Made by a program: the position numbers and the translations under genes
DNA from: Dehalococcoidia bacterium
GTDB lineage: Bacteria; Chloroflexota; Dehalococcoidia; Bin125
Direction of reading: 5' to 3'
Assembly: GCA_963663185.1 (NCBI GenBank)
Contig: OY760135.1
Location: 463,684 to 527,683, forward strand
Length of the DNA stretch: 64,000 nt
Notes under the pieces: generated by a model
Database searches by the model: none
What the model was told of the DNA's origin: nothing
What the model saw: only the letters and a program-made list of their open reading frames with translations
Shown: in pieces, positions 1 to 64,000 of the stretch
Layout of the letters: each line of letters starts with the position of its first letter
Position numbering within the stretch: the stretch's first letter is position 1

Positions 1-129
1 GGCGACTCTCGACGCAGTCTAGCAGGCTGCTGAACTACGGATGATACGCGCCAGACCTGGCCATCTTCGACGAGTGGACACACGCTGAGCAGCGATCGAC
101 TGGAGGTCCTGTAAGTGAGAGGGCGGGAT

Positions 130-1290
130 CCGGGGCGCTGGTTCCGACGCCTGAGGCCGCGTCGGCGCGGTTCAGCTATGCGGCGGCCGCCTGGATGTTG
201 GCCAGGCGGGTGAGGTTGTAGGCGGCGGCGGTCAGTTCCAACCAGAGCTTGTTGCGGGCCTGTCCGAGATAGCGTAGCTTGCCGCTGGCCTCGACCGTCT
301 TGATCCAGCCGAAGACCTCTTCGACCCGTTTGCGCCGACGTTGACTCTGGCGGCAGCCCTCATGCCGCGTGGTCCGGCCATCGATCGCGCTGCGCCAGCC
401 TGTTCGTTCTGGGCGATGTGCGGCGTACCCCCATCGCCCGCAGGTCCCAGACGAAGTCCCGCGTGTCGTAGCCACGGTCGGCGCCCAGCGTGGCCGGCCC
501 CCGGACGCTGCGCTCCAGCATCGCCAGCGCCGCCTCACGTTCGGCGTAGCCGTCGGCTTCGGTCAGCTCGACATCAACGACCAGCCCGTGACGGTTCTCG
601 GTCAGCAGATGGCCCAGGTAGCAGAGCCTGGCCTCCTGCTGCTTGCCCTTGCGATAGAGCCGCGCCTCAGGGTCGGTGGTCGACTCGTGCGTGTCGCGGC
701 GGCGGCGTTCGCCCTTGAAGTCGACGTCGTGGTTGCGACCGCCGCCTCTGGGTGGTCGCTCATCGCGCGGTCGATAGCTCTTATGCGAGGCCCAGGCGTC
801 GAGCAGCGTGCCGTCGACGCTGAAGTGGTCCTGAGAGAGCAGCCGGCGACGCCTGGCTTCCTTGACCACTTCCTTGAGCAAGACCCGCGCGGCATCGGCT
901 TCCAGCAGCCGCTCGCGGTTCTTCGTGAAGGTCGTTGGATGGAACGGTTCGTCCTCGACATTCAGGTCCAGGAACCACTTGAACAGCAGGTTGTAGCGCA
1001 GCTGCTCGCAGAACTGGCGCTCCGAGCGGATCGTATAGAAGGCCATCAGGAGGCCTGACTTGAGCAGGTGCTCGGGCGGAATCGAGGGTCGTCCGTTGTC
1101 CGCGTAGATCTCGTCGAACAGGGGCGACATGCGCCGCAGGGCCGAGTCGGCCAAGGGCTTGATCCGCCGCAATGGGTGACTCTTGGGCACGAAGCCCTCT
1201 GGCGTCAACCCCAACATCATCGTCGCCTGTCGCTCAGTCTCGCCGCGCATCGCAGACCTCCTTCAGCTATCGGTTCAATACCTCCGCCAT
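130..1290 (-). mobile_element. IS5-family insertion sequence (boundaries approximate)
   Basis: Contains a DDE transposase split over two overlapping minus-strand frames (360..1250 and 176..538). A GATCCGGGG motif lies near both ends (about 135-145 and 1325-1335, inverted) but may be coincidental. Confidence 0.6.
176..1250 (-). pseudogene. IS5-family DDE transposase, frameshifted (or programmed frameshift)
   Basis: The N-terminal ORF 360..1250 has the DDE region (ADRGYDTRDFV ... LRAMGV). The C-terminal ORF 176..538 carries the IS5 C-terminal signature from RRRKRVEEVFGWIK ... LRYLGQARNKLWLELTAAAYNLTRL; its first ~70 aa are out-of-frame. The frames switch around 360-440. Confidence 0.75.
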
Positions 1291-1294
1291 GATC

Positions 1295-1502
1295 TCACAT
1301 ACCCTTCTTCAGCAGCCTGCTAGGCGGACCCCGGATCAGGTGGAACACGGCTTCCTCTGCTTCAAGCGACGCTTCGACCACTTGGACGTGCGCTACGGGG
1401 GGGGGCTGGCCAAGATTCGCCCACGGTTGGCCTTGCTCATGCTCTTCACTAACCTGCTGATCGCCAAGTTGAAAATGGCTATACGCGACCGCATTGCCTC
1501 TA
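1295..1502 (+). pseudogene. Remnant C-terminal fragment of a second IS5-family transposase
   Basis: Translation VEHGFLCFKRRFDHLDVRYGGGLAKIRPRLALLMLFTNLLIAKL matches the IS5-family transposase C-terminal motif (IE..F..LK..f...RYRGLakv...l..a.NL). Only about 70 aa are present, fused in-frame to the downstream cas ORF (artefactual ORF 1172..2848). Confidence 0.6.
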
Positions 1503-1657
1503 AAGGCCCCCGAGACGACAGTCAACTAAGACGCAGCCGATCCGGCCGCCACAACGGCACGCCCAGATGCGATCCTAAGCCAGTAGGTGTGGTTCAGATC
1601 GTTGACATCGCGCTATCACGGCTACGCTTAGTCTGTTCAGTAAGAAGGGCGGCAACT

Positions 1658-2848
1658 GTGCTCGATCTCGAAAGACTCTTGCGTGGCTGTGCAGACGACA
1701 GCGTCGACGACGGCATTCGAATCGATTCTGATCTGCAGCCGCTCTCTGGACCGGACGGGCTCGTGAAGCCAGCGGTTTACGAAGGCGGGACTTACCAACT
1801 AGACCGACGCTGGGCCGATCCAGGAGATGATTCGCCCACGCAAGTGATTGTGATCGATAACGTTCCGTCCCAGGCGAATCGCTTGGAACATGCCCTGTGG
1901 CGTGATCGACATTTGATCGGCATTCCCGAATTCATCCTCGACCTATCGGACATGAACTGGTTGCCGTCGCATTTGCCGCGGTCCATTTCCAGCCTCAAGT
2001 TCCCGCATCGCAATGCCGATGCCTACCTCCGAGATGCCATGCTGGACGGCCAGCCCTTCACTAGAACCGATTTAGGCCAAGCCATCTTCGCAGCCACTGC
2101 ACAGGAATCCAGTGCGCTCATGTCCTGGTTTCCGCAGGCGCTGCTGTATGGATTCTGGCAGTCGCATCTGGGACGTAAACGCCACAACAGCAAGCATGCT
2201 CGGGCATGGGTGTCCGAGATCATCGGCTGGCAGCCTGCCGCACTGGAGACAAAGAGCTTCGGGCTCAAGGGTGATCCCTTGAACCTGAACACCGATGATG
2301 CCGTCAACTCGAACCCGGATGATCGAACGCAGTGGGGCATTGGCCAGGAAGCGAAAGTCGAAGGAGGTAGACGCGACAAGCTCTCGGAAATGGGGCACGG
2401 CCAGGTTCCCTTCATGGGTGAGGACGCAGCCGCCTCTGCCGTCTCGTTTCAGCGCGTGACCCAGCGGGCGACCGTTTCCTTCGCCCAGCTCCGGCGGGTC
2501 AGCCTGGGCAGGGAAGCGTCAACAGAGGCTGACGGCGCGGCAAGAGCCCTATTGGCCGCTCTCGGGCTTCATGCTCATCAGCTCGCATTCGGGCGCGCGT
2601 TCGCGCTGCGTTCTGGTGCCGATCTACGAGCGAGCGCGAGGACCGTGACGTGGCTCGGCTCTTCGAACGATGAAGAATGCGATCTCGGAGGTATCGATGG
2701 GACGCGGGAATTGCTCGCTGCCTGCCGAAGCCACGCCGCCTCGGTCGGAGTGCCCCTCAATGGCTGGGATCAACCCCCAATCATGCTGCAGCCTGGTGAC
2801 GCCTTGGCCAAGGCGATTCGCTCGACCTGGCCCAAACTGGACGACTGA
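1658..2848 (+). CDS. csb1: Type I-G/I-U Cas7-like backbone protein (Csb1-like); start uncertain, GTG at 1658 proposed
   Basis: First gene of a translationally coupled cas operon (its stop overlaps the next ATG as TGATG at 2846-2850). Family assignment rests on position immediately upstream of the Csb2-like gene and on size, not on a motif I can name. The ORF-track start at 1172 is chimeric with IS debris. Confidence 0.45.
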   Translation: MLDLERLLRGCADDSVDDGIRIDSDLQPLSGPDGLVKPAVYEGGTYQLDRRWADPGDDSPTQVIVIDNVPSQANRLEHALWRDRHLIGIPEFILDLSDMNWLPSHLPRSISSLKFPHRNADAYLRDAMLDGQPFTRTDLGQAIFAATAQESSALMSWFPQALLYGFWQSHLGRKRHNSKHARAWVSEIIGWQPAALETKSFGLKGDPLNLNTDDAVNSNPDDRTQWGIGQEAKVEGGRRDKLSEMGHGQVPFMGEDAAASAVSFQRVTQRATVSFAQLRRVSLGREASTEADGAARALLAALGLHAHQLAFGRAFALRSGADLRASARTVTWLGSSNDEECDLGGIDGTRELLAACRSHAASVGVPLNGWDQPPIMLQPGDALAKAIRSTWPKLDD

Positions 2849-4284
2849 TGCTGTCGATCACGGTCGAATTCCTGCACGGCACGTTCCGCGGAGATCCGAA
2901 CGGCACCGCGAACACGGGCCGCTTGACCCGAGCGGAGTGGCCGCCTTCGCCGGCGCGACTGTTCGCGGCATTCGTCGCCGCTGATGGTACGGGAGCAGCG
3001 TGCCGCGTCACCGACGGCGCAGAACTTGAGTGGTTCGAATGCTTGCCGCCACCGTCGATCTATGCGCAAGCGGTCCCGCACCACCAACCGCTTAGGCCTC
3101 GGTTCGTCGTTCGTCACGGCGGTAGCGCCACAAAGGGAAGTCATCAGGAGTATGTGGGCAGAGCGACAGCCATCAATCGCGCCGGCGTGCGGGTCGCACT
3201 GAACATCCCGCAGGTGGTCTATGCGTGGGACAGTGAACCACCGGAGGCCGCCATTCTTGATGCGCTTCGGCTTCGCGCGGCTCGGGTGGGCTATCTCGGC
3301 TCCTCGGATTCGCCGGTGCGCGTTCGCGTCACCACAGACTTGCCTCGCTCAGCAGAACTGACCGACGCGTTCATCCCTGATCCTGTCGGCGGCATGCTGA
3401 TCAACGTGACACAGGTTGGAGACCTTCAGCACTGGGATCGCCTGTACAGGCAGTGGACGGAGCGAGGCGCCTCGGCCGGCCGATCGCAGTATCCGGCGCT
3501 GGTGCACGCCTCCCGCTATCGATCACCAACAGAGGCGAGAGTCGAAGACCAGGGAGAAGTCGTGGCCTGGCTGCGGCTTGCCAGCGCTGTCTCTGGGCGT
3601 CGGATCGCGGCGCTCACGGCGCTATTCAAGGATGCCGTCCTCAGCCAACATCAGCGCATTCACGGCACCCCTCCGGCGGAGTTACACGGACACGGATACA
3701 CCGGAACGGGATATGACATCGCCCGCTATCTGGCGCTTCCTGATGTCGGCTATGCACGATCACGAGGACGAATCCACGGCCTGGCCCTCTGGCTGCCTCC
3801 AGATACTGATGCGAAGATTCGCCAGACTGCCAGCGACGCTGCTCGCTCGATACGGAAGCTCAAGGGCGACGGCATTGACGTGGACATCTCGCCACACGAT
3901 GGCGAAGCTCGTCCTTTTGCCGCCAATCCCGACCGTTGGTTGCGGTCTTCTCGCACTTGGATCACAGCCGTCCCCGCGATTCACGAGCGGCGACGATCGC
4001 TGGATCTTGAGGAAGTTACGCGCTGGTGCAAGCACGCCGGGATACCCGACCCAACAGCGTTCCGAGCGGCCCGCGTGCCCTTCGTTCCAGGTGCTCTCGA
4101 CCTGGCGCCGAGTGAAGTGAACCGTCGCGACCGGCCTCCGCTTCCTTACTCACACATTGAGCTGAGGTTCAATCGCCCGGTACCTGGGCCGTTTGCAATT
4201 GGATCTGGTCGGCAACGGGGCTTCGGACTCTGCGTTCCACTTCATACCGGAACTGACGGTCAGCATCACACAGCGAAACAATGA
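2848..4284 (+). CDS. csb2: Type I-G/I-U Cas5/Cas6-fusion-like protein (Csb2-like)
   Basis: N-terminus MLSITVEFLHGTFRG...RAEWPPSPARLFAAFVAA matches the conserved EWPPxP-ARLF-A-V motif I recall for the Csb2 (GSU0054) family. 478 aa; start overlaps upstream stop and stop overlaps cas3 start (ATGA). Confidence 0.6.
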   Translation: MLSITVEFLHGTFRGDPNGTANTGRLTRAEWPPSPARLFAAFVAADGTGAACRVTDGAELEWFECLPPPSIYAQAVPHHQPLRPRFVVRHGGSATKGSHQEYVGRATAINRAGVRVALNIPQVVYAWDSEPPEAAILDALRLRAARVGYLGSSDSPVRVRVTTDLPRSAELTDAFIPDPVGGMLINVTQVGDLQHWDRLYRQWTERGASAGRSQYPALVHASRYRSPTEARVEDQGEVVAWLRLASAVSGRRIAALTALFKDAVLSQHQRIHGTPPAELHGHGYTGTGYDIARYLALPDVGYARSRGRIHGLALWLPPDTDAKIRQTASDAARSIRKLKGDGIDVDISPHDGEARPFAANPDRWLRSSRTWITAVPAIHERRRSLDLEEVTRWCKHAGIPDPTAFRAARVPFVPGALDLAPSEVNRRDRPPLPYSHIELRFNRPVPGPFAIGSGRQRGFGLCVPLHTGTDGQHHTAKQ

Positions 4285-7064
4285 GCGTGCCGCAAACAAC
4301 GTTCTCCGACTTTTACCGGGCTGTCCATGGCCATCCGCCTTTCCCCTGGCAGGCGCGTCTGGCCGAGCAGATCGCTCGGACCGACGAGTGGCCGGCCGAG
4401 ATTGGCGTGCCTACCGGACTTGGCAAGACGGCCTGCTTGGACATTGCGATCTGGTGGCTGGCGTCCCAGGCAGACCGCCACCCGAGCCAGCGGACCGCGC
4501 CAACCCGCATCTGGTGGGTGGTCAATCGGCGTCTGTTGGTCGATTCGACGGCTGAACACGCTGAGCGCCTGGCGCAAATGCTTGCCGCACCTGCCCTGGC
4601 CGGATTGGAAGGCCCGGCGCTGGCGGCGATTGACGATGTAGCCGAGCGCCTCAGTCGTCTCTCGACGATTGCAGACCTACCTCCGCTGGACGTGATTCGA
4701 TTGCGCGGCGGTGTGGCCTCCCGAGCCCCGACCGACCCATCACGCCCGACCGTGATCCTGTGCACCCTGCCAATGTTCGGTTCCTGGCTCTTGTTTCGTG
4801 GGTACGGTTCGAGGTACCGCCCGATCGACGCCGCGATGGCGGGCACCGACAGTCTCGTGCTCCTGGATGAGGCGCATCTGGTCCCCCACCTGACGTCGCT
4901 CGTGGCTGCCTTGGGTGATTGTGCACCCGCCGCGCAGGCGATTCCTGGCGATGCTCGCTCCAGCGCCAGATTGATCTCGTTGACCGCGACAGGCGATCCT
5001 TCAGGTTCCAGATTTGACCTAGACGAATCAGATGAAGCGAATCCGATCGTGAGGAAGCGGCTCGATGCCGCGAAGCCGCTGGAGATTAGGCGGCTCGAAA
5101 GAGGCGAGATTGCCAAGCGCCTAGCGGACTCGGCACTCGAACTCCTGTTGCAGGCAGCTTCGCCGGCAGCCTGCCTGGTCTTCGCCAATACCCCGAAGAC
5201 GGCACGGGAAACGTTCGGCCACCTACAGGGCAAACTGCCAGAGACAGAGACTGAACTGCTATTGCTCACCGGGCTCGCTCGCGAACGGGAGGCGGAATGG
5301 ATCCGCCGGCGGATCCTCGATCCGGCCGAGGGCATGGCCGTCAATCGAAGAGACGACAGCCCGCGCCGCCGGCACCTAATCGTTGTTGCAACGCAGACGC
5401 TTGAGGTGGGCGCCGATCTCGATGCCGAATATCTCGTCACCGAGGCTTGCGGCGTGCGGGCGCTGACTCAGCGCTTGGGCAGGTTGAACCGGCTCGGCCG
5501 TCACCCTCACGCTCGGGGGATATACATCCATCTCCCTCCGCCTAAGCGGCGCGGCGGTTCAACGTCGGAGGAATGGCCCGTCTATGGTTCGGAGCCAGCA
5601 GCGGTCCTGAGCCGACTGGATGTTGCATCCGCAGGGGGCGACGTTCGAGTCGTGGATTTGTCGCCGAGGCGGGTGGCTGAAGTCCTCGGCCCTCCTGGCG
5701 ACGATCCCGGACGCGCGCCCGAACTCTTGCCTGGCATCCTCTGGGAGTGGACGAAAACGACAATCCCACCCGATGGCGAGGCCCCGGTTGAGCCGTACTT
5801 GAGCGGCATCGCGGGCGCCGAATACAGGGTTGCCCTTTGTTGGCGCGTGCACATACCTGAGCAAGGTGAGCGCCTTTGGCCGCGGGCAAGCGACGGTGAA
5901 ACCGTTGATGTCCCAATCGCGGAAGTGCGAGAGGCGCTTCGGATGGACGATGTCGTCCATCGCCTGGCATCTGATGGGGTCACTGTGGAAACCGTTGAGC
6001 CTGGACTTCTTCGCCCGGGAGACCAGCTTGTGATTTCAGCTGACCGTGGTCTCTTGGACGGATTTGGCTGGAATCCGGCCGCCACCGGCCGCGTCGTAGA
6101 CACGTCCCTCATCGGCCAGGGGCTGCCCCTCGACAGAAAGGCGATCAAACGGCTCTGCGAAGTCGAACTGGAACCGCACGTCTTGGCCGCGTTGGAAACG
6201 GCCGAGGACGGCGATACCGATCAAGAAGAACGAAGCGCAGCGGTAGCGACAGTGTTACAGCAAGTTCGCGATGCGAAGACGCCGGACGGATGGGACGATG
6301 CTGAATGGGCCGAGTTCACCCAGTCACTCTCGTTGGTGGTCGAAGAAGCGCGCCACGAAGTTCCCCGGCTGCGGGCTAATGTTTCTGGGTCAACCCGGCC
6401 GCGCAGCGACCTGGGCAGTGAGTTCGACGAACTGTCTCTGCATTCTGCCTCGGTTGGACTCGAAGAACACGGCCGGGAAGTCGGCGCGATGGCTCGCTCG
6501 ATTGCTGGGAACATCGGCCTCTCTGATGACCTTGTGGACGTAGTGGGGCTCGCGGGACTGCTGCACGATATCGGCAAGGCCGATGAACGGTTCCAGCGCT
6601 GGCTCGATCCCGAAGGCGAACAGAGTGCGCTCTTGGCGAAGTCCAACACGCCGCGGCATCGTTGGGAGGCGACCCGCGCTGACGCTGGATGGCCCCGCGG
6701 CGGTCGACACGAGGATATCTCGGCTCGTCTGGTCAGGACGTGGCTCGAACAGAACCCAGCATGGGGTGATCCAGTGCGCAGGGATCTGTTGCTGCACCTC
6801 GTAATCAGCCACCACGGCAAGGGTCGGCCGTTGGTCCCGCCTGCTGCCGACGGCACCGCGAGAATAGTCTCTGCACAGGTGAACGGCACATCCGTCACGG
6901 CACAAGCGGACCTCTCCATCGTTGACTGGAGTCAGCCGCGACGGTTCAGGCAGCTCAACGACCAGTTCGGACCCTGGGGTCTGGCCTTGCTGGAGTCGAT
7001 TGTGCGATTGGCAGACCATGCCGTTTCGGCCGGCGTGGTTTTGTCTGGGGAGGTGACTCAATGA
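4281..7064 (+). CDS. cas3: Cas3 helicase-nuclease with C-terminal HD domain (type I-G/I-U architecture)
   Basis: SF2 helicase motif I VPTGLGKT, motif II LLDEAHL, later RLGRLNRLGR. C-terminal HD domain LLHDIGKADERFQ ... ISHHGKGRP. The helicase-then-HD order is typical of I-U/I-G Cas3. Confidence 0.85.
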   Translation: MSVPQTTFSDFYRAVHGHPPFPWQARLAEQIARTDEWPAEIGVPTGLGKTACLDIAIWWLASQADRHPSQRTAPTRIWWVVNRRLLVDSTAEHAERLAQMLAAPALAGLEGPALAAIDDVAERLSRLSTIADLPPLDVIRLRGGVASRAPTDPSRPTVILCTLPMFGSWLLFRGYGSRYRPIDAAMAGTDSLVLLDEAHLVPHLTSLVAALGDCAPAAQAIPGDARSSARLISLTATGDPSGSRFDLDESDEANPIVRKRLDAAKPLEIRRLERGEIAKRLADSALELLLQAASPAACLVFANTPKTARETFGHLQGKLPETETELLLLTGLAREREAEWIRRRILDPAEGMAVNRRDDSPRRRHLIVVATQTLEVGADLDAEYLVTEACGVRALTQRLGRLNRLGRHPHARGIYIHLPPPKRRGGSTSEEWPVYGSEPAAVLSRLDVASAGGDVRVVDLSPRRVAEVLGPPGDDPGRAPELLPGILWEWTKTTIPPDGEAPVEPYLSGIAGAEYRVALCWRVHIPEQGERLWPRASDGETVDVPIAEVREALRMDDVVHRLASDGVTVETVEPGLLRPGDQLVISADRGLLDGFGWNPAATGRVVDTSLIGQGLPLDRKAIKRLCEVELEPHVLAALETAEDGDTDQEERSAAVATVLQQVRDAKTPDGWDDAEWAEFTQSLSLVVEEARHEVPRLRANVSGSTRPRSDLGSEFDELSLHSASVGLEEHGREVGAMARSIAGNIGLSDDLVDVVGLAGLLHDIGKADERFQRWLDPEGEQSALLAKSNTPRHRWEATRADAGWPRGGRHEDISARLVRTWLEQNPAWGDPVRRDLLLHLVISHHGKGRPLVPPAADGTARIVSAQVNGTSVTAQADLSIVDWSQPRRFRQLNDQFGPWGLALLESIVRLADHAVSAGVVLSGEVTQ

Positions 7065-7960
7065 CAGAGTTTGACTGCCCTGGCTGGCCTGCATCCTGGG
7101 TTAACGCCTGGCTTGCGGCGGTCGGGGCTACTCTGCTCGACGAACGCATTCGCCTGAGTTGGACTGATGAAGCCGAGCCCAAGGCTGTGCTTGCGTGCAC
7201 GACGATTGATCCTCTTGACGCCCTCACGGAGTCGTGGCCAGACGCCGACTTTCTGTCCACTCTGCCGATTGCTGAGGACTGGCAAGGCGCGGGTCGGCTC
7301 GGACGGAAGGTGAAGGTTGCAGACTTCAGAGTGCGCGCACGATCGGCTCGAAGCAACAATCGAGCATGGACCCTTTCGTCGACAATCACCGATCTCAGCG
7401 TCGACCGGCAGGGAGAAGTCCTTCACGCGCCGTTCGATCCGGCAGGTCCCGGGACTACGAAATGGCTGCACCACCGTCTGGTGAAGGTCCATCGGCACGT
7501 GAGGTGCCCATTGTCAACCTTGCGAGCGTCGCTTAGCGGACAAGCCGAACGTGTGAAGGACAATGGCTTGGGTTTCGACCAGACCAGACTCGGTTCCCTA
7601 CAGGACGCGACGGATCCCTGGGTTGATCCGATTGTTGAAGTGTTAGCCTTCTTTGGTCTAGGCATTTTTCCTGTACGCGGCCGCGGGGTTGACGGACAAC
7701 TTGACCGCTCAGCCGACCTCCGCGTGCGACAGCGAGGGTGGCGGCAATCAGAGGTTCGCGGCGAACCAGCAAGTTTCCTCTGGCCTGCGTGGCACCAGCC
7801 ACTTGATCGCGACGGGATCGATGCTCTATTGGATGCCTGGAAACCAGATCGTCAAGACACCTGGTCGCAGCTAGGCATTCACGCCGGGTGGCATACCATC
7901 CAGTTTCAACGCAGAGGTGATGCCGATTCGACGCGCGCGTTCGGATCAGCGCGACTATGA
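7061..7960 (+). CDS. Cas-operon protein of unknown role (Csb3-like; possibly the large-subunit/Cas8u equivalent)
   Basis: 299-aa ORF translationally coupled between cas3 and cas4. No motif recognised; assignment by position only, from a recalled Dpsyc-subtype order csb1-csb2-cas3-csb3-cas4-cas1-cas2. Confidence 0.35.
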   Translation: MTEFDCPGWPASWVNAWLAAVGATLLDERIRLSWTDEAEPKAVLACTTIDPLDALTESWPDADFLSTLPIAEDWQGAGRLGRKVKVADFRVRARSARSNNRAWTLSSTITDLSVDRQGEVLHAPFDPAGPGTTKWLHHRLVKVHRHVRCPLSTLRASLSGQAERVKDNGLGFDQTRLGSLQDATDPWVDPIVEVLAFFGLGIFPVRGRGVDGQLDRSADLRVRQRGWRQSEVRGEPASFLWPAWHQPLDRDGIDALLDAWKPDRQDTWSQLGIHAGWHTIQFQRRGDADSTRAFGSARL

Positions 7961-8574
7961 GTCCTGAGCCTGTCGTCCAAATCTCGGCGATCGAGCACTT
8001 TATCTATTGTCCGCGGCAGTGCGCCATCATCCACTGCGATGGCGTCTGGAGCGACAACACCCACACCGTTAGGGGCACGCGCGCGCACCGACGAGTGGAT
8101 TCTGGCGAGCATCGTCGCGAACGGGGACGGCAGGTGCTGCGCTCAATCCCGCTCTGGTCGGAGGCGCTTGGGCTAACCGGCCGCGCAGACGCGGTGGAGG
8201 TACAAGAGGACTTGGTGTGGCCAGTGGAATACAAGGCCGGAGTTCGCCACGGCAACGCCGCGGACCTTCAACTGTGTGCCCAAGCGCTCTGTCTCGAAGA
8301 GATGCTTGAGATTGAGATTGCGCACGGGTACGTGTGGTATGGCGGCCCGAGAAGACGCGTGAAGGTTGACTTTACAGAGGCGCTGCGCAAGGAAGTACAC
8401 GAGGTCATTGCGGCGATCAGGAAACAACTGCTGACGTTCAGTTTGCCGGAAGCACCGAACGACGCGCGCTGCCAAGAGTGCCAGCTCTTGCACCACTGCT
8501 TACCGGAGCTCAGCAGCGCTCCGCTTCGAGTAAATCGTTACATTGAGAACGTCGTCTTCCAATGCGATACCTAA
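7957..8574 (+). CDS. cas4: Cas4 (RecB-like nuclease with Fe-S cysteines)
   Basis: N-terminal YCPRQC and C-terminal CQECQLLHHC cysteine cluster; conserved VEYK in the middle. Stand-alone, not fused to cas1. Confidence 0.8.
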   Translation: MSPEPVVQISAIEHFIYCPRQCAIIHCDGVWSDNTHTVRGTRAHRRVDSGEHRRERGRQVLRSIPLWSEALGLTGRADAVEVQEDLVWPVEYKAGVRHGNAADLQLCAQALCLEEMLEIEIAHGYVWYGGPRRRVKVDFTEALRKEVHEVIAAIRKQLLTFSLPEAPNDARCQECQLLHHCLPELSSAPLRVNRYIENVVFQCDT

Positions 8575-9578
8575 ACACCGTTTACGTTCGGGACCATCGT
8601 GCTCAGATTCGCCATCGTAAAGGATCACTGATCGTCTCTTCGCCAACAGGCAGCCAGCGAGTCCCATTGGAGGCGGTAGATGGATTGGTGTTGCTGGGTG
8701 GAGCTCAAATTACGTCGCAAGCGCTTGACGCCTGCGTCCGTGGTGGCGTGCGCGTCGCAGCACTCAAGATGAGTGGTGCTGTCCGCTTCGTCGTCCTCGG
8801 TCCCACGAGTGGCAACGTGCATTTGCGGACAGCACAGTTCGAAGCCGTCATGGACGACAATCGATCGTTGACAATGGCCCAGTCGATCGTGGCAGCGAAA
8901 CTGCAGAACAGCAGGAAAGTCGTCGCGCGCTGGGCGAGGGACGAGAAGCGCCCCGCTGAGGCTGAGCAGCTTGCATCACGTGCATCGCAGATCGAGGCGC
9001 GGATTGCGCGCTTGCCGAAAGCTGAATCGGCGAACGGCGTGCGCGGCATAGAAGGCGACGCAGCGAGAATCTACTTTCGCGCTCTCAGGCTGGCACTATC
9101 GTCAAGCGAGCTCGAGTTCTCGGGTCGCACACGCCGACCGCCGAGAGACCCCATCAATGCACTGATGGGGTTCTGCTATGGCATGGTCGTGACCGAGTGC
9201 ATCGGCGCCGCCGAGAGTGTCGGCTTGGACTTTCAGATGGGATGCTTCCACCGGCCCCGCGCCGGTCGACCCTCACTTGCGCTCGACTTGGCGGAAGAGT
9301 TTCGTGCGCTCACGGACAGGTTCGTTGTCTCGCTGGTCCGCCGCCGGCAGATCGGCCCCGATGACTTTGACCACACACCCGGAGGCGCTGTGTATCTCAG
9401 CGATGGCGGCAGAACTCGGCTGCTCGCTTCCTGGGAGCAGCACAAGGAGACGGAGATTTATCACCAGTTGCTGGGCCGTCCAGTCGAGCGATGGGCACTG
9501 CCGTCGGTCCAGGCCACGCTTCTCGCTCGCCACCTGCGTGGAGACCTTCCAGCCTATCCACCGTTCGTGTTGCCCTAA
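8562..9578 (+). CDS. cas1: Cas1 integrase
   Basis: 338 aa, Cas1-like N-terminus (MRYLNTVYVRDHRAQIRHRKGSLIV ...) and acidic C-terminal half. Overlaps cas4 end and precedes cas2. Confidence 0.85.
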   Translation: MRYLNTVYVRDHRAQIRHRKGSLIVSSPTGSQRVPLEAVDGLVLLGGAQITSQALDACVRGGVRVAALKMSGAVRFVVLGPTSGNVHLRTAQFEAVMDDNRSLTMAQSIVAAKLQNSRKVVARWARDEKRPAEAEQLASRASQIEARIARLPKAESANGVRGIEGDAARIYFRALRLALSSSELEFSGRTRRPPRDPINALMGFCYGMVVTECIGAAESVGLDFQMGCFHRPRAGRPSLALDLAEEFRALTDRFVVSLVRRRQIGPDDFDHTPGGAVYLSDGGRTRLLASWEQHKETEIYHQLLGRPVERWALPSVQATLLARHLRGDLPAYPPFVLP

Positions 9579-9582
9579 GACC

Positions 9583-9873
9583 ATGGACGTTATCGTCACT
9601 TACGATATCGCTGACACGCAAGGAGCAGGCCGGGTGCGCCTCAGACGCGTGGCCGACGTCTGCGGAAAGTACGGTCAACGGGTCCAGTTCTCAGTGTTCG
9701 AGTGTCGCCTCTCGAACACGAAGCTGACCCGTATGATCGGCGAGATCGAGGACGTAATCGATCGTCGGAAAGACTCTGTGATCGTCTACCGGTTCCCTGG
9801 TGCTGCTGAAGACTCGAAAATTCACCTTGGCCGCACCGATTCGCGAAAGCTCGGGGAACCTTGGATACTCTGA
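9583..9873 (+). CDS. cas2: Cas2
   Basis: ATG at 9583, 96 aa: MDVIVTYDIADTQGAGRVRLRRVADVCGKYGQRVQFSVFECRL... is the typical Cas2 fold signature. The ORF-track start at 9217 is an upstream in-frame extension. Confidence 0.8.
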   Translation: MDVIVTYDIADTQGAGRVRLRRVADVCGKYGQRVQFSVFECRLSNTKLTRMIGEIEDVIDRRKDSVIVYRFPGAAEDSKIHLGRTDSRKLGEPWIL

Positions 9874-10025
9874 GCACCGCTGCGAACCGCCGGTGATTCG
9901 GTTTCTCAACCGCCCGAAATGCTCCATGTCAGCGAAAGCAGACTTTCAAGTGACCTCCACGGGTAGTAGAATCACGAAGAAGGGAGTCTTGCCCCTCCGC
10001 CTTGACAACAGAATCCGATTTAGCA
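9874..10025 (+). promoter_or_regulatory. Putative CRISPR leader
   Basis: 152-bp region between cas2 stop and first repeat. The terminal, degenerate repeat is at the opposite end of the array, consistent with a leader here. Confidence 0.5.
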
Positions 10026-10794
10026 GTGTCGCCGGGATTCAGGTCCCGGCCTTCGTTGAGCGCGGGGCCGCGCCGAATCTGACGGTAACGTCACCGCCGT
10101 GTCGCCGGGATTCAGGTCCCGGCCTTCGTTGAGCGAGCGCTAACGCACTCCAGTGCACTAACGCGCGCGTGGTGTCGCCGGGATTCAGGTCCCGGCCTTC
10201 GTTGAGCGCTCAAACTCAAACATTGGACTCTCAATCCCTAGCGGTGTCGCCGGGATTCAGGTCCCGGCCTTCGTTGAGCGGGCTCGCACGTACACGATCA
10301 CGGGGTTGACAGCAGGAGTGTCGCCGGGATTCAGGTCCCGGCCTTCGTTGAGCGACTGCTGACATGGCGACTACGCTGAGCCTTGACGAGTGTCGCCGGG
10401 ATTCAGGTCCCGGCCTTCGTTGAGCGGAATGGCGTCGGTTACATCCGGCTGTTCGGGCTGATTGTGTCGCCGGGATTCAGGTCCCGGCCTTCGTTGAGCG
10501 CGACAGGAAAACTGATGTCGCTCAGCCCATCAATGGGTGTCGCCGGGATTCAGGTCCCGGCCTTCGTTGAGCGCCGAATGCCGACGACGACTACGTGGGG
10601 GCAGTGGAGGTGTCGCCGGGATTCAGGTCCCGGCCTTCGTTGAGCGCGCTCGGTCGTGGCCGAGCTGGGCCGCCGCGGGATGCAGGTGTCGCCGGGATTC
10701 AGGTCCCGGCCTTCGTTGAGCGCCGCGAACGCGTGGACACACGGCCAGAGAGACAGGGTGTCGCCGGGATTCAGGTCCCGGCCTTCGTTGAGCC
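10026..10794 (+). CRISPR. CRISPR array, 11 repeats of 37 nt (GTGTCGCCGGGATTCAGGTCCCGGCCTTCGTTGAGCG), 10 spacers of 35-39 nt
   Basis: Repeat starts at 10026, 10099, 10172, 10244, 10318, 10390, 10464, 10537, 10610, 10686, 10758. The repeat contains hairpin CCGGGA-TTCAGG-TCCCGG. The last repeat differs at its final base (C for G). Confidence 0.95.
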
Positions 10795-10881
10795 TTCAAG
10801 ATTGCCCCATCCAGCTGTCGCTTCAAGCTCGAACGTGTGGAGGGAGTGTGACCATCGTAGGCTGCGATAGGCTGCGATCTT

Positions 10882-11496
10882 ATGGGCAGCGATTTACTAT
10901 CACGGACCGAGGCGCGACGGATCGAGGCGCTTGCTGGACTCGACGCCGAGACACAGGCTAGGCTCGGTCAATTCTTTACCCCAGAGCCCGCTGCCCGGCT
11001 TATGGCGGGCATGCCAATCCTGCCGCGATCGGGAGTCTTGCGGGTGCTCGACCCCGGTGCTGGCGTCGGGTCACTCTCTGCCGCCCTGGTTGACCGCGTT
11101 CTGTCAGACGACTCAAACCTTGCGGTTAAAGTTACGGCCGTTGAAGTCGATCCTCGCGTAGCCGCCCCGCTCAGGGAAACAATGGCAGACTGCGAGACCA
11201 GCGCCCTCCGAGTAGGTCGGCTGGTTTCCACCAGGGTCGTCATTGTCGACTACATCGAATCGAGCGTCGGCTTGCTCGGCATTCAAGCCCTCCAAGGACC
11301 CTTCGACATCGTCCTCATGAATCCTCCCTACGCGAAGCTCGGCACTGACTCACCGCACCGTAGGCACGCCATGGGAGTAGGTCGAGTTCGGTACCAGCGG
11401 CCCAAGCGCGTTACCGTTGAGAGTAGCGGCGCCATGCGCCGACGGCTGAGACGAGGCCGGTCATGGTTCGGCTCATTGGCGCCATTGCCGCGTTGA
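10882..11496 (+). pseudogene. Truncated N6-adenine DNA methyltransferase (N-terminal fragment only)
   Basis: Motif X GQFFTPE, motif I VLDPGAGVGSL and motif IV DIVLMNPPY are present. After NPPYAKL the translation becomes basic low-complexity and stops after about 50 aa with no target-recognition domain. The 3' end overlaps the next gene by 34 nt. Confidence 0.6.
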
Positions 11497-13271
11497 TCCT
11501 CTGCCTTGTGACGCTCAGTGCCTGCGCGGAAGAGATCAACACCTGGCAGCCGCCGGCGGAACTTGGGATCTGTGCGCGGACGCTCGCCGTACGCGAGGCA
11601 ATTGTCGCTCAGACCGACCGCGTGCACAGCTGCGCGTTCATTGATGCGGACGACCTGGATGCGATCCGAACACTGGACCTCAGCGGTCGCGACATCACGG
11701 CGCTCCAGGCCGGCGACTTTGAGGGATTGCGCAGGCTGCGAGAGTTGCGGCTCAACGGCAATGCCCTGCGCACGCTGCCTCACGGCATCTACGACGGATT
11801 ACCCATGCTCCGCCTGATACACCTGCACGAAAATCCCGGCGCCCCGTTCCCGCTGCGCATCGATCTGCAAGTCGGCCAGGAGCGCGACGAACGAAGGCTC
11901 TACCTGCGACTGCCGCTGCGGCCGCCTGGACGCGTCGTCGCCCATCTGCAGAGCGACGGTTTGATGCTCTATCAGATTGCCGCAACGATCGATGCGGGCA
12001 GCCACGTCGGCCGCGAAGTCTACATAGAACGGAGCAACACGGCGGCGGGGACAGCGCGGGTGCTGCGCGTGGCAGTTGATCGAGAAGTAGCAGACTGCGG
12101 TCCGGAGGCCTGCTGGACCGGGATCGTGCTGATGGGGCAGCGCGATGCTGTCGAGATCCCTGCATTAGCAGGCGACGGCGAGCCGCTGCAAGGGTTACCG
12201 ACGCTAGTGCTGCGCGTTGATTCGCAATCGTTCGTCCACGACGCAGTTGTCGAACGGGGCGTCATTTCCGGTTCGGGCGGCTGGCGTTACTACGAGTACG
12301 CCGAACGACCTGACGGGGACGACGACAGAGTTGATTGCACGGTCACCTCGTACAACTACGTTACAAGACGCGGTGCAGGCATGGGCAGCTCGTTGCAATA
12401 CGATGGCCCTTGTCGGCTAGCGATCGGTAGCGGATCGAGCAATACTGCGTACAACTTGCCGGCCAGGCGAATCAACCAAGACATGACATTGGACCGGCGC
12501 AGCGGCGACCCCTGTCTGGCGTCGAACAATCTGCGGATCGAGGCCGACGCTGCGAGTCTCGGTGAGATCGAGCGGATCGACGCCGTCAACGTTCATGCTG
12601 AGAGCCGCTGCTACTACTACATCAGCGTCGCGCAGGATCCCAATCGAGCCGCGCCGTTCCGCTTTGCCGATGGCGAGTCCTGCGTCGTCGAAGTCGTCAA
12701 CGGGCGGATTTCCTCGTCCGGCTGCAAGGAGCTGGTCTGGTGGGGCGGCTGGGGGTTCGGCGGAATCGACTCGCTGGCCGAGGCACGCGCCGACGCTGCA
12801 CTGACACGCCCATATGTGAACGGTGAAGAGCACATCAAACGGCTGGCCGCGATCGCCGCCTGTGAGACCCTGCCTGAGGTGTCGCTGACGCTGGACGAGA
12901 ATTCGTTTCGCGAATCCCCATTCCACTACCAGTCAGTGAGCGATGATCAAAGGCTCTGCGAGCTGAGCATTACAGCCATGGGTCCGGAGGACGCGCTCGC
13001 CGCAGGTGAACGCTGCGTGGTCTCCGCCAGGTTTGCGTTGGCGAACGTCGTGAGTACACTTCCGACTCAGCAGTCGGGCCACTGCGATCAGATTGTGCAT
13101 CAGGCAAACTGGTCGCAGTCCAGCGGCCGCTGGAGCGAGGAGGAGCGGCAGGCGTTCCTCGAACAATACGCATCACAACTATGGTCCTTAAGCGACGCAG
13201 ACTGGCAACGGCTGCGCGAGGGTCATTTCTGCATTGACGACATCTGCACGCCGGTGCCGACAGCACAGTAA
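11463..13271 (+). CDS. Secreted lipoprotein with N-terminal leucine-rich repeats and a Cys-rich C-terminal region
   Basis: Signal peptide plus lipobox MVRLIGAIAALILCLVTLSAC. LRR consensus LDLSGRDITALQAGDFEGLRRLRELRLNGNALRTLPHGIYDGLPMLRLIHLHEN. 602 aa. Confidence 0.7.
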   Translation: MVRLIGAIAALILCLVTLSACAEEINTWQPPAELGICARTLAVREAIVAQTDRVHSCAFIDADDLDAIRTLDLSGRDITALQAGDFEGLRRLRELRLNGNALRTLPHGIYDGLPMLRLIHLHENPGAPFPLRIDLQVGQERDERRLYLRLPLRPPGRVVAHLQSDGLMLYQIAATIDAGSHVGREVYIERSNTAAGTARVLRVAVDREVADCGPEACWTGIVLMGQRDAVEIPALAGDGEPLQGLPTLVLRVDSQSFVHDAVVERGVISGSGGWRYYEYAERPDGDDDRVDCTVTSYNYVTRRGAGMGSSLQYDGPCRLAIGSGSSNTAYNLPARRINQDMTLDRRSGDPCLASNNLRIEADAASLGEIERIDAVNVHAESRCYYYISVAQDPNRAAPFRFADGESCVVEVVNGRISSSGCKELVWWGGWGFGGIDSLAEARADAALTRPYVNGEEHIKRLAAIAACETLPEVSLTLDENSFRESPFHYQSVSDDQRLCELSITAMGPEDALAAGERCVVSARFALANVVSTLPTQQSGHCDQIVHQANWSQSSGRWSEEERQAFLEQYASQLWSLSDADWQRLREGHFCIDDICTPVPTAQ

Positions 13272-13280
13272 TCAGCGAGA

Positions 13281-13499
13281 TTGACCGCCGACCAGATTTC
13301 CAATCGGCTGAGCCCTCGCAGCAAACGCGAGGGTTGTTCAAGCTCGGAGCGGGTTATGGGCGGATTCGCGCCCGTTGCGTACGGCTTCAACTGCTTTGCA
13401 GTCACCTGCATCGCCCTGAGCGCGGCGCTGATGTTGGTGTCGATACTCTTGCCTGACGACATCAGCGGCAGGGAGCGGCAGGGACTCAGTAATGACTAA
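13281..13499 (+). CDS. Small hypothetical membrane protein (one TM helix), low confidence
   Basis: 72-aa ORF with hydrophobic stretch FAVTCIALSAALMLVSILL. A second 47-aa TM ORF (13493..13636, MTNRTERVAIKLCYGIRAIVLMPTMILLGLVLMVH...) follows; neither is supported by anything else. Confidence 0.2.
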   Translation: MTADQISNRLSPRSKREGCSSSERVMGGFAPVAYGFNCFAVTCIALSAALMLVSILLPDDISGRERQGLSND

Positions 13500-13776
13500 C
13501 CGCACCGAGAGAGTTGCGATCAAGCTCTGCTACGGCATCCGGGCGATTGTGTTGATGCCGACAATGATCCTGCTGGGTCTCGTCCTGATGGTCCACGACC
13601 GCCTGAGCGGTCGCCGCCAAGCTCTGCGCCGTTGACGCGCTAGCGCTGCATCTCGATCCAGACAGAGTGCATACGGCCATCAAGCTGGACCTCGAACTTC
13701 TGCGCCTCGCCCGGTTCGAAGATGACGCCGTAATCGTGCAGCGCCCGGGTGAACGCCTCGTGAGTATCCTCCTATC

Positions 13777-16695
13777 ATGGCCAATCAGACCGAACCGACG
13801 CTCAACGCTGCGCTTGGCAACCTGCTCCAAGGCATGATGCGAACGTACAGTGTTCGATCCGAGCACACAGGACTCATCGTCGGTCAGTTGGGCGCGCAGA
13901 TTGACAACCTCGTCACCGCGTCCGGACGCTCCCCGGTCGCGGTCGAAGCGGAATTCATGCCTGCCCACACCGCTGAGGTCGACGCCGTCAGCCGGCTCGG
14001 CAAGACCATCGTGGGTCACCCGCGTCCCGTCGAAGCGGCAATCGCCCTCCGCTATCCCGCCGATCTCAAGTCCGCCGCGAATCTTGAATCCGCACTTCGC
14101 GACGCCCGGCTTTCTTACTGCGTCCTGTATGACGAGCGCGACAAGGACGGCAACCACATTCGCTTCCCGACGTCCGGTTGGCTCGAAGGCGGTCTTGACG
14201 ACCTCGCCGACCTCATCCGCCTGGTCTCGGTTCCCGAACAGGCCGTCAACGTTGCAGCCGATTCGCTTCAGTCCGGAATCGAAGCGGCTGCCGTGGTGCT
14301 CGACGCGATGGCTGAGACACAGCGGCACGTGGTTCGATCAGTTGCCGACATGCTCGGCATGCGCAACGTGCCCCAGACCCGGCGTATGGCTTGCGCGATC
14401 ATCGCCAACGCGCTGGTCTTCCACGAGCGCATCGCCGGCATGCACGAGGGCGTCAATCCGCTGCTGCAAGTTTGCGGCCCCGACATTGCCAATCCGCAGA
14501 ACAAGACGCTGAACGCCTGGGACGCGATCCTCAAGATCAACTACTTTCCTATCTTCGCCATCGCCCGCGACTTGTTGCGCCAACTGCCTGCGGGACCCGC
14601 CAAACAAGTCCTCGATATCCTGCGCGACACGGCGCAGGAAGTCGACGCAGCCGGCGTCGATCACGCACGCGACCTGACCGGACGCATCTTCCAGCGCCTG
14701 ATCTCCGATCGCAAGTACCTCGCGACCTTCTATACGCGGCCCGCCTCGGCCGCGCTGCTGGCCCGACTCGCGGTCGCCAAGTTGCCGGATGTGGACTGGT
14801 CCGACGCCGATCGCATCGCCAAACTCCGCGTCGGCGATTTCGCCTGCGGCACGGGCGCGCTGCTGTCCGCCGTCTACGAGGAAATTGCGGCGCGACACGA
14901 GCGCGCGGGCGGCGACCCCGCCGAGCTGCACGCTCCGGTGATGGAGCAGGTCCTCTACGGCTGCGACGTGATGCCGTCGGCGGTCCATATCACCGGCGCC
15001 ACGCTGGCCGGCGCCCAGCCCAATATTGGCTACCAGCAATCACGCCTCTACACCATGCCGTACGGACGCCAAGACGATGGCAGCGTGCAGATCGGCTCGC
15101 TCGAACTGCTCAAGGCGTCGAATCTGCTCACCTTGTTCAACACCAGTGATCCTGCGCTGCAAACGGGCAGCGTCGGCGAGGAAACCGCCGCCCAGGTCAA
15201 CGTTGATATCCCCGACGACGCCTTCGACCTCGTAATCATGAACCCGCCCTTCACCAGCAACACCAAACACTTCGACGCCGAAGACGGCGTGGTCAACGCA
15301 GCATTTGCAGCTTTCGATGCTAAAGAAGACGATCAAGCAGATATGGCAGCTCTGTTGGCCAAACTGGCTAAGGGGTCCACATACCACGGACACGCCGGTC
15401 AGGGTTCGGCCTTCGCCTCAGTCGCCCACAGAAAGCTAAAGCCTGGCGGAGTGGTCGCCTTGGTGCTCCCATTCACCGCAATCAACGGGTCGTCTTGGAC
15501 GAAGTTTCGCAGGTTGATCGCAAACGAGTACGAAGATCTGTCAATCCTCAGTATCGCCGCGAACGGCGACGATATGTCGTTCTCATCCGATACAGGTATG
15601 GCGGAATGCCTCGTCATAGGCCGAAAACGTTCGCCGGGACAATTCCTTTCGAAGCGGTCGGAGTTTGTTTCCCTTCGGCGGCGTCCTGAGGGAGATTCCG
15701 AGGCCCACGTAGTCGCAAGTGGTGTAATCGGCGCAGGTGCGAGCGCTGTGCGCAAGATTGAAGATGGTCCATTTGGAGGTACCCGTTTGTCGGCAGGAGA
15801 CCAGCTTGTTGGCGAAGTTCTTAACGCTCCTGTCAGCAACATTGATAGCGGATGGGGTGCGGCGCGGATCAATGACTATGCAGTGGCTCAGGTTGGCGCG
15901 TCCCTTGCCAAGGGACAGTTGTGGCTTCCGGCCCAGCAACACGCTATCGACTTGGCCGTCGCGGATTTGAGCGACGTCGGAACAAGGGGTATTGACTCGC
16001 AACTCCTCATTAGCACAGCCCACAAGGGCCCATTCGACAAAGTCCCGCCGAGCCCGACAGCTACATATCCATCGCTGTGGAATCACAGAGCACAGCAAGA
16101 GACCCGGATCCTCTGCGCTCCTGATTCGAGCATGCTTGTAAAGCCAGGAATGGAGTATCGAGCTGCAGAACTGTGGCAAACTGCCGGCCGTGCACATGTG
16201 AATCGTGACTTCACATTTGGCTCCCAAGCCCTAGCAGTGGCGTTTACGGAGCGTAAGTCGGTGGGCGGTCGCGTTTGGCCGAATGTGACCTTCGATGACT
16301 CACGATTCGACTATGCCATGGCGGTCTGGGGCAACAGTACATTGGGTTTGCTGATGTATTGGTGGTATTCCAGCCGCCAACAGTCAAGCAAGGCGACCCT
16401 CACAATCAAGATGTTTGGCTCGCTTCCCATCCTCGACTTCCGAGAACTCAGCGACGATCAACTCCAAACCGCCGAGGATATCTTCGACGACTTCCGTGAG
16501 CGCGACCTCCTACCCGCCTATCTTGCCGACGCCGACCCCAATCGCGCCCACCTCGACCGACGCGTCGTCTGCGACCTGCTCGAGTTTGATCAGTCGGTCT
16601 ACGAGGGCGTCCGCCGGCTCGCAGCCAAATGGTGCGCCGAACCGTCGGTACACGGCGGCAAAGCGCGTCCGATTAACGCGGCATTGGTCGTCTGA
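13777..16695 (+). CDS. Large gamma-class N6-adenine DNA methyltransferase (972 aa), possibly a type IIG-like RM fusion or orphan MTase
   Basis: Motif X ATFYTRPASAALLARL, motif I VGDFACGTGALLSAV, motif IV DLVIMNPPF, all in order. About 290-aa N-terminal domain of unknown function and about 450-aa C-terminal (TRD-like) region. No separate restriction nuclease gene adjacent. Confidence 0.7.
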   Translation: MANQTEPTLNAALGNLLQGMMRTYSVRSEHTGLIVGQLGAQIDNLVTASGRSPVAVEAEFMPAHTAEVDAVSRLGKTIVGHPRPVEAAIALRYPADLKSAANLESALRDARLSYCVLYDERDKDGNHIRFPTSGWLEGGLDDLADLIRLVSVPEQAVNVAADSLQSGIEAAAVVLDAMAETQRHVVRSVADMLGMRNVPQTRRMACAIIANALVFHERIAGMHEGVNPLLQVCGPDIANPQNKTLNAWDAILKINYFPIFAIARDLLRQLPAGPAKQVLDILRDTAQEVDAAGVDHARDLTGRIFQRLISDRKYLATFYTRPASAALLARLAVAKLPDVDWSDADRIAKLRVGDFACGTGALLSAVYEEIAARHERAGGDPAELHAPVMEQVLYGCDVMPSAVHITGATLAGAQPNIGYQQSRLYTMPYGRQDDGSVQIGSLELLKASNLLTLFNTSDPALQTGSVGEETAAQVNVDIPDDAFDLVIMNPPFTSNTKHFDAEDGVVNAAFAAFDAKEDDQADMAALLAKLAKGSTYHGHAGQGSAFASVAHRKLKPGGVVALVLPFTAINGSSWTKFRRLIANEYEDLSILSIAANGDDMSFSSDTGMAECLVIGRKRSPGQFLSKRSEFVSLRRRPEGDSEAHVVASGVIGAGASAVRKIEDGPFGGTRLSAGDQLVGEVLNAPVSNIDSGWGAARINDYAVAQVGASLAKGQLWLPAQQHAIDLAVADLSDVGTRGIDSQLLISTAHKGPFDKVPPSPTATYPSLWNHRAQQETRILCAPDSSMLVKPGMEYRAAELWQTAGRAHVNRDFTFGSQALAVAFTERKSVGGRVWPNVTFDDSRFDYAMAVWGNSTLGLLMYWWYSSRQQSSKATLTIKMFGSLPILDFRELSDDQLQTAEDIFDDFRERDLLPAYLADADPNRAHLDRRVVCDLLEFDQSVYEGVRRLAAKWCAEPSVHGGKARPINAALVV

Positions 16696-16909
16696 AGCCA
16701 AGATGCATCGAAGCGGTTGTCGGGGCAGCATCGCCTCGGTGACCGCCGTGATCTGGCGCGGTAGGGGATGGATGTCGGCGGCGTTCTTGCGGAGCTTTCT
16801 GGCGAAGTCGATTTGTTCTCTCGGCAAGCAGTGAGGAGCCAACTGGCAGATCGTACTCACGTACACACCGTCCAAATGGCAAGCGGCGCAGACGTTTACT
16901 GTCACAGGT

Positions 16910-19092
16910 TTGGGATCAGGTAAAGCGGCGATAGCGCGTCAGGTGAGCGCTGACGGGGAGTCTGCTTACACGGTGCGGAACGTTGAAGTCGGCGCGAAGC
17001 CCCAACGGAATACTACAGATGACTGCAGCGCCGACACGTCAACCACCTGTAGCATCGCCACCCCAAGCGCATCGACGACCTTCACCAACGCCACCGGGAC
17101 GATTGAGTCGCTGGACCACATTGACTGGTCACTCCACACTTACGGGGACATCGACTGGTTCAATGTGACCTTCCCCGCAGGCGGCAAGTACTGGATCCAA
17201 TCGCACGACCACCTGACCGACACAAACAATACGCTGATCATTTCCAGCATCGTCGGTATCTACGACTCTACTGGCGCAGTGATACCGGGCACGATTCCGA
17301 GTAGAACGCAGCGCCACCTCTGGTTCGAAGCGGCGAGCGCAGGCACGTATTACATCGCTGTCAGCCATGGCCCCCTTGGCGACCCTCCGGATACCCTCGC
17401 CAAACATATGGGGACTTACACGCTGCATATCGCGGTACCGCAGGCCACTGATGCCTGCGTGCCGGCCGTCACTACTTCGTGTCAAGCAACGATCGGGACC
17501 GCGTTTACAGGTGAGATTCAGTGGAGCGTTGCCGGTGCATGGTCTACAGACGGGTTCTCAGAGGCGGATTCCGACTGGATCAGAGTAGACCTGACTGTGG
17601 CAAGGTCTATCGTCTGAACCTCGAGGGGCAAGTTGGCCAAGTTGGCGACGATACCAGCAAGGGCACGCTCACTGATCCAGACCTTGCTGATCGGGTCGCC
17701 TGGGTGAACAGCTTAAACATGACCGCTGTCTCTTACAACTCGTTCGTGTCACACGACGTGAACGGCGCCAACAACGACAGTGCACTGTATAAGGCCATTC
17801 GAACTGGCGCTCACTAATTCGCTGTTTCACACCGTAAAGTAACCAGCGCCGCATTCGTTGGCACCTACACCTTTACGGTCACGGAAGAGGTCGGACATAT
17901 AGACGACTGCTGCGAGCACACTGCAAGCACGTGCGCGGTCGCGGTCGGCGGCGACGCCCAGAGCGGCACGATCGAGCTTCACACTGACCGAGACTGGAAT
18001 GGCGTGCAGCTTGAAGCAAGCGCCAACTACCTGATTACGCAAACGCATGCCAGACCCAATACATTGGATCACTCACATCTGATTCGCGTATACGATGCCG
18101 ACGGCAATCTCCTCCAACCAGGCTTCTACTATCCCTATCACCGCTCATGGATGGCGTTCCAGGCATCGACCACCGGGAAGCACTTCATCGCTGCCGCAAG
18201 TGACTCGCTGCTCGGAGGGACTGGCACGTACACGCTCGCCGTGACCACACTACCCGCGGATGATATCGCCGACGATACGACTACGGCGAGCGTGCTCGCG
18301 GTCGGCGGTTCCGTGAGCGGCACGATCGGTACTACGCTCGACTACGATTGGCACCGAGTGACGCTGACCGCCGGCACGGAGTACGTGTTCGACATCGCGC
18401 CTCACTACGGCGGCGGAGGAGGCGGAGGCCCCTGCGCAAATCCGAACACTGCCGTCCGCGGAAATAGTAACTACGCTAAATCACATTGCCTCACCGGATG
18501 GCGCATGCGCACCGACGTCGTGCTCTCAGGTTTGTATGATGCGGCCGGCGCTCCGCTCCAGGCAGCTAGCGTCAGTCCGCATGGGCCCTATCGCATCACC
18601 TATACCGCGCCCAGCGATAGCGTCTATTACGTCGCGACGCGGGGACGCAGTAATCATCTGGGCGATTACACGGTCACACTGGAGACCGCTGGCAATGCGT
18701 CGCAAGATGACTACCCGGCGGATGCGACGACGACGGGTACCGTCAGCGCGGCCAGCCAGCTGAACGGGAGTATCGATTACATTCGAGATGTCGACTGGGT
18801 GCAGGTGTCGATGCAGGCGGGCATCGGGTACATATTCAAGGTGTGGGAACTCAGTGATGCTGACGGCAACCGACGGCATACCGTCGAAAGAAATGCGAAG
18901 GTGTTCCACAGCAACGGCCAGCGGCTCGGTGGCAAACCCATCCTGGAAGCGGGTCTCTGGTTCTCACGGTTGCGAGGCAACTGTTTTGAAGTGGACACCG
19001 ACGCTGAATACTATGTGCAAGTAGAAGGGCGACACTTCTATTTGGGCCCGTATGAGCTGATCGTGACAGAACAGGCCGACGGTTGCGACTAG
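16910..19092 (+). pseudogene. PPC-domain (pre-peptidase C-terminal-like) repeat protein, disrupted by a frameshift near 17600 and an in-frame TAA at 17815
   Basis: Repeated DxDW-x-V motifs (DIDWFNVTFPAGGKYWI, DSDWIRVDLT / GKVYRLNLEG split across frames, DRDWNGVQLEASANYLI, DYDWHRVTLTAGTEYVF, DVDWVQVSMQAGIGYIF). Frame 2 (16910..17617) switches to frame 1 (17521..19092); frame 1 is open from 17521 to 19092 except for a single TAA. Confidence 0.5.
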
Positions 19093-19377
19093 CAGGCTGT
19101 TGGCATTGTTCAGGTCGGCTCGTAGCCCATTGTGCGCAGTCGTAAGCGATAGCAATAGTCCTCCCGGTGTTGCTACATACAGCAGGATCGTCGCCTGGCC
19201 CCTCACGTCGCCTGTCCCCGCGCGTGTTTCCACAACTCGGGGATGGGACACATTGACGGGAGGGAGCGGGTCCCCGCTCGGTGGCGGGGACGGTTCGGCC
19301 TTGCCTATACGTGTCGAGCGGTCGCCACTGACGTAGTGGCGACCGCTCGGTGTGCAGCCTGCGTCCCTGACGACGTG

Positions 19378-22300
19378 TTAGTCGTCGTCGAGGATGGTGC
19401 CGGTGGCCGTGCCGTCGGTGATAACTGCGCCATCCGCCTCCGTCAGGATCAGCGTCAGCGTCTCATCGGCCTCTCGGCGACTGTCGTCGTAGATGTTCAC
19501 GCCGGCATGGGCCCACGTCCAACCTGGCCAGAAGATCACCTTGAGGTTGCCGATCGCGTAGTCCACGCCATTCGTGGCGGTTCCCGCGCGGATGTCATAC
19601 TCGACCGTAACGGTCTCGTCCGACGCCTCGCTCAGCGTGACGACGAACGCCAGATACCAGCTCCCTTCGATATCCGAGGCGTCTGCCACCGATACCTCTG
19701 GCAGCTGTTGCGTCGGCGGCGCGTCGTCGTTGTCCGACACGGCGACCGTGCCCGCGCCTTGCGAGCTCGACACGGTGTAGCCGCTGCCCGTGTTGACCGT
19801 CGCCGTGACCGAGCCGTCCGACTCGTCGGTTGAGTCGTCGCTGGTGGCGATCGTCAACGTGACGCTGCCGCTGGTCGGGATGGTGACTGTGCGCGAGCCG
19901 GTGCTCGCGCCGAAGTCGCCGCTCTGGCTGACCGTCACGCTGACCGGCAGGTCTGCCGACGGGGAAGGACTCGCCGTGACGGTGAACTCGACGTTGCCGC
20001 CCTCGGTGACGCTGGCGCCTGCGCTGATGCTCACCACTGGCGTAATGTCGTTGTCCGACACCGCGACCGTCCCGGTCTTGCTGGAACCGAGGTCGTAGGC
20101 AGCGCCGTCAACCAGAGTCGCCGTAACCGAGCCGTCCGGCTCGTCCACTGAGTCGTCACTGGTGGCGATGCTCAACGTGACGCTGCCGCTGGTTGGGATG
20201 GTGACTGTGCGCGAACCCGTGCTCGCGCCGAAGTCGCCGTCCTGGCTGATTGTCACTTCGACATCCAGGTCAGCCGTGGGCCTCGGGCTCGCTGTGACGG
20301 TGAACTCGACGTTGCCGCCCTCGGTGACCGCGTTGCCGGCGCTGATGCTCACGACCGGCGTCGGCGGGACATCGTTATCCGACACGGCCACCGTGCCCGA
20401 GCCCTGCGAGCTTGAGACCGTGTAGCCGCTGCCGCTGTTGACCGTCGCCGTGACCGAGCCGTCGGACTCGTCCGTCGAGTCGTCGCTGGTGGCGATGCTC
20501 AACGTGACGCTGCCGCTGGTCGGGATGGTGACGGTGCGCTGGCCCGTGCTTGCGCCGAAGTCGCCGCTCTGACTGACCGTCACGCTGACCGGCAGGTCTG
20601 CCGACGGGGACGGACTCGCCGTCACCGTGAACTCGACGTTGCCGCCCTCCGTGACGCTGGCGCCGGCGCTGATGCTCACCACCGGGTCCGGTACCACGAT
20701 GACCGGCGCAACTGTCACGTCGTCGTCCGTCACGTTGACGCTTTCCGAGCCGAGTGAGCCGACCGTGTAGCCGTTGCCGCTGTTCAGCGTCAGCGACACT
20801 GAGCCGTCCGACTCATCGACCGAGTCGTCGGTCGTCGTGATGCTCAGGGTGAAGCTGCCGCTCGTCGGTATCGTCACGCTGGATGGGATCGAGCCGTAGC
20901 CGAAGTCGCCTGTCGTGACCACGTTGATGCCCACGCTGAGGTTCGCCGATGGAGCCGGATTCGCGGAGATCGTGAAGCTGACCGTGGCGCCCTCTGAGCC
21001 TCCGCTGGAGCTGAGGATGTTCACCTCAGGCGTCGGCGGGATGACCACAGGTGGAATGACCACGGTCGGTATCACCGGCGGCGGATTGGTCGTCGCGCCG
21101 GCCTCGATCAGCCGCAGCTGCGCCGCGATTGGAACCCAACGTCGCCAGCCCGCGTCGGCGTAGACTTGCGCGGCTGCCGCGGTCATCGGCTCCAGATCGG
21201 GGTAGCTCTCGACGCCGAAGGCCTCGAGCACGCGCTTCCAGCGATTCACGTGCTGCGCGCCGTTCTGCGTCTCGCCCGCGTAGCTGCGCACGTTCGCGAG
21301 CACCTGCGGGTCGACCTGCGCGTTCGTAGGCGCGGGCGCCGGTTGCGGGTTCGCCGCCTCCAGCGCGACCAGGTACTCAGCCACGGGAATCCACCTCGCC
21401 CGGCCAATGTCCACGTGGGCCTCGGCCTCGCCGGCTGTTGTCGGCTCGAGATCCGGATAGCTCTCGACGCCGAAGGCCTCAAGCACGCGCTTCCAGCGAT
21501 TCACGTGCAGCGTGCCGTGTTGTACTTCCGCCGCGTAGCTGCGTACGTCCGACTCCAACTGCGCGTCCAGCACCGGCCCGGTCGACGTCGGCGCAGCGTC
21601 GTTGTCCGACACGTCCACCGTCTGCGACGAGCTGGACCCCAGGGTGTAGCCGGTGTCCGCGTTCAAGGTCGCCGTAACCGTCCCGTCGGGTTCTTCGACG
21701 TTGTCGTCGGTGGTGTCGACGCTCAGCGTCGCGGAGCCCGATGGAGGGATGAGCACTGACACCGGACCGGTCGCAACTCCGTAGTCGCCGGTCGCCGAGA
21801 CCGTGGCGTCCACCACCAGACCCACTACGGGCGGCGGATCAGCCGTGACCGTGAAGCTGGCGGAGCTGCCCTCGACGCCACCGCTGGCCGCGGTGATATC
21901 CACCTCGGATATCGCGTAACTGTCGTCGTCAAGCAGCACGATAGCCACCGCCGACGGCTCACCCACCGAGTACCCGTCACCGGGGGCAATGCGCCCCTCA
22001 ACCCGGCCGTCGACGCGAGGTTCGCTGTCGGAGTAGGCAGTGGCGCTCCACGAGGCTGTGGTCTGGCCCGCGGTCATCGTGATCGAGCTGGCGAGCCCTT
22101 GGCCGACGTAGTCCAGCCCTTCGCCCATGAACTCCTCGACGGCGACATTCACCGTGAGGTCGGTCTGCGGCGCCTGGTCAGCGGTGACGGTGAAGCTGAC
22201 GACGCCCCCTTCGGTGACTGACGCCGTGTCCGCCGCGATGCTCAGCGTCGGCGCCGCAGCAGTCTGCTGGCGAGCAGTGACCGGGGTGCCTATGGTCCCG

Positions 22301-24159
22301 GAGCAGGCGATGCTGCGCGCAAACCAGACGCCGTAGCCACGAGTGTCAGCCATCTCGAAGCAGAACTGCAAGACCTCCCCGGCCACCCGGTCTCCCCGAA
22401 TGGTCACCGGTGTGACGGCGACCCGGTAGGGAACCGGGGTGGGAACCACGCCCCAGTTCGTCGCCGGAAGGCCCAGCACAGTCAACGCGACCGACCACTG
22501 AGTCTTGTCCCACGGATGCTTGGCCGGGATGATCGCTTCTTGTGCAGCTTGGCCCGAGGTGGTCATCGACACCTCGAACCGGTCGAAGTTCTCGTTGGCG
22601 TGCGCGTAGTCGTTGCCGTCCGCGTCGGGCAGCGCCCATCGCCACGCCAGGGTGGTCTTGAGCACGCCGCCCCGGCCGGAGGTGGAGTCCGCGTACGCCG
22701 TGAGCTCCTGGGCATAGGTGGACTGTGTCTGCGGCACATCGTGGTCGTTCACCCACGCCTGCACGCTCTGGTACTCCGCCGGGGGGATGACTCGCCGGAG
22801 AGCCGTGACCGTCTGTCCTGGCGCAGTGAAGTCCGGCACACACCCGTTCGACTCGCTGCAATGCGTTCTGGGCCTGGTGATCCCCTCTGTCGCGGGATAC
22901 TCCAAGTTCACATACTCATAGACGACAGGCCCGCCGTGAATCCGGGCGCTGTGCCAGATCTCCGTAGGTACGTGATAGCGATGCTTGGCGCAATGCACCT
23001 GCACCGTCACCGTTTGGGGCGTGCTCCAGTTCGACGAATCGAAGCGCAGCCGTGTGTAGCCGAGATTCAAGTTCACCGGCGGGGTGCCCTGCGGACCGTG
23101 CCAACGGCGGACACGTGAGTTCTCCACAGAAACGCGGCCCTTGGTATCCGGGCGCGGCAGCACTGAGTATCCCGCGTGCTTGCCGATGTCGTCGGCGAGC
23201 GCGCCGACGCCCATGTCATCGGGGTCGTAAATGTCCACATGCACATAACGGCCCGGGCCGGGGTCCTCTGTTAGCTTCACCGTATAGGTGTCCGAACTCA
23301 GGGTTGCTCCCGCACTAGTCACGCCCGACGGGCAACTCGCGTGTTCGTCGAAGCGCAGATCGCTTTTGCTCAGTTCCACCAGATCCGTAGCCACCTTGAA
23401 CACCGGCGAGATCCCGTACAAGGAGTGACTTTGGCGGCGTGAGGCAGAGGTAAAGCCTAGCGGGCCCCTTTCGCCGGGGTTCGCCATGGCTCGGCCTTGG
23501 GTGACGACCTGGCTGCCAGTACCATAGCCTAGCGGGTTGCTGGACTTGGTGCCGTTGTTGTTGGTGCCGGTCCAGGTCCAGTCGTTAGGGACCGTGGTGC
23601 CCTGCTGGTTGCGTCGGTCGGCCACCGCCCAGTTGATCCAGCGATCTTGCCAGAAGCCGTTGTAGTTCGCAGCCACCTGCGGCCCGTTCAACCAGTAGAT
23701 GAGCTCGCCGGCACCGTCGGTGGACGGGTTCATGTTGGTGTGGTCGCGGGCGTCCACCGCTGCCGTCGACCCCACCACCCTGAACAGCGACGCATACGGC
23801 CGGATCGCCGGATGCGCGATCTGATTCGCGTTCCCGCTGGTCCTGCCGATCTCCCGCTGCACGAACGTGTCGTAGGTAGCGATGTCGGTGGCCGTGGCGT
23901 CGCGCCACGTGGTGGTCACGAACAGCAGCCGGAACGTCTGGCCCGGCCCGATCCCTGACGGGATCAGCGGCCAGTCCTGCGGGACGGTGTAGGTTCCGTC
24001 AGCGCTGGCCGTCGGGACGGTCTGCGCCTGCGCCGACTCATGCCGCAGTCCTCCCGGCAAGATCGCTGCGACGACCGCAACCGCAATCAGTGCTGCCAGC
24101 GCCAGCAGCCGCCTCGCGCTTCGGCCCCTCGCCGCCCTCGCACGCCGCGCCCTCAACAT
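19378..24159 (-). CDS. Giant secreted repeat protein (1593 aa) with Calx-beta-like modules and C-terminal Calx-beta domain
   Basis: N-terminal signal MLRARRARAARGRSARRLLALAALIAVAVVAAILP. About 10 modules of about 100 aa (VSISAGASVTEGGNVEFTVTASP ... DDSTDESDGSVTATV ... VSDND), three of them near-identical. Two tandem about 70-aa NRWKRVLEAFGVESYPDLEP repeats. C-terminal Calx-beta (TVEYDIRAGTATNGVDY ... DDSRREADETLTL). Confidence 0.8.
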   Translation of the reverse strand: MLRARRARAARGRSARRLLALAALIAVAVVAAILPGGLRHESAQAQTVPTASADGTYTVPQDWPLIPSGIGPGQTFRLLFVTTTWRDATATDIATYDTFVQREIGRTSGNANQIAHPAIRPYASLFRVVGSTAAVDARDHTNMNPSTDGAGELIYWLNGPQVAANYNGFWQDRWINWAVADRRNQQGTTVPNDWTWTGTNNNGTKSSNPLGYGTGSQVVTQGRAMANPGERGPLGFTSASRRQSHSLYGISPVFKVATDLVELSKSDLRFDEHASCPSGVTSAGATLSSDTYTVKLTEDPGPGRYVHVDIYDPDDMGVGALADDIGKHAGYSVLPRPDTKGRVSVENSRVRRWHGPQGTPPVNLNLGYTRLRFDSSNWSTPQTVTVQVHCAKHRYHVPTEIWHSARIHGGPVVYEYVNLEYPATEGITRPRTHCSESNGCVPDFTAPGQTVTALRRVIPPAEYQSVQAWVNDHDVPQTQSTYAQELTAYADSTSGRGGVLKTTLAWRWALPDADGNDYAHANENFDRFEVSMTTSGQAAQEAIIPAKHPWDKTQWSVALTVLGLPATNWGVVPTPVPYRVAVTPVTIRGDRVAGEVLQFCFEMADTRGYGVWFARSIACSGTIGTPVTARQQTAAAPTLSIAADTASVTEGGVVSFTVTADQAPQTDLTVNVAVEEFMGEGLDYVGQGLASSITMTAGQTTASWSATAYSDSEPRVDGRVEGRIAPGDGYSVGEPSAVAIVLLDDDSYAISEVDITAASGGVEGSSASFTVTADPPPVVGLVVDATVSATGDYGVATGPVSVLIPPSGSATLSVDTTDDNVEEPDGTVTATLNADTGYTLGSSSSQTVDVSDNDAAPTSTGPVLDAQLESDVRSYAAEVQHGTLHVNRWKRVLEAFGVESYPDLEPTTAGEAEAHVDIGRARWIPVAEYLVALEAANPQPAPAPTNAQVDPQVLANVRSYAGETQNGAQHVNRWKRVLEAFGVESYPDLEPMTAAAAQVYADAGWRRWVPIAAQLRLIEAGATTNPPPVIPTVVIPPVVIPPTPEVNILSSSGGSEGATVSFTISANPAPSANLSVGINVVTTGDFGYGSIPSSVTIPTSGSFTLSITTTDDSVDESDGSVSLTLNSGNGYTVGSLGSESVNVTDDDVTVAPVIVVPDPVVSISAGASVTEGGNVEFTVTASPSPSADLPVSVTVSQSGDFGASTGQRTVTIPTSGSVTLSIATSDDSTDESDGSVTATVNSGSGYTVSSSQGSGTVAVSDNDVPPTPVVSISAGNAVTEGGNVEFTVTASPRPTADLDVEVTISQDGDFGASTGSRTVTIPTSGSVTLSIATSDDSVDEPDGSVTATLVDGAAYDLGSSKTGTVAVSDNDITPVVSISAGASVTEGGNVEFTVTASPSPSADLPVSVTVSQSGDFGASTGSRTVTIPTSGSVTLTIATSDDSTDESDGSVTATVNTGSGYTVSSSQGAGTVAVSDNDDAPPTQQLPEVSVADASDIEGSWYLAFVVTLSEASDETVTVEYDIRAGTATNGVDYAIGNLKVIFWPGWTWAHAGVNIYDDSRREADETLTLILTEADGAVITDGTATGTILDDD

Positions 24160-24339
24160 GAGGGGGGGGGGGGGGGTAGAGAACAGCTTGATCGGAGCGT
24201 CACGTCAGATCTCCCTTCGCTGTCTCCAGCGATAGCACCACTTACCACAAGATAGCCGCAAGCGGCATTTCACTGACGGTATTGATCTGTGATCGAGAAC
24301 GCAAGCACATGACGACCCGTCCGGGCCAATCTATGCAGC

Positions 24340-24925
24340 TATCGCAAATCCCACTCCGTCCCCGCCTCCGAGCGGGGACCCGTTCCGTCCCCTCGCAGGC
24401 CGCTACCAAGCGGGTCCCCGCTCGGGGGCGGGGACGGGGAAGGCAGGGGGGGGGGCTCCAGCCTCAGCCGTGTCGTCGTATCCGGTTCGGCAAGGGGGCG
24501 CCCCCTCTGTCACTGCGTAACATCTCCCCCGCAGAGCGGGGGAGAAAGCAGCACAGACGCGAGAACTGTTTCGGCAGCTTGCTGCACAAGTCGGTTCGCC
24601 GCTCCCAACCGACCCGGCCTCCGAGCGGGTCCCCGATCAAGTCGGGGACGGTTGGTTCAAGCCTGCGGCAGCCAATGCTGCCCTCCCGTCCCCGCCTCCG
24701 AGCGGGGACCCGTTCCGTCCCCTCGCAGAGCGAGCTAACCACTCTCGCTCGCAAGCTGCATGAGCCGCTCTCTTTTCTCCCCCCGCGAAGCGGGGGGAGA
24801 TGCCGAAGGCAGAGGGGGGGGGGCTCCAGCCTCAGCCGTGTCGTCGTATCTGGTTCGGCAAGGGGGCGCCTCCTCTGTCACTGCGTGACATCTCCCCCGT
24901 AGAGCGGGGGAGAAAGCAGAACAGA
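24340..24925. repeat. Imperfectly duplicated about 350-bp unit built from GC-rich hairpin (REP-like) elements with embedded G10/G11 tracts
   Basis: E1 CCGTCCCCGCCTCCGAGCGGGGACCCGTTCCGTCCCCTCGCAG at 24356-24398 and 24686-24728. E2 (about 110 bp, AGGCAG-G10/11-CTCCAGCC ... TCTCCCCCGCAGAGCGGGGGAGAAAGCAG) at 24441-24551 and 24806-24920. Related hairpins GTCCCCGC-N6-GCGGGGAC recur at 24412-24437, 24622-24642 and 58435-58462. Confidence 0.8.
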
Positions 24926-24973
24926 GCCGCTTTCTCCCCTCGTAGACCTGTGCGTCAACCTCTACTCCGTCGC

Positions 24974-27900
24974 TTACGTCGGATCGCCTGGTTGCGGCAC
25001 GCCGGGCAGCACCTCTGGCGCGGGCGGCGGCTCCGAGGTCACGATTACGAAGCTGCTGATCTGATCGGTCAAGGCGCAGACCTGTTGCGCGGACTCGGGC
25101 ATCGTCAGATGCAGCACGGTCCAGGTCAGGCTGTCGGGGTTCCAGCGGGCGATGTCCGTGAGTGAATCACCAACATTGGACGGCTGCGGCAGGCAGATGC
25201 GGAATTCCTCGCTGATCGCCTCATCGCGGCCCAATCGCCATACGGTGTTGGCGTCCAACAGGGGCTGGTACCGCAGCATCCAGAGCGAGATCTCGATCAG
25301 CGGTTGCGACGATGACACGTCGTAACGCCGCCCGCTCGCGTGATCCAGAATGTACCGCTCACCGTCTCGCCCTGAGCGGAAGCGCGGGCGTTTGTCGGCG
25401 ACGCTGTGGAGCTGAGTGGTGATGTAGAAGCCGCGTGATAACGCCATCTGCTCGTCAGTCAGGGTCGCTGAGAGATCGTTCAGGGTGAGCAGCCCGGTTC
25501 CGGCGCACGGCCGTTGGCTTGGCGCCTCGCGGCCCAGCGTGGGGAACGGCTGCGGGGCGGGCTCCGCCACGTCGCTGACGACGCCTCGGCAGAAGAAGGC
25601 GGGGTCTGACGCCACGATCGCGGCGCGAGGCGGATTCTGTGGACTCGGCGTGCCGCCGACGTTGGTCTGCACCGTCGGCGCGATGGTCGGCGCAATGGTC
25701 GGTGCAATGGTCGCGCGTACGATGACCTCAAGGCTCTTCTGCACAATGACGCCATTGCGGGAGATCTCGACCTGCACGGTCTGTCGGTCGGCCTGGCTGG
25801 GCGTGCCGTACAGACTGGGCTGGGTGCATCGCAGGTTGATCCCGGCAGGCAGCGTGCCGCCGGTCTGGCGGCACTGAATGCCTGTGGTGCCGCCGCTATA
25901 GCTTCCCAGATTGTGCGTAGCGGTCTGTCCCTGTTGGAATGCCACCTGCTGCGGGAAGTTGTTCACATCCAGACCGAGGTCGTTATCCGTGATCGTCAGC
26001 GTGTGGATGCCGGTCCCACCCAAGCTGTATCCAGACCCGCCAGTCAGCGTGAACACGAGCGACTCGGTCGACTCATGCACATTGTCGTTGACGATCTGGA
26101 CCGCAATGTTGACGGATGTGGCGCCCGACGCGACCGCGACCGTGCCGCTGTTGCTGATGGCATAGTCGGGCGTCGCAGCCGCGCTGCCCGACAAGCGGTA
26201 GCTGACCGAGATCGCGCTGGTCGGCGCGGGAGAGATGGAGAGCGCGACCTGGACGGAGCCGGCATCCTCAGCGGCAGTCTGCGACGCCGACGCAAACGAC
26301 ACGATCGGCGTGTTGGTGGGCGGCGGGTTGTCATTGTCGGCGATGTTGACCGTCGCTGCCGACGGATTGCCGATCGTGTACCCGCTGCGCGAATTCAGCG
26401 TCGCCGTGACCGAACCGTTCGGCTCGTCGGTGGAGTCGCCTGTCGTCGTCAGTGACAGCGCACCCTGTCCGTTGGTTCCAACCGTGACCGTCCTGGTCCC
26501 GGTTGATACGCCGTAGCTTCCGCTCGCGCTGACGGTGAGGCTGGCGTCCAAGGGGCTGTGCGGCGTTGGGCTTGCCGTCAGCGTGAAGCTGGCGGCGGCG
26601 CCCTCCGTGATGTCGGCGCCGCCCGCAATCGTCAGCACGGGCACATCATTGTCCCTGATCGTCAGAGTGTGCGCCCTCGTGCCTCCCACGCCGTAGCCGG
26701 CGCCGTCCGACAGCGTCAGCGTCAGCGTCTCGTTGGGCTCATTGTTGGCGTCGTCGGTGATCGTCACCGGTATGTCGACCACGGTCATGCCCGATGCCAC
26801 GCTGACTGTTCCGTTGTTGCTGGTCACTCCAGCGATCGAATAATCGGCGCCACGCGTCGCCGTGCCGGAGAGCGCGTAGCCGACCGACACGGTCGAAGTC
26901 GGCGCCGGCGAGATGGTCAATCTCAGGTTGCGGGCACCGATGCTCTCCGCCACCGACTGCGACGCCAATGTCCACGTCACCTGCGGCTTCGGACGGACGG
27001 TGAGATCGATCGTGAAGCTGGCGGTCTGACCCGTGGGCTGGCGAGCATCGGTCGCTGTGATGGTGTATGTCCGCCGCGATGCGGCCGCCGTCGGCGACCC
27101 GCTGAGCACGCCGCTCGTGCTGCCGAGCGTCAGCCCGGACGGCAGCGCCGGCGAGACCGTGTAGCGGACGGCGCCATCCGCATTGTGGAGCGTGGGCGGG
27201 TTGTAGCTGACCGCCGCCTGACCGACAGTCAGCGTCTGCGACGGCAGGCTGGCCGCGCCAAAGACCATCGCGTCGATTACGGAAATGTCGACGGTGTACG
27301 TCGCGGATTCGGGCGGAGTCTCAGAGTCGGTCGCCGTGATGGTGTACGTCTGCCTTGCCGACGCCGCGGTCGGTGTACCGACGATCGATCCGTCGGTCGA
27401 CAGGGAGAGGCCGGCGGGCAATGCCGGCGACACGCTGTATCCGACTGCGCCGTCCGCGCCGTACATGGTTGGGCGATTGATCTGAGGGTTGATGGAGCTC
27501 GCTGATCCGAGCGGGATGTCCTTGATCAGCGACCGATGGCCGAGCGAGTTGGGGTTGAACTTCAGTGATGTCGGAAGGAAGGTCACCGTCACCTTGTGCG
27601 AGGCCGACAGGGTAGGTTTCGCCCCCTTCGAGTACACACAACGGACGTTGATCGTGTACGTCACCGGGTTCGCGGCGGGGACTGAAGCGGCGCGACCGAT
27701 CAGAGGCCATTGTCCGTTATTTGACAGCTTGGTCACGGCCAGACCGTTGTAACTCAGGCCAAAGTCAGGGGTCGGCTGGACATTCAGCGCCCCACCGTGT
27801 TGGTCGTGGGCCTGGAGCGGGTACAGCGTCACCGCGCATTCCGTGGTGTTGTTGGAGTGCCTCGGCACGCCCACCAACGTCGGAGCGGCGTAGACCGGCG

Positions 27901-28081
27901 TTTCGCCCACCTCAACGGAGACCGCCACCGTCGCCGGGCTGAAGGAAAAGGGCGGCTCGCTGGCCCGCGAGCTCTGAGCGTCTCCGAAGAGAGACGCGCC
28001 GAACACCGCGCCAACGACGGCGGCAAACGCGATCAGCAAACCGACGCCTTTGAACATGTGTAACTGGACGTGGTCTGTCAT
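24974..28081 (-). CDS. Giant secreted protein (about 1035 aa) with Ig/cadherin-like and Calx-beta-like domains
   Basis: Likely start ATG at 28081 preceded by GGGGAGGAGGAAC (the ORF-track TTG start at 28105 is less likely). N-terminal TM/signal GVGLLIAFAAVVGAVFGASLFG. Repeated YxVSPALPAGLSL..TG.ISGTPT..YTITATD (putative Ig domain) and SVTEG...FTLTAS...DDS.DEPNGSVTATL modules. Contains in-frame TIAPTIAPTIAPT (12-nt x3 repeat at 25660-25700). Confidence 0.8.
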   Translation of the reverse strand: MTDHVQLHMFKGVGLLIAFAAVVGAVFGASLFGDAQSSRASEPPFSFSPATVAVSVEVGETPVYAAPTLVGVPRHSNNTTECAVTLYPLQAHDQHGGALNVQPTPDFGLSYNGLAVTKLSNNGQWPLIGRAASVPAANPVTYTINVRCVYSKGAKPTLSASHKVTVTFLPTSLKFNPNSLGHRSLIKDIPLGSASSINPQINRPTMYGADGAVGYSVSPALPAGLSLSTDGSIVGTPTAASARQTYTITATDSETPPESATYTVDISVIDAMVFGAASLPSQTLTVGQAAVSYNPPTLHNADGAVRYTVSPALPSGLTLGSTSGVLSGSPTAAASRRTYTITATDARQPTGQTASFTIDLTVRPKPQVTWTLASQSVAESIGARNLRLTISPAPTSTVSVGYALSGTATRGADYSIAGVTSNNGTVSVASGMTVVDIPVTITDDANNEPNETLTLTLSDGAGYGVGGTRAHTLTIRDNDVPVLTIAGGADITEGAAASFTLTASPTPHSPLDASLTVSASGSYGVSTGTRTVTVGTNGQGALSLTTTGDSTDEPNGSVTATLNSRSGYTIGNPSAATVNIADNDNPPPTNTPIVSFASASQTAAEDAGSVQVALSISPAPTSAISVSYRLSGSAAATPDYAISNSGTVAVASGATSVNIAVQIVNDNVHESTESLVFTLTGGSGYSLGGTGIHTLTITDNDLGLDVNNFPQQVAFQQGQTATHNLGSYSGGTTGIQCRQTGGTLPAGINLRCTQPSLYGTPSQADRQTVQVEISRNGVIVQKSLEVIVRATIAPTIAPTIAPTVQTNVGGTPSPQNPPRAAIVASDPAFFCRGVVSDVAEPAPQPFPTLGREAPSQRPCAGTGLLTLNDLSATLTDEQMALSRGFYITTQLHSVADKRPRFRSGRDGERYILDHASGRRYDVSSSQPLIEISLWMLRYQPLLDANTVWRLGRDEAISEEFRICLPQPSNVGDSLTDIARWNPDSLTWTVLHLTMPESAQQVCALTDQISSFVIVTSEPPPAPEVLPGVPQPGDPT

Positions 28082-28606
28082 GTTCCTCCTCCCCATTAGC
28101 GACAATCAACGACACTCCGTAGGCGACCGGCACTGACGCTTGGGTCCACGCAGGTCGGTAGCCGATAGTGTATGTAGGCATTTGCAAACAGAGTCGGTTT
28201 TTGACACATTATTGATCTGGCGCGCAGGCACACGCTGCTTCAGTTCGCGTCGATGACCAGTTACATCAAATGCAGGTAAACCAGCCGATAGGTTATGCAC
28301 CAAAGTAGATCGCCGCCGACCGCGAATTGTGAACGGCGACAGCGACCTCCGGCTTGCCTGCGGTCTCTTCAATCTGAGAGAGCTTGGGAGGGCGGCAGGG
28401 CCAGACCAAGGCCAGACCAGGGCCAGACCAGGGCTTGTTGACATAGCTCCGTTCAGTGCCCCGCTCAACCCCAGATCGATGGTCGTGCCCGCGCTTGCCG
28501 CGGATATCTTGCGGCAGTCCGCAGGCGGCAGCTTAAACGCCGCGCCACAGCCCTCTCTGGGTGTGGAGAGCTGTGGCGGCGTTTCCTGCGGGGAGGCGGC
28601 TTGCGA

Positions 28607-31600
28607 CTAGCGAGCGTCGAGCCGGCCTCGCGCCCAGCCCTTGGCAATAGAACCTCCGACCGGGTCAGAGAGCTGGATGTAGATCATGTCGTTGTGGTTG
28701 AACTGAGCGTTCAGGCCGATATGCACGTTGATCATGGTTTCGGTCTCCCCCGCGGCGAACGTGAGCGTGCCGCTGGTCCGTCCATGGTCGTCCTGGAAGT
28801 CAAGTCCAGGGAAGAGGAGCGGGGAGAAGCGTCCCATCGTGTATTCCACACTGACCTCGCTCGTAGCGGGGGCATCCAGGGTGACCGGGAACACGAGGGT
28901 TTCTCCGGGGCGCGCTTTGCTCATGGGATTCATGATCGACACTTGCGGGCCTGGCGCCATGTCATCGTCCGTGATGATGAAGGTGCCTGAAGACGGAGCG
29001 CCAATCAGGTAACTGTTGTCCTGTTTGACGCTGACGGTCACTGACCCGTCATCTTCATGGACGGTGTCGTCGACGAGCGGGATGCTGAAGTTAACACTGC
29101 TTGACGCCCCTTTGCCGCCCGGGACGGTCACTGACATGGCGCCTGTCTGGACGCCGAAGTCACCCTTGGCGGCGACATCCAGGTAGACCGTCAGGTCCTG
29201 GTACGGCAACGGGTTCGCCGAGACCGAGAATGTCGCCTCGCCGCCTTCGTAGAGCGCTACGCCGCGTTGGCCTCTCTTATCGATCACCACCTTTGGCGTG
29301 TCGTTGTCAAGGATGGTGAGACTGGCCTGGGAGGGGTCTCCCAACGTGTAGTGTTGGTGAGCCACGAGTCTGACCTTCAGGGTGGAGGAGGCTTCGTTAA
29401 AGCGGTCGTCCCTGGTGGAGACGGTGAGAGTAGCAGTCGCGCCGCTAATCCAGACTCCGGCTGGATTGCCCGTCTTCATCTTTCCTTCCACCTCTGCGGC
29501 GACGATGACGAACATCCGCACTGACGACGGCGGGTCCTGCGTGATCGTGAATGTGGCCTGCTGACCCTCGGTAACGTCATTGCCAGCGCTGATCGTCAGC
29601 ACTGAATTTTCCGGTGGCGTCACTTCGTCGTCGGCCACGTTGACGCGGGCCGTGGACGGACTCCCCACGTGGTAATCGCTGCCCGGCTGGACCGTCGCGC
29701 TGACGGAGCCGTCCGGCTCGTCGAGGCTGTCATTGGTCGTGGGCAGGCTGAGCGTCGCGGAGCCGCTGGTGGGGACGCTGACGGTTCGAGCGCCCGTGGT
29801 GACGCCGAACTCGCCCACGGTCACGACCTTCAGGCTCACATCCATCGGTTGCGCAGGCGCCGGGCTAGCGGAGATGGTGAAGCTGGCAGCGCCGCCCTCG
29901 GTGATGTCACCGTCGGCGCTGATGCTGACTGAGGAGCCGTCGTCGTCGGCCACGCTAACGCTGGCCGAGGACAGGCTCCCGACGCGGTAACCGCTGCCCG
30001 ACTGCACCGTCGCGCTGACGGAGCCGTTCGACTCCTGGACGCTGTCATTGGTCGTGGGCAGGCTGAGCGTCGCGGAGCCGCTGGTGGGGACGCTGACGGT
30101 TCGAGCGCCCGTGGTGACGCCAAAGTCGCCCGCTGCCGCGACGTTCAGGTCTACCGACAAGGGCTGGTGCGGCGTCGGGCTGGCGGAGATGGTGAAGCTG
30201 GCAGCGCCGCCCTCGGTGATGTCACCGTCGGCGATGATGCTGATCTCGGGCACGTCGTCGTCAAGCACGGGGAGCGTAGCGGCATCAGGCGTGCCGACTG
30301 TGTAGCCGTTGCCCGTCTGGACTGTCGCGGTCACTGTGCCATCCGCCTCGTCAACGCTGTCGTCTATCGTGGGCAGCCGGAACAGCAGGCTGCCGTTGCC
30401 TGAGCTCGGAATGGTGACGCTGCGGGCGCCAGTCTGCACGCCGAAATCGCCCGTGGCCGTAATGTCCAGGTTGACGGTGATGGCCTGCTGCGGCATTGAA
30501 CTGGTGCTGAGGACGAAGATCGCTGATTCGCCTTCGCTCGGTCTACTCTCCTGGTCCCGACGGGTGATGCTGACTTCCGGGACATCGTTGTCCGCCACGC
30601 TGATGCTGGCCGACGACGGATCGCCAACGTCGTAGCCGCTGCCCGGCTCGACGGTCGCGGAGACGGAGCCGTCGTTCTCGTCCTGACTGTCGTCAACGGT
30701 GGTGATGGTGTAGCTGGCGGTCGTGCCGCTGAGCTCCACGGTCTCTGCGCCTGAGGCACCGAAGTCCCCGTCCTGCGACGACGTGATCGTGATGGTGAGC
30801 GGACTGGTGGGGGCCTGCGTCGCGTGGATGGTAAAGACGCCCGCGCCGCCTTCGCTGATGTCATTGCCGCTGATGATGGTGATCACCGGGTTCCCGATCT
30901 GGCCGGGAGCGTCGTTATCCCACACCTGGGCCATGCCTGAGGACGGCTGACCGACGGTGTAGTCAGCGCCCGGCAGGACCGTCGCGGTGATGTAACCGTG
31001 CGGCTCGTCCCAGCCGTCGTCAGTGGTGCTGACGGCGTAGTGGGTCGTCGCCTCGCTGACCGTCACGGTAGCCGCGCCGGTGGCGCCGAACGTGCCGGTC
31101 TGCGAGACGGCCACGTTGACGGTGAGCGTGCTGGTCGGCACTGGCGCCGCTGTGATCACGAAGTTGGAGGTACCGCCCTCGGTGACTGAGCCGCCGTTCG
31201 CGATCGTAATCACCGGCAGGGAGCTGGGGTCCGAGACGATGACGAAGTCGTAGTCAGCTGCTGAGGACAAGGTGTAGCCGGCGCTGGAACTCGGCGTATC
31301 CAGCACGGCCCCGATCACGGCGCGAGGTTCCTCAACGGCATCCGCATCCGTGCCGACGGTCAGTACGGCCGTCGTTTCGCCGCCCAGGATGGTGACTGTT
31401 CTCGATCCAGCCTGGCCGAATGCCACGACGCCGCTGTTGAACGGCCAGTCGTTCACGGTCACGGCGATCGTCAGGTCGGCAGATGGGGCCTCGGACGCGG
31501 TGACCGTGAAGCTCGCGTCGTCTCCCTCCGTCACGTCGCCCTGGGCAGTGATGCTGACTTCAGGCAGCGACTGCGCGGAGGCTAGCTCCCCCCCCCCTCA

Positions 31601-31689
31601 TTCCACAGAAACAACAGGGGCACGGCGAACGCCAACAACACGAAGAGCCGGCCTGGACCCTTCGCCTTCAACAGTTCGAGTTTCATCAT
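28607..31689 (-). CDS. Giant Calx-beta-like repeat adhesin, currently out of frame at a G10/C10 homopolymer separating signal peptide from mature protein (putative phase-variable; OFF as sequenced)
   Basis: SD AGGAGGGTC then ATGATG at 31689-31684 encodes MMKLELLKAKGPGRLFVLLAFAVPLLFLWNEGGGS-stop through the C10 tract 31588-31597. The long body ORF (28607..31534, reported as MTEGDDASFTVTAS...) is in the +1 frame; one extra G would fuse them as ...WNEGGGELASAQSLPEVSITAQGDVTEGDDASFTVTAS. The body has about 9 Calx-beta-like modules. Confidence 0.6.
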
Positions 31690-32006
31690 GACCCTCCTGT
31701 GCGCCGCCGTCAAAGCGGCGACCACAATGCATGTTCTACGGCGGAAAGCCGCTCTCAATGTGAGCTATTGTACTAGATTTAGGAAGCGATGTGTAGAGTC
31801 AGCGTCGCGGTCACTGATTCATCCACAATCCGGCGGCGGAATTCGTTGAGGATGGCTGAGTCGCGTGGGTCGAATGGGTCGAGCGGGTCGAGTGGACGAA
31901 TGGCGGTCGATGCCGACGTCAGTCAGGCAGTCATCGGAGTCAGCGGCCGGCGCCAGCCGCCGTCACGCCGTCAATTGCCGGGCATCAATGGCGGATCACC
32001 GAGCGC

Positions 32007-32864
32007 TCAGCGGCCCTTGAACTCTGGGGCGCGGCGCTCCTGGAGGGCGGAGCGCGCCTCTGCGGCATCTTCCGAGGTAGCGAGGATTGGGGAGGCGTTC
32101 GAGGTCAGCACGGCCGTTGTTTCGAGGGTGCTGTCCATGGCCGCGCGGATCACGCGCTTGTTGATCCAGCTGACCATCGGCGGATTGCGCATGATCCGGT
32201 CGCACAAGGCGCGCACTTCGGCCTCCAGATCATCGGACGGCACGAGTCGGTTGAGGACGCCCCACTGCGCGGCGGTCTCGCCGTCCAGGTGGCCGGTGAA
32301 GGAGAATTCGAGCGCGCGGCCGAGCCCGGCCAGCCTCGTCAGGTAGTAGGCGCCGCCGTTCTCGATGATCTGTCCCACCTGCTGGTACGCGATGAATCGC
32401 GTCTGCTCGCTGCCGTAGCGGATGTCGCATTGCAGCGCCATATCCATGCCGAATCCGGCGGCGACGCCATTGACCATCGCGATCGTCGGCTTGCGGATGT
32501 ATGAGATGTCCTTCATCAGCTTGGTAATGCCGTAGTAGAAGCGCTGCCGCGTCTCGTCCAAGCCGCCGCTCGCGTATGGGGCGTTGCCCAGCGCGTTGTC
32601 GTTCGGCTCGAAGGCGTCAAGATCGGCGCCGCGCACATTCACTCCGGCGCAGAATCCGCGCCCGACACCGGTCAGCACGATCACCTTGACGTCTGGATCA
32701 TCGTCGCCGGCGCGCATGTACTCGCCGACCTTGGCCAGCGTGCTCATCCGCTCGCTGCCGCCGACCGCAGCGTTCAGCTTTTCAGGTCGGTTGAACTTGA
32801 TCCACAGAATCCCGTTGTCCTCCTTCTCGTACAGCAGATACGGGACGAGCTCCAGCTGCTCCAC
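32007..32864 (-). CDS. Enoyl-CoA hydratase/isomerase (crotonase) family protein
   Basis: KFNRPEKLNA ... VIVLTGVGRGFCAGVNV crotonase-fold signature; 285 aa. Confidence 0.8.
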   Translation of the reverse strand: MEQLELVPYLLYEKEDNGILWIKFNRPEKLNAAVGGSERMSTLAKVGEYMRAGDDDPDVKVIVLTGVGRGFCAGVNVRGADLDAFEPNDNALGNAPYASGGLDETRQRFYYGITKLMKDISYIRKPTIAMVNGVAAGFGMDMALQCDIRYGSEQTRFIAYQQVGQIIENGGAYYLTRLAGLGRALEFSFTGHLDGETAAQWGVLNRLVPSDDLEAEVRALCDRIMRNPPMVSWINKRVIRAAMDSTLETTAVLTSNASPILATSEDAAEARSALQERRAPEFKGR

Positions 32865-32999
32865 GTGAACCTCCTTCTGACGCTGCGGTTGATCGGACTC
32901 GCCACGAGGCTAACGTCCTGCCAACCGCAAGCCGGTCACTCGCTATCGCGCGGGCGACGCATCGGTCGTGGGATCGGCGCCGCGCGTGAGATGTGATGG

Positions 33000-33776
33000 C
33001 TAGCCGCGACCGTAGAGCGGCATCCTGGTTGCCATCACCGTGATGAATGGGACGTTGGCGTCGAGCGGCAAACCCGCCATGTAGACGACCGCGTCGGCGA
33101 CATGCTCGACATCGAACGTCGGCTCGATCATCCGCTCGCCGTTGGCTTGGGGCACGCCGCGTTCCATCGCCGCGGTCATCTCGGTGGCTGCGTTGCCAAT
33201 GTCGATCTGTCCGCAAGCGATGTCATACTTGCGACCGTCGAGCGCCGTCGACTTGGTCAGCCCGGTCAACGCATGCTTCGTTGCGGTGTAGGGGGCGGAG
33301 TTGGGACGCGGACGGTCCGCGGAAATGGAGCCGTTGTTGATGATCCGACCGCCGCGCGGATCCTGTTGCTTCATAATCCTGAATGCCTCTTGCGTGCAAA
33401 GGAATGATCCGGTCAGATTGAGGTCAACGACGCGCTGCCATTGCTCCAGCGACAGGTCTTCCAGGGGCAGCGGCGGCGAGCCTCCGCCGGCGTTGTTGAA
33501 GAGCAGGTCCAGCCGCCCGTACGTCTCTCGCAGTTGGACGAACAGCGCCGAGACGGAGTCGGCATCGGTCACATCGCTGACCACGGCCAGGCTGCGTTGG
33601 GCATCGTCGCCAGCGAGCTGCTGCGTCTCCTGTAGACGCGCAATGCGCCTGCCGGCCAGCACGACCGACCAGCCGTCGCGCAGCAGCGCCAGGGCCGACG
33701 CGCGCCCGACACCGGATCCGGCGCCGGTGATCACTGCTACTCGTGACGCGGTAGCGGACGTAGCTGTGTCTGTCAT
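33000..33776 (-). CDS. Short-chain dehydrogenase/reductase (SDR) family oxidoreductase
   Basis: N-terminal [16 protein letters not shown] Rossmann motif, NNAG, and catalytic YxxxK (YTATK). Confidence 0.85.
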
Positions 33777-33777
33777 G

Positions 33778-34557
33778 TCAGCAGGTCTCCAGAATCACTG
33801 ATGCGGTATCGCGAATGCCGTACGGTTGCGCCCATTGCAGGCCAGCCAATGTGTCAGCTCGCGGGCGGTACTCGCAGCCGACCCAACCGTTGAAACCCAG
33901 CTCGTCGATCAACGACAAGAGGAATGGATAGTTGATCTCCTGCTCAGCGTCCGGTTCATGGCGGCCGGGCACGCCGCTGATCTGGAAGTGTCCGATCATC
34001 TCGAAGTGACGCTGAATGGTCTCGGTCAGGCGGCCTTCCATGATCTGCATGTGATAGAGGTCGTACTGCATGCGGACATTGTCGCGCTCGACCTGCTTGA
34101 TGATCCGCCGCGCCTGCGCGCTGCCGGTGAGGAAGTATCCAGGGTTGTCGCCGGTGTTGAGCGGCTCCAGCAACAGGCGAGCGCCCTGCGCCGACGCTCG
34201 GTCGGCTGCCCAGCGCAGATTGGCGATGAACGTCGATTCCGCATCGGGATCGTCGGTGCGCCCCGCCAGGCAGTGGATCTGTTCGCAGTCGAGCGCGGCT
34301 GCGTATTCCAGCGCGGTCGTCATGCCGTTGCGGAAGGCGCGTTCCTCGCCCGGCACGGCCGCGAGCGCGACCGGCGTATTGATCAGCACCGCGCGCAGCG
34401 CCGCAGCGTCGATCGCCGTGGCCAGAGCGGCCGCCGGCTCCGAGTAGGGCGCCTGTATCTCGACCGCTCGGAACCCCAGCTGCGCCGCGAGCGAGAATCG
34501 ACGCAGCAACGGCAGTTCCTGAAACATCCAAGAGACGCTCGCGGCGAGGGCTGGCAT
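33778..34557 (-). CDS. hyi: Hydroxypyruvate isomerase-like sugar phosphate isomerase/epimerase (xylose-isomerase-like TIM barrel)
   Basis: [38 protein letters not shown] resembles the Hyi N-terminus (MLFxElPfleRf..Aa.aGF.aVE); 259 aa. Confidence 0.65.
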
Positions 34558-34654
34558 GAGCGCATGCTAGATGCAGGGCGCGTGGCGGTAGAGCGCAGGG
34601 TAGGCAAGAGCCAGGGGCTCGTTCGGTAGGCTGAACGTCAACTCGCGGCCGACC

Positions 34655-35815
34655 TTGCGGCCGCCTGAGAGGACCGGTCCGATCTTGAAGTCACGACAGA
34701 TTCATTCCACGGTTACCAGCGACGGGCAACTCACACTCTCGCTCGCCGAGCTCGATCTGCCGAGTCCCGGACCTGACGAGGTCGTCGTCCGCGTCGAAGC
34801 GGCGCCGATCAACCCGTCCGATCTCGGGCTGCTGATCGGGCCTGCCGATGTGAGCCAGGCTCAGGTGTCCGGCACGGCAGCTGATCCACAGGTCACGGCG
34901 CCGATTCCAGCGAAGCTGGTGGCATCGCAGGCCGCGCGATTCGATCTGCCGATGGCGGCGGGCAACGAAGGCGCGGGCGTCGTCGTTGAGGCTGGTTCCA
35001 GCGACGCGGCTCAGGCGCTGCTGGGCAAGACGGTGGCGGCGATCGCGCGCGAGATGTACTCGCAATACCGCGTGATGCACGTGTCGCAGTGCCTACTGCT
35101 GCACGATGGCACGACGCCCGCGGAAGGCGCGTCCTGCTTCGTCAATCCGCTGACTGTGCTCGGCATGGTCGAGACGATGCGACTGGAGGGTCACACGGCC
35201 CTCGTCCATACCGCGGCTGCCTCCAACCTGGGACAGATGCTGCAAAAGGTCTGCAACGACGAAGCGATCGATCTGGTCAACGTCGTGCGCCGACCTGAGC
35301 ACGTCGAGCTGCTGCAGGGGCTTGGCGCGCGCTATGTCTGCGACACGAGCGCGCCGACGTTCCAGGACGACTTGACAGCGGCGCTGATCGAGACTGGCGC
35401 GACGCTGGCGTTTGACGCGACCGGCGGCGGTCCGCTGCCCAATCAGCTGCTCTCCTGCATGGAAGCGGCAGCGAACGCCAAACAGCCCGGCTTCAACCGC
35501 TACGGTTCCAATATCTACAAGCAGGTCTACATCTACGGCGGCCTTGATACGTCGCCGACGGTGTTGCAGCGCAACTTCGGCTTGGCCTGGGGACTCGGCG
35601 GCTGGCTGTTGACGCCGTTCCTGGAGCGAATCGGTCCTGAGCCAAGCGAGCGACTCCGCCAACGCGTCGCCGACGAGGTGACGACGACCTTTGCGAGCCA
35701 GTACGCGAGGGAGATCTCGCTGGCGGAAGCGCTCGATCCGCAACACATCGCGGTCTACAACCGTCGCGCCACCGGTGAGAAGTACCTCATCAATCCGAAC
35801 AAGGACCTTGGCTGA
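34655..35815 (+). CDS. Medium-chain dehydrogenase/reductase (zinc-type ADH / quinone oxidoreductase-like); start probably downstream of 34655
   Basis: DEVVVRVEAAPINPSD ... AAGNEGAGVVVEAG typical of the MDR superfamily. The N-terminal about 20 aa of the ORF are probably not translated. Confidence 0.65.
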   Translation: MRPPERTGPILKSRQIHSTVTSDGQLTLSLAELDLPSPGPDEVVVRVEAAPINPSDLGLLIGPADVSQAQVSGTAADPQVTAPIPAKLVASQAARFDLPMAAGNEGAGVVVEAGSSDAAQALLGKTVAAIAREMYSQYRVMHVSQCLLLHDGTTPAEGASCFVNPLTVLGMVETMRLEGHTALVHTAAASNLGQMLQKVCNDEAIDLVNVVRRPEHVELLQGLGARYVCDTSAPTFQDDLTAALIETGATLAFDATGGGPLPNQLLSCMEAAANAKQPGFNRYGSNIYKQVYIYGGLDTSPTVLQRNFGLAWGLGGWLLTPFLERIGPEPSERLRQRVADEVTTTFASQYAREISLAEALDPQHIAVYNRRATGEKYLINPNKDLG

Positions 35816-35850
35816 GGCCAATCACGCGAAGACGAGGATCGGCGCCGGTT

Positions 35851-36789
35851 TCAGCCCACCTCTGGGAGGCCTTCCGAGCGTCGGACTTCGTTGATCGTCT
35901 CCAGGACTCGCTGCTGGAATGGCGCGTACTCAAGCTCAAACTCCTCGATCAGGCGCGAGTTGTCCATCAGGAAGAGTCCGGAGCCGTCGCGGCCGCCGCT
36001 ATCCGCATCGAAACTGATCTCGGCGTCGGGCAGGAATTCGCGCACGCGATCGGCGAGCTCGCCGAGGCTGGTGGCGTGACCACCAGAGTTGTAGATCGAG
36101 TGGGCGGTTTGCTCAGCCAGGGTGACGCGCACGAAGACCTCGGCGATGTCCTCAACGTGGAGCGGGAGCGTCATCGTGTCGCGGTGCGGGAAGCGAACGG
36201 GCTGATCGCGCGCGGGCAGCACCTGACACTGGACGTGGTTCATCGATCCGCGCAGCTTGTCCGGACCCGTGATGTTGGCCGGCCTGATCCCGGTGATCGA
36301 CATGCCATAGGCGCGGTTGTACCAGTCAGCCTGATGCTCGTTGAAGATCTTTGACGCCGCATAGATGCCGCTGCCGAGCCGAAGGTCATCCTCAGTCACC
36401 GCGCGATCGCCGTGCAATCGTTGCGGACCGTAGACGGCGAGCGAGCTCGCGTAGACCACGCGTCGAATGTCGAGGATGCGCGCCGCTTCGAAGCAGTTGT
36501 CCATGCCGAGAATGTTGAGCCGCACCTGCGGATGCGGATCGCGCTCCGAGGCGCCCAATGCGTATGCCAGATTGAGCACCCGGTCGGGATTGCTTTGGGC
36601 GAGCGCTTCTATCACGTCGTCCATCAGCGTGATGTCGCCGTGTGAGATCGTGATCTGATCACGCAAGGGATCGAGCGCCGGCGCGTTGGGCGCGATGTCC
36701 ATGCAATGGACCTCGTGTCCATGCTCGACGAGCCGACGCATCACGCGCGGCCCGATAAATCCGCTGCCGCCCAAGACTGCCACACGCAT
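35851..36789 (-). CDS. NAD-dependent epimerase/dehydratase family protein
   Basis: MRVAVLGGSGFIGPRVMRRLVEHGHEVHCMD Rossmann start; YASSLAVYG and YAASK (YxxxK). Start set at ATG 36789 rather than the ORF-track 36834. Confidence 0.8.
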   Translation of the reverse strand: MRVAVLGGSGFIGPRVMRRLVEHGHEVHCMDIAPNAPALDPLRDQITISHGDITLMDDVIEALAQSNPDRVLNLAYALGASERDPHPQVRLNILGMDNCFEAARILDIRRVVYASSLAVYGPQRLHGDRAVTEDDLRLGSGIYAASKIFNEHQADWYNRAYGMSITGIRPANITGPDKLRGSMNHVQCQVLPARDQPVRFPHRDTMTLPLHVEDIAEVFVRVTLAEQTAHSIYNSGGHATSLGELADRVREFLPDAEISFDADSGGRDGSGLFLMDNSRLIEEFELEYAPFQQRVLETINEVRRSEGLPEVG

Positions 36790-36868
36790 CATTCGCTCCG
36801 CTTCTGTATCGCCGCAACACTGGCGACGAACCACACCGGTGATCGGGTGATCTGGCGCCGATCTCTGG

Positions 36869-37807
36869 CTAGGCGAACTGATCCTGTCCGACGGCCATCA
36901 TCTCCGCGACATGTTCAGGGTTGCGGATCGCCTCACGCGAGGGGTAAGGATGATCGTAGCCGAGGATCTTGTGCAGTTCGGGATAGCGCTCGAGTCGCTC
37001 GGGCGAGACGGCGCCGTCGTCCCACTGGTTGATCATCTTCATGTAGGGACGCATCCAGACGAGGACGAGGGTGACGCGCAGGCCGGTGCTCATCCGATTC
37101 ATGGCGCCGTGCCAGGTATTGCCGCCCCACACGGCGAGCGATCCAGCTTTGGCCTGAATGGGAACCGGGTCGAGCAGCGCGCCCTCTTCCCAGAATTTGA
37201 CCTCGTGCGGAGCCGGCGCACGTCCCCAACGATGAGAACCGGGCACGAAGACGGTTGGACCGTCCTCACGCTCCTCGTAGTCGGTCAGGATCCAGCTCGT
37301 GTTGACGAGGTGGGTGTAGGCGGCCTGCGGCGGCGGGACGCCGTGCGTGTCGTTGTGAATGCCGAGGTAGTTCTTCTCGTGCGGCGGTTTGATGATCGAG
37401 GAGGTTCCGCCCAGCACGGCGCTTTGACCGCAATGCCAGCGAGCCATGGTCAGAGCGACCGGATTGAGCACTGCCTCGGTGATCGCATCGTCCTCATCGA
37501 CGAGCTGCCAGGCGCGCTCGTTGGGAGCGGGCAGGTCGGCCGTGCGCCAGTCGTCGATCTCGACTTCATGCCGCTTCTGATAGGTGTTGAGCAGGGCGTC
37601 GCGCAGACGATCGGCGAATCCGGGCGAGGTCCCCATCTTCTCGGGCGGGATCACGGTGAAGCCGTACGCGTCGAGTTCGACGATGTGTCGGGTCAGATCA
37701 TATTCCATGATCGTGTTGACCAATGCGTCAGCGTTAGGCGATTTGCCGAGTGCCGCGATATCCATATCAGCTCCTGACCAGGTGCGGCGAGCCAGCTCCG
37801 CCGCCAC
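36869..37807 (-). CDS. Phytanoyl-CoA dioxygenase (PhyH)-family Fe(II)/2-oxoglutarate oxygenase
   Basis: HxD motif in LGIHNDTHG, later WHGAMNR; overall PhyH-like length (312 aa). Confidence 0.6.
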   Translation of the reverse strand: MAAELARRTWSGADMDIAALGKSPNADALVNTIMEYDLTRHIVELDAYGFTVIPPEKMGTSPGFADRLRDALLNTYQKRHEVEIDDWRTADLPAPNERAWQLVDEDDAITEAVLNPVALTMARWHCGQSAVLGGTSSIIKPPHEKNYLGIHNDTHGVPPPQAAYTHLVNTSWILTDYEEREDGPTVFVPGSHRWGRAPAPHEVKFWEEGALLDPVPIQAKAGSLAVWGGNTWHGAMNRMSTGLRVTLVLVWMRPYMKMINQWDDGAVSPERLERYPELHKILGYDHPYPSREAIRNPEHVAEMMAVGQDQFA

Positions 37808-37848
37808 GAACGCTTGCAGTCTAGGTGCTGGATGTTAGGTGTTAGGTG

Positions 37849-38751
37849 TTAGGTGCAATCGGTGTACCGACCGCTGAAGGCGAGCCACTGGCCATCGGGT
37901 GAGAAGGCGGCGATGTGATCGTTGCTCCAGCAGAAATCCGGCGAGGCCCGGAAGCGCTGTAGGACTTGAGCCGTCTCGGCGTCGATCAGGCGATACTCCA
38001 GGTACGAATGGCCGGCTGGACCCGCGTAGGACCGGCGCGGCGGATACGTGGCGATCCCGTCAGCATCTGTCAGACCTGCGTCGCGCGCACTCCGAGTCAG
38101 CAGGAGCTGACCGTCGGGCGACCAGTCCACGAGCGCATCGCGCCCATGTCCGTCTTCGCGCATCGGCAAGGGGAATGCGCGAACGTCGGCCTGTGAGTTG
38201 GACTGCGAGTCGGCATGCAAATGGTCGACGATGTAGCCCTGTCCGCCATAGGGCAACAGCGCCAGACGAGAGCCGTCGTCCGACCAGCTGACGCTGAGCC
38301 CACGCCACTCGCGGCCAACGTTGAGAGTCGGCAGCTGCGTGACTTCGTGTTGCAGCGCGTCGTATGAGGCTAGGGAGAGGATGCCTTCCGCGTCGTTGAA
38401 GCGGTGAAAGAGCGCGAAGCGCAGATGCTGACTGGCCAACTTCCAATCGCCGCCGTTGAGCGGCGCGGGTAGTTGCGCGATCTCGCCAGAGTGCAGGTCG
38501 ACTCGCTTCCAACCGAGCGGACGGCCGGCGTAGCTGAGCGCCAACATCTCGCTCGGGAATCTCCTGAGTGATGTCGGCGCCGTCAGCTCTCGCAGCAGGG
38601 TTCCGTCCGCTGCGTAGACGAGGTAGCGATCGTCCTGACCGATCAACACGGTGTCATCGCTGAGCCATGAGGAAGATTGGTGAAACGACAGCGGTACCAG
38701 CTCAGAGCGCGAGCCATCCACGCCGAGGAGAAAGACACCCCATGACTGCAA
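37849..38751 (-). pseudogene. C-terminal fragment of a TolB-like (PD40 beta-propeller repeat) protein, separated from its 5' part by an IS110 insertion
   Basis: PD40-type repeats YAADGTLL, WSDDGSRLALL, VDWSPDGQLLLT, FSPDGQWLAF. No signal peptide. Immediately adjacent to the IS110 transposase. Confidence 0.55.
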
Positions 38752-40226
38752 GAGTCAAGCAGCGGCGCGATCCTCGTGGCGTGAACGGTGACTCCAGGCG
38801 AGGACTTCGTCGTAGGGGGTCTGCGAGCGGAGGCACCCGTGCAGGTAGCCGACGAGGCGGTTCGCCAGGGCGCGGAGGGCCTGGTAGTGCGGGTCGCCGG
38901 CGGCGCGACGGCGGTCGTAGAAGTCGCGGCAACCGGGGCTCGCGCGCAACGAACACATCGCCCACTGCATGGTGGCGTCGCCGAGCCGCCGGTTGCGGAT
39001 GAAGCGCGCCCTCACGGTGCGCTTGCGGCCCGATGCTACGGTGAGGGGCGAGGTGCCGGCGTAGTTCCTGCGGGACTTCGCCGACTCATAGCGTTCGGGG
39101 TCGTCCCCGAACTCGCCAAGCACCCGGGCGCCGAGCACGACACCGAGACCGGGCATGGAACGGTAGATGTCGGCGTCCGGGTGCTGCTCAAAAGAGGCTG
39201 CCAGCTCGGCCTCGAGTTCGGCGATCTGTCCGTTGATCGCGTCGATCTGGGTCACGGTCGCCCTGGTCGTCGCGGCGAAGGCCTGGCTGACCGTGGCAGG
39301 CACCTCCAGCTGCTCGACTCGGAAGGCCTGACGGAGCTCGGCGGCGCGCTGCTCGACGTTACGCTGGCGGCCGCCGCGGCGCAGCGCCGAGCGCATCTGC
39401 GACGTGCTCAGCCGCGCCGCCTCGCGCGGCCCCGGTGCGGTCGCCAGCACCCCCACGGCGTCGCCGTGCGCCAGGCTGGGAAACGCTTGCAGGGCCCCGG
39501 GAAAGTACTCCCTGAGCGCGTTGCGGAGCCGGTTCGTCTGCCGGGTGCGGTCCCAGACGAGTTGTTGGTGGGCGCGGGCGAGGATACGCACGGCGGCCGC
39601 CTCGTCGCTGTCGCCGGCGACCTCGCGGTGGTTATGCCGGTCGGTCCGCACGAGGTCGGCGAGCAGCTTCGCGTCCCCGGCATCGGACTTGGCGCCACTG
39701 ACGTGGTGGCGGTCGCGGTAGCGCGACGCCGAGCGCGGGTTGATCGCGTAGACCCGGTAGCCGACCGCCACCAGGGCCATCACCCACGGGCCGCGGTCGG
39801 TCTCGATGCCGACGACCACCTCGTGCGGTCCCGAGGCGTGCCCGGCAACCAGTTCGTGCAGGGCGGTGATGCCCTCCACCCCTTCGGGCAGCCGCCGGGC
39901 GGCAAGCCGCTCGCCCGCTTCGTCCATGAGATGGACGTCGTGATGGTCCTCCGCCCAGTCATCACCCAAGTACAAGGCCATCGTGTTTCGGTTCCTCTCC
40001 AGTTCGCGCTTTCTGGTGCGACCCGGTGGGTTGGTTCCCGCGACGGCCTAATGAATCGGTGCTCTTGGGCACGACACCCCATCAGTGCTGCAGAACAACC
40101 CAGACATGCCGGCAAGGGCTCAGTCTTTCTTCAGCGGTCACACGCCGCAGGAACCGAGAGAGCTCACCGGCCAGCAGGGTCCAGGACCAGTCTGCCAGAG
40201 GTCCTCCGGCGACTGATCTGACCCCA
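38752..40226 (-). mobile_element. IS110-family insertion sequence (extent approximate)
   Basis: About 1.47 kb between the two TolB-like fragments, fully occupied by an IS110 transposase gene. IS110 elements lack obvious TIRs, so boundaries are inferred from flanking gene fragments. Confidence 0.6.
38755..39981 (-). CDS. IS110-family transposase (DEDD N-terminal domain plus Transposase_20 C-terminal domain)
   Basis: N-terminus MALYLGDDWAEDHHDVHLMDEAGERL matches the IS110 family (GIDWAxxHHDVALmD). 408 aa. Confidence 0.8.
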   Translation of the reverse strand: MALYLGDDWAEDHHDVHLMDEAGERLAARRLPEGVEGITALHELVAGHASGPHEVVVGIETDRGPWVMALVAVGYRVYAINPRSASRYRDRHHVSGAKSDAGDAKLLADLVRTDRHNHREVAGDSDEAAAVRILARAHQQLVWDRTRQTNRLRNALREYFPGALQAFPSLAHGDAVGVLATAPGPREAARLSTSQMRSALRRGGRQRNVEQRAAELRQAFRVEQLEVPATVSQAFAATTRATVTQIDAINGQIAELEAELAASFEQHPDADIYRSMPGLGVVLGARVLGEFGDDPERYESAKSRRNYAGTSPLTVASGRKRTVRARFIRNRRLGDATMQWAMCSLRASPGCRDFYDRRRAAGDPHYQALRALANRLVGYLHGCLRSQTPYDEVLAWSHRSRHEDRAAA

Positions 40227-41630
40227 TTAGAAGCCGTATTCACCGTGCCCTTCACCAGGTAGATAGAGACTCAGCAGGCGTCGCGAGTCGGGCGACCAGG
40301 ACAACGACGGGTCTGCCGGGTGATGCGTGAAGTAATAGGCGCCGGCATCGGGGAAGGTGATGGGCTCACCGCCGTCGACAGGGGTGATCGTGATGTCTCG
40401 GGAGAGGTCGCCGCTCTCATAGTCAGGCCGCGTGCCGCTGGCGGCGTAGCGACCATCCGGCGAGAAGACGACCCACTGCGAAGGCGCGAAGGCGATTGGC
40501 TCGGCATCCTCGAGCGGATTCCATCGCACCAGATCGTCGAGCTGCCCGACGATGCTGCCGTCGTCGCGCCATTGCCAGCGCCAGAGTTTGTCTGTGCGGC
40601 GAACCTCGCGGCTGCGCGCGCCGCGGGTTGGCGTCGCAATCACTTCGGTATCGCCGCTGAGCATGTACGGCAGCGATTCGGGATCGACGTTCAGTTCCAC
40701 CTCCGAGAGGCGCACCCAACCGACCGGTGGTTGCAAGTCGTTGAGCACGATCGCCAGCCATTCGCCATCGAGCGAGCGACCGAGTACGCCGTAGGTATGC
40801 GGATCCTGGTAGTCCCCATAGGTGTGGTATCCGCTCTCGCGCTTGCCGGGCCGCAGGAAGATGACGGGACTGCCAGTGCTGATCTCTGCCGTGACCCGAG
40901 TCTGGTCGCTCGGCGGATACCAGACGCCCCAGACCGTACCGGTGTAGACAGACAACGATCCTGAACCTCGGTTGATGTCCAGATCGTTCGCATCGGCCCA
41001 CAGCGCGTATTCGTTGTTCGGTAGCAGGATGGCGATCTGCCTCCCATCTTCCGACATTCCCAGCAGCCTGACGCGGATCGGCTCGGCGCCTGGCACGATC
41101 AGATCGCCCATCGGCAGCAGGTTGGGGTCTAGCATCGGCAAGGTCATGGCGTCATCGAGGGTCAAGGGCGTATCGGCCAGACGGACCCAACCATCCAGAT
41201 CGCCGTTCAGGTCCAGGTGCAGCCACAGCTCGCCGCTGTCGAGCTGGGTCCATCCGTCGCCCAGTAACAGGGTCCGCTCACGGAAATCCACGAACGGCAG
41301 GATGTCGTCGCGCGGTCTGTGATAGACGCTGAGCTTCTCGGTCAACCTGAGGAGCAAGTACGGATTGGATTCCGCTTCTGGAACGTCATCGCTCGGCCCC
41401 ACCGCAGCCGATTCGTCAGCTGGCTCAGCTGGTGACGCGGGCGCGGATTGCGGCGCATTCGATCGTTGCCCTGCGGGCTCCTCGGAGAGCGTGGTCTGGG
41501 ACTCTGACCGAGAGGGCTCGGTTTGGAGCGGCACCTGGACAGAGGGCACTGCGTCGTTCGAGCACGCGACCACGGCGGCCAGGGCGAACGATCCCAGCAG
41601 TACGAGTGAAACGACGAGCGCGTTGGACAT
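40227..41630 (-). pseudogene. N-terminal part of a TolB-like beta-propeller lipoprotein (interrupted by IS110)
   Basis: Lipoprotein signal MSNALVVSLVLLGSFALAAVVACS. PD40 repeats FSPDGRYAAS, WSPDSRRLLS. Ends about 250 bp from the IS110 transposase start. Confidence 0.55.
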
Positions 41631-41730
41631 ATCAATCAGACGCTTCCGAGCGAGGCCATGTTCCGCTCCAGGGTCCGCTCGAGGGTCCGCTCAAGCCGAA
41701 GCTGGCATGTGACAGACGAGCGGGCGAGGG

Positions 41731-42852
41731 TTAGAAGGCGGCTGCCAGGCTGCGGCGAGCGCGGTCGATCAGGAAGAGGAAGACGGGCGTGCCGATCAGC
41801 GCGGTGAGCACGCCGAGCGGCATCTCGGCCGGCGAGGCGATCGTGCGCGAGCCAAGATCCGCGCCGAGTAACAGGATCGCGCCCGCCATCGCGCTCGCCG
41901 GCATGAGGCGGCGATGATCGGGTCCAACCGCGAGGCGCACCATGTGCGGCGCGATCAGTCCGATGAATCCGACGATGCCGGCTACGGCGACGCCGGCTCC
42001 GGTCGCCAGCGCGGCCGCCGTGACGATGAGCAGCTGCGTCCGCTGTACGCGAACGCCCAGATGCCGCGCCTCGGCGTCACCCAATGTCAGCAGGTTGAGT
42101 GATCCTGCCTGGCGGATCAGGATCACGATCGCGATCAGGATCAGCGGCCCGGCGGAATAGACGAACTCCCAGCGCGAACCGGCCAGGCTGCCCAGCATCC
42201 AGAACACGATGTCGCGCAACTCCACATCGTCGGAGAAGGAGAGGATGAAGCTGATCGCCGCGCCGAGCAGCGCGTTGACGGCGATGCCGACCAGCAGCAT
42301 CGTCGCCATCTGCGCTCGACCGCCGCGCCGAGCGAATCCGTAGATCAGAAAGGTGAGGCTGAGTCCGCCGATGAAGGCGGCCAACGGTTGCACGAACAGT
42401 CCCAGAGTCGACAGTCCCAACACCACCGACAGCGCGACTGCGAAGGCGGCGCCGCTGGAGACGCCGATCAGGCCGGGATCGGCGAGGGGATTGCGGAACA
42501 GGCCCTGTAGCGCGGCTCCTGAAACGCCGAGTCCTGCTCCGACCAACGCAGCCATCGCCATGCGCGGCACGCGAATGACCCAGACGACTGCTTCCTCGCG
42601 CGAGGTGTACTCGATCCCGAGGCTGATTCCGATTTTGTCAAAGAGCAGTCCGATGATGCGCACGACTTCGACGTCGAACGCGCCCAGGATCAGATTGACG
42701 AGGATCAGGCTGAGCAGGCCGGCGACGAGCAACACCCAGACCAGAGGTCCGAGCACGCGCGGCAATGCGAGGTCGGCGGCGCTGGCCAGTTCGGGGCGCC
42801 GTTCCCGCAGCTGCGCCAAGGGACCCTGAGCGCCTTGCGAGCCTTGCGACAT
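41731..42852 (-). CDS. Iron-siderophore/cobalamin ABC transporter permease (FecCD family)
   Basis: Multiple TM segments and FecCD signature LGVSGAALQGLFRNPLADPGLIGVSSGA. 373 aa. Confidence 0.8.
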   Translation of the reverse strand: MSQGSQGAQGPLAQLRERRPELASAADLALPRVLGPLVWVLLVAGLLSLILVNLILGAFDVEVVRIIGLLFDKIGISLGIEYTSREEAVVWVIRVPRMAMAALVGAGLGVSGAALQGLFRNPLADPGLIGVSSGAAFAVALSVVLGLSTLGLFVQPLAAFIGGLSLTFLIYGFARRGGRAQMATMLLVGIAVNALLGAAISFILSFSDDVELRDIVFWMLGSLAGSRWEFVYSAGPLILIAIVILIRQAGSLNLLTLGDAEARHLGVRVQRTQLLIVTAAALATGAGVAVAGIVGFIGLIAPHMVRLAVGPDHRRLMPASAMAGAILLLGADLGSRTIASPAEMPLGVLTALIGTPVFLFLIDRARRSLAAAF

Positions 42853-42854
42853 GT

Positions 42855-44087
42855 CTACCCGCTTTGCCTGTCAGCCTGGTCGACTTGATCCACCTGATCA
42901 GCCTGAATGGAGCGCAGATACTCGGTCAGGTCGGCGATCGCTTCCGGCAGACGCGGTCCGAATCCCAACAGGTACAGATCCGGCATCGAGATGACGTGCT
43001 GAGCTTGTCCTGCTTTGGTCTCCGCCATGCCAGGAATGTCCCAGAGCGCGTCAATGCCGCCGATCACACGCAGTCCGAGGTCCATGACGAGGTAGACATC
43101 CGGATCAGCGGCAACCAGCGCCTCGGGTGTGAGCGGTTGCCATCCGGAGATACCGACCGCCGCGGCCGCGTCGACGCCGCCGGCGGCCTCGATAATCGCC
43201 TGAGCGCGGTTGCCCTCGCCGGAAACGAGCTGCAGCCCGCCTCGACGGATGTACACGTGCAACACGCGCAGCGGTTGCTCAATGTCAGCGGCCGCGGCCA
43301 TGACGCCCTCGAGACGTTGCGCGACGTCTTGCGCCAAGGCCTCTGCGGCCTGCGGGATGCCGAGCGCCTCACCGATGAAGCGAATCTTGATTTGCGGCGC
43401 ATCCAGTCCCTTCAGGTCGTCGACGATCAGCAGCTCGACGCCGGCGTCGCGCAACTGCTCCAGCACGCCGGGCGGACCGGCCATCGGCGTGCCGATCACG
43501 AGGCTGGGATCCAATGCCAGGATGGCCTCGGCGTTGAGGCTGCCGGCGAAGCCCAGATTGGGTAATGCTTCCGCAGCCGGCGGATACACAGAGCTGGTAT
43601 CTCGACCGACGAGGTAGTCCTCAACGCCCAACGCGTAGATGATCTCGGTCAGGTCGCCGAACAGGCTGATCAGGCGCGTGCCCGCTGGTACGGACTCCGC
43701 TGTTGTCTGCTGCTGAGCAGATGTCTCGCCGGTTTGCGCGTTGGGCTGGTCAGACCCCGCCTGCGAGGATGCGCCAGAGGACGACTCGGTCGCCTGTGCG
43801 GTCGATGGCGACGTCTCAGCCTGTGCGGTCCGTTCTGACTGTTCTGGTTGAGCTCGCTGAGCAGTCTGGGCGGTCTGGTTGGGGCGCTCTCGCTCGGTGG
43901 GCTGCGGCGCGGCAGCCTGCCCTGCCTGGTCTGCCGACGTCTGCATCGGCGCGTCCTCGCCGCAAGCCGCCGTCCACACTGCGCTCAGCCCGACGCTCAA
44001 GAGCAGCAGAGCCAGTCCGATTGACACGGTCGCGCGCTGGCTATGGCTACGGACTCGAAGCATCAAGACGGTCCTTCGCGGCGACAT
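42855..44087 (-). CDS. ABC transporter periplasmic substrate-binding lipoprotein (Peripla_BP_2; Fe3+-siderophore/B12 type)
   Basis: Lipobox AAC after TM stretch, low-complexity Q/A/E/T-rich linker, then RLISLFGDLTEIIYALGVEDYLVGRD typical of FecB/BtuF-like binding proteins. Confidence 0.7.
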   Translation of the reverse strand: MSPRRTVLMLRVRSHSQRATVSIGLALLLLSVGLSAVWTAACGEDAPMQTSADQAGQAAAPQPTERERPNQTAQTAQRAQPEQSERTAQAETSPSTAQATESSSGASSQAGSDQPNAQTGETSAQQQTTAESVPAGTRLISLFGDLTEIIYALGVEDYLVGRDTSSVYPPAAEALPNLGFAGSLNAEAILALDPSLVIGTPMAGPPGVLEQLRDAGVELLIVDDLKGLDAPQIKIRFIGEALGIPQAAEALAQDVAQRLEGVMAAAADIEQPLRVLHVYIRRGGLQLVSGEGNRAQAIIEAAGGVDAAAAVGISGWQPLTPEALVAADPDVYLVMDLGLRVIGGIDALWDIPGMAETKAGQAQHVISMPDLYLLGFGPRLPEAIADLTEYLRSIQADQVDQVDQADRQSG

Positions 44088-44218
44088 TCACTCAGCGACA
44101 CATGCAGCAACATGAGATTGAGGGGCGTCTGTTCTGGTATATCACCACCGCTGGCGCATGTTCAGAATCGGCGGCCGTCAACGCGTTCCACTTCGGAGTG
44201 CGGCAGCTCGTCGATTGC

Positions 44219-45715
44219 CTATTGGTCGGCGGCTGCCTGCGCGGGAGCTTGCCAACGCAGCAGCGGGCGGCGGGCGGCAGTCGTCTCGTCAAGGCGACCG
44301 ATCGGCGCGCTCCACGGCGCACCGCGCAACGCGTCAGGATCCACCGCGGCCTCCTCAGCGATTGCGATTAACGCATCGGCAAGCGCCTCGATCGTTTCAG
44401 GCGGTTCCGTCTCCGTCGGTTCGATCATGAGCGCTTCTTCGACGATCAGCGGGAAGTAGACCGTCGGCGGATGAACGCCGTGGTCGATCAGTCGCTTGGC
44501 GATGTCGTACGTTCGGACGCCGTGTTGACGACGCTGTCGCGACCCGGAGAAGACGACTTCGTGCAGCACGGGACGGTCGTATGGGAGATCGTAATGTCCG
44601 TGCAGCAGGCAGCGTAGATAGTTGGCGTTCAATACCGCCTGTCCGGACACTGCTCGGAGACCGTCCAGTCCTAACGATCTCATGTAGGCGTAGGCGCGCA
44701 GCAGCACGCCGACATTGCCGTGAAACTGTTGCAGCCGCCCGATGCTGTGCTCTGGCGCGACGAGTCGGACATCTCCGTATTCGTCCTCTTCAAGGACCGG
44801 AGTCGGCAGGTATGGGGCGAGCTCCTCAGAGCAGCAGACCGGTCCGGCGCCGGGGCCGCCGCCGCCGTGCGGTGTGCTGAAGCTTTTATGTAGGTTCAGG
44901 TGCGCGACATCAAAACCGAGATCGCCGTAGCGCACCCGACCGACGATCGCGTTCAGGTTGGCGCCGTCTGCATAGAGATAGGCGCCCGCCTCGTGGATTC
45001 GCTTCGCGACCTGCTCAATCCCGCGCTCCCAGAGCCCGAGCGTATTGGGCACGGTGACCATGACCGCCGCGACCGTCTCGTCCAACTCACGTTCGATCGT
45101 GCGACGGTCGAGCGATCCGTCGGCGGCGGTCGGGATCTGCGTGACGGTGTAGCCGGCCATCGCCGCAGTGGCTGGATTGGTGCCGTGCGCCGAATCGGGG
45201 ACGAGCACGCGACGGCGCGGGGCGCCGTCGCCTCGCGCGTCGAGTGCAGCGCTGATCATCAGCACGCCAGCGAGTTCGCCTTGCGCGCCGGCGGCCGGCG
45301 CGAGACTGACTGCTGGCAGGCCCGTCAGCTCGGCGAGGCCCTGGCGAAGCTCGAACAGCGTGCGCAGCGTCCCCTGCGCGTCCTCTGCTCCAGCCTGTGG
45401 ATGCGCCTCGGCGAAGCCGGGCAGCGACGCGATGAGCTCATTCAGCTTGGGGTTGTACTTCATCGTGCAGGAGCCCAGCGGATAGGCACCGGAATCGATG
45501 CCGTAGTTGCGCCTCGAGAGCGACGTATAGTACCGCGCCAACTCGCCCTGGCTCAGCTCCGGCAACGACAGGCTGTTGCGCAAGAGGCGGGAGTCCGGCA
45601 GCGGCGTCTCGTCTCCGCGCCAGGTCGGGACGTCGACCGCGCGTCGACCGGACGCTCCGCGATCCCAGCTCAGACGAGCGCCGAAGTCTTCGTTGGCGAG
45701 TGGTTGCGCACTCAC
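44219..45715 (-). CDS. gcvPB: Glycine dehydrogenase (decarboxylating) subunit 2
   Basis: GSCTMKYNPK, the PLP-lysine region and 498-aa size match the GcvPB consensus. Start overlaps the gcvPA stop. Confidence 0.85.
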   Translation of the reverse strand: MSAQPLANEDFGARLSWDRGASGRRAVDVPTWRGDETPLPDSRLLRNSLSLPELSQGELARYYTSLSRRNYGIDSGAYPLGSCTMKYNPKLNELIASLPGFAEAHPQAGAEDAQGTLRTLFELRQGLAELTGLPAVSLAPAAGAQGELAGVLMISAALDARGDGAPRRRVLVPDSAHGTNPATAAMAGYTVTQIPTAADGSLDRRTIERELDETVAAVMVTVPNTLGLWERGIEQVAKRIHEAGAYLYADGANLNAIVGRVRYGDLGFDVAHLNLHKSFSTPHGGGGPGAGPVCCSEELAPYLPTPVLEEDEYGDVRLVAPEHSIGRLQQFHGNVGVLLRAYAYMRSLGLDGLRAVSGQAVLNANYLRCLLHGHYDLPYDRPVLHEVVFSGSRQRRQHGVRTYDIAKRLIDHGVHPPTVYFPLIVEEALMIEPTETEPPETIEALADALIAIAEEAAVDPDALRGAPWSAPIGRLDETTAARRPLLRWQAPAQAAADQ

Positions 45716-47079
45716 GCTCTGTCTCCGATGTCAGACAGTGCCCGCACGAGGTCGTCAATGTGCGCGTCGGGCGTGGCCTCCGTGACCGCGAACAGCAGCG
45801 CGTCGCGCGCCTCAGGCTCCGCTCGCGACGAGACATCGAGCCCGGCGGCGATCCCGCGCAGGGCGAGTTGAAACGCGAGCTGCGGCGCGGGCATCGGTCC
45901 GCGCACGAGGAACTCCTGGAACCACGGGCCCCGATCGGGCGCCTCGTAGCCGGGCAACGCGGCGATCCGTCGCGCGGCGTCGTGAGCGCGTTGATAGCAA
46001 AGCTCGGCCGACTCGCGGAGACCTTGCGGACCCAGCGCCTGTACCGCGATCGTGAACGCGAGCGCCACCAGCGACTGCGCGGTCGAGACGTTCGATGTGG
46101 CGCGTTCGCGTCGGATGAACTGTTCCCGCGCTTGCAGCGTGAGCACATAACCGGTGCGCGGATCGACGCCGTCAGCAGGAGATCGCAGCTCGTGCGTCCG
46201 ACCGACGATGCGGCCTGGCATCTGCCGCAGAAACTGCGATCGCGCCGCAAAGAGTCCCAGCGATGGCCCTCCATAAGCCGGCGATCCCGCCAGGTCGCGG
46301 CCTTCGCCGGTGACGATGTCGGCGCCTGCATCGCCCGGCGGACGCAGCAACCCTAATGCGAATGGATCAGCGACCGCCACCAACAGCGCGCCTTGCGCGT
46401 GCGCCGCCTCCGCGAGCGGCTCGAGATCGACGATGGCTCCCAGATAATCCGGCTGTTGGACGACCAGACAGGCGTGCGCCTCGTGCATTGCCACGGGCGA
46501 GTCGATCTGGTCCACGCGCAACTCAGCGCCGCGAGCGTAGGTGCGGACGACATCGGCGGTGTGAGGATGAATCGGCTCCAGCAGGGCGACGGCTCGGCGT
46601 TTCGTCACTCGCGCGGCCAACAGACAGGCCTCAGCGGTGGCGCTGCCCACGTCGTAGAGCCCGGTGTTCGAGACGTCCATGCCGGTCAGTTCGCAGACGA
46701 CTGACTGGTACTCGAATCCGCTCTGCAGCGTGCCCTGGCTGATCTCAGGCTGGTACGGCGTATAGGCGGTGGCGAATTCGGAGCGGCTGGTGAGATAGGA
46801 CACGATCGACGGTACCGAGCGGCGGTAGGCGCCCGCGCCGAGGAAGCTCGGCGTGGACGGTTGGACGTTGGCCGCGGCGCGTTGCGTGAGCAGCGCGATC
46901 AGCTCGGGCTCGGTCAGCGCCGCAGGTAGATCGATCTCGGGATCGCGCCAGGCGGCGGGCAGATCGGCGAACAGCGACTCCAGATCGGCGACGCCGACTC
47001 GCGCCAGCATCAGCTCTCGATCGGCCTCCGTGGCGGGAATGTACGGGTGCGGCGAGCCGGACCGTGAGGGCGTCGTCAC
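45712..47079 (-). CDS. gcvPA: Glycine dehydrogenase (decarboxylating) subunit 1
   Basis: 455 aa, between gcvH and gcvPB with overlapping stop/start; N-terminal glycine-cleavage P-protein features. Confidence 0.8.
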   Translation of the reverse strand: MTTPSRSGSPHPYIPATEADRELMLARVGVADLESLFADLPAAWRDPEIDLPAALTEPELIALLTQRAAANVQPSTPSFLGAGAYRRSVPSIVSYLTSRSEFATAYTPYQPEISQGTLQSGFEYQSVVCELTGMDVSNTGLYDVGSATAEACLLAARVTKRRAVALLEPIHPHTADVVRTYARGAELRVDQIDSPVAMHEAHACLVVQQPDYLGAIVDLEPLAEAAHAQGALLVAVADPFALGLLRPPGDAGADIVTGEGRDLAGSPAYGGPSLGLFAARSQFLRQMPGRIVGRTHELRSPADGVDPRTGYVLTLQAREQFIRRERATSNVSTAQSLVALAFTIAVQALGPQGLRESAELCYQRAHDAARRIAALPGYEAPDRGPWFQEFLVRGPMPAPQLAFQLALRGIAAGLDVSSRAEPEARDALLFAVTEATPDAHIDDLVRALSDIGDRA

Positions 47080-47480
47080 CGCTCGTCCTCCACAATCAGT
47101 TCGCGATACGCGTGAACGTTGAGCAAACCGTCAAGCTCCGCAGGCCGCGACATCCGCACGCGGACGATCCAACCGTCGTCGTAGGGCGATTCGTTGACGA
47201 GCTCAGGGCGTTCCTCAAGCTCCGCGTTGACGGCGATCAACTCACCGCCAATGGGGGCGAACAATTCGGCGACCGTCTTGGCGGACTCAATCTCGCCGAA
47301 TGGCTCGCCTGCGGTCAACGCGCTGCCGGCCGCAGGCAACTCGAGATAGACCACATCGCCGACCTGCTCCTGGGCGAAGTCCGTGATGCCGATCGTGACC
47401 TCGTCGGGACGCTCATCGTCGCGCTGCAGCCACTCGTGATCGGTTGTGTAGAGCAGGTGCTCAGGTGTCTCGTAACTCAT
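47076..47480 (-). CDS. gcvH: Glycine cleavage system H protein (lipoyl carrier)
   Basis: 134 aa; lipoyl-lysine motif region GEPFGEIESAKTVAELFAPIGGELIAVN. Confidence 0.85.
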   Translation of the reverse strand: MSYETPEHLLYTTDHEWLQRDDERPDEVTIGITDFAQEQVGDVVYLELPAAGSALTAGEPFGEIESAKTVAELFAPIGGELIAVNAELEERPELVNESPYDDGWIVRVRMSRPAELDGLLNVHAYRELIVEDER

Positions 47481-47504
47481 CGTGCTCTGACCTCCGAATC
47501 CGAC

Positions 47505-48602
47505 TCATCCGGTTGGTTTGCGGTAGAACGGACGGCGCACGACCTCAACGGGGAGGGCGCGTCCGCGCACATCAACTTCCAACATGACGCCAGGCTTGGC
47601 CAGCGTAGCCGGGAGATAGGCCATGCCGATTCCGAGCCTGAGGCTCGGGCTGTGACCGCCGCTGGTAAGTTGCGACAGCGACACGTCGGCGCCTGGCTCG
47701 CGCACCTCGTAACCGCGTCTGAGCACGCCGCGGGCGCGCGCCGACAGATGCGCCACGCATCCGTACGAAGCCGGACGCGACTTCGCCTCGACCAGCGCCT
47801 CGCGTCCAGTGAACGGCGCCCCATCATCGAGGCTGACGGCAAAGCCGAGTCCGGCTTCGTACGGATGCGTGGTCGGATCAATGTCGTTGCCGTGCAGCGG
47901 CAACGCCGCCTCGAGCCGCAGCGTATCGCGCGCGCCGAGCCCGGCCGGCGTCGCGCCGCCCGCGAGCAAGGCGTCCCAGAGCGCCTCAGCGTGTTCAATG
48001 CCGATGACGCACTCGCCGCCGTCCTCGCCGGTGTAGCCCGTCCGAGCTACCAGGACGCGCGTGTCGCGCCAGGCGAGCTCGACACAGCCGCGAGGCTGCA
48101 AGGTCGTCACCGCCTCGCCGAGGACGCGGTTGAGCAATTCGATCGCTTGCGGACCCTGTACCGCCAGCAACACCGTTTCGGCGGTCACGTCAGCGGCGTC
48201 CTGACCCGCAACCGCGCGCAGGCGCTCGAGGTCGCGTTCCGCGTTTGCGGCGTTGTGAATGACCAGCCAGCGTTGATCCGGCAGGTGATAGATGAAGACA
48301 TCGTCCTCGATGCCGCCAGCCGCATTGCAGTAGAGGGAGTAGTGCGCGGCCCCTTCTGGCAGTGAGGTCACGTCGTATGTCGTGACTGAGCGCAGCCGCG
48401 CAGCCGCCTCTGGGCCGCGCAGCCAGACGCGGGCCAGGTGTGAGACATCGAAGAGGCCGACTCGCTCGCGCACGGCGCGGTGCTCGCTGACGATGCCCTC
48501 ATACTGGAGCGGCATCTCCCATCCGGCAAAGGGCGCAAAGCGCGCGCCGCGCGCCAGATGACGCTCGCGCAACGCCAACTGCGTCAGCACGACATCCCGC
48601 AT
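47505..48602 (-). CDS. gcvT: Aminomethyltransferase (glycine cleavage T protein)
   Basis: 365 aa; GcvT-like N-terminus (ARFAPFAGWEMPLQYEGIVSEHRAVRERVGLFDVSHL). First gene of the gcvT-H-PA-PB operon. Confidence 0.85.
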   Translation of the reverse strand: MRDVVLTQLALRERHLARGARFAPFAGWEMPLQYEGIVSEHRAVRERVGLFDVSHLARVWLRGPEAAARLRSVTTYDVTSLPEGAAHYSLYCNAAGGIEDDVFIYHLPDQRWLVIHNAANAERDLERLRAVAGQDAADVTAETVLLAVQGPQAIELLNRVLGEAVTTLQPRGCVELAWRDTRVLVARTGYTGEDGGECVIGIEHAEALWDALLAGGATPAGLGARDTLRLEAALPLHGNDIDPTTHPYEAGLGFAVSLDDGAPFTGREALVEAKSRPASYGCVAHLSARARGVLRRGYEVREPGADVSLSQLTSGGHSPSLRLGIGMAYLPATLAKPGVMLEVDVRGRALPVEVVRRPFYRKPTG

Positions 48603-48818
48603 TCGGCCCGCATTCGGTCTGCCATACGCCTCAATGTATCGACTGCCAACGGGTCCTGGAGTCGCGGTCGCCGGCGGTCTGAATGGCAGATTGCATCGCG
48701 GTCAGCGCAGAGCGGCGCGGCACACGGTGGGCGGAGGGTTAGCATCTCTGATGAATGAGCGCGACCAGCGCTTGATCGTCTTGACCCAATAGTTGGTCAA
48801 GTAGAGGAGAGGTTCAGC

Positions 48819-49736
48819 GTGCGTATCGAGGACGACTCTGGCATTTCCGACCTGTTGATTGGCGACGCGCAACGACTCTGCGGCGGCTTCGGCTTCACTG
48901 AGGGGCCGGTCTGGATCGCGGACGACCGTGCGCTCGTCTTCAGCGACATCCCTGGCAATCGGCAGCATCGTTGGCGGCCGGGGCAGAGCGAGGCGGAGGT
49001 GTATCGCGAGCCGAGTGGTTGGTCGAACGGACTGACGCTCGACGCCGAGGGCGCTCTGATCGCCTGCGAACACGGCGGCCGGCGCGTCTCGCGCGCGCCC
49101 TACGGAGCGGTCGGCAGCGAGACGGCGATCGCTGAGCGTTGGGACGGCAAGCAGCTCAATAGCCCGAACGATCTCGTCGCGCATTCATCGGGCGCGATCT
49201 TCTTCACCGATCCCGCGTATGGCATCGACAGCGGACGCACGCCGCGATTCGGGCAGGCAGGGCAGCAGCAGGAGCTGGACTTTCAGGGGGTATATCGAAT
49301 CGATTCAGATGGGTCGCTGCATCTCCTCGCGCCGAGCGGCTTTTCGCAGCCCAATGGCCTGGCGTTCACCCCGGATCAGTCGCAGCTCTACATCGGGGAC
49401 TCGTACGAGGGCCTGATCTGGCGCTATGAGGTCAATGACGACCTGACGCTCGGCGCGCGCGAGCTGTTTGTCGATCAGTCACAGGATCAGCGTCTGGGCA
49501 ATCCGGATGGGATGAAGGTGGACGCCGACGGTCGGCTGTGGACGACGGGTGCCGGAGGCGTCTCGGCGCATGCGGCCGACGGCGCCTATCTGGGCGTGTT
49601 CGAACTGGACGAGCACGCCGCCAATCTCACCTTCGGCAGCGACGGATTCTCCACTTTGTATATGACCTGCGGTACCAGTCTCTATGCCATCGAGACATCG
49701 GTGCGAGGCCTCGCGCCAGGCTCACGCGACGCCTGA
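48819..49736 (+). CDS. SMP-30/gluconolactonase/LRE-like (SGL) beta-propeller hydrolase
   Basis: GFGFTEGPVW ... LVFSDIPGNRQHRW ... SPNDLV motifs typical of the SGL family. SD GGAGAGG upstream of the GTG/ATG region. Confidence 0.75.
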   Translation: MRIEDDSGISDLLIGDAQRLCGGFGFTEGPVWIADDRALVFSDIPGNRQHRWRPGQSEAEVYREPSGWSNGLTLDAEGALIACEHGGRRVSRAPYGAVGSETAIAERWDGKQLNSPNDLVAHSSGAIFFTDPAYGIDSGRTPRFGQAGQQQELDFQGVYRIDSDGSLHLLAPSGFSQPNGLAFTPDQSQLYIGDSYEGLIWRYEVNDDLTLGARELFVDQSQDQRLGNPDGMKVDADGRLWTTGAGGVSAHAADGAYLGVFELDEHAANLTFGSDGFSTLYMTCGTSLYAIETSVRGLAPGSRDA

Positions 49737-49854
49737 ACGCGGCGCCATCCGCAGCTGCGGCACGACTTCAAGGCTTGACGATGCTGACGCTATCTTGTCC
49801 AAGAACAACTAACGTCTCGTATTGGGAACTGTTCTAGAGCACAGGAGAGAGGCG

Positions 49855-52800
49855 ATGTCGCCGCGCATATGGGCCGAACCTGAGGGGCCGCTTGGGACGT
49901 ATGTGAGCATGGAGTCGGAGCGCGCCATTGAGGCGTATCGCGCCCAGCCAGCGTTGGTTGAAGAACAGGCCAATCAGGAGATGGATACGGCCCAAGGCGG
50001 TTACGCGCACCGTCAGCTCGTCGAACTGGTTCAGAACGGCGCCGATCAGCTCGCCAAGTCTGGCGGCGGCAAGATCCAGATTCTGCTCAGCGAGCGACAC
50101 CTCTATTGCGCCGACAACGGCGCTCCGCTGGATCAGGAGGGCGCTCAATCACTGTTGTTCTCGCACCTGTCGCCGAAACGGAACACGAACGAAATCGGAC
50201 GCTTCGGGGTCGGCTTCAAGGCGGTCCTGAAGGTCTCGAACTCGCCGGCCGTGTTCAGCCAATCCGGCTCGATCCAGTTCGATCGGACGCGGGCGCGACA
50301 GCGGATCCTGCGCGGCGGCGACGCGAGCACTGCTCGAGCCTGTCCGGTGCTGCGCGTGGCGGACGCTGTCGATCCGTACGAAGCGGCGGAACGAGACCAG
50401 GAGCTCAACTCGCTGATGCGCTGGGCGGTCAACATCGTGCGCTTGCCGCTCTTGCCCGGCGCGGCGGACGATCTCCAGCGACAGGCCGACAGCTTCCGCG
50501 CCGGCCTGTTGCTCTTCACGCCGCATCTGCACGAGCTGACGCTGGTGCAGCCCGAGTCGAGCAAGGGCTATTCCGTTCGCTCAATGAGCGCCAGGAGATC
50601 GGGCAAGCTGATCGAACTCTCGGACAACGACAACGACAACGATGTCGTCTCCGAGTGGCGCGTCTTCGAGCGGATGCATTCCCTCTCCCAGTCCGCCAGG
50701 GACGATCGGCGTGAACTGGACGACTCGGACCGCATCAAGATCTCCTGGGCGGCGCCGCTGTCATTGGGACCGACGGACGAGCACAACCAGCGGTTCTGGG
50801 CATTCTTTCCCACGCAAGTGAACAGTCTGGTTGGCGGCATCCTCAATGCGCCCTGGAAAACGAATGAGGACCGCCAGAGTCTGCTGCCTGGCGAGTACAA
50901 CAATGAACTGCTCGACGCAGCTGCCGAGCTGGTGGCCGACCATCTGACGGAGCTGAGCGATGCAGAGTCGCCTGCGCGGCATCTCGACTATCTGCCTCGC
51001 CGCGAAGGTGGTGGCGACAACGACTACGCCAATCGGATTCGCGCTGCGCTGAATGAACGCCTGGAGGACGCAGCGATCGCGCCCGATCAGCAAGGTCGTC
51101 TACGACCGCTCCGTATGATCAACGTCCCACCGGAGGCGTTGACGCCGGGGCAGCAAGTCAACATAGAGGCTGTCAACCTGTGGACGTCCTATCCGTACCG
51201 ACCCGTGTCGTGGTTGCATACTGACGCCCTCAATAACAATCGGTTATCGGCGCTGCAACGCGTGGGCGGCGGCGGGCGCTCACAGCGTGGCTCGTTGGAT
51301 CGCGCGACCGTGGCGGCGTGGTTGGAGGCGCTCACTGAGTTGGGCGATCGCCGCGGTGATGCAGTCGAGGCATCGGCGCGAGCGTTGCGGATTGCCGCTA
51401 CGTTGCGCAGCGCCAATCGCGCCGATCGATGGCAATGGAATCCACGCACAGCCGGCGACATCGTGCTCACGGTATCGGGCGAGTGGGTGCCGCCGGATCC
51501 CGATCGCGTGTTTCTCTACGCCGAGCCCGTCTCCAATCCCGACGCCATGGTCCACCGCGAGTTGATGCAGGATGCGAAAGCGCTTCAGGCCATGAAGTCG
51601 CTGGGATTGCATGCTCCGAGCGCGGAAAGCGCTTTCCGCGCGTCCGCCCAGCGGGTATTGGACGACTGGGACATTGACGATCATCAGGCTTGGACGCAAT
51701 TCTGGCAGCTCAGTCGGAAGGTCGATGATTCCGCATTCTTTGAGGAGCTACCCAGCGCTGACGTAACGCATAGGTACCTACGCGCCCGCGGATTGGACGG
51801 CCGCTGGAAGCCGATTCAACAGTTGCTGCTCCCCGGCGTCATCGTGCCGCCCGACGGCAGCCGCGATGCGCCGCACACGCTCGATATCGAGTTTCACCAC
51901 TCTGATCTCGCGCGACTACAGAAACTGGGCGTATCGGATCGTCCGCAAGCTGGAGCTTGGGGAACGATCTCGACGCAACACGATGCAATCTCAGACTACG
52001 TGCGAGGCTGTCAAGACCACTACTTCGCTCTGGACCTGCCTCGCAGACCACGAGGGTGGGTTGCACCCTTTTGCAAAGAAGATACGAGCGTGCCGCTGGC
52101 GCCGTTTCCGGACCTGTCGGAAGTCGGGCAGGCGCGTTATACGGAAGAGCTGCTTGATCTGCCCTCGACCTATACGCCCTGGACGATGTGGCATGACACG
52201 TCGGACAACATTTATCCCAAGATCGAGATGGAATCGCTGCCGGTGTACCTGCTGAAGCGGTTTGGTCGGGTGGAGACGGCATCCGGGATGTATCCGTTAT
52301 CCGACGGGCTCGGCGAGCGGCCGAAGCGCCCTGAGGTGCGGCGTTGGTTGCTGCAACGCCGCCGCACCGCGCAGATTCGCCAAGCCTTTGGACTGACCAA
52401 CGCGGCAGCCGGTCCGATTGAAGCAATCGGCGCCGATGATCCGATTCCATTGCTCGATGTCTGGGCTGGGCTGCGGCGGCGCCTCACGGAAGAGCAGCAG
52501 CAGCTCCAACTCACGCGCTGCGATCGCATCGCGCGACAGGACGGCGGCGAGATTGCGGACGAGATCGTGATTCGCGCCGACACGTGCTACCTCGTGCGCG
52601 GCGAGGAACGCGATGAGCTGGAATGCGTGGCGCGCGAACTCGAATTGCAGCTCTCGGACCAGGATCTGGACCGGATCCTGTCGCGGCGCGTTTCCGATGA
52701 TGTCAGGGAGCATCGAGAGCGAGTCCGTTCGAACGGCAGCGATGCGGAGCGGCTGCTCGCCGCGGTCGGGGAGGACGACCTGCGCGCCCGCTTGCCCGCC

Positions 52801-54354
52801 ATGCTCAGCGAAATCTTGAGTTCCAAGTCGGAACCGTTTACCGGCGTGCGGGTTGCGGAGGCGGCGATCGCCACCTTCCACACCGGGGCGCTGCACGAGT
52901 ACAGATGTCACCTGGGCAAGCTCGATCCGCCAGGCCGCTGGGCAGGCAGTGGGAAGGCGTTGGAGTTTGTCCGCGAGCTCGGGTTTGGCGACGAATGGGC
53001 CGGCAGACCGAAACCGAAGCGTCCGCCATATGTCGACGCTGTCGGACCGCGTTCGCTGCCGCCGCTGCATGATTATCAGCGCCGAGCCGCTGAGCAGGTC
53101 AAACAGGTCCTGCGCGCCTCACAGGGGCGCATGGAGGGAGAGAATCGCGGGTTGCTGAGTCTGCCGACCGGGGCGGGCAAGACGCGTGTCGCGGTGCAGG
53201 CGGTGATCGAAGCGATTCGCGATGAGGACTTTCCCGGCTGGGTGCTCTGGGTGGCGGACCGCGATGAGCTCTGCGAGCAAGCGGTTGAGGCCTGGCAACA
53301 GGCGTGGGTCAGTCTTGGACCGCCCGCCCAGGAGCTGCGCATCTCCCGCATGTGGGGCAATCAGCGACCACCGGAAACCACCTCGTCCGCCAGCAACGTG
53401 ATCGTCGCCACGATCCAGACGCTCCGTTCGCGCATGGCCCGTTCGCGCAACAATCGCGTCAACGGCCTGCCCGACTATCTGCGCGGGATCAAGCTGCTCG
53501 TCGTTGATGAGGCGCACGGCTCGTTGGCGCCGTCCTTCACGCAACTGATGTCAGAGCTGGACCTGTCGTTCCGTCGGCGCGCCGACGAAATCGCGCTCCT
53601 CGGCCTGACCGCGACGCCGTATCGTGGACGGAACGAAGAAGCGACGAGGTTGCTGGTCAATCGCTATGGAGCGAATCGACTCGACACGGGGCTGTTTCCT
53701 GATCTGGCCATTCCGGATGCGCCGGAGCAGACGAATGATCCGACGCAGGTGATCGCGGAATTGCAGCGGATGAACGTCCTGGCGCGCGCGGATCACGGCA
53801 TCATCGAGGGCGGCACCGTCGAGCTGTCGTCGGATGAGCGGCGCAAGATGGAGCAGACCCCGTGGCTGCCTGAAGAGGTTGAGCGCCGAATCGCCCTCGA
53901 CCTCGATCGCACGCAGCGAATCATTGCGGAGTACCGCGAACGGGTCCACAATGTCCAGCCGGATTGGCCCACGCTGATCTTCGCGACCTCCGTCGAACAC
54001 GCGAAGACGGTGGCGGCCATGCTGGAGTTGGAAGGCGTTTCGGCGCGAGCGGTCAGCGGCGATACCGACCCTGGCGTGCGCCGCGCGGTGGTTGAGGACT
54101 TTCGCGCCGGCAAACTGAGGGTGCTCGTCAACTACGGCGTCTTCCGCGAGGGCTTCGACGCGCCGAAGACGCGCGCGATCATCGTGGCGCGTCCCGTCTA
54201 CAGTCCGAACCTGTACTTCCAGATGATCGGTCGTGGACTGCGCGGGACACTCAACGGCGGCAGCGAGCGCTGTCTGATTCTCGACGTGGCGGACAATGTG
54301 ATCAATTTCGAGAATCAGTTGGCCTTCACGGAGCTTGAGGAGTTGTGGGAGTAG
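49855..54354 (+). CDS. About 1500-aa fusion of an N-terminal GHKL (Hsp90/MORC-like) ATPase domain and a C-terminal SF2 (ResIII/DEAH-type) helicase, with an about 800-aa uncharacterised middle
   Basis: GHKL N-box ELVQNGADQ, G1 ADNGAPLD, G2 IGRFGVGFKAV. C-terminal helicase motif I LPTGAGKTRVA, II LLVVDEAHG, III GLTATPYRG, VI QMIGRGLRG. ATG 49855 with SD GGAGAGAGG preferred over TTG 49822. Confidence 0.75.
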   Translation: MSPRIWAEPEGPLGTYVSMESERAIEAYRAQPALVEEQANQEMDTAQGGYAHRQLVELVQNGADQLAKSGGGKIQILLSERHLYCADNGAPLDQEGAQSLLFSHLSPKRNTNEIGRFGVGFKAVLKVSNSPAVFSQSGSIQFDRTRARQRILRGGDASTARACPVLRVADAVDPYEAAERDQELNSLMRWAVNIVRLPLLPGAADDLQRQADSFRAGLLLFTPHLHELTLVQPESSKGYSVRSMSARRSGKLIELSDNDNDNDVVSEWRVFERMHSLSQSARDDRRELDDSDRIKISWAAPLSLGPTDEHNQRFWAFFPTQVNSLVGGILNAPWKTNEDRQSLLPGEYNNELLDAAAELVADHLTELSDAESPARHLDYLPRREGGGDNDYANRIRAALNERLEDAAIAPDQQGRLRPLRMINVPPEALTPGQQVNIEAVNLWTSYPYRPVSWLHTDALNNNRLSALQRVGGGGRSQRGSLDRATVAAWLEALTELGDRRGDAVEASARALRIAATLRSANRADRWQWNPRTAGDIVLTVSGEWVPPDPDRVFLYAEPVSNPDAMVHRELMQDAKALQAMKSLGLHAPSAESAFRASAQRVLDDWDIDDHQAWTQFWQLSRKVDDSAFFEELPSADVTHRYLRARGLDGRWKPIQQLLLPGVIVPPDGSRDAPHTLDIEFHHSDLARLQKLGVSDRPQAGAWGTISTQHDAISDYVRGCQDHYFALDLPRRPRGWVAPFCKEDTSVPLAPFPDLSEVGQARYTEELLDLPSTYTPWTMWHDTSDNIYPKIEMESLPVYLLKRFGRVETASGMYPLSDGLGERPKRPEVRRWLLQRRRTAQIRQAFGLTNAAAGPIEAIGADDPIPLLDVWAGLRRRLTEEQQQLQLTRCDRIARQDGGEIADEIVIRADTCYLVRGEERDELECVARELELQLSDQDLDRILSRRVSDDVREHRERVRSNGSDAERLLAAVGEDDLRARLPAMLSEILSSKSEPFTGVRVAEAAIATFHTGALHEYRCHLGKLDPPGRWAGSGKALEFVRELGFGDEWAGRPKPKRPPYVDAVGPRSLPPLHDYQRRAAEQVKQVLRASQGRMEGENRGLLSLPTGAGKTRVAVQAVIEAIRDEDFPGWVLWVADRDELCEQAVEAWQQAWVSLGPPAQELRISRMWGNQRPPETTSSASNVIVATIQTLRSRMARSRNNRVNGLPDYLRGIKLLVVDEAHGSLAPSFTQLMSELDLSFRRRADEIALLGLTATPYRGRNEEATRLLVNRYGANRLDTGLFPDLAIPDAPEQTNDPTQVIAELQRMNVLARADHGIIEGGTVELSSDERRKMEQTPWLPEEVERRIALDLDRTQRIIAEYRERVHNVQPDWPTLIFATSVEHAKTVAAMLELEGVSARAVSGDTDPGVRRAVVEDFRAGKLRVLVNYGVFREGFDAPKTRAIIVARPVYSPNLYFQMIGRGLRGTLNGGSERCLILDVADNVINFENQLAFTELEELWE

Positions 54355-54421
54355 GCGGAGCGTGAGTCGTCTGGTCAGCCGCCATGCCTATCGGCTGGCC
54401 GGAGCGGACCAGCAGCCTCTG

Positions 54422-55636
54422 CTACCAGAAGGGGGCGTCCGCCTCCAGACCGAGTAGGACTCGGCCAGCGACCGCATAGTTGGAGGCACCGAGCACCACA
54501 TGCTGGTTCATCGCGTGCATGTCGCGCAGGCGGCGGTCGAGCGTTGAGCGTTCGCTGTAGAGCGCCGACGATCCGGCGATGGCGTAGAGCTGCTCAATGA
54601 TCCGCGCGCCTTCTCGATGCGCAAAGGTGATCGCGAGCCGCAACTGAGCGCGAGTGTGATCGGCGAGCTCGCCCGTGTCGCAGACTTCGCGCCAGGCGGC
54701 GTCTACGGTAGCGAGCGCGTAGGCGCGACAGGCTGCGATCCGCGCGGCGGTCTCACCGAGCGTGGACTGTGTCAGCGCGTCGTCGCGCAAGGCGCCGCGC
54801 ACGGCCACCCGCTCGCGAGCGATCGCCAGCACTTCGGCGTGGGCGGCCTGCAAGAGCCCGAGCGGTACGCCCAGATGCTTCGGCAACAGCCAGGCCGGAT
54901 GGCGCAACGGATCGTCGATCACCGATCGGTGCGAGGCGCGAGGCGGCAGACTCCGTTCATCGGGGATGAAGAGGTCGGCTACCTCCACGTCGTGGCTGCC
55001 GGTCCCGCGCATGCCGGTCGTGCGCCAGGTGTCGAGCACACGGACATCGTTACGGGGCACGACAAAGCGGACGAAGGCGGGGCGGTCGTCGGGCGACCGT
55101 TCAGCGTCCACGATTCGGCAGCTGAACTGCACCCAGTCGGCATGAGTGACGCCGCTCAGATAGGGCCAGCGACCGTTGGCGAGATATCCGCCCGCCACGC
55201 GGGTCGCCGCGCCTGGCGGAAAGGCGGCGCCGCATGTCGCCGAGTCAACGTCGGCGTAGAGCGCGCGAGCGAGTTGGGGATCGAGCTCGCGGCTGACGAA
55301 GCCGCCATCGCAGCCGATCATGACGCACCAGGCGGCGGACGCATCAGCCTTCGCGATCTCTTCAATGAACAGAATCTGCGTGACCGGGTCCGCGTTGTGT
55401 CCACCGAGCCAGCGCGGTTGGATGAGACGGAATCCGCCCGCCTGTTTGAGCAGTTGGACGACGTGATCCGGGAGTTGGCGCGCCGCTTCGATTTCCTCAG
55501 CGGCGTCACGGATGGCGGGCGCGATTGCGCGGGCAGCCCGCAGCAGATCGGCGCGCTCTTCGACGGTCGAGCCTACGGTCGCTGCCACGGATCGCTCCTG
55601 CACCACGGGGATGCCTCCGCCGACGTGGTTTCTCAA
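54422..55636 (-). CDS. Acyl-CoA dehydrogenase-family flavoprotein (possibly a flavin-dependent monooxygenase)
   Basis: ACAD-like N-terminus (RAARAIAPAIRDAAEEIEAARQLPDHVVQLLKQAGGFRL) and C-terminal ACAD fold; 404 aa; start uncertain. Confidence 0.6.
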   Translation of the reverse strand: MRNHVGGGIPVVQERSVAATVGSTVEERADLLRAARAIAPAIRDAAEEIEAARQLPDHVVQLLKQAGGFRLIQPRWLGGHNADPVTQILFIEEIAKADASAAWCVMIGCDGGFVSRELDPQLARALYADVDSATCGAAFPPGAATRVAGGYLANGRWPYLSGVTHADWVQFSCRIVDAERSPDDRPAFVRFVVPRNDVRVLDTWRTTGMRGTGSHDVEVADLFIPDERSLPPRASHRSVIDDPLRHPAWLLPKHLGVPLGLLQAAHAEVLAIARERVAVRGALRDDALTQSTLGETAARIAACRAYALATVDAAWREVCDTGELADHTRAQLRLAITFAHREGARIIEQLYAIAGSSALYSERSTLDRRLRDMHAMNQHVVLGASNYAVAGRVLLGLEADAPFW

Positions 55637-55936
55637 TCTACAAGGTCAGACAGCTACAAGTTCAGACAGCTACCAGCTCACACGGCTTTGCCGCGTCCTC
55701 CGGCCCGAGCGAGGGTTTGGAGAGCGATCTGATGCGTCCCATGGCCACCGGCATCCATTCCGGATCATCGCTCCAGCGGTATTGCAAACAGACTGCCAAT
55801 GCTCGAGCTGTGACGGCTCAAACACATGGAAGCTCTCGCCGCAAACAGACCTTCAACCGCACTCTGAGACGAGAAGCGGGAACTGCGTCAAGATCGGTTA
55901 ACTGCATGGTCGACAGCATTGGTCAACTGCGCGGTG

Positions 55937-56824
55937 CTAGAGCGTCGCCAGGCGATCTTCTACCTTCGCTAACAAGCGCGCGGCGTTCTCGCCGAGCCAG
56001 CCCGTCTTCACGTGATCCTTCAAGGGCAGCTCCTGCAGCTCCTCGATCGCGCGCTGGAAGGGGATCATGTTGTCGGTGGCAAAGAGCACGCGGTCGCTGA
56101 GCAAGGATGAGTTGCCGTACTGCATCAGCGTCTCCCAGCCTGTACCCGGGGTACCGATGTACTTGGGGGCGACTGCGCCGATCTCGATGTAGACGTTGGC
56201 ATGCTTCCAGGCGACCGCTACGAGTTCATTGACCCAGGGCCAACCACCGTGATTCGCGACGATCAGGAGATCGGGGAAGTCGCATGCGATCTCGCAGAGA
56301 TACAGCGGTCGGCCAAATTCGATCGAGCGGTCGTTGGAGAAGTTGATAGAAGAGTGGATCGTGACGGGGACGCCCAGCTCCTGACACTTCGAGTACAGAG
56401 GATAGAAACGCTTGTCGTTCGCCAGGACGCGATACGAGAACGGTTGTAAGTTGACGCCTCGTGCGCCGCGCTCGCGGACCTCGCGCTCGACGACCTCAGC
56501 CATGTTGTCGCCCTCGTTCGGATTGACCGTGACGTAGCCGGTGAGGACGTCCGGGTAGCCAGCGACGATGCGGTGTACCGCATCGTTCATGGCGCGGTAA
56601 TCGCCGGCCGCCCACTCAGCCTGCAAGACCGCGCGGTCGATACCTGCCTCCGAGATCGCGGCGAGCATGGCGGTCGCATCGCGGCCGCCGCCGCGTTCTC
56701 GCGTGTAGATGCGGTTGTAGTTCTCCATATAACTGCTATCGTCCGCGCGGCCGCCAGTCGGTTCCTGGGTATCGATATATTCGCGCGGCGGCAGTGTGAC
56801 CCGGAAGTCGATGATCTCGGCCAT
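55937..56824 (-). CDS. Amidohydrolase-2 (TIM-barrel metal-dependent hydrolase, ACMSD-like) family protein
   Basis: Conserved HGGWPW and H/D metal ligands pattern; 295 aa. Confidence 0.6.
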   Translation of the reverse strand: MAEIIDFRVTLPPREYIDTQEPTGGRADDSSYMENYNRIYTRERGGGRDATAMLAAISEAGIDRAVLQAEWAAGDYRAMNDAVHRIVAGYPDVLTGYVTVNPNEGDNMAEVVEREVRERGARGVNLQPFSYRVLANDKRFYPLYSKCQELGVPVTIHSSINFSNDRSIEFGRPLYLCEIACDFPDLLIVANHGGWPWVNELVAVAWKHANVYIEIGAVAPKYIGTPGTGWETLMQYGNSSLLSDRVLFATDNMIPFQRAIEELQELPLKDHVKTGWLGENAARLLAKVEDRLATL

Positions 56825-56870
56825 GGCGACAGCCTCTCTGTGTTGTGCGTCGTTCAGCAGGATCAGAGCA

Positions 56871-58088
56871 TCAGGGGATCACGCCGGCTTGCTTCAGCTC
56901 GGCGATCGCGTCCCAGTCGTAGCCCAATTCCTCAAGCACGAGTTCGGTGTGCTCGCCCAGCTCGGGCGCGCTGGAGTAATTTTCGGTCGGTGCCCGTTCG
57001 AGTTGGAAGGGCACGCCGAGCACTTTGAATTCTCCTACGGCTTTGTGATCCATCGTGCGCACGTAGCCATTGGCGAGCGCCTGCGGATCGGCGGCGATCT
57101 CCACTGAGTCCGCCGCGGGCGCCCACGGAAAGTCGTTCGCATCAAAGATCGCCGCCCAATGGTCGCGCGGCTGCTCGCCAATCCGTTGCTCAATGGTCTC
57201 GACGGCCTCGCGGATGTGTTGGCGGCGATTGGCAACCGCCGCGAAGCGTTCGTCCTCAACCAGGACGGGCAGATCGATCGCTTCCGCGAACGGTGCCCAG
57301 AAGCGCTCTTCCTGGATCATCGCAAGCTGCATCCACTTGCCGTCGGCGGCGCGGTAGGAGTTATAGAGCGGATTGAAGGCGCTGTAGCGGTCACTGCGCG
57401 GGAAGTTCTCGCCGGTCGCCAAGGCTCCCTGAATTGCGAAGCCGTTGGCCCAGATGCCGCCGCCGTAGAGCGAACAGGTAACGAACTGACCCTGGCCTGT
57501 CAGTTCGCGCTGGTAGAGCGCGGCGAAGATGGCGGCGGAGATGTTCATCGCACTGGGCAGATCGCCCATCGCACCGACCAGTCGCACGGGTTCGCTGCCA
57601 GGCGGCCCGAGCGTCTCCATAAAGCCACCGCGCGCCCAATAGGCGAGCTCGTCAAAGGCCGGGCGGTCGATGTCGGGACCCTCCGTGCCATAGCCGGTGG
57701 CGTGCGCGTAGATCAGACGCGGATGGTCCGCCTTGATCGACTCGTAGTCGATGCCCAGGCGTTGCAGCGCTCCTCGACGCAGATTGACGATGAACACGTC
57801 GGCCTCGGCCAGCAGCTTGCGCAGCGCCTCGTTACCGGCGGGACTGCGGACATCAAGCGCGACGCTGCGCTTGTTGCGATTGGCGATCTCGAAGACCCAG
57901 TCAACGTGATCGCGAACGCGATGGATCAGTCCGCGCATCGGATCGCCTTCGTGCGGTTCGATCTTGATCACGTCGGCGCCGAGCTCGCCCAAGACGCATG
58001 CGCTCATCGGGCCGAACAGCCAGGTCGACATCTCGACGACGTTGAGGCCCTTGAGCAACGGTTCTGTGAGCGGTTGCTCAGGTGACAT
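56871..58088 (-). CDS. CoA-transferase family III (CaiB/BaiF) protein
   Basis: LKGLNVVEMSTWLFGPMSACVLGELGADVIKIEP signature. Start set at ATG 58088 (MSPEQPL...) rather than the ORF-track 58331. Confidence 0.8.
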   Translation of the reverse strand: MSPEQPLTEPLLKGLNVVEMSTWLFGPMSACVLGELGADVIKIEPHEGDPMRGLIHRVRDHVDWVFEIANRNKRSVALDVRSPAGNEALRKLLAEADVFIVNLRRGALQRLGIDYESIKADHPRLIYAHATGYGTEGPDIDRPAFDELAYWARGGFMETLGPPGSEPVRLVGAMGDLPSAMNISAAIFAALYQRELTGQGQFVTCSLYGGGIWANGFAIQGALATGENFPRSDRYSAFNPLYNSYRAADGKWMQLAMIQEERFWAPFAEAIDLPVLVEDERFAAVANRRQHIREAVETIEQRIGEQPRDHWAAIFDANDFPWAPAADSVEIAADPQALANGYVRTMDHKAVGEFKVLGVPFQLERAPTENYSSAPELGEHTELVLEELGYDWDAIAELKQAGVIP

Positions 58089-58214
58089 TGGCAGTCCGTC
58101 CACTACAACGCACGCGAAGGCGCGTGTCGTGAGGCTAGCTGATCGAGTGACTGAAAGACTGCGACAGGTCAACGCCAAGCGGAATGGAATTGCCCTACCA
58201 CTTCGGAGCATGAC

Positions 58215-58424
58215 ATGAGCCGCACGATCACCAACCAAGAGACCGTCCGTAGGATGTTCGATCGTGGATGCTCCGCTAAAGAGGTTGAAGCTGCCATCCA
58301 TCGGCCTCTGACCCAGAGAGACATGGAGCACTGGATGGACGACGAGTTCGGGCTGCCTCGAGGACAGAACGAGACGCGGTTTGATCTGACCGACATTCAG
58401 GCGGCCATCCAGGCACTGACGTAG
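58215..58424 (+). CDS. Small hypothetical protein (69 aa)
   Basis: ORF with GGAG 7 nt upstream of ATG. No recognisable motif; followed by a REP-like hairpin at 58435-58462. Confidence 0.3.
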   Translation: MSRTITNQETVRRMFDRGCSAKEVEAAIHRPLTQRDMEHWMDDEFGLPRGQNETRFDLTDIQAAIQALT

Positions 58425-58676
58425 AACTCAGATTCCCGTCCCCGCCCCTGAGCGGGGACCCGCTTGGTCCCGGCGCGCCGAACATCGGCTGCGTGCGCTT
58501 GAGCTGATATGGATGGCCGGCAACAACGACGCAACAACAACGAGTGTGAGCAGGGGAAAGCTCGCGCCCGCTCGGAGGCGGGGCGGCTCGGGAGTTTGGC
58601 ATCAGGCTCCCTGAGGGAAGCAGAACGAGGCCCAAGTCTATTCCAGGTCGGCTGTAGCAGCTCACCTGCCTGCGAG

Positions 58677-59156
58677 TCAGGCAATAGCATCTTCGATCTG
58701 GTGCATGTGCTCCTCCCGATGAGCCGCGCGGTCGATCGCGTATGACTTGCCTGTCGTCCGCAGAGCGGTGATCTGCTGATCGCTCAGCGATGCCACGATC
58801 GTGTCGAGCGCTTGCGCCGCCTCGACCGCCGCTTGACCGACCGTGGCGAGATCGAACGTTGATGCGATTGCCGCCAACGTGGCATTGGTCGCGATATCCT
58901 CCGAAGGGAAGTCCTCACCGGCGGCAACGCGTTGCAATGCAGCGACCTGTCTCGCATCCCAGAAGGCGATGTGGACCAAGGCAAATCCGACCGTCCACCC
59001 GCCGCCGAGCGAGCGGCGGAGATCAGCTGCGCTCAATTGGCCGACCAGGGCTCGCAGATGGTCGGTTGATGCTTGATTGCCAGAAGCACTGTTGTCAGTT
59101 GTCGCCATTTCTGCTCCAATTCGAACAAGTCGCGCACCATCACAGGTCACGCGCAC
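58677..59156 (-). CDS. DinB/YfiT-like (DinB_2) four-helix-bundle family protein, tentative
   Basis: 159 aa; resembles the N-terminal domain of mycothiol-dependent maleylpyruvate isomerase / DinB_2 proteins (LRRSLGGGWTVGFALVHIAFWD). Weak. Confidence 0.35.
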   Translation of the reverse strand: MRVTCDGARLVRIGAEMATTDNSASGNQASTDHLRALVGQLSAADLRRSLGGGWTVGFALVHIAFWDARQVAALQRVAAGEDFPSEDIATNATLAAIASTFDLATVGQAAVEAAQALDTIVASLSDQQITALRTTGKSYAIDRAAHREEHMHQIEDAIA

Positions 59157-59207
59157 AGGTCACGCGCAATCAACCGTAGTCGACTCCTCAACCGATCGGA
59201 ACTCTCG

Positions 59208-59873
59208 ATGGCGACCGGCGACCTCGTGGATCGATTCGCGGCGCTCTATCCGCGCCTCTACCACATGGCGGAGTCGGGGAGTTGGCCCAGCATCCGCGAG
59301 CGCGGGCTATTGGGCACGACTGCGCTGCTGGACCTGTTCGAGATCGACGCTTCGCAGCGGCGCGAGATTGAGTCGCAGTGGCGTCGGAGTACCGTTCCGA
59401 TCAGCCATCCGATTCAGGGGACCGCCCTGATCCGTGATCAATGGCCGATGCCGCCCAAACACCTGGCGGGCGGATTGGACGGCATGACGCCTCAACAGTG
59501 GTACGAGTTTCTCAATCGCAAGGCGTTCTTGTGGCTGTCGGAGAAGCGTCTGATGCGAATGCTCAATGCCGTCCCGTACCGCAACACTGCTCACGATGTC
59601 CTGACCCTGGACACTCGCTCGTTCGTCGCCGAGTACATCGAGCGGATTGAGGTCTGCGCGATCAACTCCGGCTTCGCCATGCCGATGTTCGGCAAGGTGA
59701 CGAAGCGATCCTTCGCGTCCTTCCAGACCATTGAGCGACGCGCGGCGACTGGACGCCTGAGCGGCCTTGCCGAATTGACAGTGGACTGCGGCGCGCCCGA
59801 TGCCTGGCGCTTCGTCATGTCCGTCGAGTCGTGGCGCGGGAAACAGCGTCTGTCCACGACCTGGCGGCAATAG
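59208..59873 (+). CDS. DarT-like (DUF4433) ADP-ribosyltransferase domain protein, no DarG partner adjacent
   Basis: N-terminal RLYHMAESGSWPSIRERGLLG aligns position-by-position with the DarT consensus YHFTHIDNLPSILEHGLLS (Y,H,P,S,I,E,G,L,L conserved). 222 aa, typical DarT size. ATG 59208 chosen. Confidence 0.5.
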   Translation: MATGDLVDRFAALYPRLYHMAESGSWPSIRERGLLGTTALLDLFEIDASQRREIESQWRRSTVPISHPIQGTALIRDQWPMPPKHLAGGLDGMTPQQWYEFLNRKAFLWLSEKRLMRMLNAVPYRNTAHDVLTLDTRSFVAEYIERIEVCAINSGFAMPMFGKVTKRSFASFQTIERRAATGRLSGLAELTVDCGAPDAWRFVMSVESWRGKQRLSTTWRQ

Positions 59874-59923
59874 ATGCGGAGATGCGGAGATGCGGCGAGC
59901 AACTGGCACTCAACCCGTGGCAC

Positions 59924-61540
59924 TCAAACCGAGTACTGCCGCTCCCCGTCGACGTAGGTTTGCTGGACAACGATCTCGTTGATGAACTGCGGCTCCACGA
60001 GCGATGGATCGTGGCTCAGCACGACCAGGTCGGCTCGTTTGCCCACCTCGATCGAGCCGACCTCGTGGTCGCGGAAGATCGCGGCGGCTGAGTTGATCGT
60101 GTACGTGCGCAGCGCCTCCTGCGCTGAGATCGCCTGCTCCGGGACGACGATGTCGCCATCGCGGCTCTTGCGTGAGACGATGGCGCCGATCCCCAGCAGC
60201 GGCTCAACTGGCGCGCAGGGGAAGTCCGAGCCCGAGGCGATGTGCGCGCCGGAATCGAGCAGGTCGCGATATGGCAACGGCGGGTTGTCGAAGCCGTTCT
60301 CGGCGAAATAGGTCTGGAAACCCGCGCCGACCGAGTAGAGGAAGGCCGGCTGGTGCGAGATCATCACGCCGAGCGATGCGGCCCGCTCCATTTGATCGGG
60401 CTGGCCGAGGAAGAAGTGCTCGATCCGATAGCGCGGATCGGCGCGCGGTACTTCGCGCTGAGCTCGCTCGAAGGTGTTGAGCGCCTGCTCAACGGCGCGA
60501 TTGCCCAAACAGTGAATCGCTACCTGTAGATCATGCTTGGCCGCATTGAGGACGAGCTGGTCAACCTCTTCCTGGCTGTAGTACGGCTCGCCGACATCCT
60601 CGAAGCCGCCGTCAGCGTGACACTTGCGCATCGCGAAGCTGGGGAAGACAGGATCCATGAAGACCTTGACGATCCTGCCGCGCAGGCGGTCCGAAACGTC
60701 GTCCTTGAGAAAGGCGCCGTTGGCGGCGTCCTCGGGCGCGGCGAAGAAGCCGTTGCCGCCGCGCATCTGATGAATCACGATCGGCAGCTTGCCGCGTTCA
60801 TCGGCGTAGCGATACATCTCAGCGCTCTCGGGCATGACCACAGCGTCGCCGAGGCTGGTGACCCCGTGCGAGAGATGACGCCGCGAGTTCTGCTCGACGA
60901 GGTCGGAAACGATGTCGGGGCCGAGCGCGTCGATATGGGCGCGCATGGAGGCGAAATGGACCGGATCGCTGGCCCGCTCCCAGAGCAGACCGTGGGCGTC
61001 GCCGTTGAGGTTGCGATGGATCACGCCACCGCGCGGATCAGGCGTGTCACGATCGATGCCGCCGATCGCCATCGCGGTCGAGTTGGCGTAGGAGGCGTGA
61101 TACGAGAAGTCCATCACGCAGACAGGATTGTCGGGGGCGGCGTCATCGAGTTCAGTTCGGGACAGCCAGCCGCCCTCATGGTTGCCGGTCGCGCTGGCGC
61201 TGTAGCCCAATCCCCAGATCCACTGACCGGCGGGAGCGCCCTGCGCAGCGGCGGCGATGGCATCAAGCACGGCCTGCCGACCGGCCAGCGGCGGTACCCG
61301 GCAGTCGACCGACACTGGTTCGAACGATGTCATCGAGAAGTGGTTGTGCGGGTCACAGAAGCCAGGGATGAGCGCGCGACCACGCAGATCGACGTGAGTC
61401 GCATCGGGAGCGACCGCACTGCGCGCCTGATCGCTGTCGCCAACGGCGATGATTCGTCCGTCGCGGATGGCAACTCCCGAAACGACGCGATCCAGCGCGT
61501 CCATCGTCAAGACGCGTCCGCCAGTGAACAGCAGCTCCAT
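59924..61540 (-). CDS. Amidohydrolase-3 family metal-dependent hydrolase
   Basis: 538 aa; LIPGFCDPHNHF metal-binding His motif and overall Amidohydro_3 layout. Confidence 0.75.
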   Translation of the reverse strand: MELLFTGGRVLTMDALDRVVSGVAIRDGRIIAVGDSDQARSAVAPDATHVDLRGRALIPGFCDPHNHFSMTSFEPVSVDCRVPPLAGRQAVLDAIAAAAQGAPAGQWIWGLGYSASATGNHEGGWLSRTELDDAAPDNPVCVMDFSYHASYANSTAMAIGGIDRDTPDPRGGVIHRNLNGDAHGLLWERASDPVHFASMRAHIDALGPDIVSDLVEQNSRRHLSHGVTSLGDAVVMPESAEMYRYADERGKLPIVIHQMRGGNGFFAAPEDAANGAFLKDDVSDRLRGRIVKVFMDPVFPSFAMRKCHADGGFEDVGEPYYSQEEVDQLVLNAAKHDLQVAIHCLGNRAVEQALNTFERAQREVPRADPRYRIEHFFLGQPDQMERAASLGVMISHQPAFLYSVGAGFQTYFAENGFDNPPLPYRDLLDSGAHIASGSDFPCAPVEPLLGIGAIVSRKSRDGDIVVPEQAISAQEALRTYTINSAAAIFRDHEVGSIEVGKRADLVVLSHDPSLVEPQFINEIVVQQTYVDGERQYSV

Positions 61541-61700
61541 TGCGGCCTCCTTCGCGACGCAAACTCAGCGTCGCATTTGAGGCTAGCGGCTGCGAGAGCG
61601 TCGAGCCGTCACGGAGCGAGTTCAGCGCTAACCAGGGCCCTGCCCCGAAGGGCTTAAGGAATCGATTGGAGAAGGGTTGGCCGAACGGGCGCGATGCGTG

Positions 61701-62408
61701 TCAGCTGCGGTGTTGGCGAATGACGGACACGACGCGGCCTTGAATCTCCATGTTGGATTCGTCCGTGTAGATCGGGTCCATGGTCGGATTCTCCGGCTGG
61801 AGACGCACGCGGCCATCCTCGTAGTAGACGCGCTTCAGCGTGGCCACTTCCTGATCGTGCAGCCAGACCGCAGCCATCTGACCGTTGTGAACGCGCGAGG
61901 CCGGCTCCATGATGACGATGTCGTCCTCAGTGATGTAGGCGTCGATCATCGAGTCGCCCTTGACGGTGAGCGCGAAGTGCTTCTGCGGATCGAGTCCGGG
62001 CACGATGTCGGTGCTGACCGAGATACGTTCCTCGGCATGGTTCGCCACGACGCCTTCGGGCACGAGTGAGCGGGTACCAGCGGCGATCGTGCCGAGCAGC
62101 GGCACGCCGAGCGGCGACCGCGTCAGGGAGATGGTGCGGGCCCGCTCGCGGTCGCGGTGGATGTGACCCTCGCGCTCGAGAATCTTCAGGTTGTAGTCGG
62201 CAACCGAGGTGGAGGACAGGCCACAGCCGTCAACGATGTCGCGAACGGACGGCGGATAATCGTTCTCGATGAAGTAATGTTGGAGAAATGCGAGGATACG
62301 CTCCGGCTTGTCCGAGCGGGGACCGCGTTTGCCCCGACGACGGCCCAGCGGCTGTTCTTCCTTGATTGGGTCACTGTTGGCGGTGGTGGTCATGCTGCGG
62401 GCCTCCAT
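61701..62408 (-). CDS. lexA: LexA repressor (S24 peptidase) with N-terminal extension
   Basis: wHTH DNA-binding region YPPSVRDIVDGCGLSSTSVADYNLKILEREGHI. S24 catalytic region VKGDSMIDAYI (Ser) and later K in VATLKRV. 235 aa. Confidence 0.85.
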   Translation of the reverse strand: MEARSMTTTANSDPIKEEQPLGRRRGKRGPRSDKPERILAFLQHYFIENDYPPSVRDIVDGCGLSSTSVADYNLKILEREGHIHRDRERARTISLTRSPLGVPLLGTIAAGTRSLVPEGVVANHAEERISVSTDIVPGLDPQKHFALTVKGDSMIDAYITEDDIVIMEPASRVHNGQMAAVWLHDQEVATLKRVYYEDGRVRLQPENPTMDPIYTDESNMEIQGRVVSVIRQHRS

Positions 62409-62655
62409 TCGATCTCGGTTGAGTGTTCCCGGTTTCGAAGTGTGCTATACCTGTTATCAAGAACAAGAACGTGATCGCACATTCGAAACAGGCTCCGTTC
62501 GCTACTTGCCACTAGCATAGCAGACTTCGCACAATTGCGCGGAACCGTAGTTCTGAGGGCGCTGCCGGGCGCGGTATAAGCTGATCGTGTCCAACTGCCC
62601 GCCGCTGCTCGGCGACTGATCGCGTGATCGCGCAATCCCCACTACTCGGAGAGTA

Positions 62656-63411
62656 TTGCTGATGAACTTGCCTCCCGAAACCGACCATCGCGTCGGACTG
62701 GTCATCGCCGCCCACCCTGACGATCCCGATTTCGGGGCCGGCGGCACTGCCGCACTGTGGACCACGCTCGGCTGGGAGATGCACTACCTCGTCGTCACCA
62801 ACGGCGCCAAAGGCACCGCTGATCCGGAGATGTCCTCAGCGCGACTCGTGCCGATGCGCGAACAGGAGCAGCGCAACGCGGCTGAGGAGCTCGGCGTGGT
62901 CAGTTGCACCTTCCTCGGCGCGGAGGACGGCGAGCTCGAGTACACGCGCGAGTATCTGGGCGGCATCGTCGAGGCGATCCGCCGGCTGCGTCCGCACGCG
63001 GTGTTCACGCACGCCACCGATTACATTCACCGCCGCGCGCTTGAGGCCGATCCGTCCGACCCGCTCTCGGAGTGGCGCGGATTCATCAATCACCGCGACC
63101 ATCGCTGCACCGGCGAGATGGCGCTCGACGCGGTCTACCCGACCGCGCGTGATCGGCTCAACTATCCGGAGCATCTGGCGGCCGGGCTGGAGTGCCACAA
63201 GGTGGCCGAACTCTTCATCTGGGGCAGCCAGGCGGCCAACTACCAGATCGACGTCACGGATGTGATTCAGACCAAGATTCGCGCCCTGACCCGTCACGTC
63301 TCGCAGTTCGGTGACCGCGGCGAGGACTTTATCGCCAATGTCGAGAAGCGCTGGTCCTCGGCCGATGGGCGCTTCTATGAGCACTTCGAGCGCGTCTCGC
63401 TGCCAATCTAG
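62656..63411 (+). CDS. PIG-L/LmbE-family N-acetylglucosaminyl deacetylase
   Basis: VIAAHPDDPDFGAGGTAALW signature of the LmbE-like superfamily; 251 aa. Confidence 0.8.
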   Translation: MLMNLPPETDHRVGLVIAAHPDDPDFGAGGTAALWTTLGWEMHYLVVTNGAKGTADPEMSSARLVPMREQEQRNAAEELGVVSCTFLGAEDGELEYTREYLGGIVEAIRRLRPHAVFTHATDYIHRRALEADPSDPLSEWRGFINHRDHRCTGEMALDAVYPTARDRLNYPEHLAAGLECHKVAELFIWGSQAANYQIDVTDVIQTKIRALTRHVSQFGDRGEDFIANVEKRWSSADGRFYEHFERVSLPI

Positions 63412-63421
63412 CGGCGGTCGC

Positions 63422-63895
63422 GTGGCGCCGCCGGCGAGGTTCTGTCCGCAATGCGGCGGCGCGCTGGGTCGCGCTGACGGCTGCGACGCCTGCGGTTGGA
63501 TACTGTTCCGCGATCCCAAGCTGTCCGCTGTGGTCCTGGTCAACGACGCGGCGGGGCGCTTGCTGTATGTGCGCCGCAATCATGAACCGGCCATGTTCAA
63601 ATGGGCCTGGCCGTCCGGCTTCGTCGATGCGGGAGAGCGGGTCGAGGACGCGGCCGCGCGCGAGGTGCGGGAAGAGACGGGCATCGAGATCCGGCTGGAG
63701 CGACTGTTGGGCGTCTGGTCGCAGACTGGCGAGGACGTGGTTGTGATCGGCTACGCGGCGACGCTCGCGGGCGGAACGCTCAAGCCCGGCGTCGAGGCGC
63801 TGGCGGCGGGATGGTTTCCAATGGGACGGCTGCCGCGACCCGTCTTTCCGCACGATGACGCGATCCTGCGATCATTCATCGCTCCAGAGCGGTAG
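63422..63895 (+). CDS. NUDIX hydrolase with N-terminal zinc ribbon
   Basis: CPQCGG...CDACG zinc ribbon, then Nudix box GFVDAGERVEDAAAREVREETGI. GTG start at 63422 proposed, because the ORF-track start overlaps the preceding gene. Confidence 0.7.
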   Translation: MAPPARFCPQCGGALGRADGCDACGWILFRDPKLSAVVLVNDAAGRLLYVRRNHEPAMFKWAWPSGFVDAGERVEDAAAREVREETGIEIRLERLLGVWSQTGEDVVVIGYAATLAGGTLKPGVEALAAGWFPMGRLPRPVFPHDDAILRSFIAPER

Positions 63896-64000
63896 CCGGG
63901 CGCGGCAGTGGTCGCAGATCAGCTGCGCCTCCGCCTGCAGCTCGCCGCCGCGATTGACGGTCAGGATGACCTGTCTCAGGTGTTGGAAGCAGAAACGGCA

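Follow-up and report, generated by a model that had tools for sequence, protein, structure and literature searches.

What function should be assigned to a giant protein that joins a GHKL ATPase to an SF2 helicase, and whose gene stands alone among the metabolic genes of a Dehalococcoidia bacterium? The window, a 64,000-nucleotide stretch of this genome (GCA_963663185.1 OY760135.1:463684-527683), holds one uninterrupted ORF at 49822..54354 (+), of which the ATG at 49855 is the likely start, with a Shine-Dalgarno-like AGGAGAGAGG read from the sequence directly 5' of it (49843..49852, +). The complete coding sequence (49855..54354, +), delimited by the ORF list, the translation, and full-length homologues, specifies 1499 aa and ends in a stop codon at 54352-54354. 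Each motif quoted in a preliminary description of the locus occurs exactly once in this intact translation, namely ELVQNGADQ (aa 57-65), DNG (aa 87-89), and IGRFGVGFK (aa 114-122) for the Bergerat fold and GAGKT (aa 1106-1110), DEAH (aa 1218-1221), TAT (aa 1252-1254), and QMIGRGLRG (aa 1456-1464) for the helicase. As the key residues of both ATPases are invariant across 25 full-length homologues (E57/N61/D64, D87/G89, and G115/G118/G120, corresponding to ExxxNxxD, DxG, and GxxGxG, in the former; GAGKT, DEAH, TAT, and QMIGRGLR, motifs I, II, III, and VI, in the latter), they are not chance matches, and the proposed architecture of a GHKL ATPase, a long linker, and a ResIII/DEAH helicase is confirmed by these motifs and by profile matches at both ends.

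The setting reported for the gene, between an SGL hydrolase and an acyl-CoA dehydrogenase (ACAD), was likewise recovered: an SGL lactonase gene (48819-49736, +) ends 118 nt upstream, the ACAD gene (54422-55636, -) follows downstream, and glycine-cleavage genes and amidohydrolases are among the other neighbours. The suggestion that such a metabolic setting may betray horizontally inserted cargo found no support as regards a recent insertion, given that the GC and GC3 of the giant gene (0.638 and 0.763) lie inside the range of neighbouring genes, that no flanking repeats were found around it, and that a 97%-identical orthologue occupies the same gene context, which indicates a stable position. 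Neither a methylase or nuclease partner gene nor dnd or ssp modification genes were detected in the window neighbourhood.

The first ~530 residues are a sacsin/SMCHD1-like GHKL ATPase module. A conserved N-terminal segment (aa 1-52; 49855..50010, +), in which W6, G14, Y28, Q31, E37, N40, and G48-G49-Y50 are invariant, precedes the Bergerat-fold (GHKL) ATP-binding domain (aa 53-145; 50011..50289, +) with its motifs I (E57/N61/D64), II (D87-G89), and III (G115-K122); a transducer-like alpha/beta region follows (aa 146-526; 50290..51432, +), which shares the N-terminal homology with TmtA and contains the family's invariant motif in the S5 region, APWKTNEDR (aa 332-340). The Bergerat fold and the transducer-like domain behind it are both present in three dimensions, with human sacsin as the top structural match and SMCHD1, MutL, and topoisomerase ATPase modules as further relatives. 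The NCBIfam sacsin ATP-binding domain (NF047352) scores 64.8 bits at the N-terminal end, above its cut-off of 50, while Pfam SACS (PF25794; cut-off 32.8 bits) scores 19.4 bits in the window protein and 31.4 and 33.7 bits in two relatives. Sequence homologues of the module were confined to the N-terminal third of TmtA and a protein of a Dcm-linked, restriction-like plasmid operon.

Approximately 800 residues between the two ATPases had been described as devoid of recognisable motifs, which proved correct for a portion only: residues up to ~526 align with TmtA, aa 17-693 align with an Arthrobacter plasmid protein, and aa 961-1070 belong to the helicase module, so that aa ~530-960 are left as family-specific and without a solved structural relative. 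This middle region (aa 527-960; 51433..52734, +) is composed of small beta-hairpin/helix modules, of which the part up to aa 693 is common to the Arthrobacter protein. A confident model of aa 405-1085 returned neither a solved structural relative nor a recognisable nuclease, and no nuclease fold or PD-(D/E)XK domain was found in the window protein as a whole.

Residues ~960-1499 are a ResIII-type SF2 helicase (Pfam ResIII, 74.6 bits, cut-off 22.5; Helicase_C, 52.7 bits, cut-off 23.5). This half begins with a helical pre-helicase segment (aa 961-1070; 52735..53064, +) that shows the strongest conservation outside the catalytic cores and is also present in stand-alone, restriction-linked helicases. 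The first RecA-like domain (aa 1071-1257; 53065..53625, +), bearing GAGKT, DEAH, and TAT, matches Pfam ResIII (1.2e-20) and DEAD (9.4e-14) and has Hef (1wp9), MDA5, and a type I R subunit as PDB relatives; the second, together with the C-terminal tail (aa 1366-1499; 53950..54351, +), bears QMIGRGLRG and matches Helicase_C (6e-14) and the structures of RadD (6jde, 5.9e-24) and SauUSI (7clg, 4e-18). An insertion kept in the family (aa 1258-1365; 53626..53949, +) separates the two, as it does the Pfam matches to ResIII and Helicase_C. The nearest relatives of the helicase half are RadD, SauUSI, Hef, and phosphorothioate-linked restriction helicases, and in a tblastn search aa 961-1498 matched, at 29% identity, a Pannonibacter plasmid helicase whose gene adjoins GHKL ATPase and PLD nuclease genes, beside SspABCD-like genes.

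The family to which the protein belongs is small, rare, and unnamed, no source naming any of its members. More than 120 full-length homologues were found at 47-54% identity, in addition to the one at 97%, and the fixed architecture extends to ~800 clusters at 50% identity, with strong conservation along the whole length of the protein in the 25 homologues compared. Among 185,579 species genomes, 326 loci were counted (at most ~0.2% of the genomes), distributed across 10 or more phyla; many clades are phylum-coherent, some nearest neighbours cross phyla at 64-79% identity, and a second copy is present in some genomes. Marine-sponge symbionts seem to make up most of the carriers, as most close relatives come from metagenome-assembled genomes (MAGs) bearing names coined for such symbionts. 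A divergent subfamily is present in soil metagenomes, and the Arthrobacter and Pannonibacter plasmids with homologous modules are of non-sponge origin. A single relative was encountered among 2.9 million viral contigs, and no full-length relative among 72,556 plasmids.

Gene neighbourhoods offer little that is constant. In a sample of 140 proteins encoded within two genes of the giant at ~45 related loci, no Pfam family recurred more than five times, defence genes made up a handful, and most relatives sat among metabolic genes; the giant has no obligatory partner gene. A type III restriction-modification (R-M) system, GmrSD, or a type I R-M system adjoins it in several loci (L029, L073, L078, L049, L064, L071, and L082), transposases lie near it in some, and in three Dehalococcoidia an rRNA gene cluster houses it; integrase, replication, or transfer genes are not recurrent nearby.

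A type II toxin-antitoxin layout with the giant as antitoxin-bearing partner is found at ~30 of 80 loci, where the giant begins with an antitoxin's N-terminal portion, the matching toxin gene lies directly upstream, and the toxin and the antitoxin-like start codon are translationally coupled. The toxins are of the BrnT, HI1419 RelE/ParE, and HicA-like types. In ~25 of the 80 loci a BrnT gene (PF04365, 8e-26) overlaps the giant gene start by 4 nt, although BrnA models do not significantly match the N-terminal peptide linked to it; an HI1419 RelE/ParE toxin (128.6 bits) is separated by 10 nt from a downstream giant whose beginning corresponds to HI1420 antidote positions 4-54; and, in a metagenome relative, a truncated HicA-like ORF precedes a giant with a HicB-like N-terminus. 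One further relative contains an HTH plus ImmA/IrrE fusion. The piece fused to these relatives is the toxin-facing part of the antitoxin. The linkage could represent addiction, stabilising the giant gene, instead of an effector arrangement, and several of the linked toxins are truncated or degraded. The window copy has neither an upstream toxin gene nor an antitoxin-like N-terminal extension (only 5 aa precede the conserved W6), and it is likewise devoid of a methylase and of a recognisable nuclease.

Taken together, these observations favour, with a probability of roughly 0.55, the view that the window gene belongs, as a stand-alone copy, to an uncharacterised NTPase family that is horizontally mobile and of the conflict or defence type. 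What gives the family this look is the toxin wiring seen in about a third of relatives; relatives of both halves in restriction-like operons, restriction genes beside some loci, the N-terminal link to Tiamat, and the patchy distribution (326 loci in at least 10 phyla) were also counted for defence. The candidate defence role put forward in the preliminary description is thus favoured by the toxin-antitoxin wiring of relatives and by the restriction-like operons, but a consistent defence-island context was not seen in the neighbourhood sample. Native composition, a stable position, metabolic settings, and near-absence from viruses and plasmids were counted against defence, and conservation at 47-55% identity with partial phylum coherence would also fit a cellular function.

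In mechanistic terms, the protein joins a GHKL module, a family-specific middle of ~430-550 aa, and a ResIII-type SF2 translocase of the restriction or phosphorothioate-sensing type. The GHKL module is predicted to be of a type in which ATP drives dimerisation and DNA-protein assemblies are clamped or remodelled; the giant may load onto DNA and then move along it as a translocase, and a foreign or abnormal DNA state may trigger ATP-driven closing of the GHKL N-terminal gate. Where a relative is toxin-linked, gate closure would release the RNase toxin and lead to abortive infection, while toxin-less copies, including that of the window, would themselves hamper invader replication with no cutting. 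Experimental precedent for defence without nucleolysis comes from PbeABCD (PMC6459918), although that system comprises four genes, depends on phosphorothioate modification, and needs PbeA only in part. A bolder version, which we advance tentatively and consider doubtful as a whole, regards the family as an immune sensor of an undescribed kind, in which a ~170-kDa GHKL-clamp/SF2-translocase stands where antitoxins of three or more unrelated families (BrnA-like, HI1420/HigA-like, and HicB) have their DNA-binding domain, such that invader DNA would drive ATP-dependent gate closure and RNase toxin release, with toxin-less copies representing the core machine that blocks invader replication without a nuclease. 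If so, the family would mark gene exchange across phyla within sponge microbiomes.

The protein might instead serve genome maintenance or nucleoid organisation, its RadD/Hef-like helicase and MutL/SMCHD1-like GHKL clamp processing stalled forks or organising chromosomes in slow-growing symbionts. In both NCBIfam and the PDB the helicase has RadD as its best relative, and the N-terminus is structurally related to SMCHD1, MutL, and topoisomerase ATPase modules, but RadD matches no more than a portion of the helicase core, at 105 bits against 720. Native composition, a stable chromosomal context, metabolic neighbours, strong full-length conservation, many phylum-coherent clades, the lack of a detectable nuclease, and the rRNA-cluster location in three Dehalococcoidia would all suit such a role; nevertheless, 326 loci in 185,579 species genomes make a distribution much too patchy for a core role, some nearest neighbours cross phyla, and some genomes carry two copies. 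The coupling of three different toxin families to the giant and the restriction-like operons that hold relatives of both halves also speak against maintenance, as does the sole Cheo-type LexA box in the window, which precedes lexA and not the giant gene. This alternative is weakened and appears unlikely.

Translational coupling in ~30 of 80 loci, with several toxins truncated or degraded, could also be expected of a selfish or addiction element, in which the giant performs a mobile-element function (such as replication or an anti-competitor helicase), the toxin fusions only stabilise it, and the window copy is domesticated or decaying. The patchy, HGT-like distribution and the transposases near some loci agree with this, but integrase, replication, and transfer genes do not recur nearby, the family is nearly missing from viral and plasmid collections, and the window copy is not decaying, since its ORF is intact, retains all catalytic motifs, and has a 97% orthologue; we regard the proposal as improbable. 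Most improbable of all is a symbiosis factor, a eukaryote-like, sacsin-like protein for interaction with the sponge host that is not an intracellular nucleic-acid enzyme. The sponge-symbiont names of most source MAGs, human sacsin as the top structural match, and the several sacsin-like proteins encoded by sponges (PMC3710099) lend it some appeal, yet the helicase of the protein is complete, of the DNA-translocase type, and related to restriction enzymes, other members of the family bear fused pieces of intracellular antitoxins, and the soil subfamily and the modules on Arthrobacter and Pannonibacter plasmids lie outside sponges.

None of the named systems fits, as had been supposed: PADLOC matches are partial, the N-terminal third being matched by TmtA and only the helicase part by PbeA, a type IV restriction enzyme, and DpdF. 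Tiamat TmtA (PDLC03964-03972; best E 1.4e-48) resembles the window protein in its homologous N-terminal 400-520 aa and in being a very large single-gene product (1300-1800 aa for both), but the alignment is limited to profile positions 11-402 of 1538 (best) or 23-541 of 1782 (longest), and the other ~1000 aa differ. Tiamat, an anti-phage system, is listed among single-gene systems having a PD-(D/E)XK nuclease (bioRxiv 2024.10.26.620412, a preprint), whereas the window protein has an SF2 helicase and no detectable nuclease fold; with a match over the N-terminal third only and no PD-(D/E)XK nuclease, identity with Tiamat was rejected.

The DNA repair helicase RadD (YejH), although the best relative of the helicase core among solved structures (6jde, 5.9e-24) and NCBIfam models (NF053632, 2.6e-30), is a ~586-aa protein with no GHKL module, compared with the 1499-aa fusion, and was rejected because it scores 105.2 bits where the equivalog cut-off is 720, with aa 1341-1484 only in its best stretch. 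The eukaryotic sacsin SR1 and SMCHD1 GHKL domains share 13-16% identity with the N-terminus, and their downstream domains are wholly different, with no helicase in either. Among phosphorothioate-linked restriction helicases, homology takes in the helicase core together with ~110 aa in front of it (aa 961-1498 for the Pannonibacter protein), with PbeA models (1.5e-21) covering aa 1092-1274 or 1094-1477 only; PbeABCD halts viral DNA replication without DNA cleavage (PMC6459918), but its PLD domain and dnd/ssp genes are absent from the window protein and neighbourhood, and the partner ATPase, PbeC, is SMC-like and not GHKL. In the Pannonibacter trio, a separate GHKL ATPase gene adjoins the helicase gene, and the window protein fuses the two.

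Prokaryotic GHKL+S5 ATPases acting with SFII helicases in restriction-like systems were predicted by Iyer, Abhiman & Aravind (2008; PMC2292703). The window protein has both components of these MORC/paraMORC-SFII systems, in which a GHKL+S5-type ATPase is linked to an SFII helicase; it differs in that a single chain holds both ATPases, that its GHKL domain is sacsin-like and not MORC, and that the linked methylase or nuclease is absent at the window locus, R-M neighbours occurring in a minority of related loci. The giant protein is best regarded as a relative of GHKL-plus-helicase conflict systems, set apart from both Tiamat and RadD.

The target gene (window 49855-54354, + strand) lies in a single open reading frame spanning 49822..54354 (+) in the window ORF list, with its ATG at 49855 preceded by AGGAGAGAGG at 49843-49852 and a product of 1499 aa. 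The ATPase and helicase motifs named in the preliminary description are all present in this intact frame, each occurring once in the protein: ELVQNGADQ (aa 57-65), DNG (aa 87-89), and IGRFGVGFK (aa 114-122) in the N-terminal module, and GAGKT (aa 1106-1110), DEAH (aa 1218-1221), TAT (aa 1252-1254), and QMIGRGLRG (aa 1456-1464) in the helicase. The Pfam models ResIII (aa 1071-1257) and Helicase_C (aa 1366-1463) are matched above their gathering scores, SACS and HATPase_c_3 are matched weakly, and the NCBIfam sacsin ATP-binding model NF047352 is passed at 64.8 bits (cut-off 50). PADLOC models of TmtA, the protein of the single-gene anti-phage system Tiamat, align to aa 15-412, one of them reaching aa 23-526, with only the first third of the profiles covered; an AF2 model of aa 1-530 (pLDDT 71, pTM 0.70) is of low confidence in the ATP lid and the APWKTNEDR loop. 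On the strength of this alignment and this model, the N-terminal module is predicted to be sacsin-like, with a GHKL ATP-binding domain joined to a transducer-like one. The middle region (aa 405-1085) is modeled confidently (mean pLDDT 83.4) and has no solved structural relative in PDB-based fold searches, which makes it a worthwhile structural target; no nuclease family or fold was detected in it. In the model, small beta-hairpin/helix modules seem to be strung together ahead of a helical part. A repeat architecture is not claimed, as hhalign comparison of five modules gave one weak pair (aa ~524-604 / ~634-704, E 7e-4, probability 26%) and otherwise non-significant pairs. By sequence, the nearest solved relatives of the helicase module are RadD, SauUSI, Hef, and XPB, followed by the RIG-I/MDA5/Dicer helicases.

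The family to which this protein belongs is coherent, conserved, and unnamed, and its coupling to toxins is unusual and open to test. Besides one homologue at 97% identity, the protein has more than 120 full-length ones at 47-54%, and no source supplied a name for any member; nor was a GHKL/helicase fusion of the present kind found described in the literature on sacsin-like bacterial ATPases and GHKL/helicase anti-phage systems. An alignment of 25 members revealed conservation along the whole length, beyond the catalytic cores, with family-specific invariant motifs including APWKTNEDR (aa 332-340) and ADRDELCEQA (aa 1134-1143). A profile built on aa 405-1085, the middle region, recovered 795 proteins at E <= 0.001 and 414 at <= 1e-30 among 1.84 billion cluster representatives; nearly all full-length matches measure 1450-1620 aa and carry the middle region at a constant position, and the architecture is thus fixed. 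A more divergent subfamily also exists, with one member (P0181) from a soil metagenome. Many giants (that is, full-length members) from Dehalococcoidia and other Chloroflexota bear a 40-60-aa lysine/arginine-rich N-terminal tail (e.g., MAKRKKRNRKQKERK...; L008-L010, L012, L014-L017, L019, L021, L023, L024, L027, L040, and L077) that the window copy lacks.

A scan of one genome per species returned 326 loci, the best 80 of which were used for context analysis. These 80 are almost all from MAGs and span at least 10 phyla, including Chloroflexota (mostly Dehalococcoidia), Acidimicrobiia, Gamma- and Alphaproteobacteria, Acidobacteriota, and Gemmatimonadota, as well as Binatia, Opitutales, Spirochaetia, and Rhodothermales. 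Many relatives have record names that were created for sponge symbionts (Poriferihabitaceae, Spongiisocius, Poriferisodalis, and Aldehydirespirator), which points to a link of the family with marine sponges. Pairwise identities yield mostly phylum-coherent groups, with some nearest neighbors that cross phyla at 64-79% (e.g., Gemmatimonadota with Alphaproteobacteria at 69% and Spirochaetia with Binatia at 67%), and some genomes hold two giant copies; taken with the sponge-derived names, the cross-phylum neighbors suggest gene exchange within sponge microbiomes.

The most striking feature of the family, absent from the window copy, is its coupling to toxins. About 25 of the 80 loci have a gene for a BrnT toxin (PF04365, E 8e-26) immediately before the giant on the same strand, its stop codon overlapping the giant ATG by 4 nt (L036, L037, L043, L045, L046, L053, L055, L069, L072, L074, L076, L079, L080, and about 12 more, at locus positions ~9600-9910); several BrnT genes are truncated or frameshifted (L038, L047, L066, and L067). 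Exactly the BrnT-linked giants start with an extra ~30 aa, MKxEYDFSKGERGKF..., which match no Pfam or NCBIfam model; the position of this peptide and a short stretch resembling FWKNAVRGRFYKP in plasmid-encoded BrnA proteins suggest that it is BrnA-derived. In four other loci (L011, L013, L020, and L057, around 9530-9830), an HI1419-type RelE/ParE toxin (TIGR02683, 128.6 bits, cut-off 62.85), truncated in L057, ends 10 nt upstream of the giant, whose start corresponds to positions 4-54 of the HI1420 antidote model (89 positions long; E 1.4e-10). A HicB-like N-terminal domain starts three metagenomic members (P0046, P0052, and P0055), a truncated HicA-like ORF (L089 5740-5901) lies ~100 nt upstream of one of these three, and an HTH plus an ImmA/IrrE peptidase (Peptidase_M78) occupy the N-terminus of one 1920-aa member (P0053). 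In the BrnT, HI1419-type, and HicA families, the toxin gene usually comes first. The antitoxin piece fused to the giant is the N-terminal part only; this piece is presumably the toxin-neutralizing part, and the giant would take the place of the antitoxin's DNA-binding half.

Beyond the toxins, the surroundings of the giants are varied. Newly called and clustered neighbor ORFs of the loci gave no conserved neighbor gene on either side and no conserved downstream partner, local synteny being confined to close relatives. Among 140 proteins encoded within two genes of a giant, drawn from about 45 of the loci, 97 Pfam families occur, none in more than five proteins, and only a handful are defense genes. 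A minority of loci place restriction genes beside the giant: type III Res and Mod (L029, L073, and L078, about 4100-9860), a pair common to one Opitutales and two Acidimicrobiia MAGs at 35-47% identity, and GmrSD, which flanks the giant in three Acidimicrobiia loci (L049, L064, and L071). The single match among 2.9 million viral contigs, a distant one, is flanked by a type I R-M operon together with genes for a Ser/Thr kinase and a YgjP-like peptidase (L082 403-8589); no full-length giant was matched on 72,556 plasmids. The genes of an rRNA cluster surround the giant in three Dehalococcoidia MAGs (L004 6486-14758 and the corresponding parts of L005 and L007). Their order, with every gene on the same strand, is 16S rRNA, tRNA-Ile(GAT), PGA_cap, giant, tRNA-Ala(TGC), and 5S rRNA; the 10 kb downstream contain no 23S rRNA.

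The window copy itself is long-resident, intact, and stand-alone: it has neither an N-terminal extension nor a toxin gene, its GC (0.638) and GC3 (0.763) fall inside the range of neighboring genes, no convincing direct or inverted repeats flank it in the window, and a 97%-identical orthologue in another assembly has an identical neighborhood. The earlier proposal of a horizontally inserted cargo, if taken to mean a recent insertion, is therefore unsupported at this locus; the family overall has clearly moved between lineages. A search for mobile-element boundaries in the window found neither a sigma-70-like promoter nor a terminator excess. Elsewhere in the window, an IS110-family transposase gene (38755-39981, -) has GC 0.715 and GC3 0.883, markedly above the surrounding genes, and is adjoined by a 467-aa ORF (40227-41630, -) with no Pfam match. 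The metabolic neighbors previously reported, an SGL lactonase upstream and an acyl-CoA dehydrogenase downstream, were borne out; glycine-cleavage genes also lie upstream, and amidohydrolases, a CoA-transferase, a DinB-like gene, a DUF7002 gene, and LexA also lie downstream. Directly upstream of the acyl-CoA dehydrogenase start, a tandem 16-nt direct repeat (CTACAAGGTCAGACAG / CTACAAGTTCAGACAG, 55638-55669) may be a regulator-binding site. The sole GAAC-N4-GTTC (Cheo-type) box in the window, GAACCGTAGTTC at 62542-62553, sits upstream of lexA (61701-62408, -), between the divergent genes, and is probably the LexA auto-regulatory site. A short inverted repeat, GAAC-T-GTTC (GAACTGTTC, within GGGAACTGTTCTAGA, 49825-49839), occurs ~20 nt upstream of the target start codon; SOS regulation of the target gene was rejected, as the spacing of this repeat is wrong for a LexA box and the only Cheo-type box lies upstream of lexA.

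Both ATPase sites are intact and conserved in a fixed architecture, both halves have restriction-like relatives, and no obligatory partner gene was found in the loci examined. The helicase, like its ResIII relatives, would be a dsDNA translocase, and the GHKL module would dimerize on ATP via its N-terminal region, as is established for GyrB, MutL, Hsp90, and MORC. Some feature of invading or abnormal DNA might trigger a movement of the GHKL module that, in toxin-coupled relatives, would free the toxin held by the very N-terminus; the protein from copies that lack a toxin may itself interfere directly with replication of the invader. A precedent for interference of this kind is the phosphorothioate-linked PbeABCD system, which stops viral DNA replication without cleavage and requires four genes and phosphorothioate-modified host DNA, PbeA being only partly needed (PMC6459918). 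Less probable readings than defense are that the protein has a role in repair or in the nucleoid, that it is an addiction element, or that it is a symbiosis factor. Should the defense reading hold, the family would represent a single-gene system in which a GHKL clamp and an SF2 translocase, both DNA machines driven by ATP, are joined and no nuclease is recognizable; it would also connect Tiamat with the 2008 prediction of MORC/paraMORC-helicase systems. Toxin-coupled relatives provide a ready genetic read-out, in that a freed toxin would signal activation of the sensor, and would show that a large ATPase can substitute for the DNA-binding half of classical antitoxins; its concentration in sponge-symbiont genomes of many phyla also makes the family a tracer for gene flow in the sponge community.

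Plasmids, which yielded no full fusion, carry relatives of each half. A 1096-aa hypothetical protein encoded within a Dcm-linked, restriction-like operon of Arthrobacter plasmid p2MP matches aa 17-693 (33% identity, E 9e-84), and a Pannonibacter plasmid encodes a 538-aa helicase homologous to aa 961-1498. Downstream of this helicase come a distinct GHKL ATPase and a PLD-family protein, and directly upstream of it a cysteine desulfurase, a DUF4007 protein, an ATPase, and a PAPS-reductase gene, an SspABCD-like set. Both halves thus have relatives in restriction-like modules, which fits the 2008 prediction of restriction-modification-like systems in which prokaryotic GHKL+S5 ATPases, SFII helicases, and nucleases act together (PMC2292703). 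Assignment to three individual systems was rejected: the protein is not Tiamat, because the TmtA models align over the N-terminal third only and a nuclease is absent; it is not the DNA repair helicase RadD, because it scores 105 bits against an equivalog cut-off of 720; and it is not PbeA, with which it has the helicase type in common, because it lacks a PLD domain and nearby modification genes. For Tiamat, no study of mechanism was found in the literature searched, and the system is absent by name from the Millman et al. preprint. The window protein probably belongs to the general kind of GHKL ATPase plus SFII helicase conflict systems. It differs from those described in that a single chain holds both ATPases, its GHKL module is sacsin-like, the ~430-550-aa middle region is without a structural relative, and about a third of its family is linked, as the antitoxin-bearing partner, to three unrelated toxin families.

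Follow-up and report, generated by a model that had tools for sequence, protein, structure and literature searches.

The gene at positions 59208-59873 of the window, the 64,000-nucleotide stretch of Dehalococcoidia DNA analyzed here, probably encodes an intact, selectively maintained, solitary ADP-ribosyltransferase (ART)-like enzyme of the DUF7002 family that is separated from its eraser and kinase/adenylosuccinate synthetase (AdSS) partners; this is the best overall explanation of the data, held with more confidence than doubt. An earlier note on the same DNA had interpreted the gene product as an orphan DarT-like DNA ADP-ribosylating toxin. That observation stands in part: the superfamily placement holds, with an ART fold and DarT as the closest solved structure, and the family assignment does not.

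The boundaries of the open reading frame (ORF) are as the earlier note had placed them, from the ATG at 59208 to the TAG stop ending at 59873 on the plus strand, for a product of 221 amino acids (aa). The gene and its immediate surroundings are the following.

58677-59108, minus strand: DinB_2-family gene (143 aa from the ATG at 59108; Pfam DinB_2, E=9.9e-7), divergent from the DUF7002 gene
59109-59207, no strand: intergenic region of 99 bp, common to the divergent DinB_2 and DUF7002 genes
59208-59873, plus strand: DUF7002-family gene, 221 aa, predicted ART-fold enzyme (ORF, PF22531, AlphaFold2 and Foldseek)
59924-61540, minus strand: Amidohydro_3 gene, convergent to the DUF7002 gene
61701-62408, minus strand: LexA gene, beyond the Amidohydro_3 gene

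The divergent DinB_2 and convergent Amidohydro_3 neighbors had been described correctly before. The start residue is common to the homologues of the protein, which supports the ATG at 59208 over an upstream TTG at 59073. Because the DUF7002 gene is the only one on the plus strand among the genes identified between 56.9 and 62.4 kb, it is probably monocistronic. The encoded protein is basic (pI 9.6; 23 Arg). A PIG-L gene is also present further along, past the Amidohydro_3 gene.

DUF7002 (PF22531) is the sole Pfam family matched by the window protein, over profile positions 1-194 of 195 (E=1.9e-53; 181.4 bits against a cut-off of 27), and PF22531 is present in 370 of the 370 homologues found. 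A HMMER scan of 1.84 billion representatives retrieved 1,951 DUF7002 clusters at E<=1e-3, of which 1,290 also passed E<=1e-10; among the 150 matches listed out of the 1,951, almost every protein has a single domain and a length of 200-230 aa. When one genome per species was scanned, relatives were detected in 455 species of Bacteria and Archaea; the nearest homologues of the window protein (64-80% identity) are encoded in Chloroflexota/Dehalococcoidia metagenome-assembled genomes. A literature search on DUF7002 found no paper naming the family.

The DarT/DUF4433 assignment proposed in the earlier note, in contrast, does not survive: the Pfam search gave no match to PF14487 (DarT/DUF4433) even at E<=1, none of the PADLOC models, DarT included, matched the window protein in any way, and NCBIfam has no model for it. 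All nine genuine DarT proteins of a comparison set, taken from plasmids, match PF14487 (E-values down to 6.5e-68), and eight of the nine genes are followed by a separate macrodomain gene, an arrangement found at none of the DUF7002 loci. As judged by these profile comparisons, the window protein is a full-length member of DUF7002 and not of DarT/DUF4433, so that the reading of the gene as a genuine DarT-family toxin that ADP-ribosylates thymidine in single-stranded DNA and has parted from DarG is already refuted at the level of family membership. We consider this reading highly improbable, even though DarT is the best solved structural match, the N-terminal motifs are similar and there is no macrodomain nearby.

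The AlphaFold2 model of the window protein (pLDDT 92.7, pTM 0.89) was compared with the PDB using Foldseek, and almost all of the top 50 matches were ADP-ribosyltransferases. The best solved match was E. coli DarT1 (8baq; E=2.2e-4, probability 1.0), with a TM-score of only 0.37-0.39; the others included M. tuberculosis DarT (7yk3, E=2e-3), cholera and heat-labile toxin A1, Thermosipho DarTG (7omu) and Tpt1. The relationship to the known ARTs is a distant one, given that the TM-scores are only 0.3-0.4 (rmsd 7-10 A). Weak matches in a viral library also included a DarT and Tpt1-like proteins, and searches of PDB sequences with phmmer and with the DUF7002 family profile returned nothing relevant. 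On the strength of the model, DUF7002 is predicted to be a distant ART-fold relative of DarT, and not a DarT.

The Tpt1 structures, which gave the lowest rmsd in the Foldseek list (5.3-6.6 A; E=0.02, probability up to 0.98), underlie the main rival explanation, namely that DUF7002 proteins are Tpt1/KptA-like enzymes that would catalyze NAD+-dependent removal of a 2'-phosphate from a nucleic acid or nucleotide, or 5'-phosphate capping, without ADP-ribosylation of bases. We judge this to be unlikely; small-molecule modification and an inactive relic, which are considered below, are less likely. Tpt1/KptA is an NAD+-dependent ART-fold enzyme that acts on nucleic acids and is among the closer structural matches, and both Tpt1 and DUF7002 are rich in conserved Arg and His, but the window protein has no match to the Pfam PTS_2-RNA (Tpt1/KptA) family.

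An alignment of 47 diverse DUF7002 members revealed a set of invariant or near-invariant positions (H19, R51, R59, R76-D77, N103, F107/W109, Y124, H129, N153-x-G155, R167 and E189), and H19, R51, R59, R76, D77, N103, F107, W109, Y124, N153, G155, R167 and E189 are kept in the window protein. Three motifs, all on the plus strand, stand out.

59250-59273, plus strand: motif I, PRLYHMAE, residues 15-22, strand beta-1, with H19 as the candidate NAD-binding His
59526-59534, plus strand: motif II, F107-L108-W109 (family consensus FFW), at the position of DarT's YVPFYF
59772-59786, plus strand: motif III, ELTVD, residues 189-193, beta strand, with E189 as the candidate catalytic Glu

At least 90% of the family members have H19; F107 and W109 are kept in all DUF7002 groups, with L108 being specific to the clade of the window gene. 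A conserved Glu in the C-terminal half, which the earlier note had named as a check on its interpretation, is present in the form of E189, invariant in 47 of the 47 aligned members. We propose H / F-x-W / E (H19, F107-W109, E189) as the candidate active-site signature of DUF7002. The window clade is set apart by F108L, a two-residue insertion at 161-162 and G168S, all of them conservative changes. The many invariant Arg and His residues (R51, R59, R76, R167, H19, H129) resemble a phosphate-binding site and so favor a Tpt1-like activity. The invariant Glu of motif III, however, argues against it, because such a Glu is typical of the H-Y-E ARTs and is missing in Tpt1.

The motifs also delimit the resemblance to DarT. 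The peptide RLYHMAESGSWPSIRERGLLG quoted in the earlier note is indeed present, at residues 16-36 rather than 17-37, but the claim that it matches DarT nearly residue for residue is not borne out, with approximately 6 of the 21 positions (Y, H, P, I, G, L) identical to the consensus of the nine DarT proteins; the motif-level resemblance of this stretch is real but weak and is centered on the conserved His. When the profile of the 47-member alignment was compared with that of DarT, only the N-terminal motif aligned (34 columns, 21% identity, E=0.0015, probability 17%), and DarT IYHITH against DUF7002 motif I is the only stretch that aligns at useful confidence. Global hhalign of DUF7002 with DarT fails, the link being seen only in local or permissive alignments; a permissive alignment of low confidence places motifs I-III in the DarT order, with FLW opposite PFYF and AELTV opposite AEFLV, so that E189 falls opposite the invariant Glu of DarT's QAEFLV. 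One genuine DarT also weakly cross-matches the DUF7002 model (E=0.0055).

Taken feature by feature, DUF7002 proteins are similar to DarT in the ART fold, for which DarT is the best solved match, in size (~210-220 aa), in the N-terminal beta-1 motif with its conserved His, after which come a short helix and G-L-L, in the conserved Glu within an A-E-[FL]-x-V strand near the C-terminus, and in the family-wide genetic linkage to a macrodomain of the ALC1/TARG1/DarG class. They differ in that there is no DarT profile match and the region between the motifs does not align; in motif II, which is FFW or FLW, without the Tyr, in DUF7002 and YVPFYF in DarT, a further point against membership in the DarT family; in the macrodomain partner, which for DUF7002 is part of an M78-peptidase fusion encoded two positions ahead of the DUF7002 gene, whereas darG stands alone and follows darT; and in the kinase/AdSS-like gene that belongs to the DUF7002 unit, with the window copy lacking any partner.

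These partners emerged from an analysis of the genomic context at 84 loci, comprising 80 kept from the scan of 455 species, three fetched earlier and the window, in which all ORFs were clustered. In 52 of the 84 loci, a gene of ~535 aa is located directly upstream of the DUF7002 gene on the same strand, with a gap of -20 to +53 nt in 50 of the 52 cases. Its product is a P-loop kinase (AAA_33/AAA_18) fused to an AdSS-like domain; the closest match of this domain is the short AdSS of archaea (5k7x, 4.8e-50), with phage PurZ matching as well (7odx, 3.5e-27). Upstream of the kinase-AdSS gene, in 46 of these 52 loci, there is a gene of ~455 aa that encodes an IrrE/CapP-like M78 peptidase with an HEIAH motif in the N-terminal half and an ALC1-class macrodomain in the C-terminal half. 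In profile searches against the PDB, the macrodomain matches BT1257 (5.6e-47), SCO6735 (3.2e-43), ALC1 (4e-20) and TARG1 (6e-11), and the M78-macrodomain profile also matches IrrE (3e-11), CapP (1e-8) and the ADP-ribose 1''-phosphate phosphatase macrodomain 6lfu (4e-7); PADLOC recognizes the protein as capP (7.5e-20) and DarG (2e-8). As far as gene order indicates, DUF7002 would normally be the last gene of a mobile cassette (M78-macrodomain, kinase-AdSS, DUF7002) that is found in Bacteria and Archaea. In Pseudomonas sp. TH43, genes for an additional kinase, an integrase and a KAP NTPase come after the cassette, which accordingly is located on an island.

ALC1-class macrodomains, SCO6735 among them, reverse thymidine-linked DNA ADP-ribosylation (PMC9411070). 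The conserved pairing of a putative writer with such an eraser is indirect but strong evidence for ADP-ribose transfer by DUF7002, with DNA as the probable target; DNA is preferred because the usual context of the family includes a macrodomain of this class. In its M78 domain, the partner matches capP, IrrE and RmrA, a likeness to the damage-sensing CapH/CapP and IrrE/DdrO protease modules and to the RosmerTA M78 antitoxin RmrA that suggests that the cassette may be controlled by DNA damage or infection; the likeness applies only to the partner, a gene that the window lacks. A fusion of an IrrE/CapP-type M78 protease with a macrodomain was not found described in the literature search.

The same cassette can be read in the Tpt1-like way: the DUF7002 protein would act on the product of the neighboring P-loop kinase, leaving ADP-ribose-phosphate as a by-product for the macrodomain to process. 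The kinase domain encoded directly upstream in most loci fits this scheme, and so does the match of the partner profile to the ADP-ribose 1''-phosphate phosphatase macrodomain; however, the match of the macrodomain to ADP-ribose-1''-phosphate phosphatases (E ~1e-7) is far weaker than its match to the ALC1/SCO6735 class (E ~1e-45).

The family has very probably been predicted in silico already. In a purely computational survey of Legionella ARTs (BMC Genomics 2025; PMC12522546), 'Lmac_3114' is described as a predicted ART-like family, a distant homologue of DarT with RNA 2'-phosphotransferase (Tpt1) among its closest relatives, the motifs Hxx / FFW / xxE, a predicted DNA target, and an AdSS domain (plus an AAA domain) in the neighborhood in 60% of cases. 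DUF7002 shares with Lmac_3114 the distant homology to DarT, the proximity to Tpt1, the motifs, the frequency of AdSS nearby (52 of 84 loci, or 62%, against 60%) and a similar taxonomic spread that includes Pseudomonas and Burkholderia. The M78-macrodomain partner, the archaeal members and the solitary sub-clades, in contrast, go unmentioned in the text of PMC12522546, and there is no Legionella protein among the best 120 homologues of a Pseudomonas DUF7002 member. Judging from motifs, context and taxa, which were compared by description only, Lmac_3114 very probably is DUF7002. The macrodomain-protease component of the cassette was not found described, and apart from PMC12522546 no paper linking adenylosuccinate synthetase with DarT was found. 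Two features of that survey would weaken the interpretation favored here: Tpt1 among the closest relatives of Lmac_3114 speaks for the Tpt1-like activity, and in the Lmac_3114 model NAD docks at a non-standard position, which would count against the best explanation.

At the window locus, the cassette is reduced to its last gene. In the phylogenetic tree, the window copy groups with 13 orthologous loci (73-80% identity) in a monophyletic clade that is nested among cassette-bearing Dehalococcoidia, with loci L017, L021 and L048 as solitary sister lineages. Neither the kinase-AdSS nor the M78-macrodomain gene is present within 6 kb in any of the 14 window-clade loci, and tblastn and HMM searches of the entire 64-kb window found no M78 domain, no macrodomain of the ALC1/TARG1, DarG or MacroD type, and no AdSS-like gene. 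Given that the clade is monophyletic and nested among cassette-bearing relatives, the partner-less state is derived, with both partners lost. The earlier note was right that no antitoxin is evident, since no macrodomain was detected in either adjoining gene or anywhere in the 64 kb, and its term "orphan" is apt; the darG partner that the term implied is not, the usual partners being the M78-macrodomain and kinase-AdSS fusions that were lost in this clade.

Loss of the partners could have left an inactive relic or pseudo-enzyme, a possibility to which the truncation of one orthologue (L005) to 171 aa lends some support. This appears very doubtful in view of the dN/dS of 0.13-0.34 of the orthologues relative to the window copy, over a substantial divergence (dS 0.5-1.05), the preservation of an intact ORF in almost every one of the 14 clade genomes, the retention of every invariant family residue, and the native base composition of the gene (GC 0.632 versus 0.64 for the window; GC3 0.81). 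Sequence comparison thus indicates that the window gene is intact, selectively maintained and, because all candidate catalytic residues are retained under a low dN/dS, functional. Of the options left by the earlier note, inactivation is disfavored because of this purifying selection and the intact motifs; the copy may instead have been repurposed, or the cell may be protected by other means.

Partner loss is not confined to this clade. At least four further partner-less lineages were detected (Tepidiformaceae, alphaproteobacteria, Chloroflexia and others), in which the neighbors are unrelated metabolic genes that differ between the lineages, for a total of at least five independent lineages with stable vertical inheritance. 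The repeated origin of such lineages is accommodated by the Tpt1-like explanation, under which a solitary copy would be a harmless repair or processing enzyme. The stable inheritance of the solitary copies may also mean that the DUF7002 enzyme is no toxin at all.

The only neighbor kept in all 14 window-clade loci is the DinB_2 gene, which is adjacent to or near the DUF7002 gene in 14 of 14 cases and in 0 of the 70 other loci. It is either upstream and divergent or downstream and convergent, never co-directional with DUF7002, and we read the association as probable synteny rather than an operon or immunity partnership. The idea of DinB_2 as an immunity partner finds no support: it is never co-directional, it is confined to the clade, and other solitary lineages have unrelated neighbors.

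The neighborhood does raise another alternative, that of a small-molecule ADP-ribosyltransferase, similar to Arr, acting on a xenobiotic or metabolite in a catabolic or detoxification setting (DinB_2, CoA-transferase, amidohydrolases). The window-clade gene is set among metabolic genes, always beside or near DinB_2, a fold that includes thiol-dependent detoxification enzymes, and some other solitary copies adjoin thiolase-like, ChsH2-like or alcohol-dehydrogenase genes. Nevertheless, we find this alternative quite unlikely: the orientation of DinB_2 gives no indication of a shared operon, the neighbors of solitary copies vary between lineages, and all residues conserved in the cassette-linked members are kept, which argues against a change of substrate class.

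ADP-ribosylation of DNA bases in bacteria has been demonstrated for DarT, and the danger that such enzymes pose is great enough to call for a dedicated eraser. Under the explanation that we favor, the DUF7002 enzyme would bind NAD+ and use it to ADP-ribosylate a nucleic acid, most probably at a DNA base; within the cassette, it would be a writer with a linked eraser, following the same logic as DarT-DarG. Because both partners were lost and the chromosomal synteny is conserved, the copy of the window sub-clade would be a domesticated solitary writer embedded among catabolic genes. Such a writer would need a safeguard against self-damage, be it strict control of the enzyme, an eraser gene at another site or a shift to a different target. 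Several considerations temper this explanation: the structural likeness is distant, the sequence link to DarT is weak, and motif II lacks DarT's Tyr; the proposed target is deduced solely from the macrodomain class at other loci, a partner that the window does not have; and toxicity would be expected of a DNA ADP-ribosyltransferase that is constitutively active and stands alone.

More speculatively, DUF7002 could be the writer of a previously unrecognized nucleic-acid ADP-ribosylation system of Bacteria and Archaea, in which the ALC1-class macrodomain serving as eraser is joined to an IrrE/CapP-type protease that senses damage or infection, and which is coupled to a kinase/PurZ-like nucleotide-modifying enzyme, with the window clade representing a domesticated eraser-less writer used, for example, in regulated DNA or RNA marking; we offer this broader scheme as a tentative possibility that is well short of even probability. 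If this broader scheme is correct, a DarT-like enzyme can persist stably without a linked antidote. With ~1,950 representative clusters in Bacteria and Archaea, DUF7002 seems to form another family related to DarT, one that has its own eraser architecture and a linkage to PurZ-like nucleotide chemistry that is unexplained. The window copy is a natural experiment in which a partner-less version is kept by selection; if DUF7002 is a harmless Tpt1-like processing enzyme, the finding is ordinary.

Some smaller features of the locus deserve mention. No sigma-70-like promoter or intrinsic terminator was detected around the DUF7002 gene, which carries little weight for Chloroflexota. The idea of a LexA box upstream of the DUF7002 gene and upstream of lexA was dropped after inspection by eye revealed no convincing palindrome. 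The Chloroflexota of the window clade are apparently sponge-associated, judging from the names of the metagenome-assembled genomes. The DinB_2/DUF7002 intergenic region contains an exact 13-bp tandem duplication (CACAGGTCACGCG x2, at 59141-59166); this region is kept in part at the orthologous loci, where a similar sequence is present as a single copy.

Across the related DUF7002 loci, outside the window, a co-directional three-gene cassette is conserved in both Bacteria and Archaea, the archaeal carriers being Nitrosopumilus, Cenarchaeum, Thermoplasmata and Bathyarchaeia. The cassette consists of the following genes:

Gene 1: an IrrE/CapP-like M78 peptidase fused to a macrodomain of the ALC1/SCO6735 class
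Gene 2: a fusion protein with a P-loop kinase part and a short, PurZ-like adenylosuccinate synthetase (AdSS) part
Gene 3: DUF7002

Example loci, all related loci rather than the window, are these:

L002, positions 3029-6681
L055 (Pseudomonas sp. TH43), positions 2966-6648
L045, positions 2903-6630

No description of the macrodomain-protease fusion encoded by the first gene was found in the literature searched.

Some Dehalococcoidia have two more genes after the cassette (L002, 6693-8701; L018 is arranged likewise), one for a 236-aa protein that matches no Pfam family and one for an adenylosuccinate lyase. Together, the AdSS-like enzyme and the lyase would complete a two-step nucleotide amination of the PurA/PurB or PurZ type. 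In Pseudomonas sp. TH43, the genes that come after the cassette (L055, 6654-11852) encode a stand-alone extra P-loop kinase, a phage-type integrase and a KAP-family NTPase, which suggests that this cassette resides on a mobile or defence island. Another dehalococcoidial locus, L082, carries two DUF7002 copies (1734-2447, reverse strand, and 6016-6630, forward strand), and an orthologue in the window's own clade, L005 (5998-6513), is shortened to 171 aa by a frameshift or by faulty assembly.

Three further features were observed near the DUF7002 gene of the window:

61701-62408, reverse strand: LexA gene, 235 aa, with LexA_DNA_bind and Peptidase_S24 domains
59141-59166: exact 13-bp tandem duplication (CACAGGTCACGCG twice)
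58215-58424, forward strand: 69-aa ORF that lies between the genes for the CoA-transferase and for DinB_2

About 35 residues extend the LexA protein at its N-terminus, and 1.8 kb separate its gene from the DUF7002 gene, a proximity that is noteworthy because the usual partner of the DUF7002 family is a DNA-damage-type (IrrE/CapP) protease. Inspection by eye revealed no convincing LexA box upstream of either DUF7002 or lexA in the window, and the proximity may be coincidental.

The duplication is located in the 99 bp that separate the divergent DinB_2 and DUF7002 genes; the orthologous loci L015, L007 and L014 contain one copy of a similar sequence, and the rest of the upstream region is conserved. 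The CoA-transferase ORF is over-extended at its N-terminus, and the 69-aa ORF partially overlaps that end.
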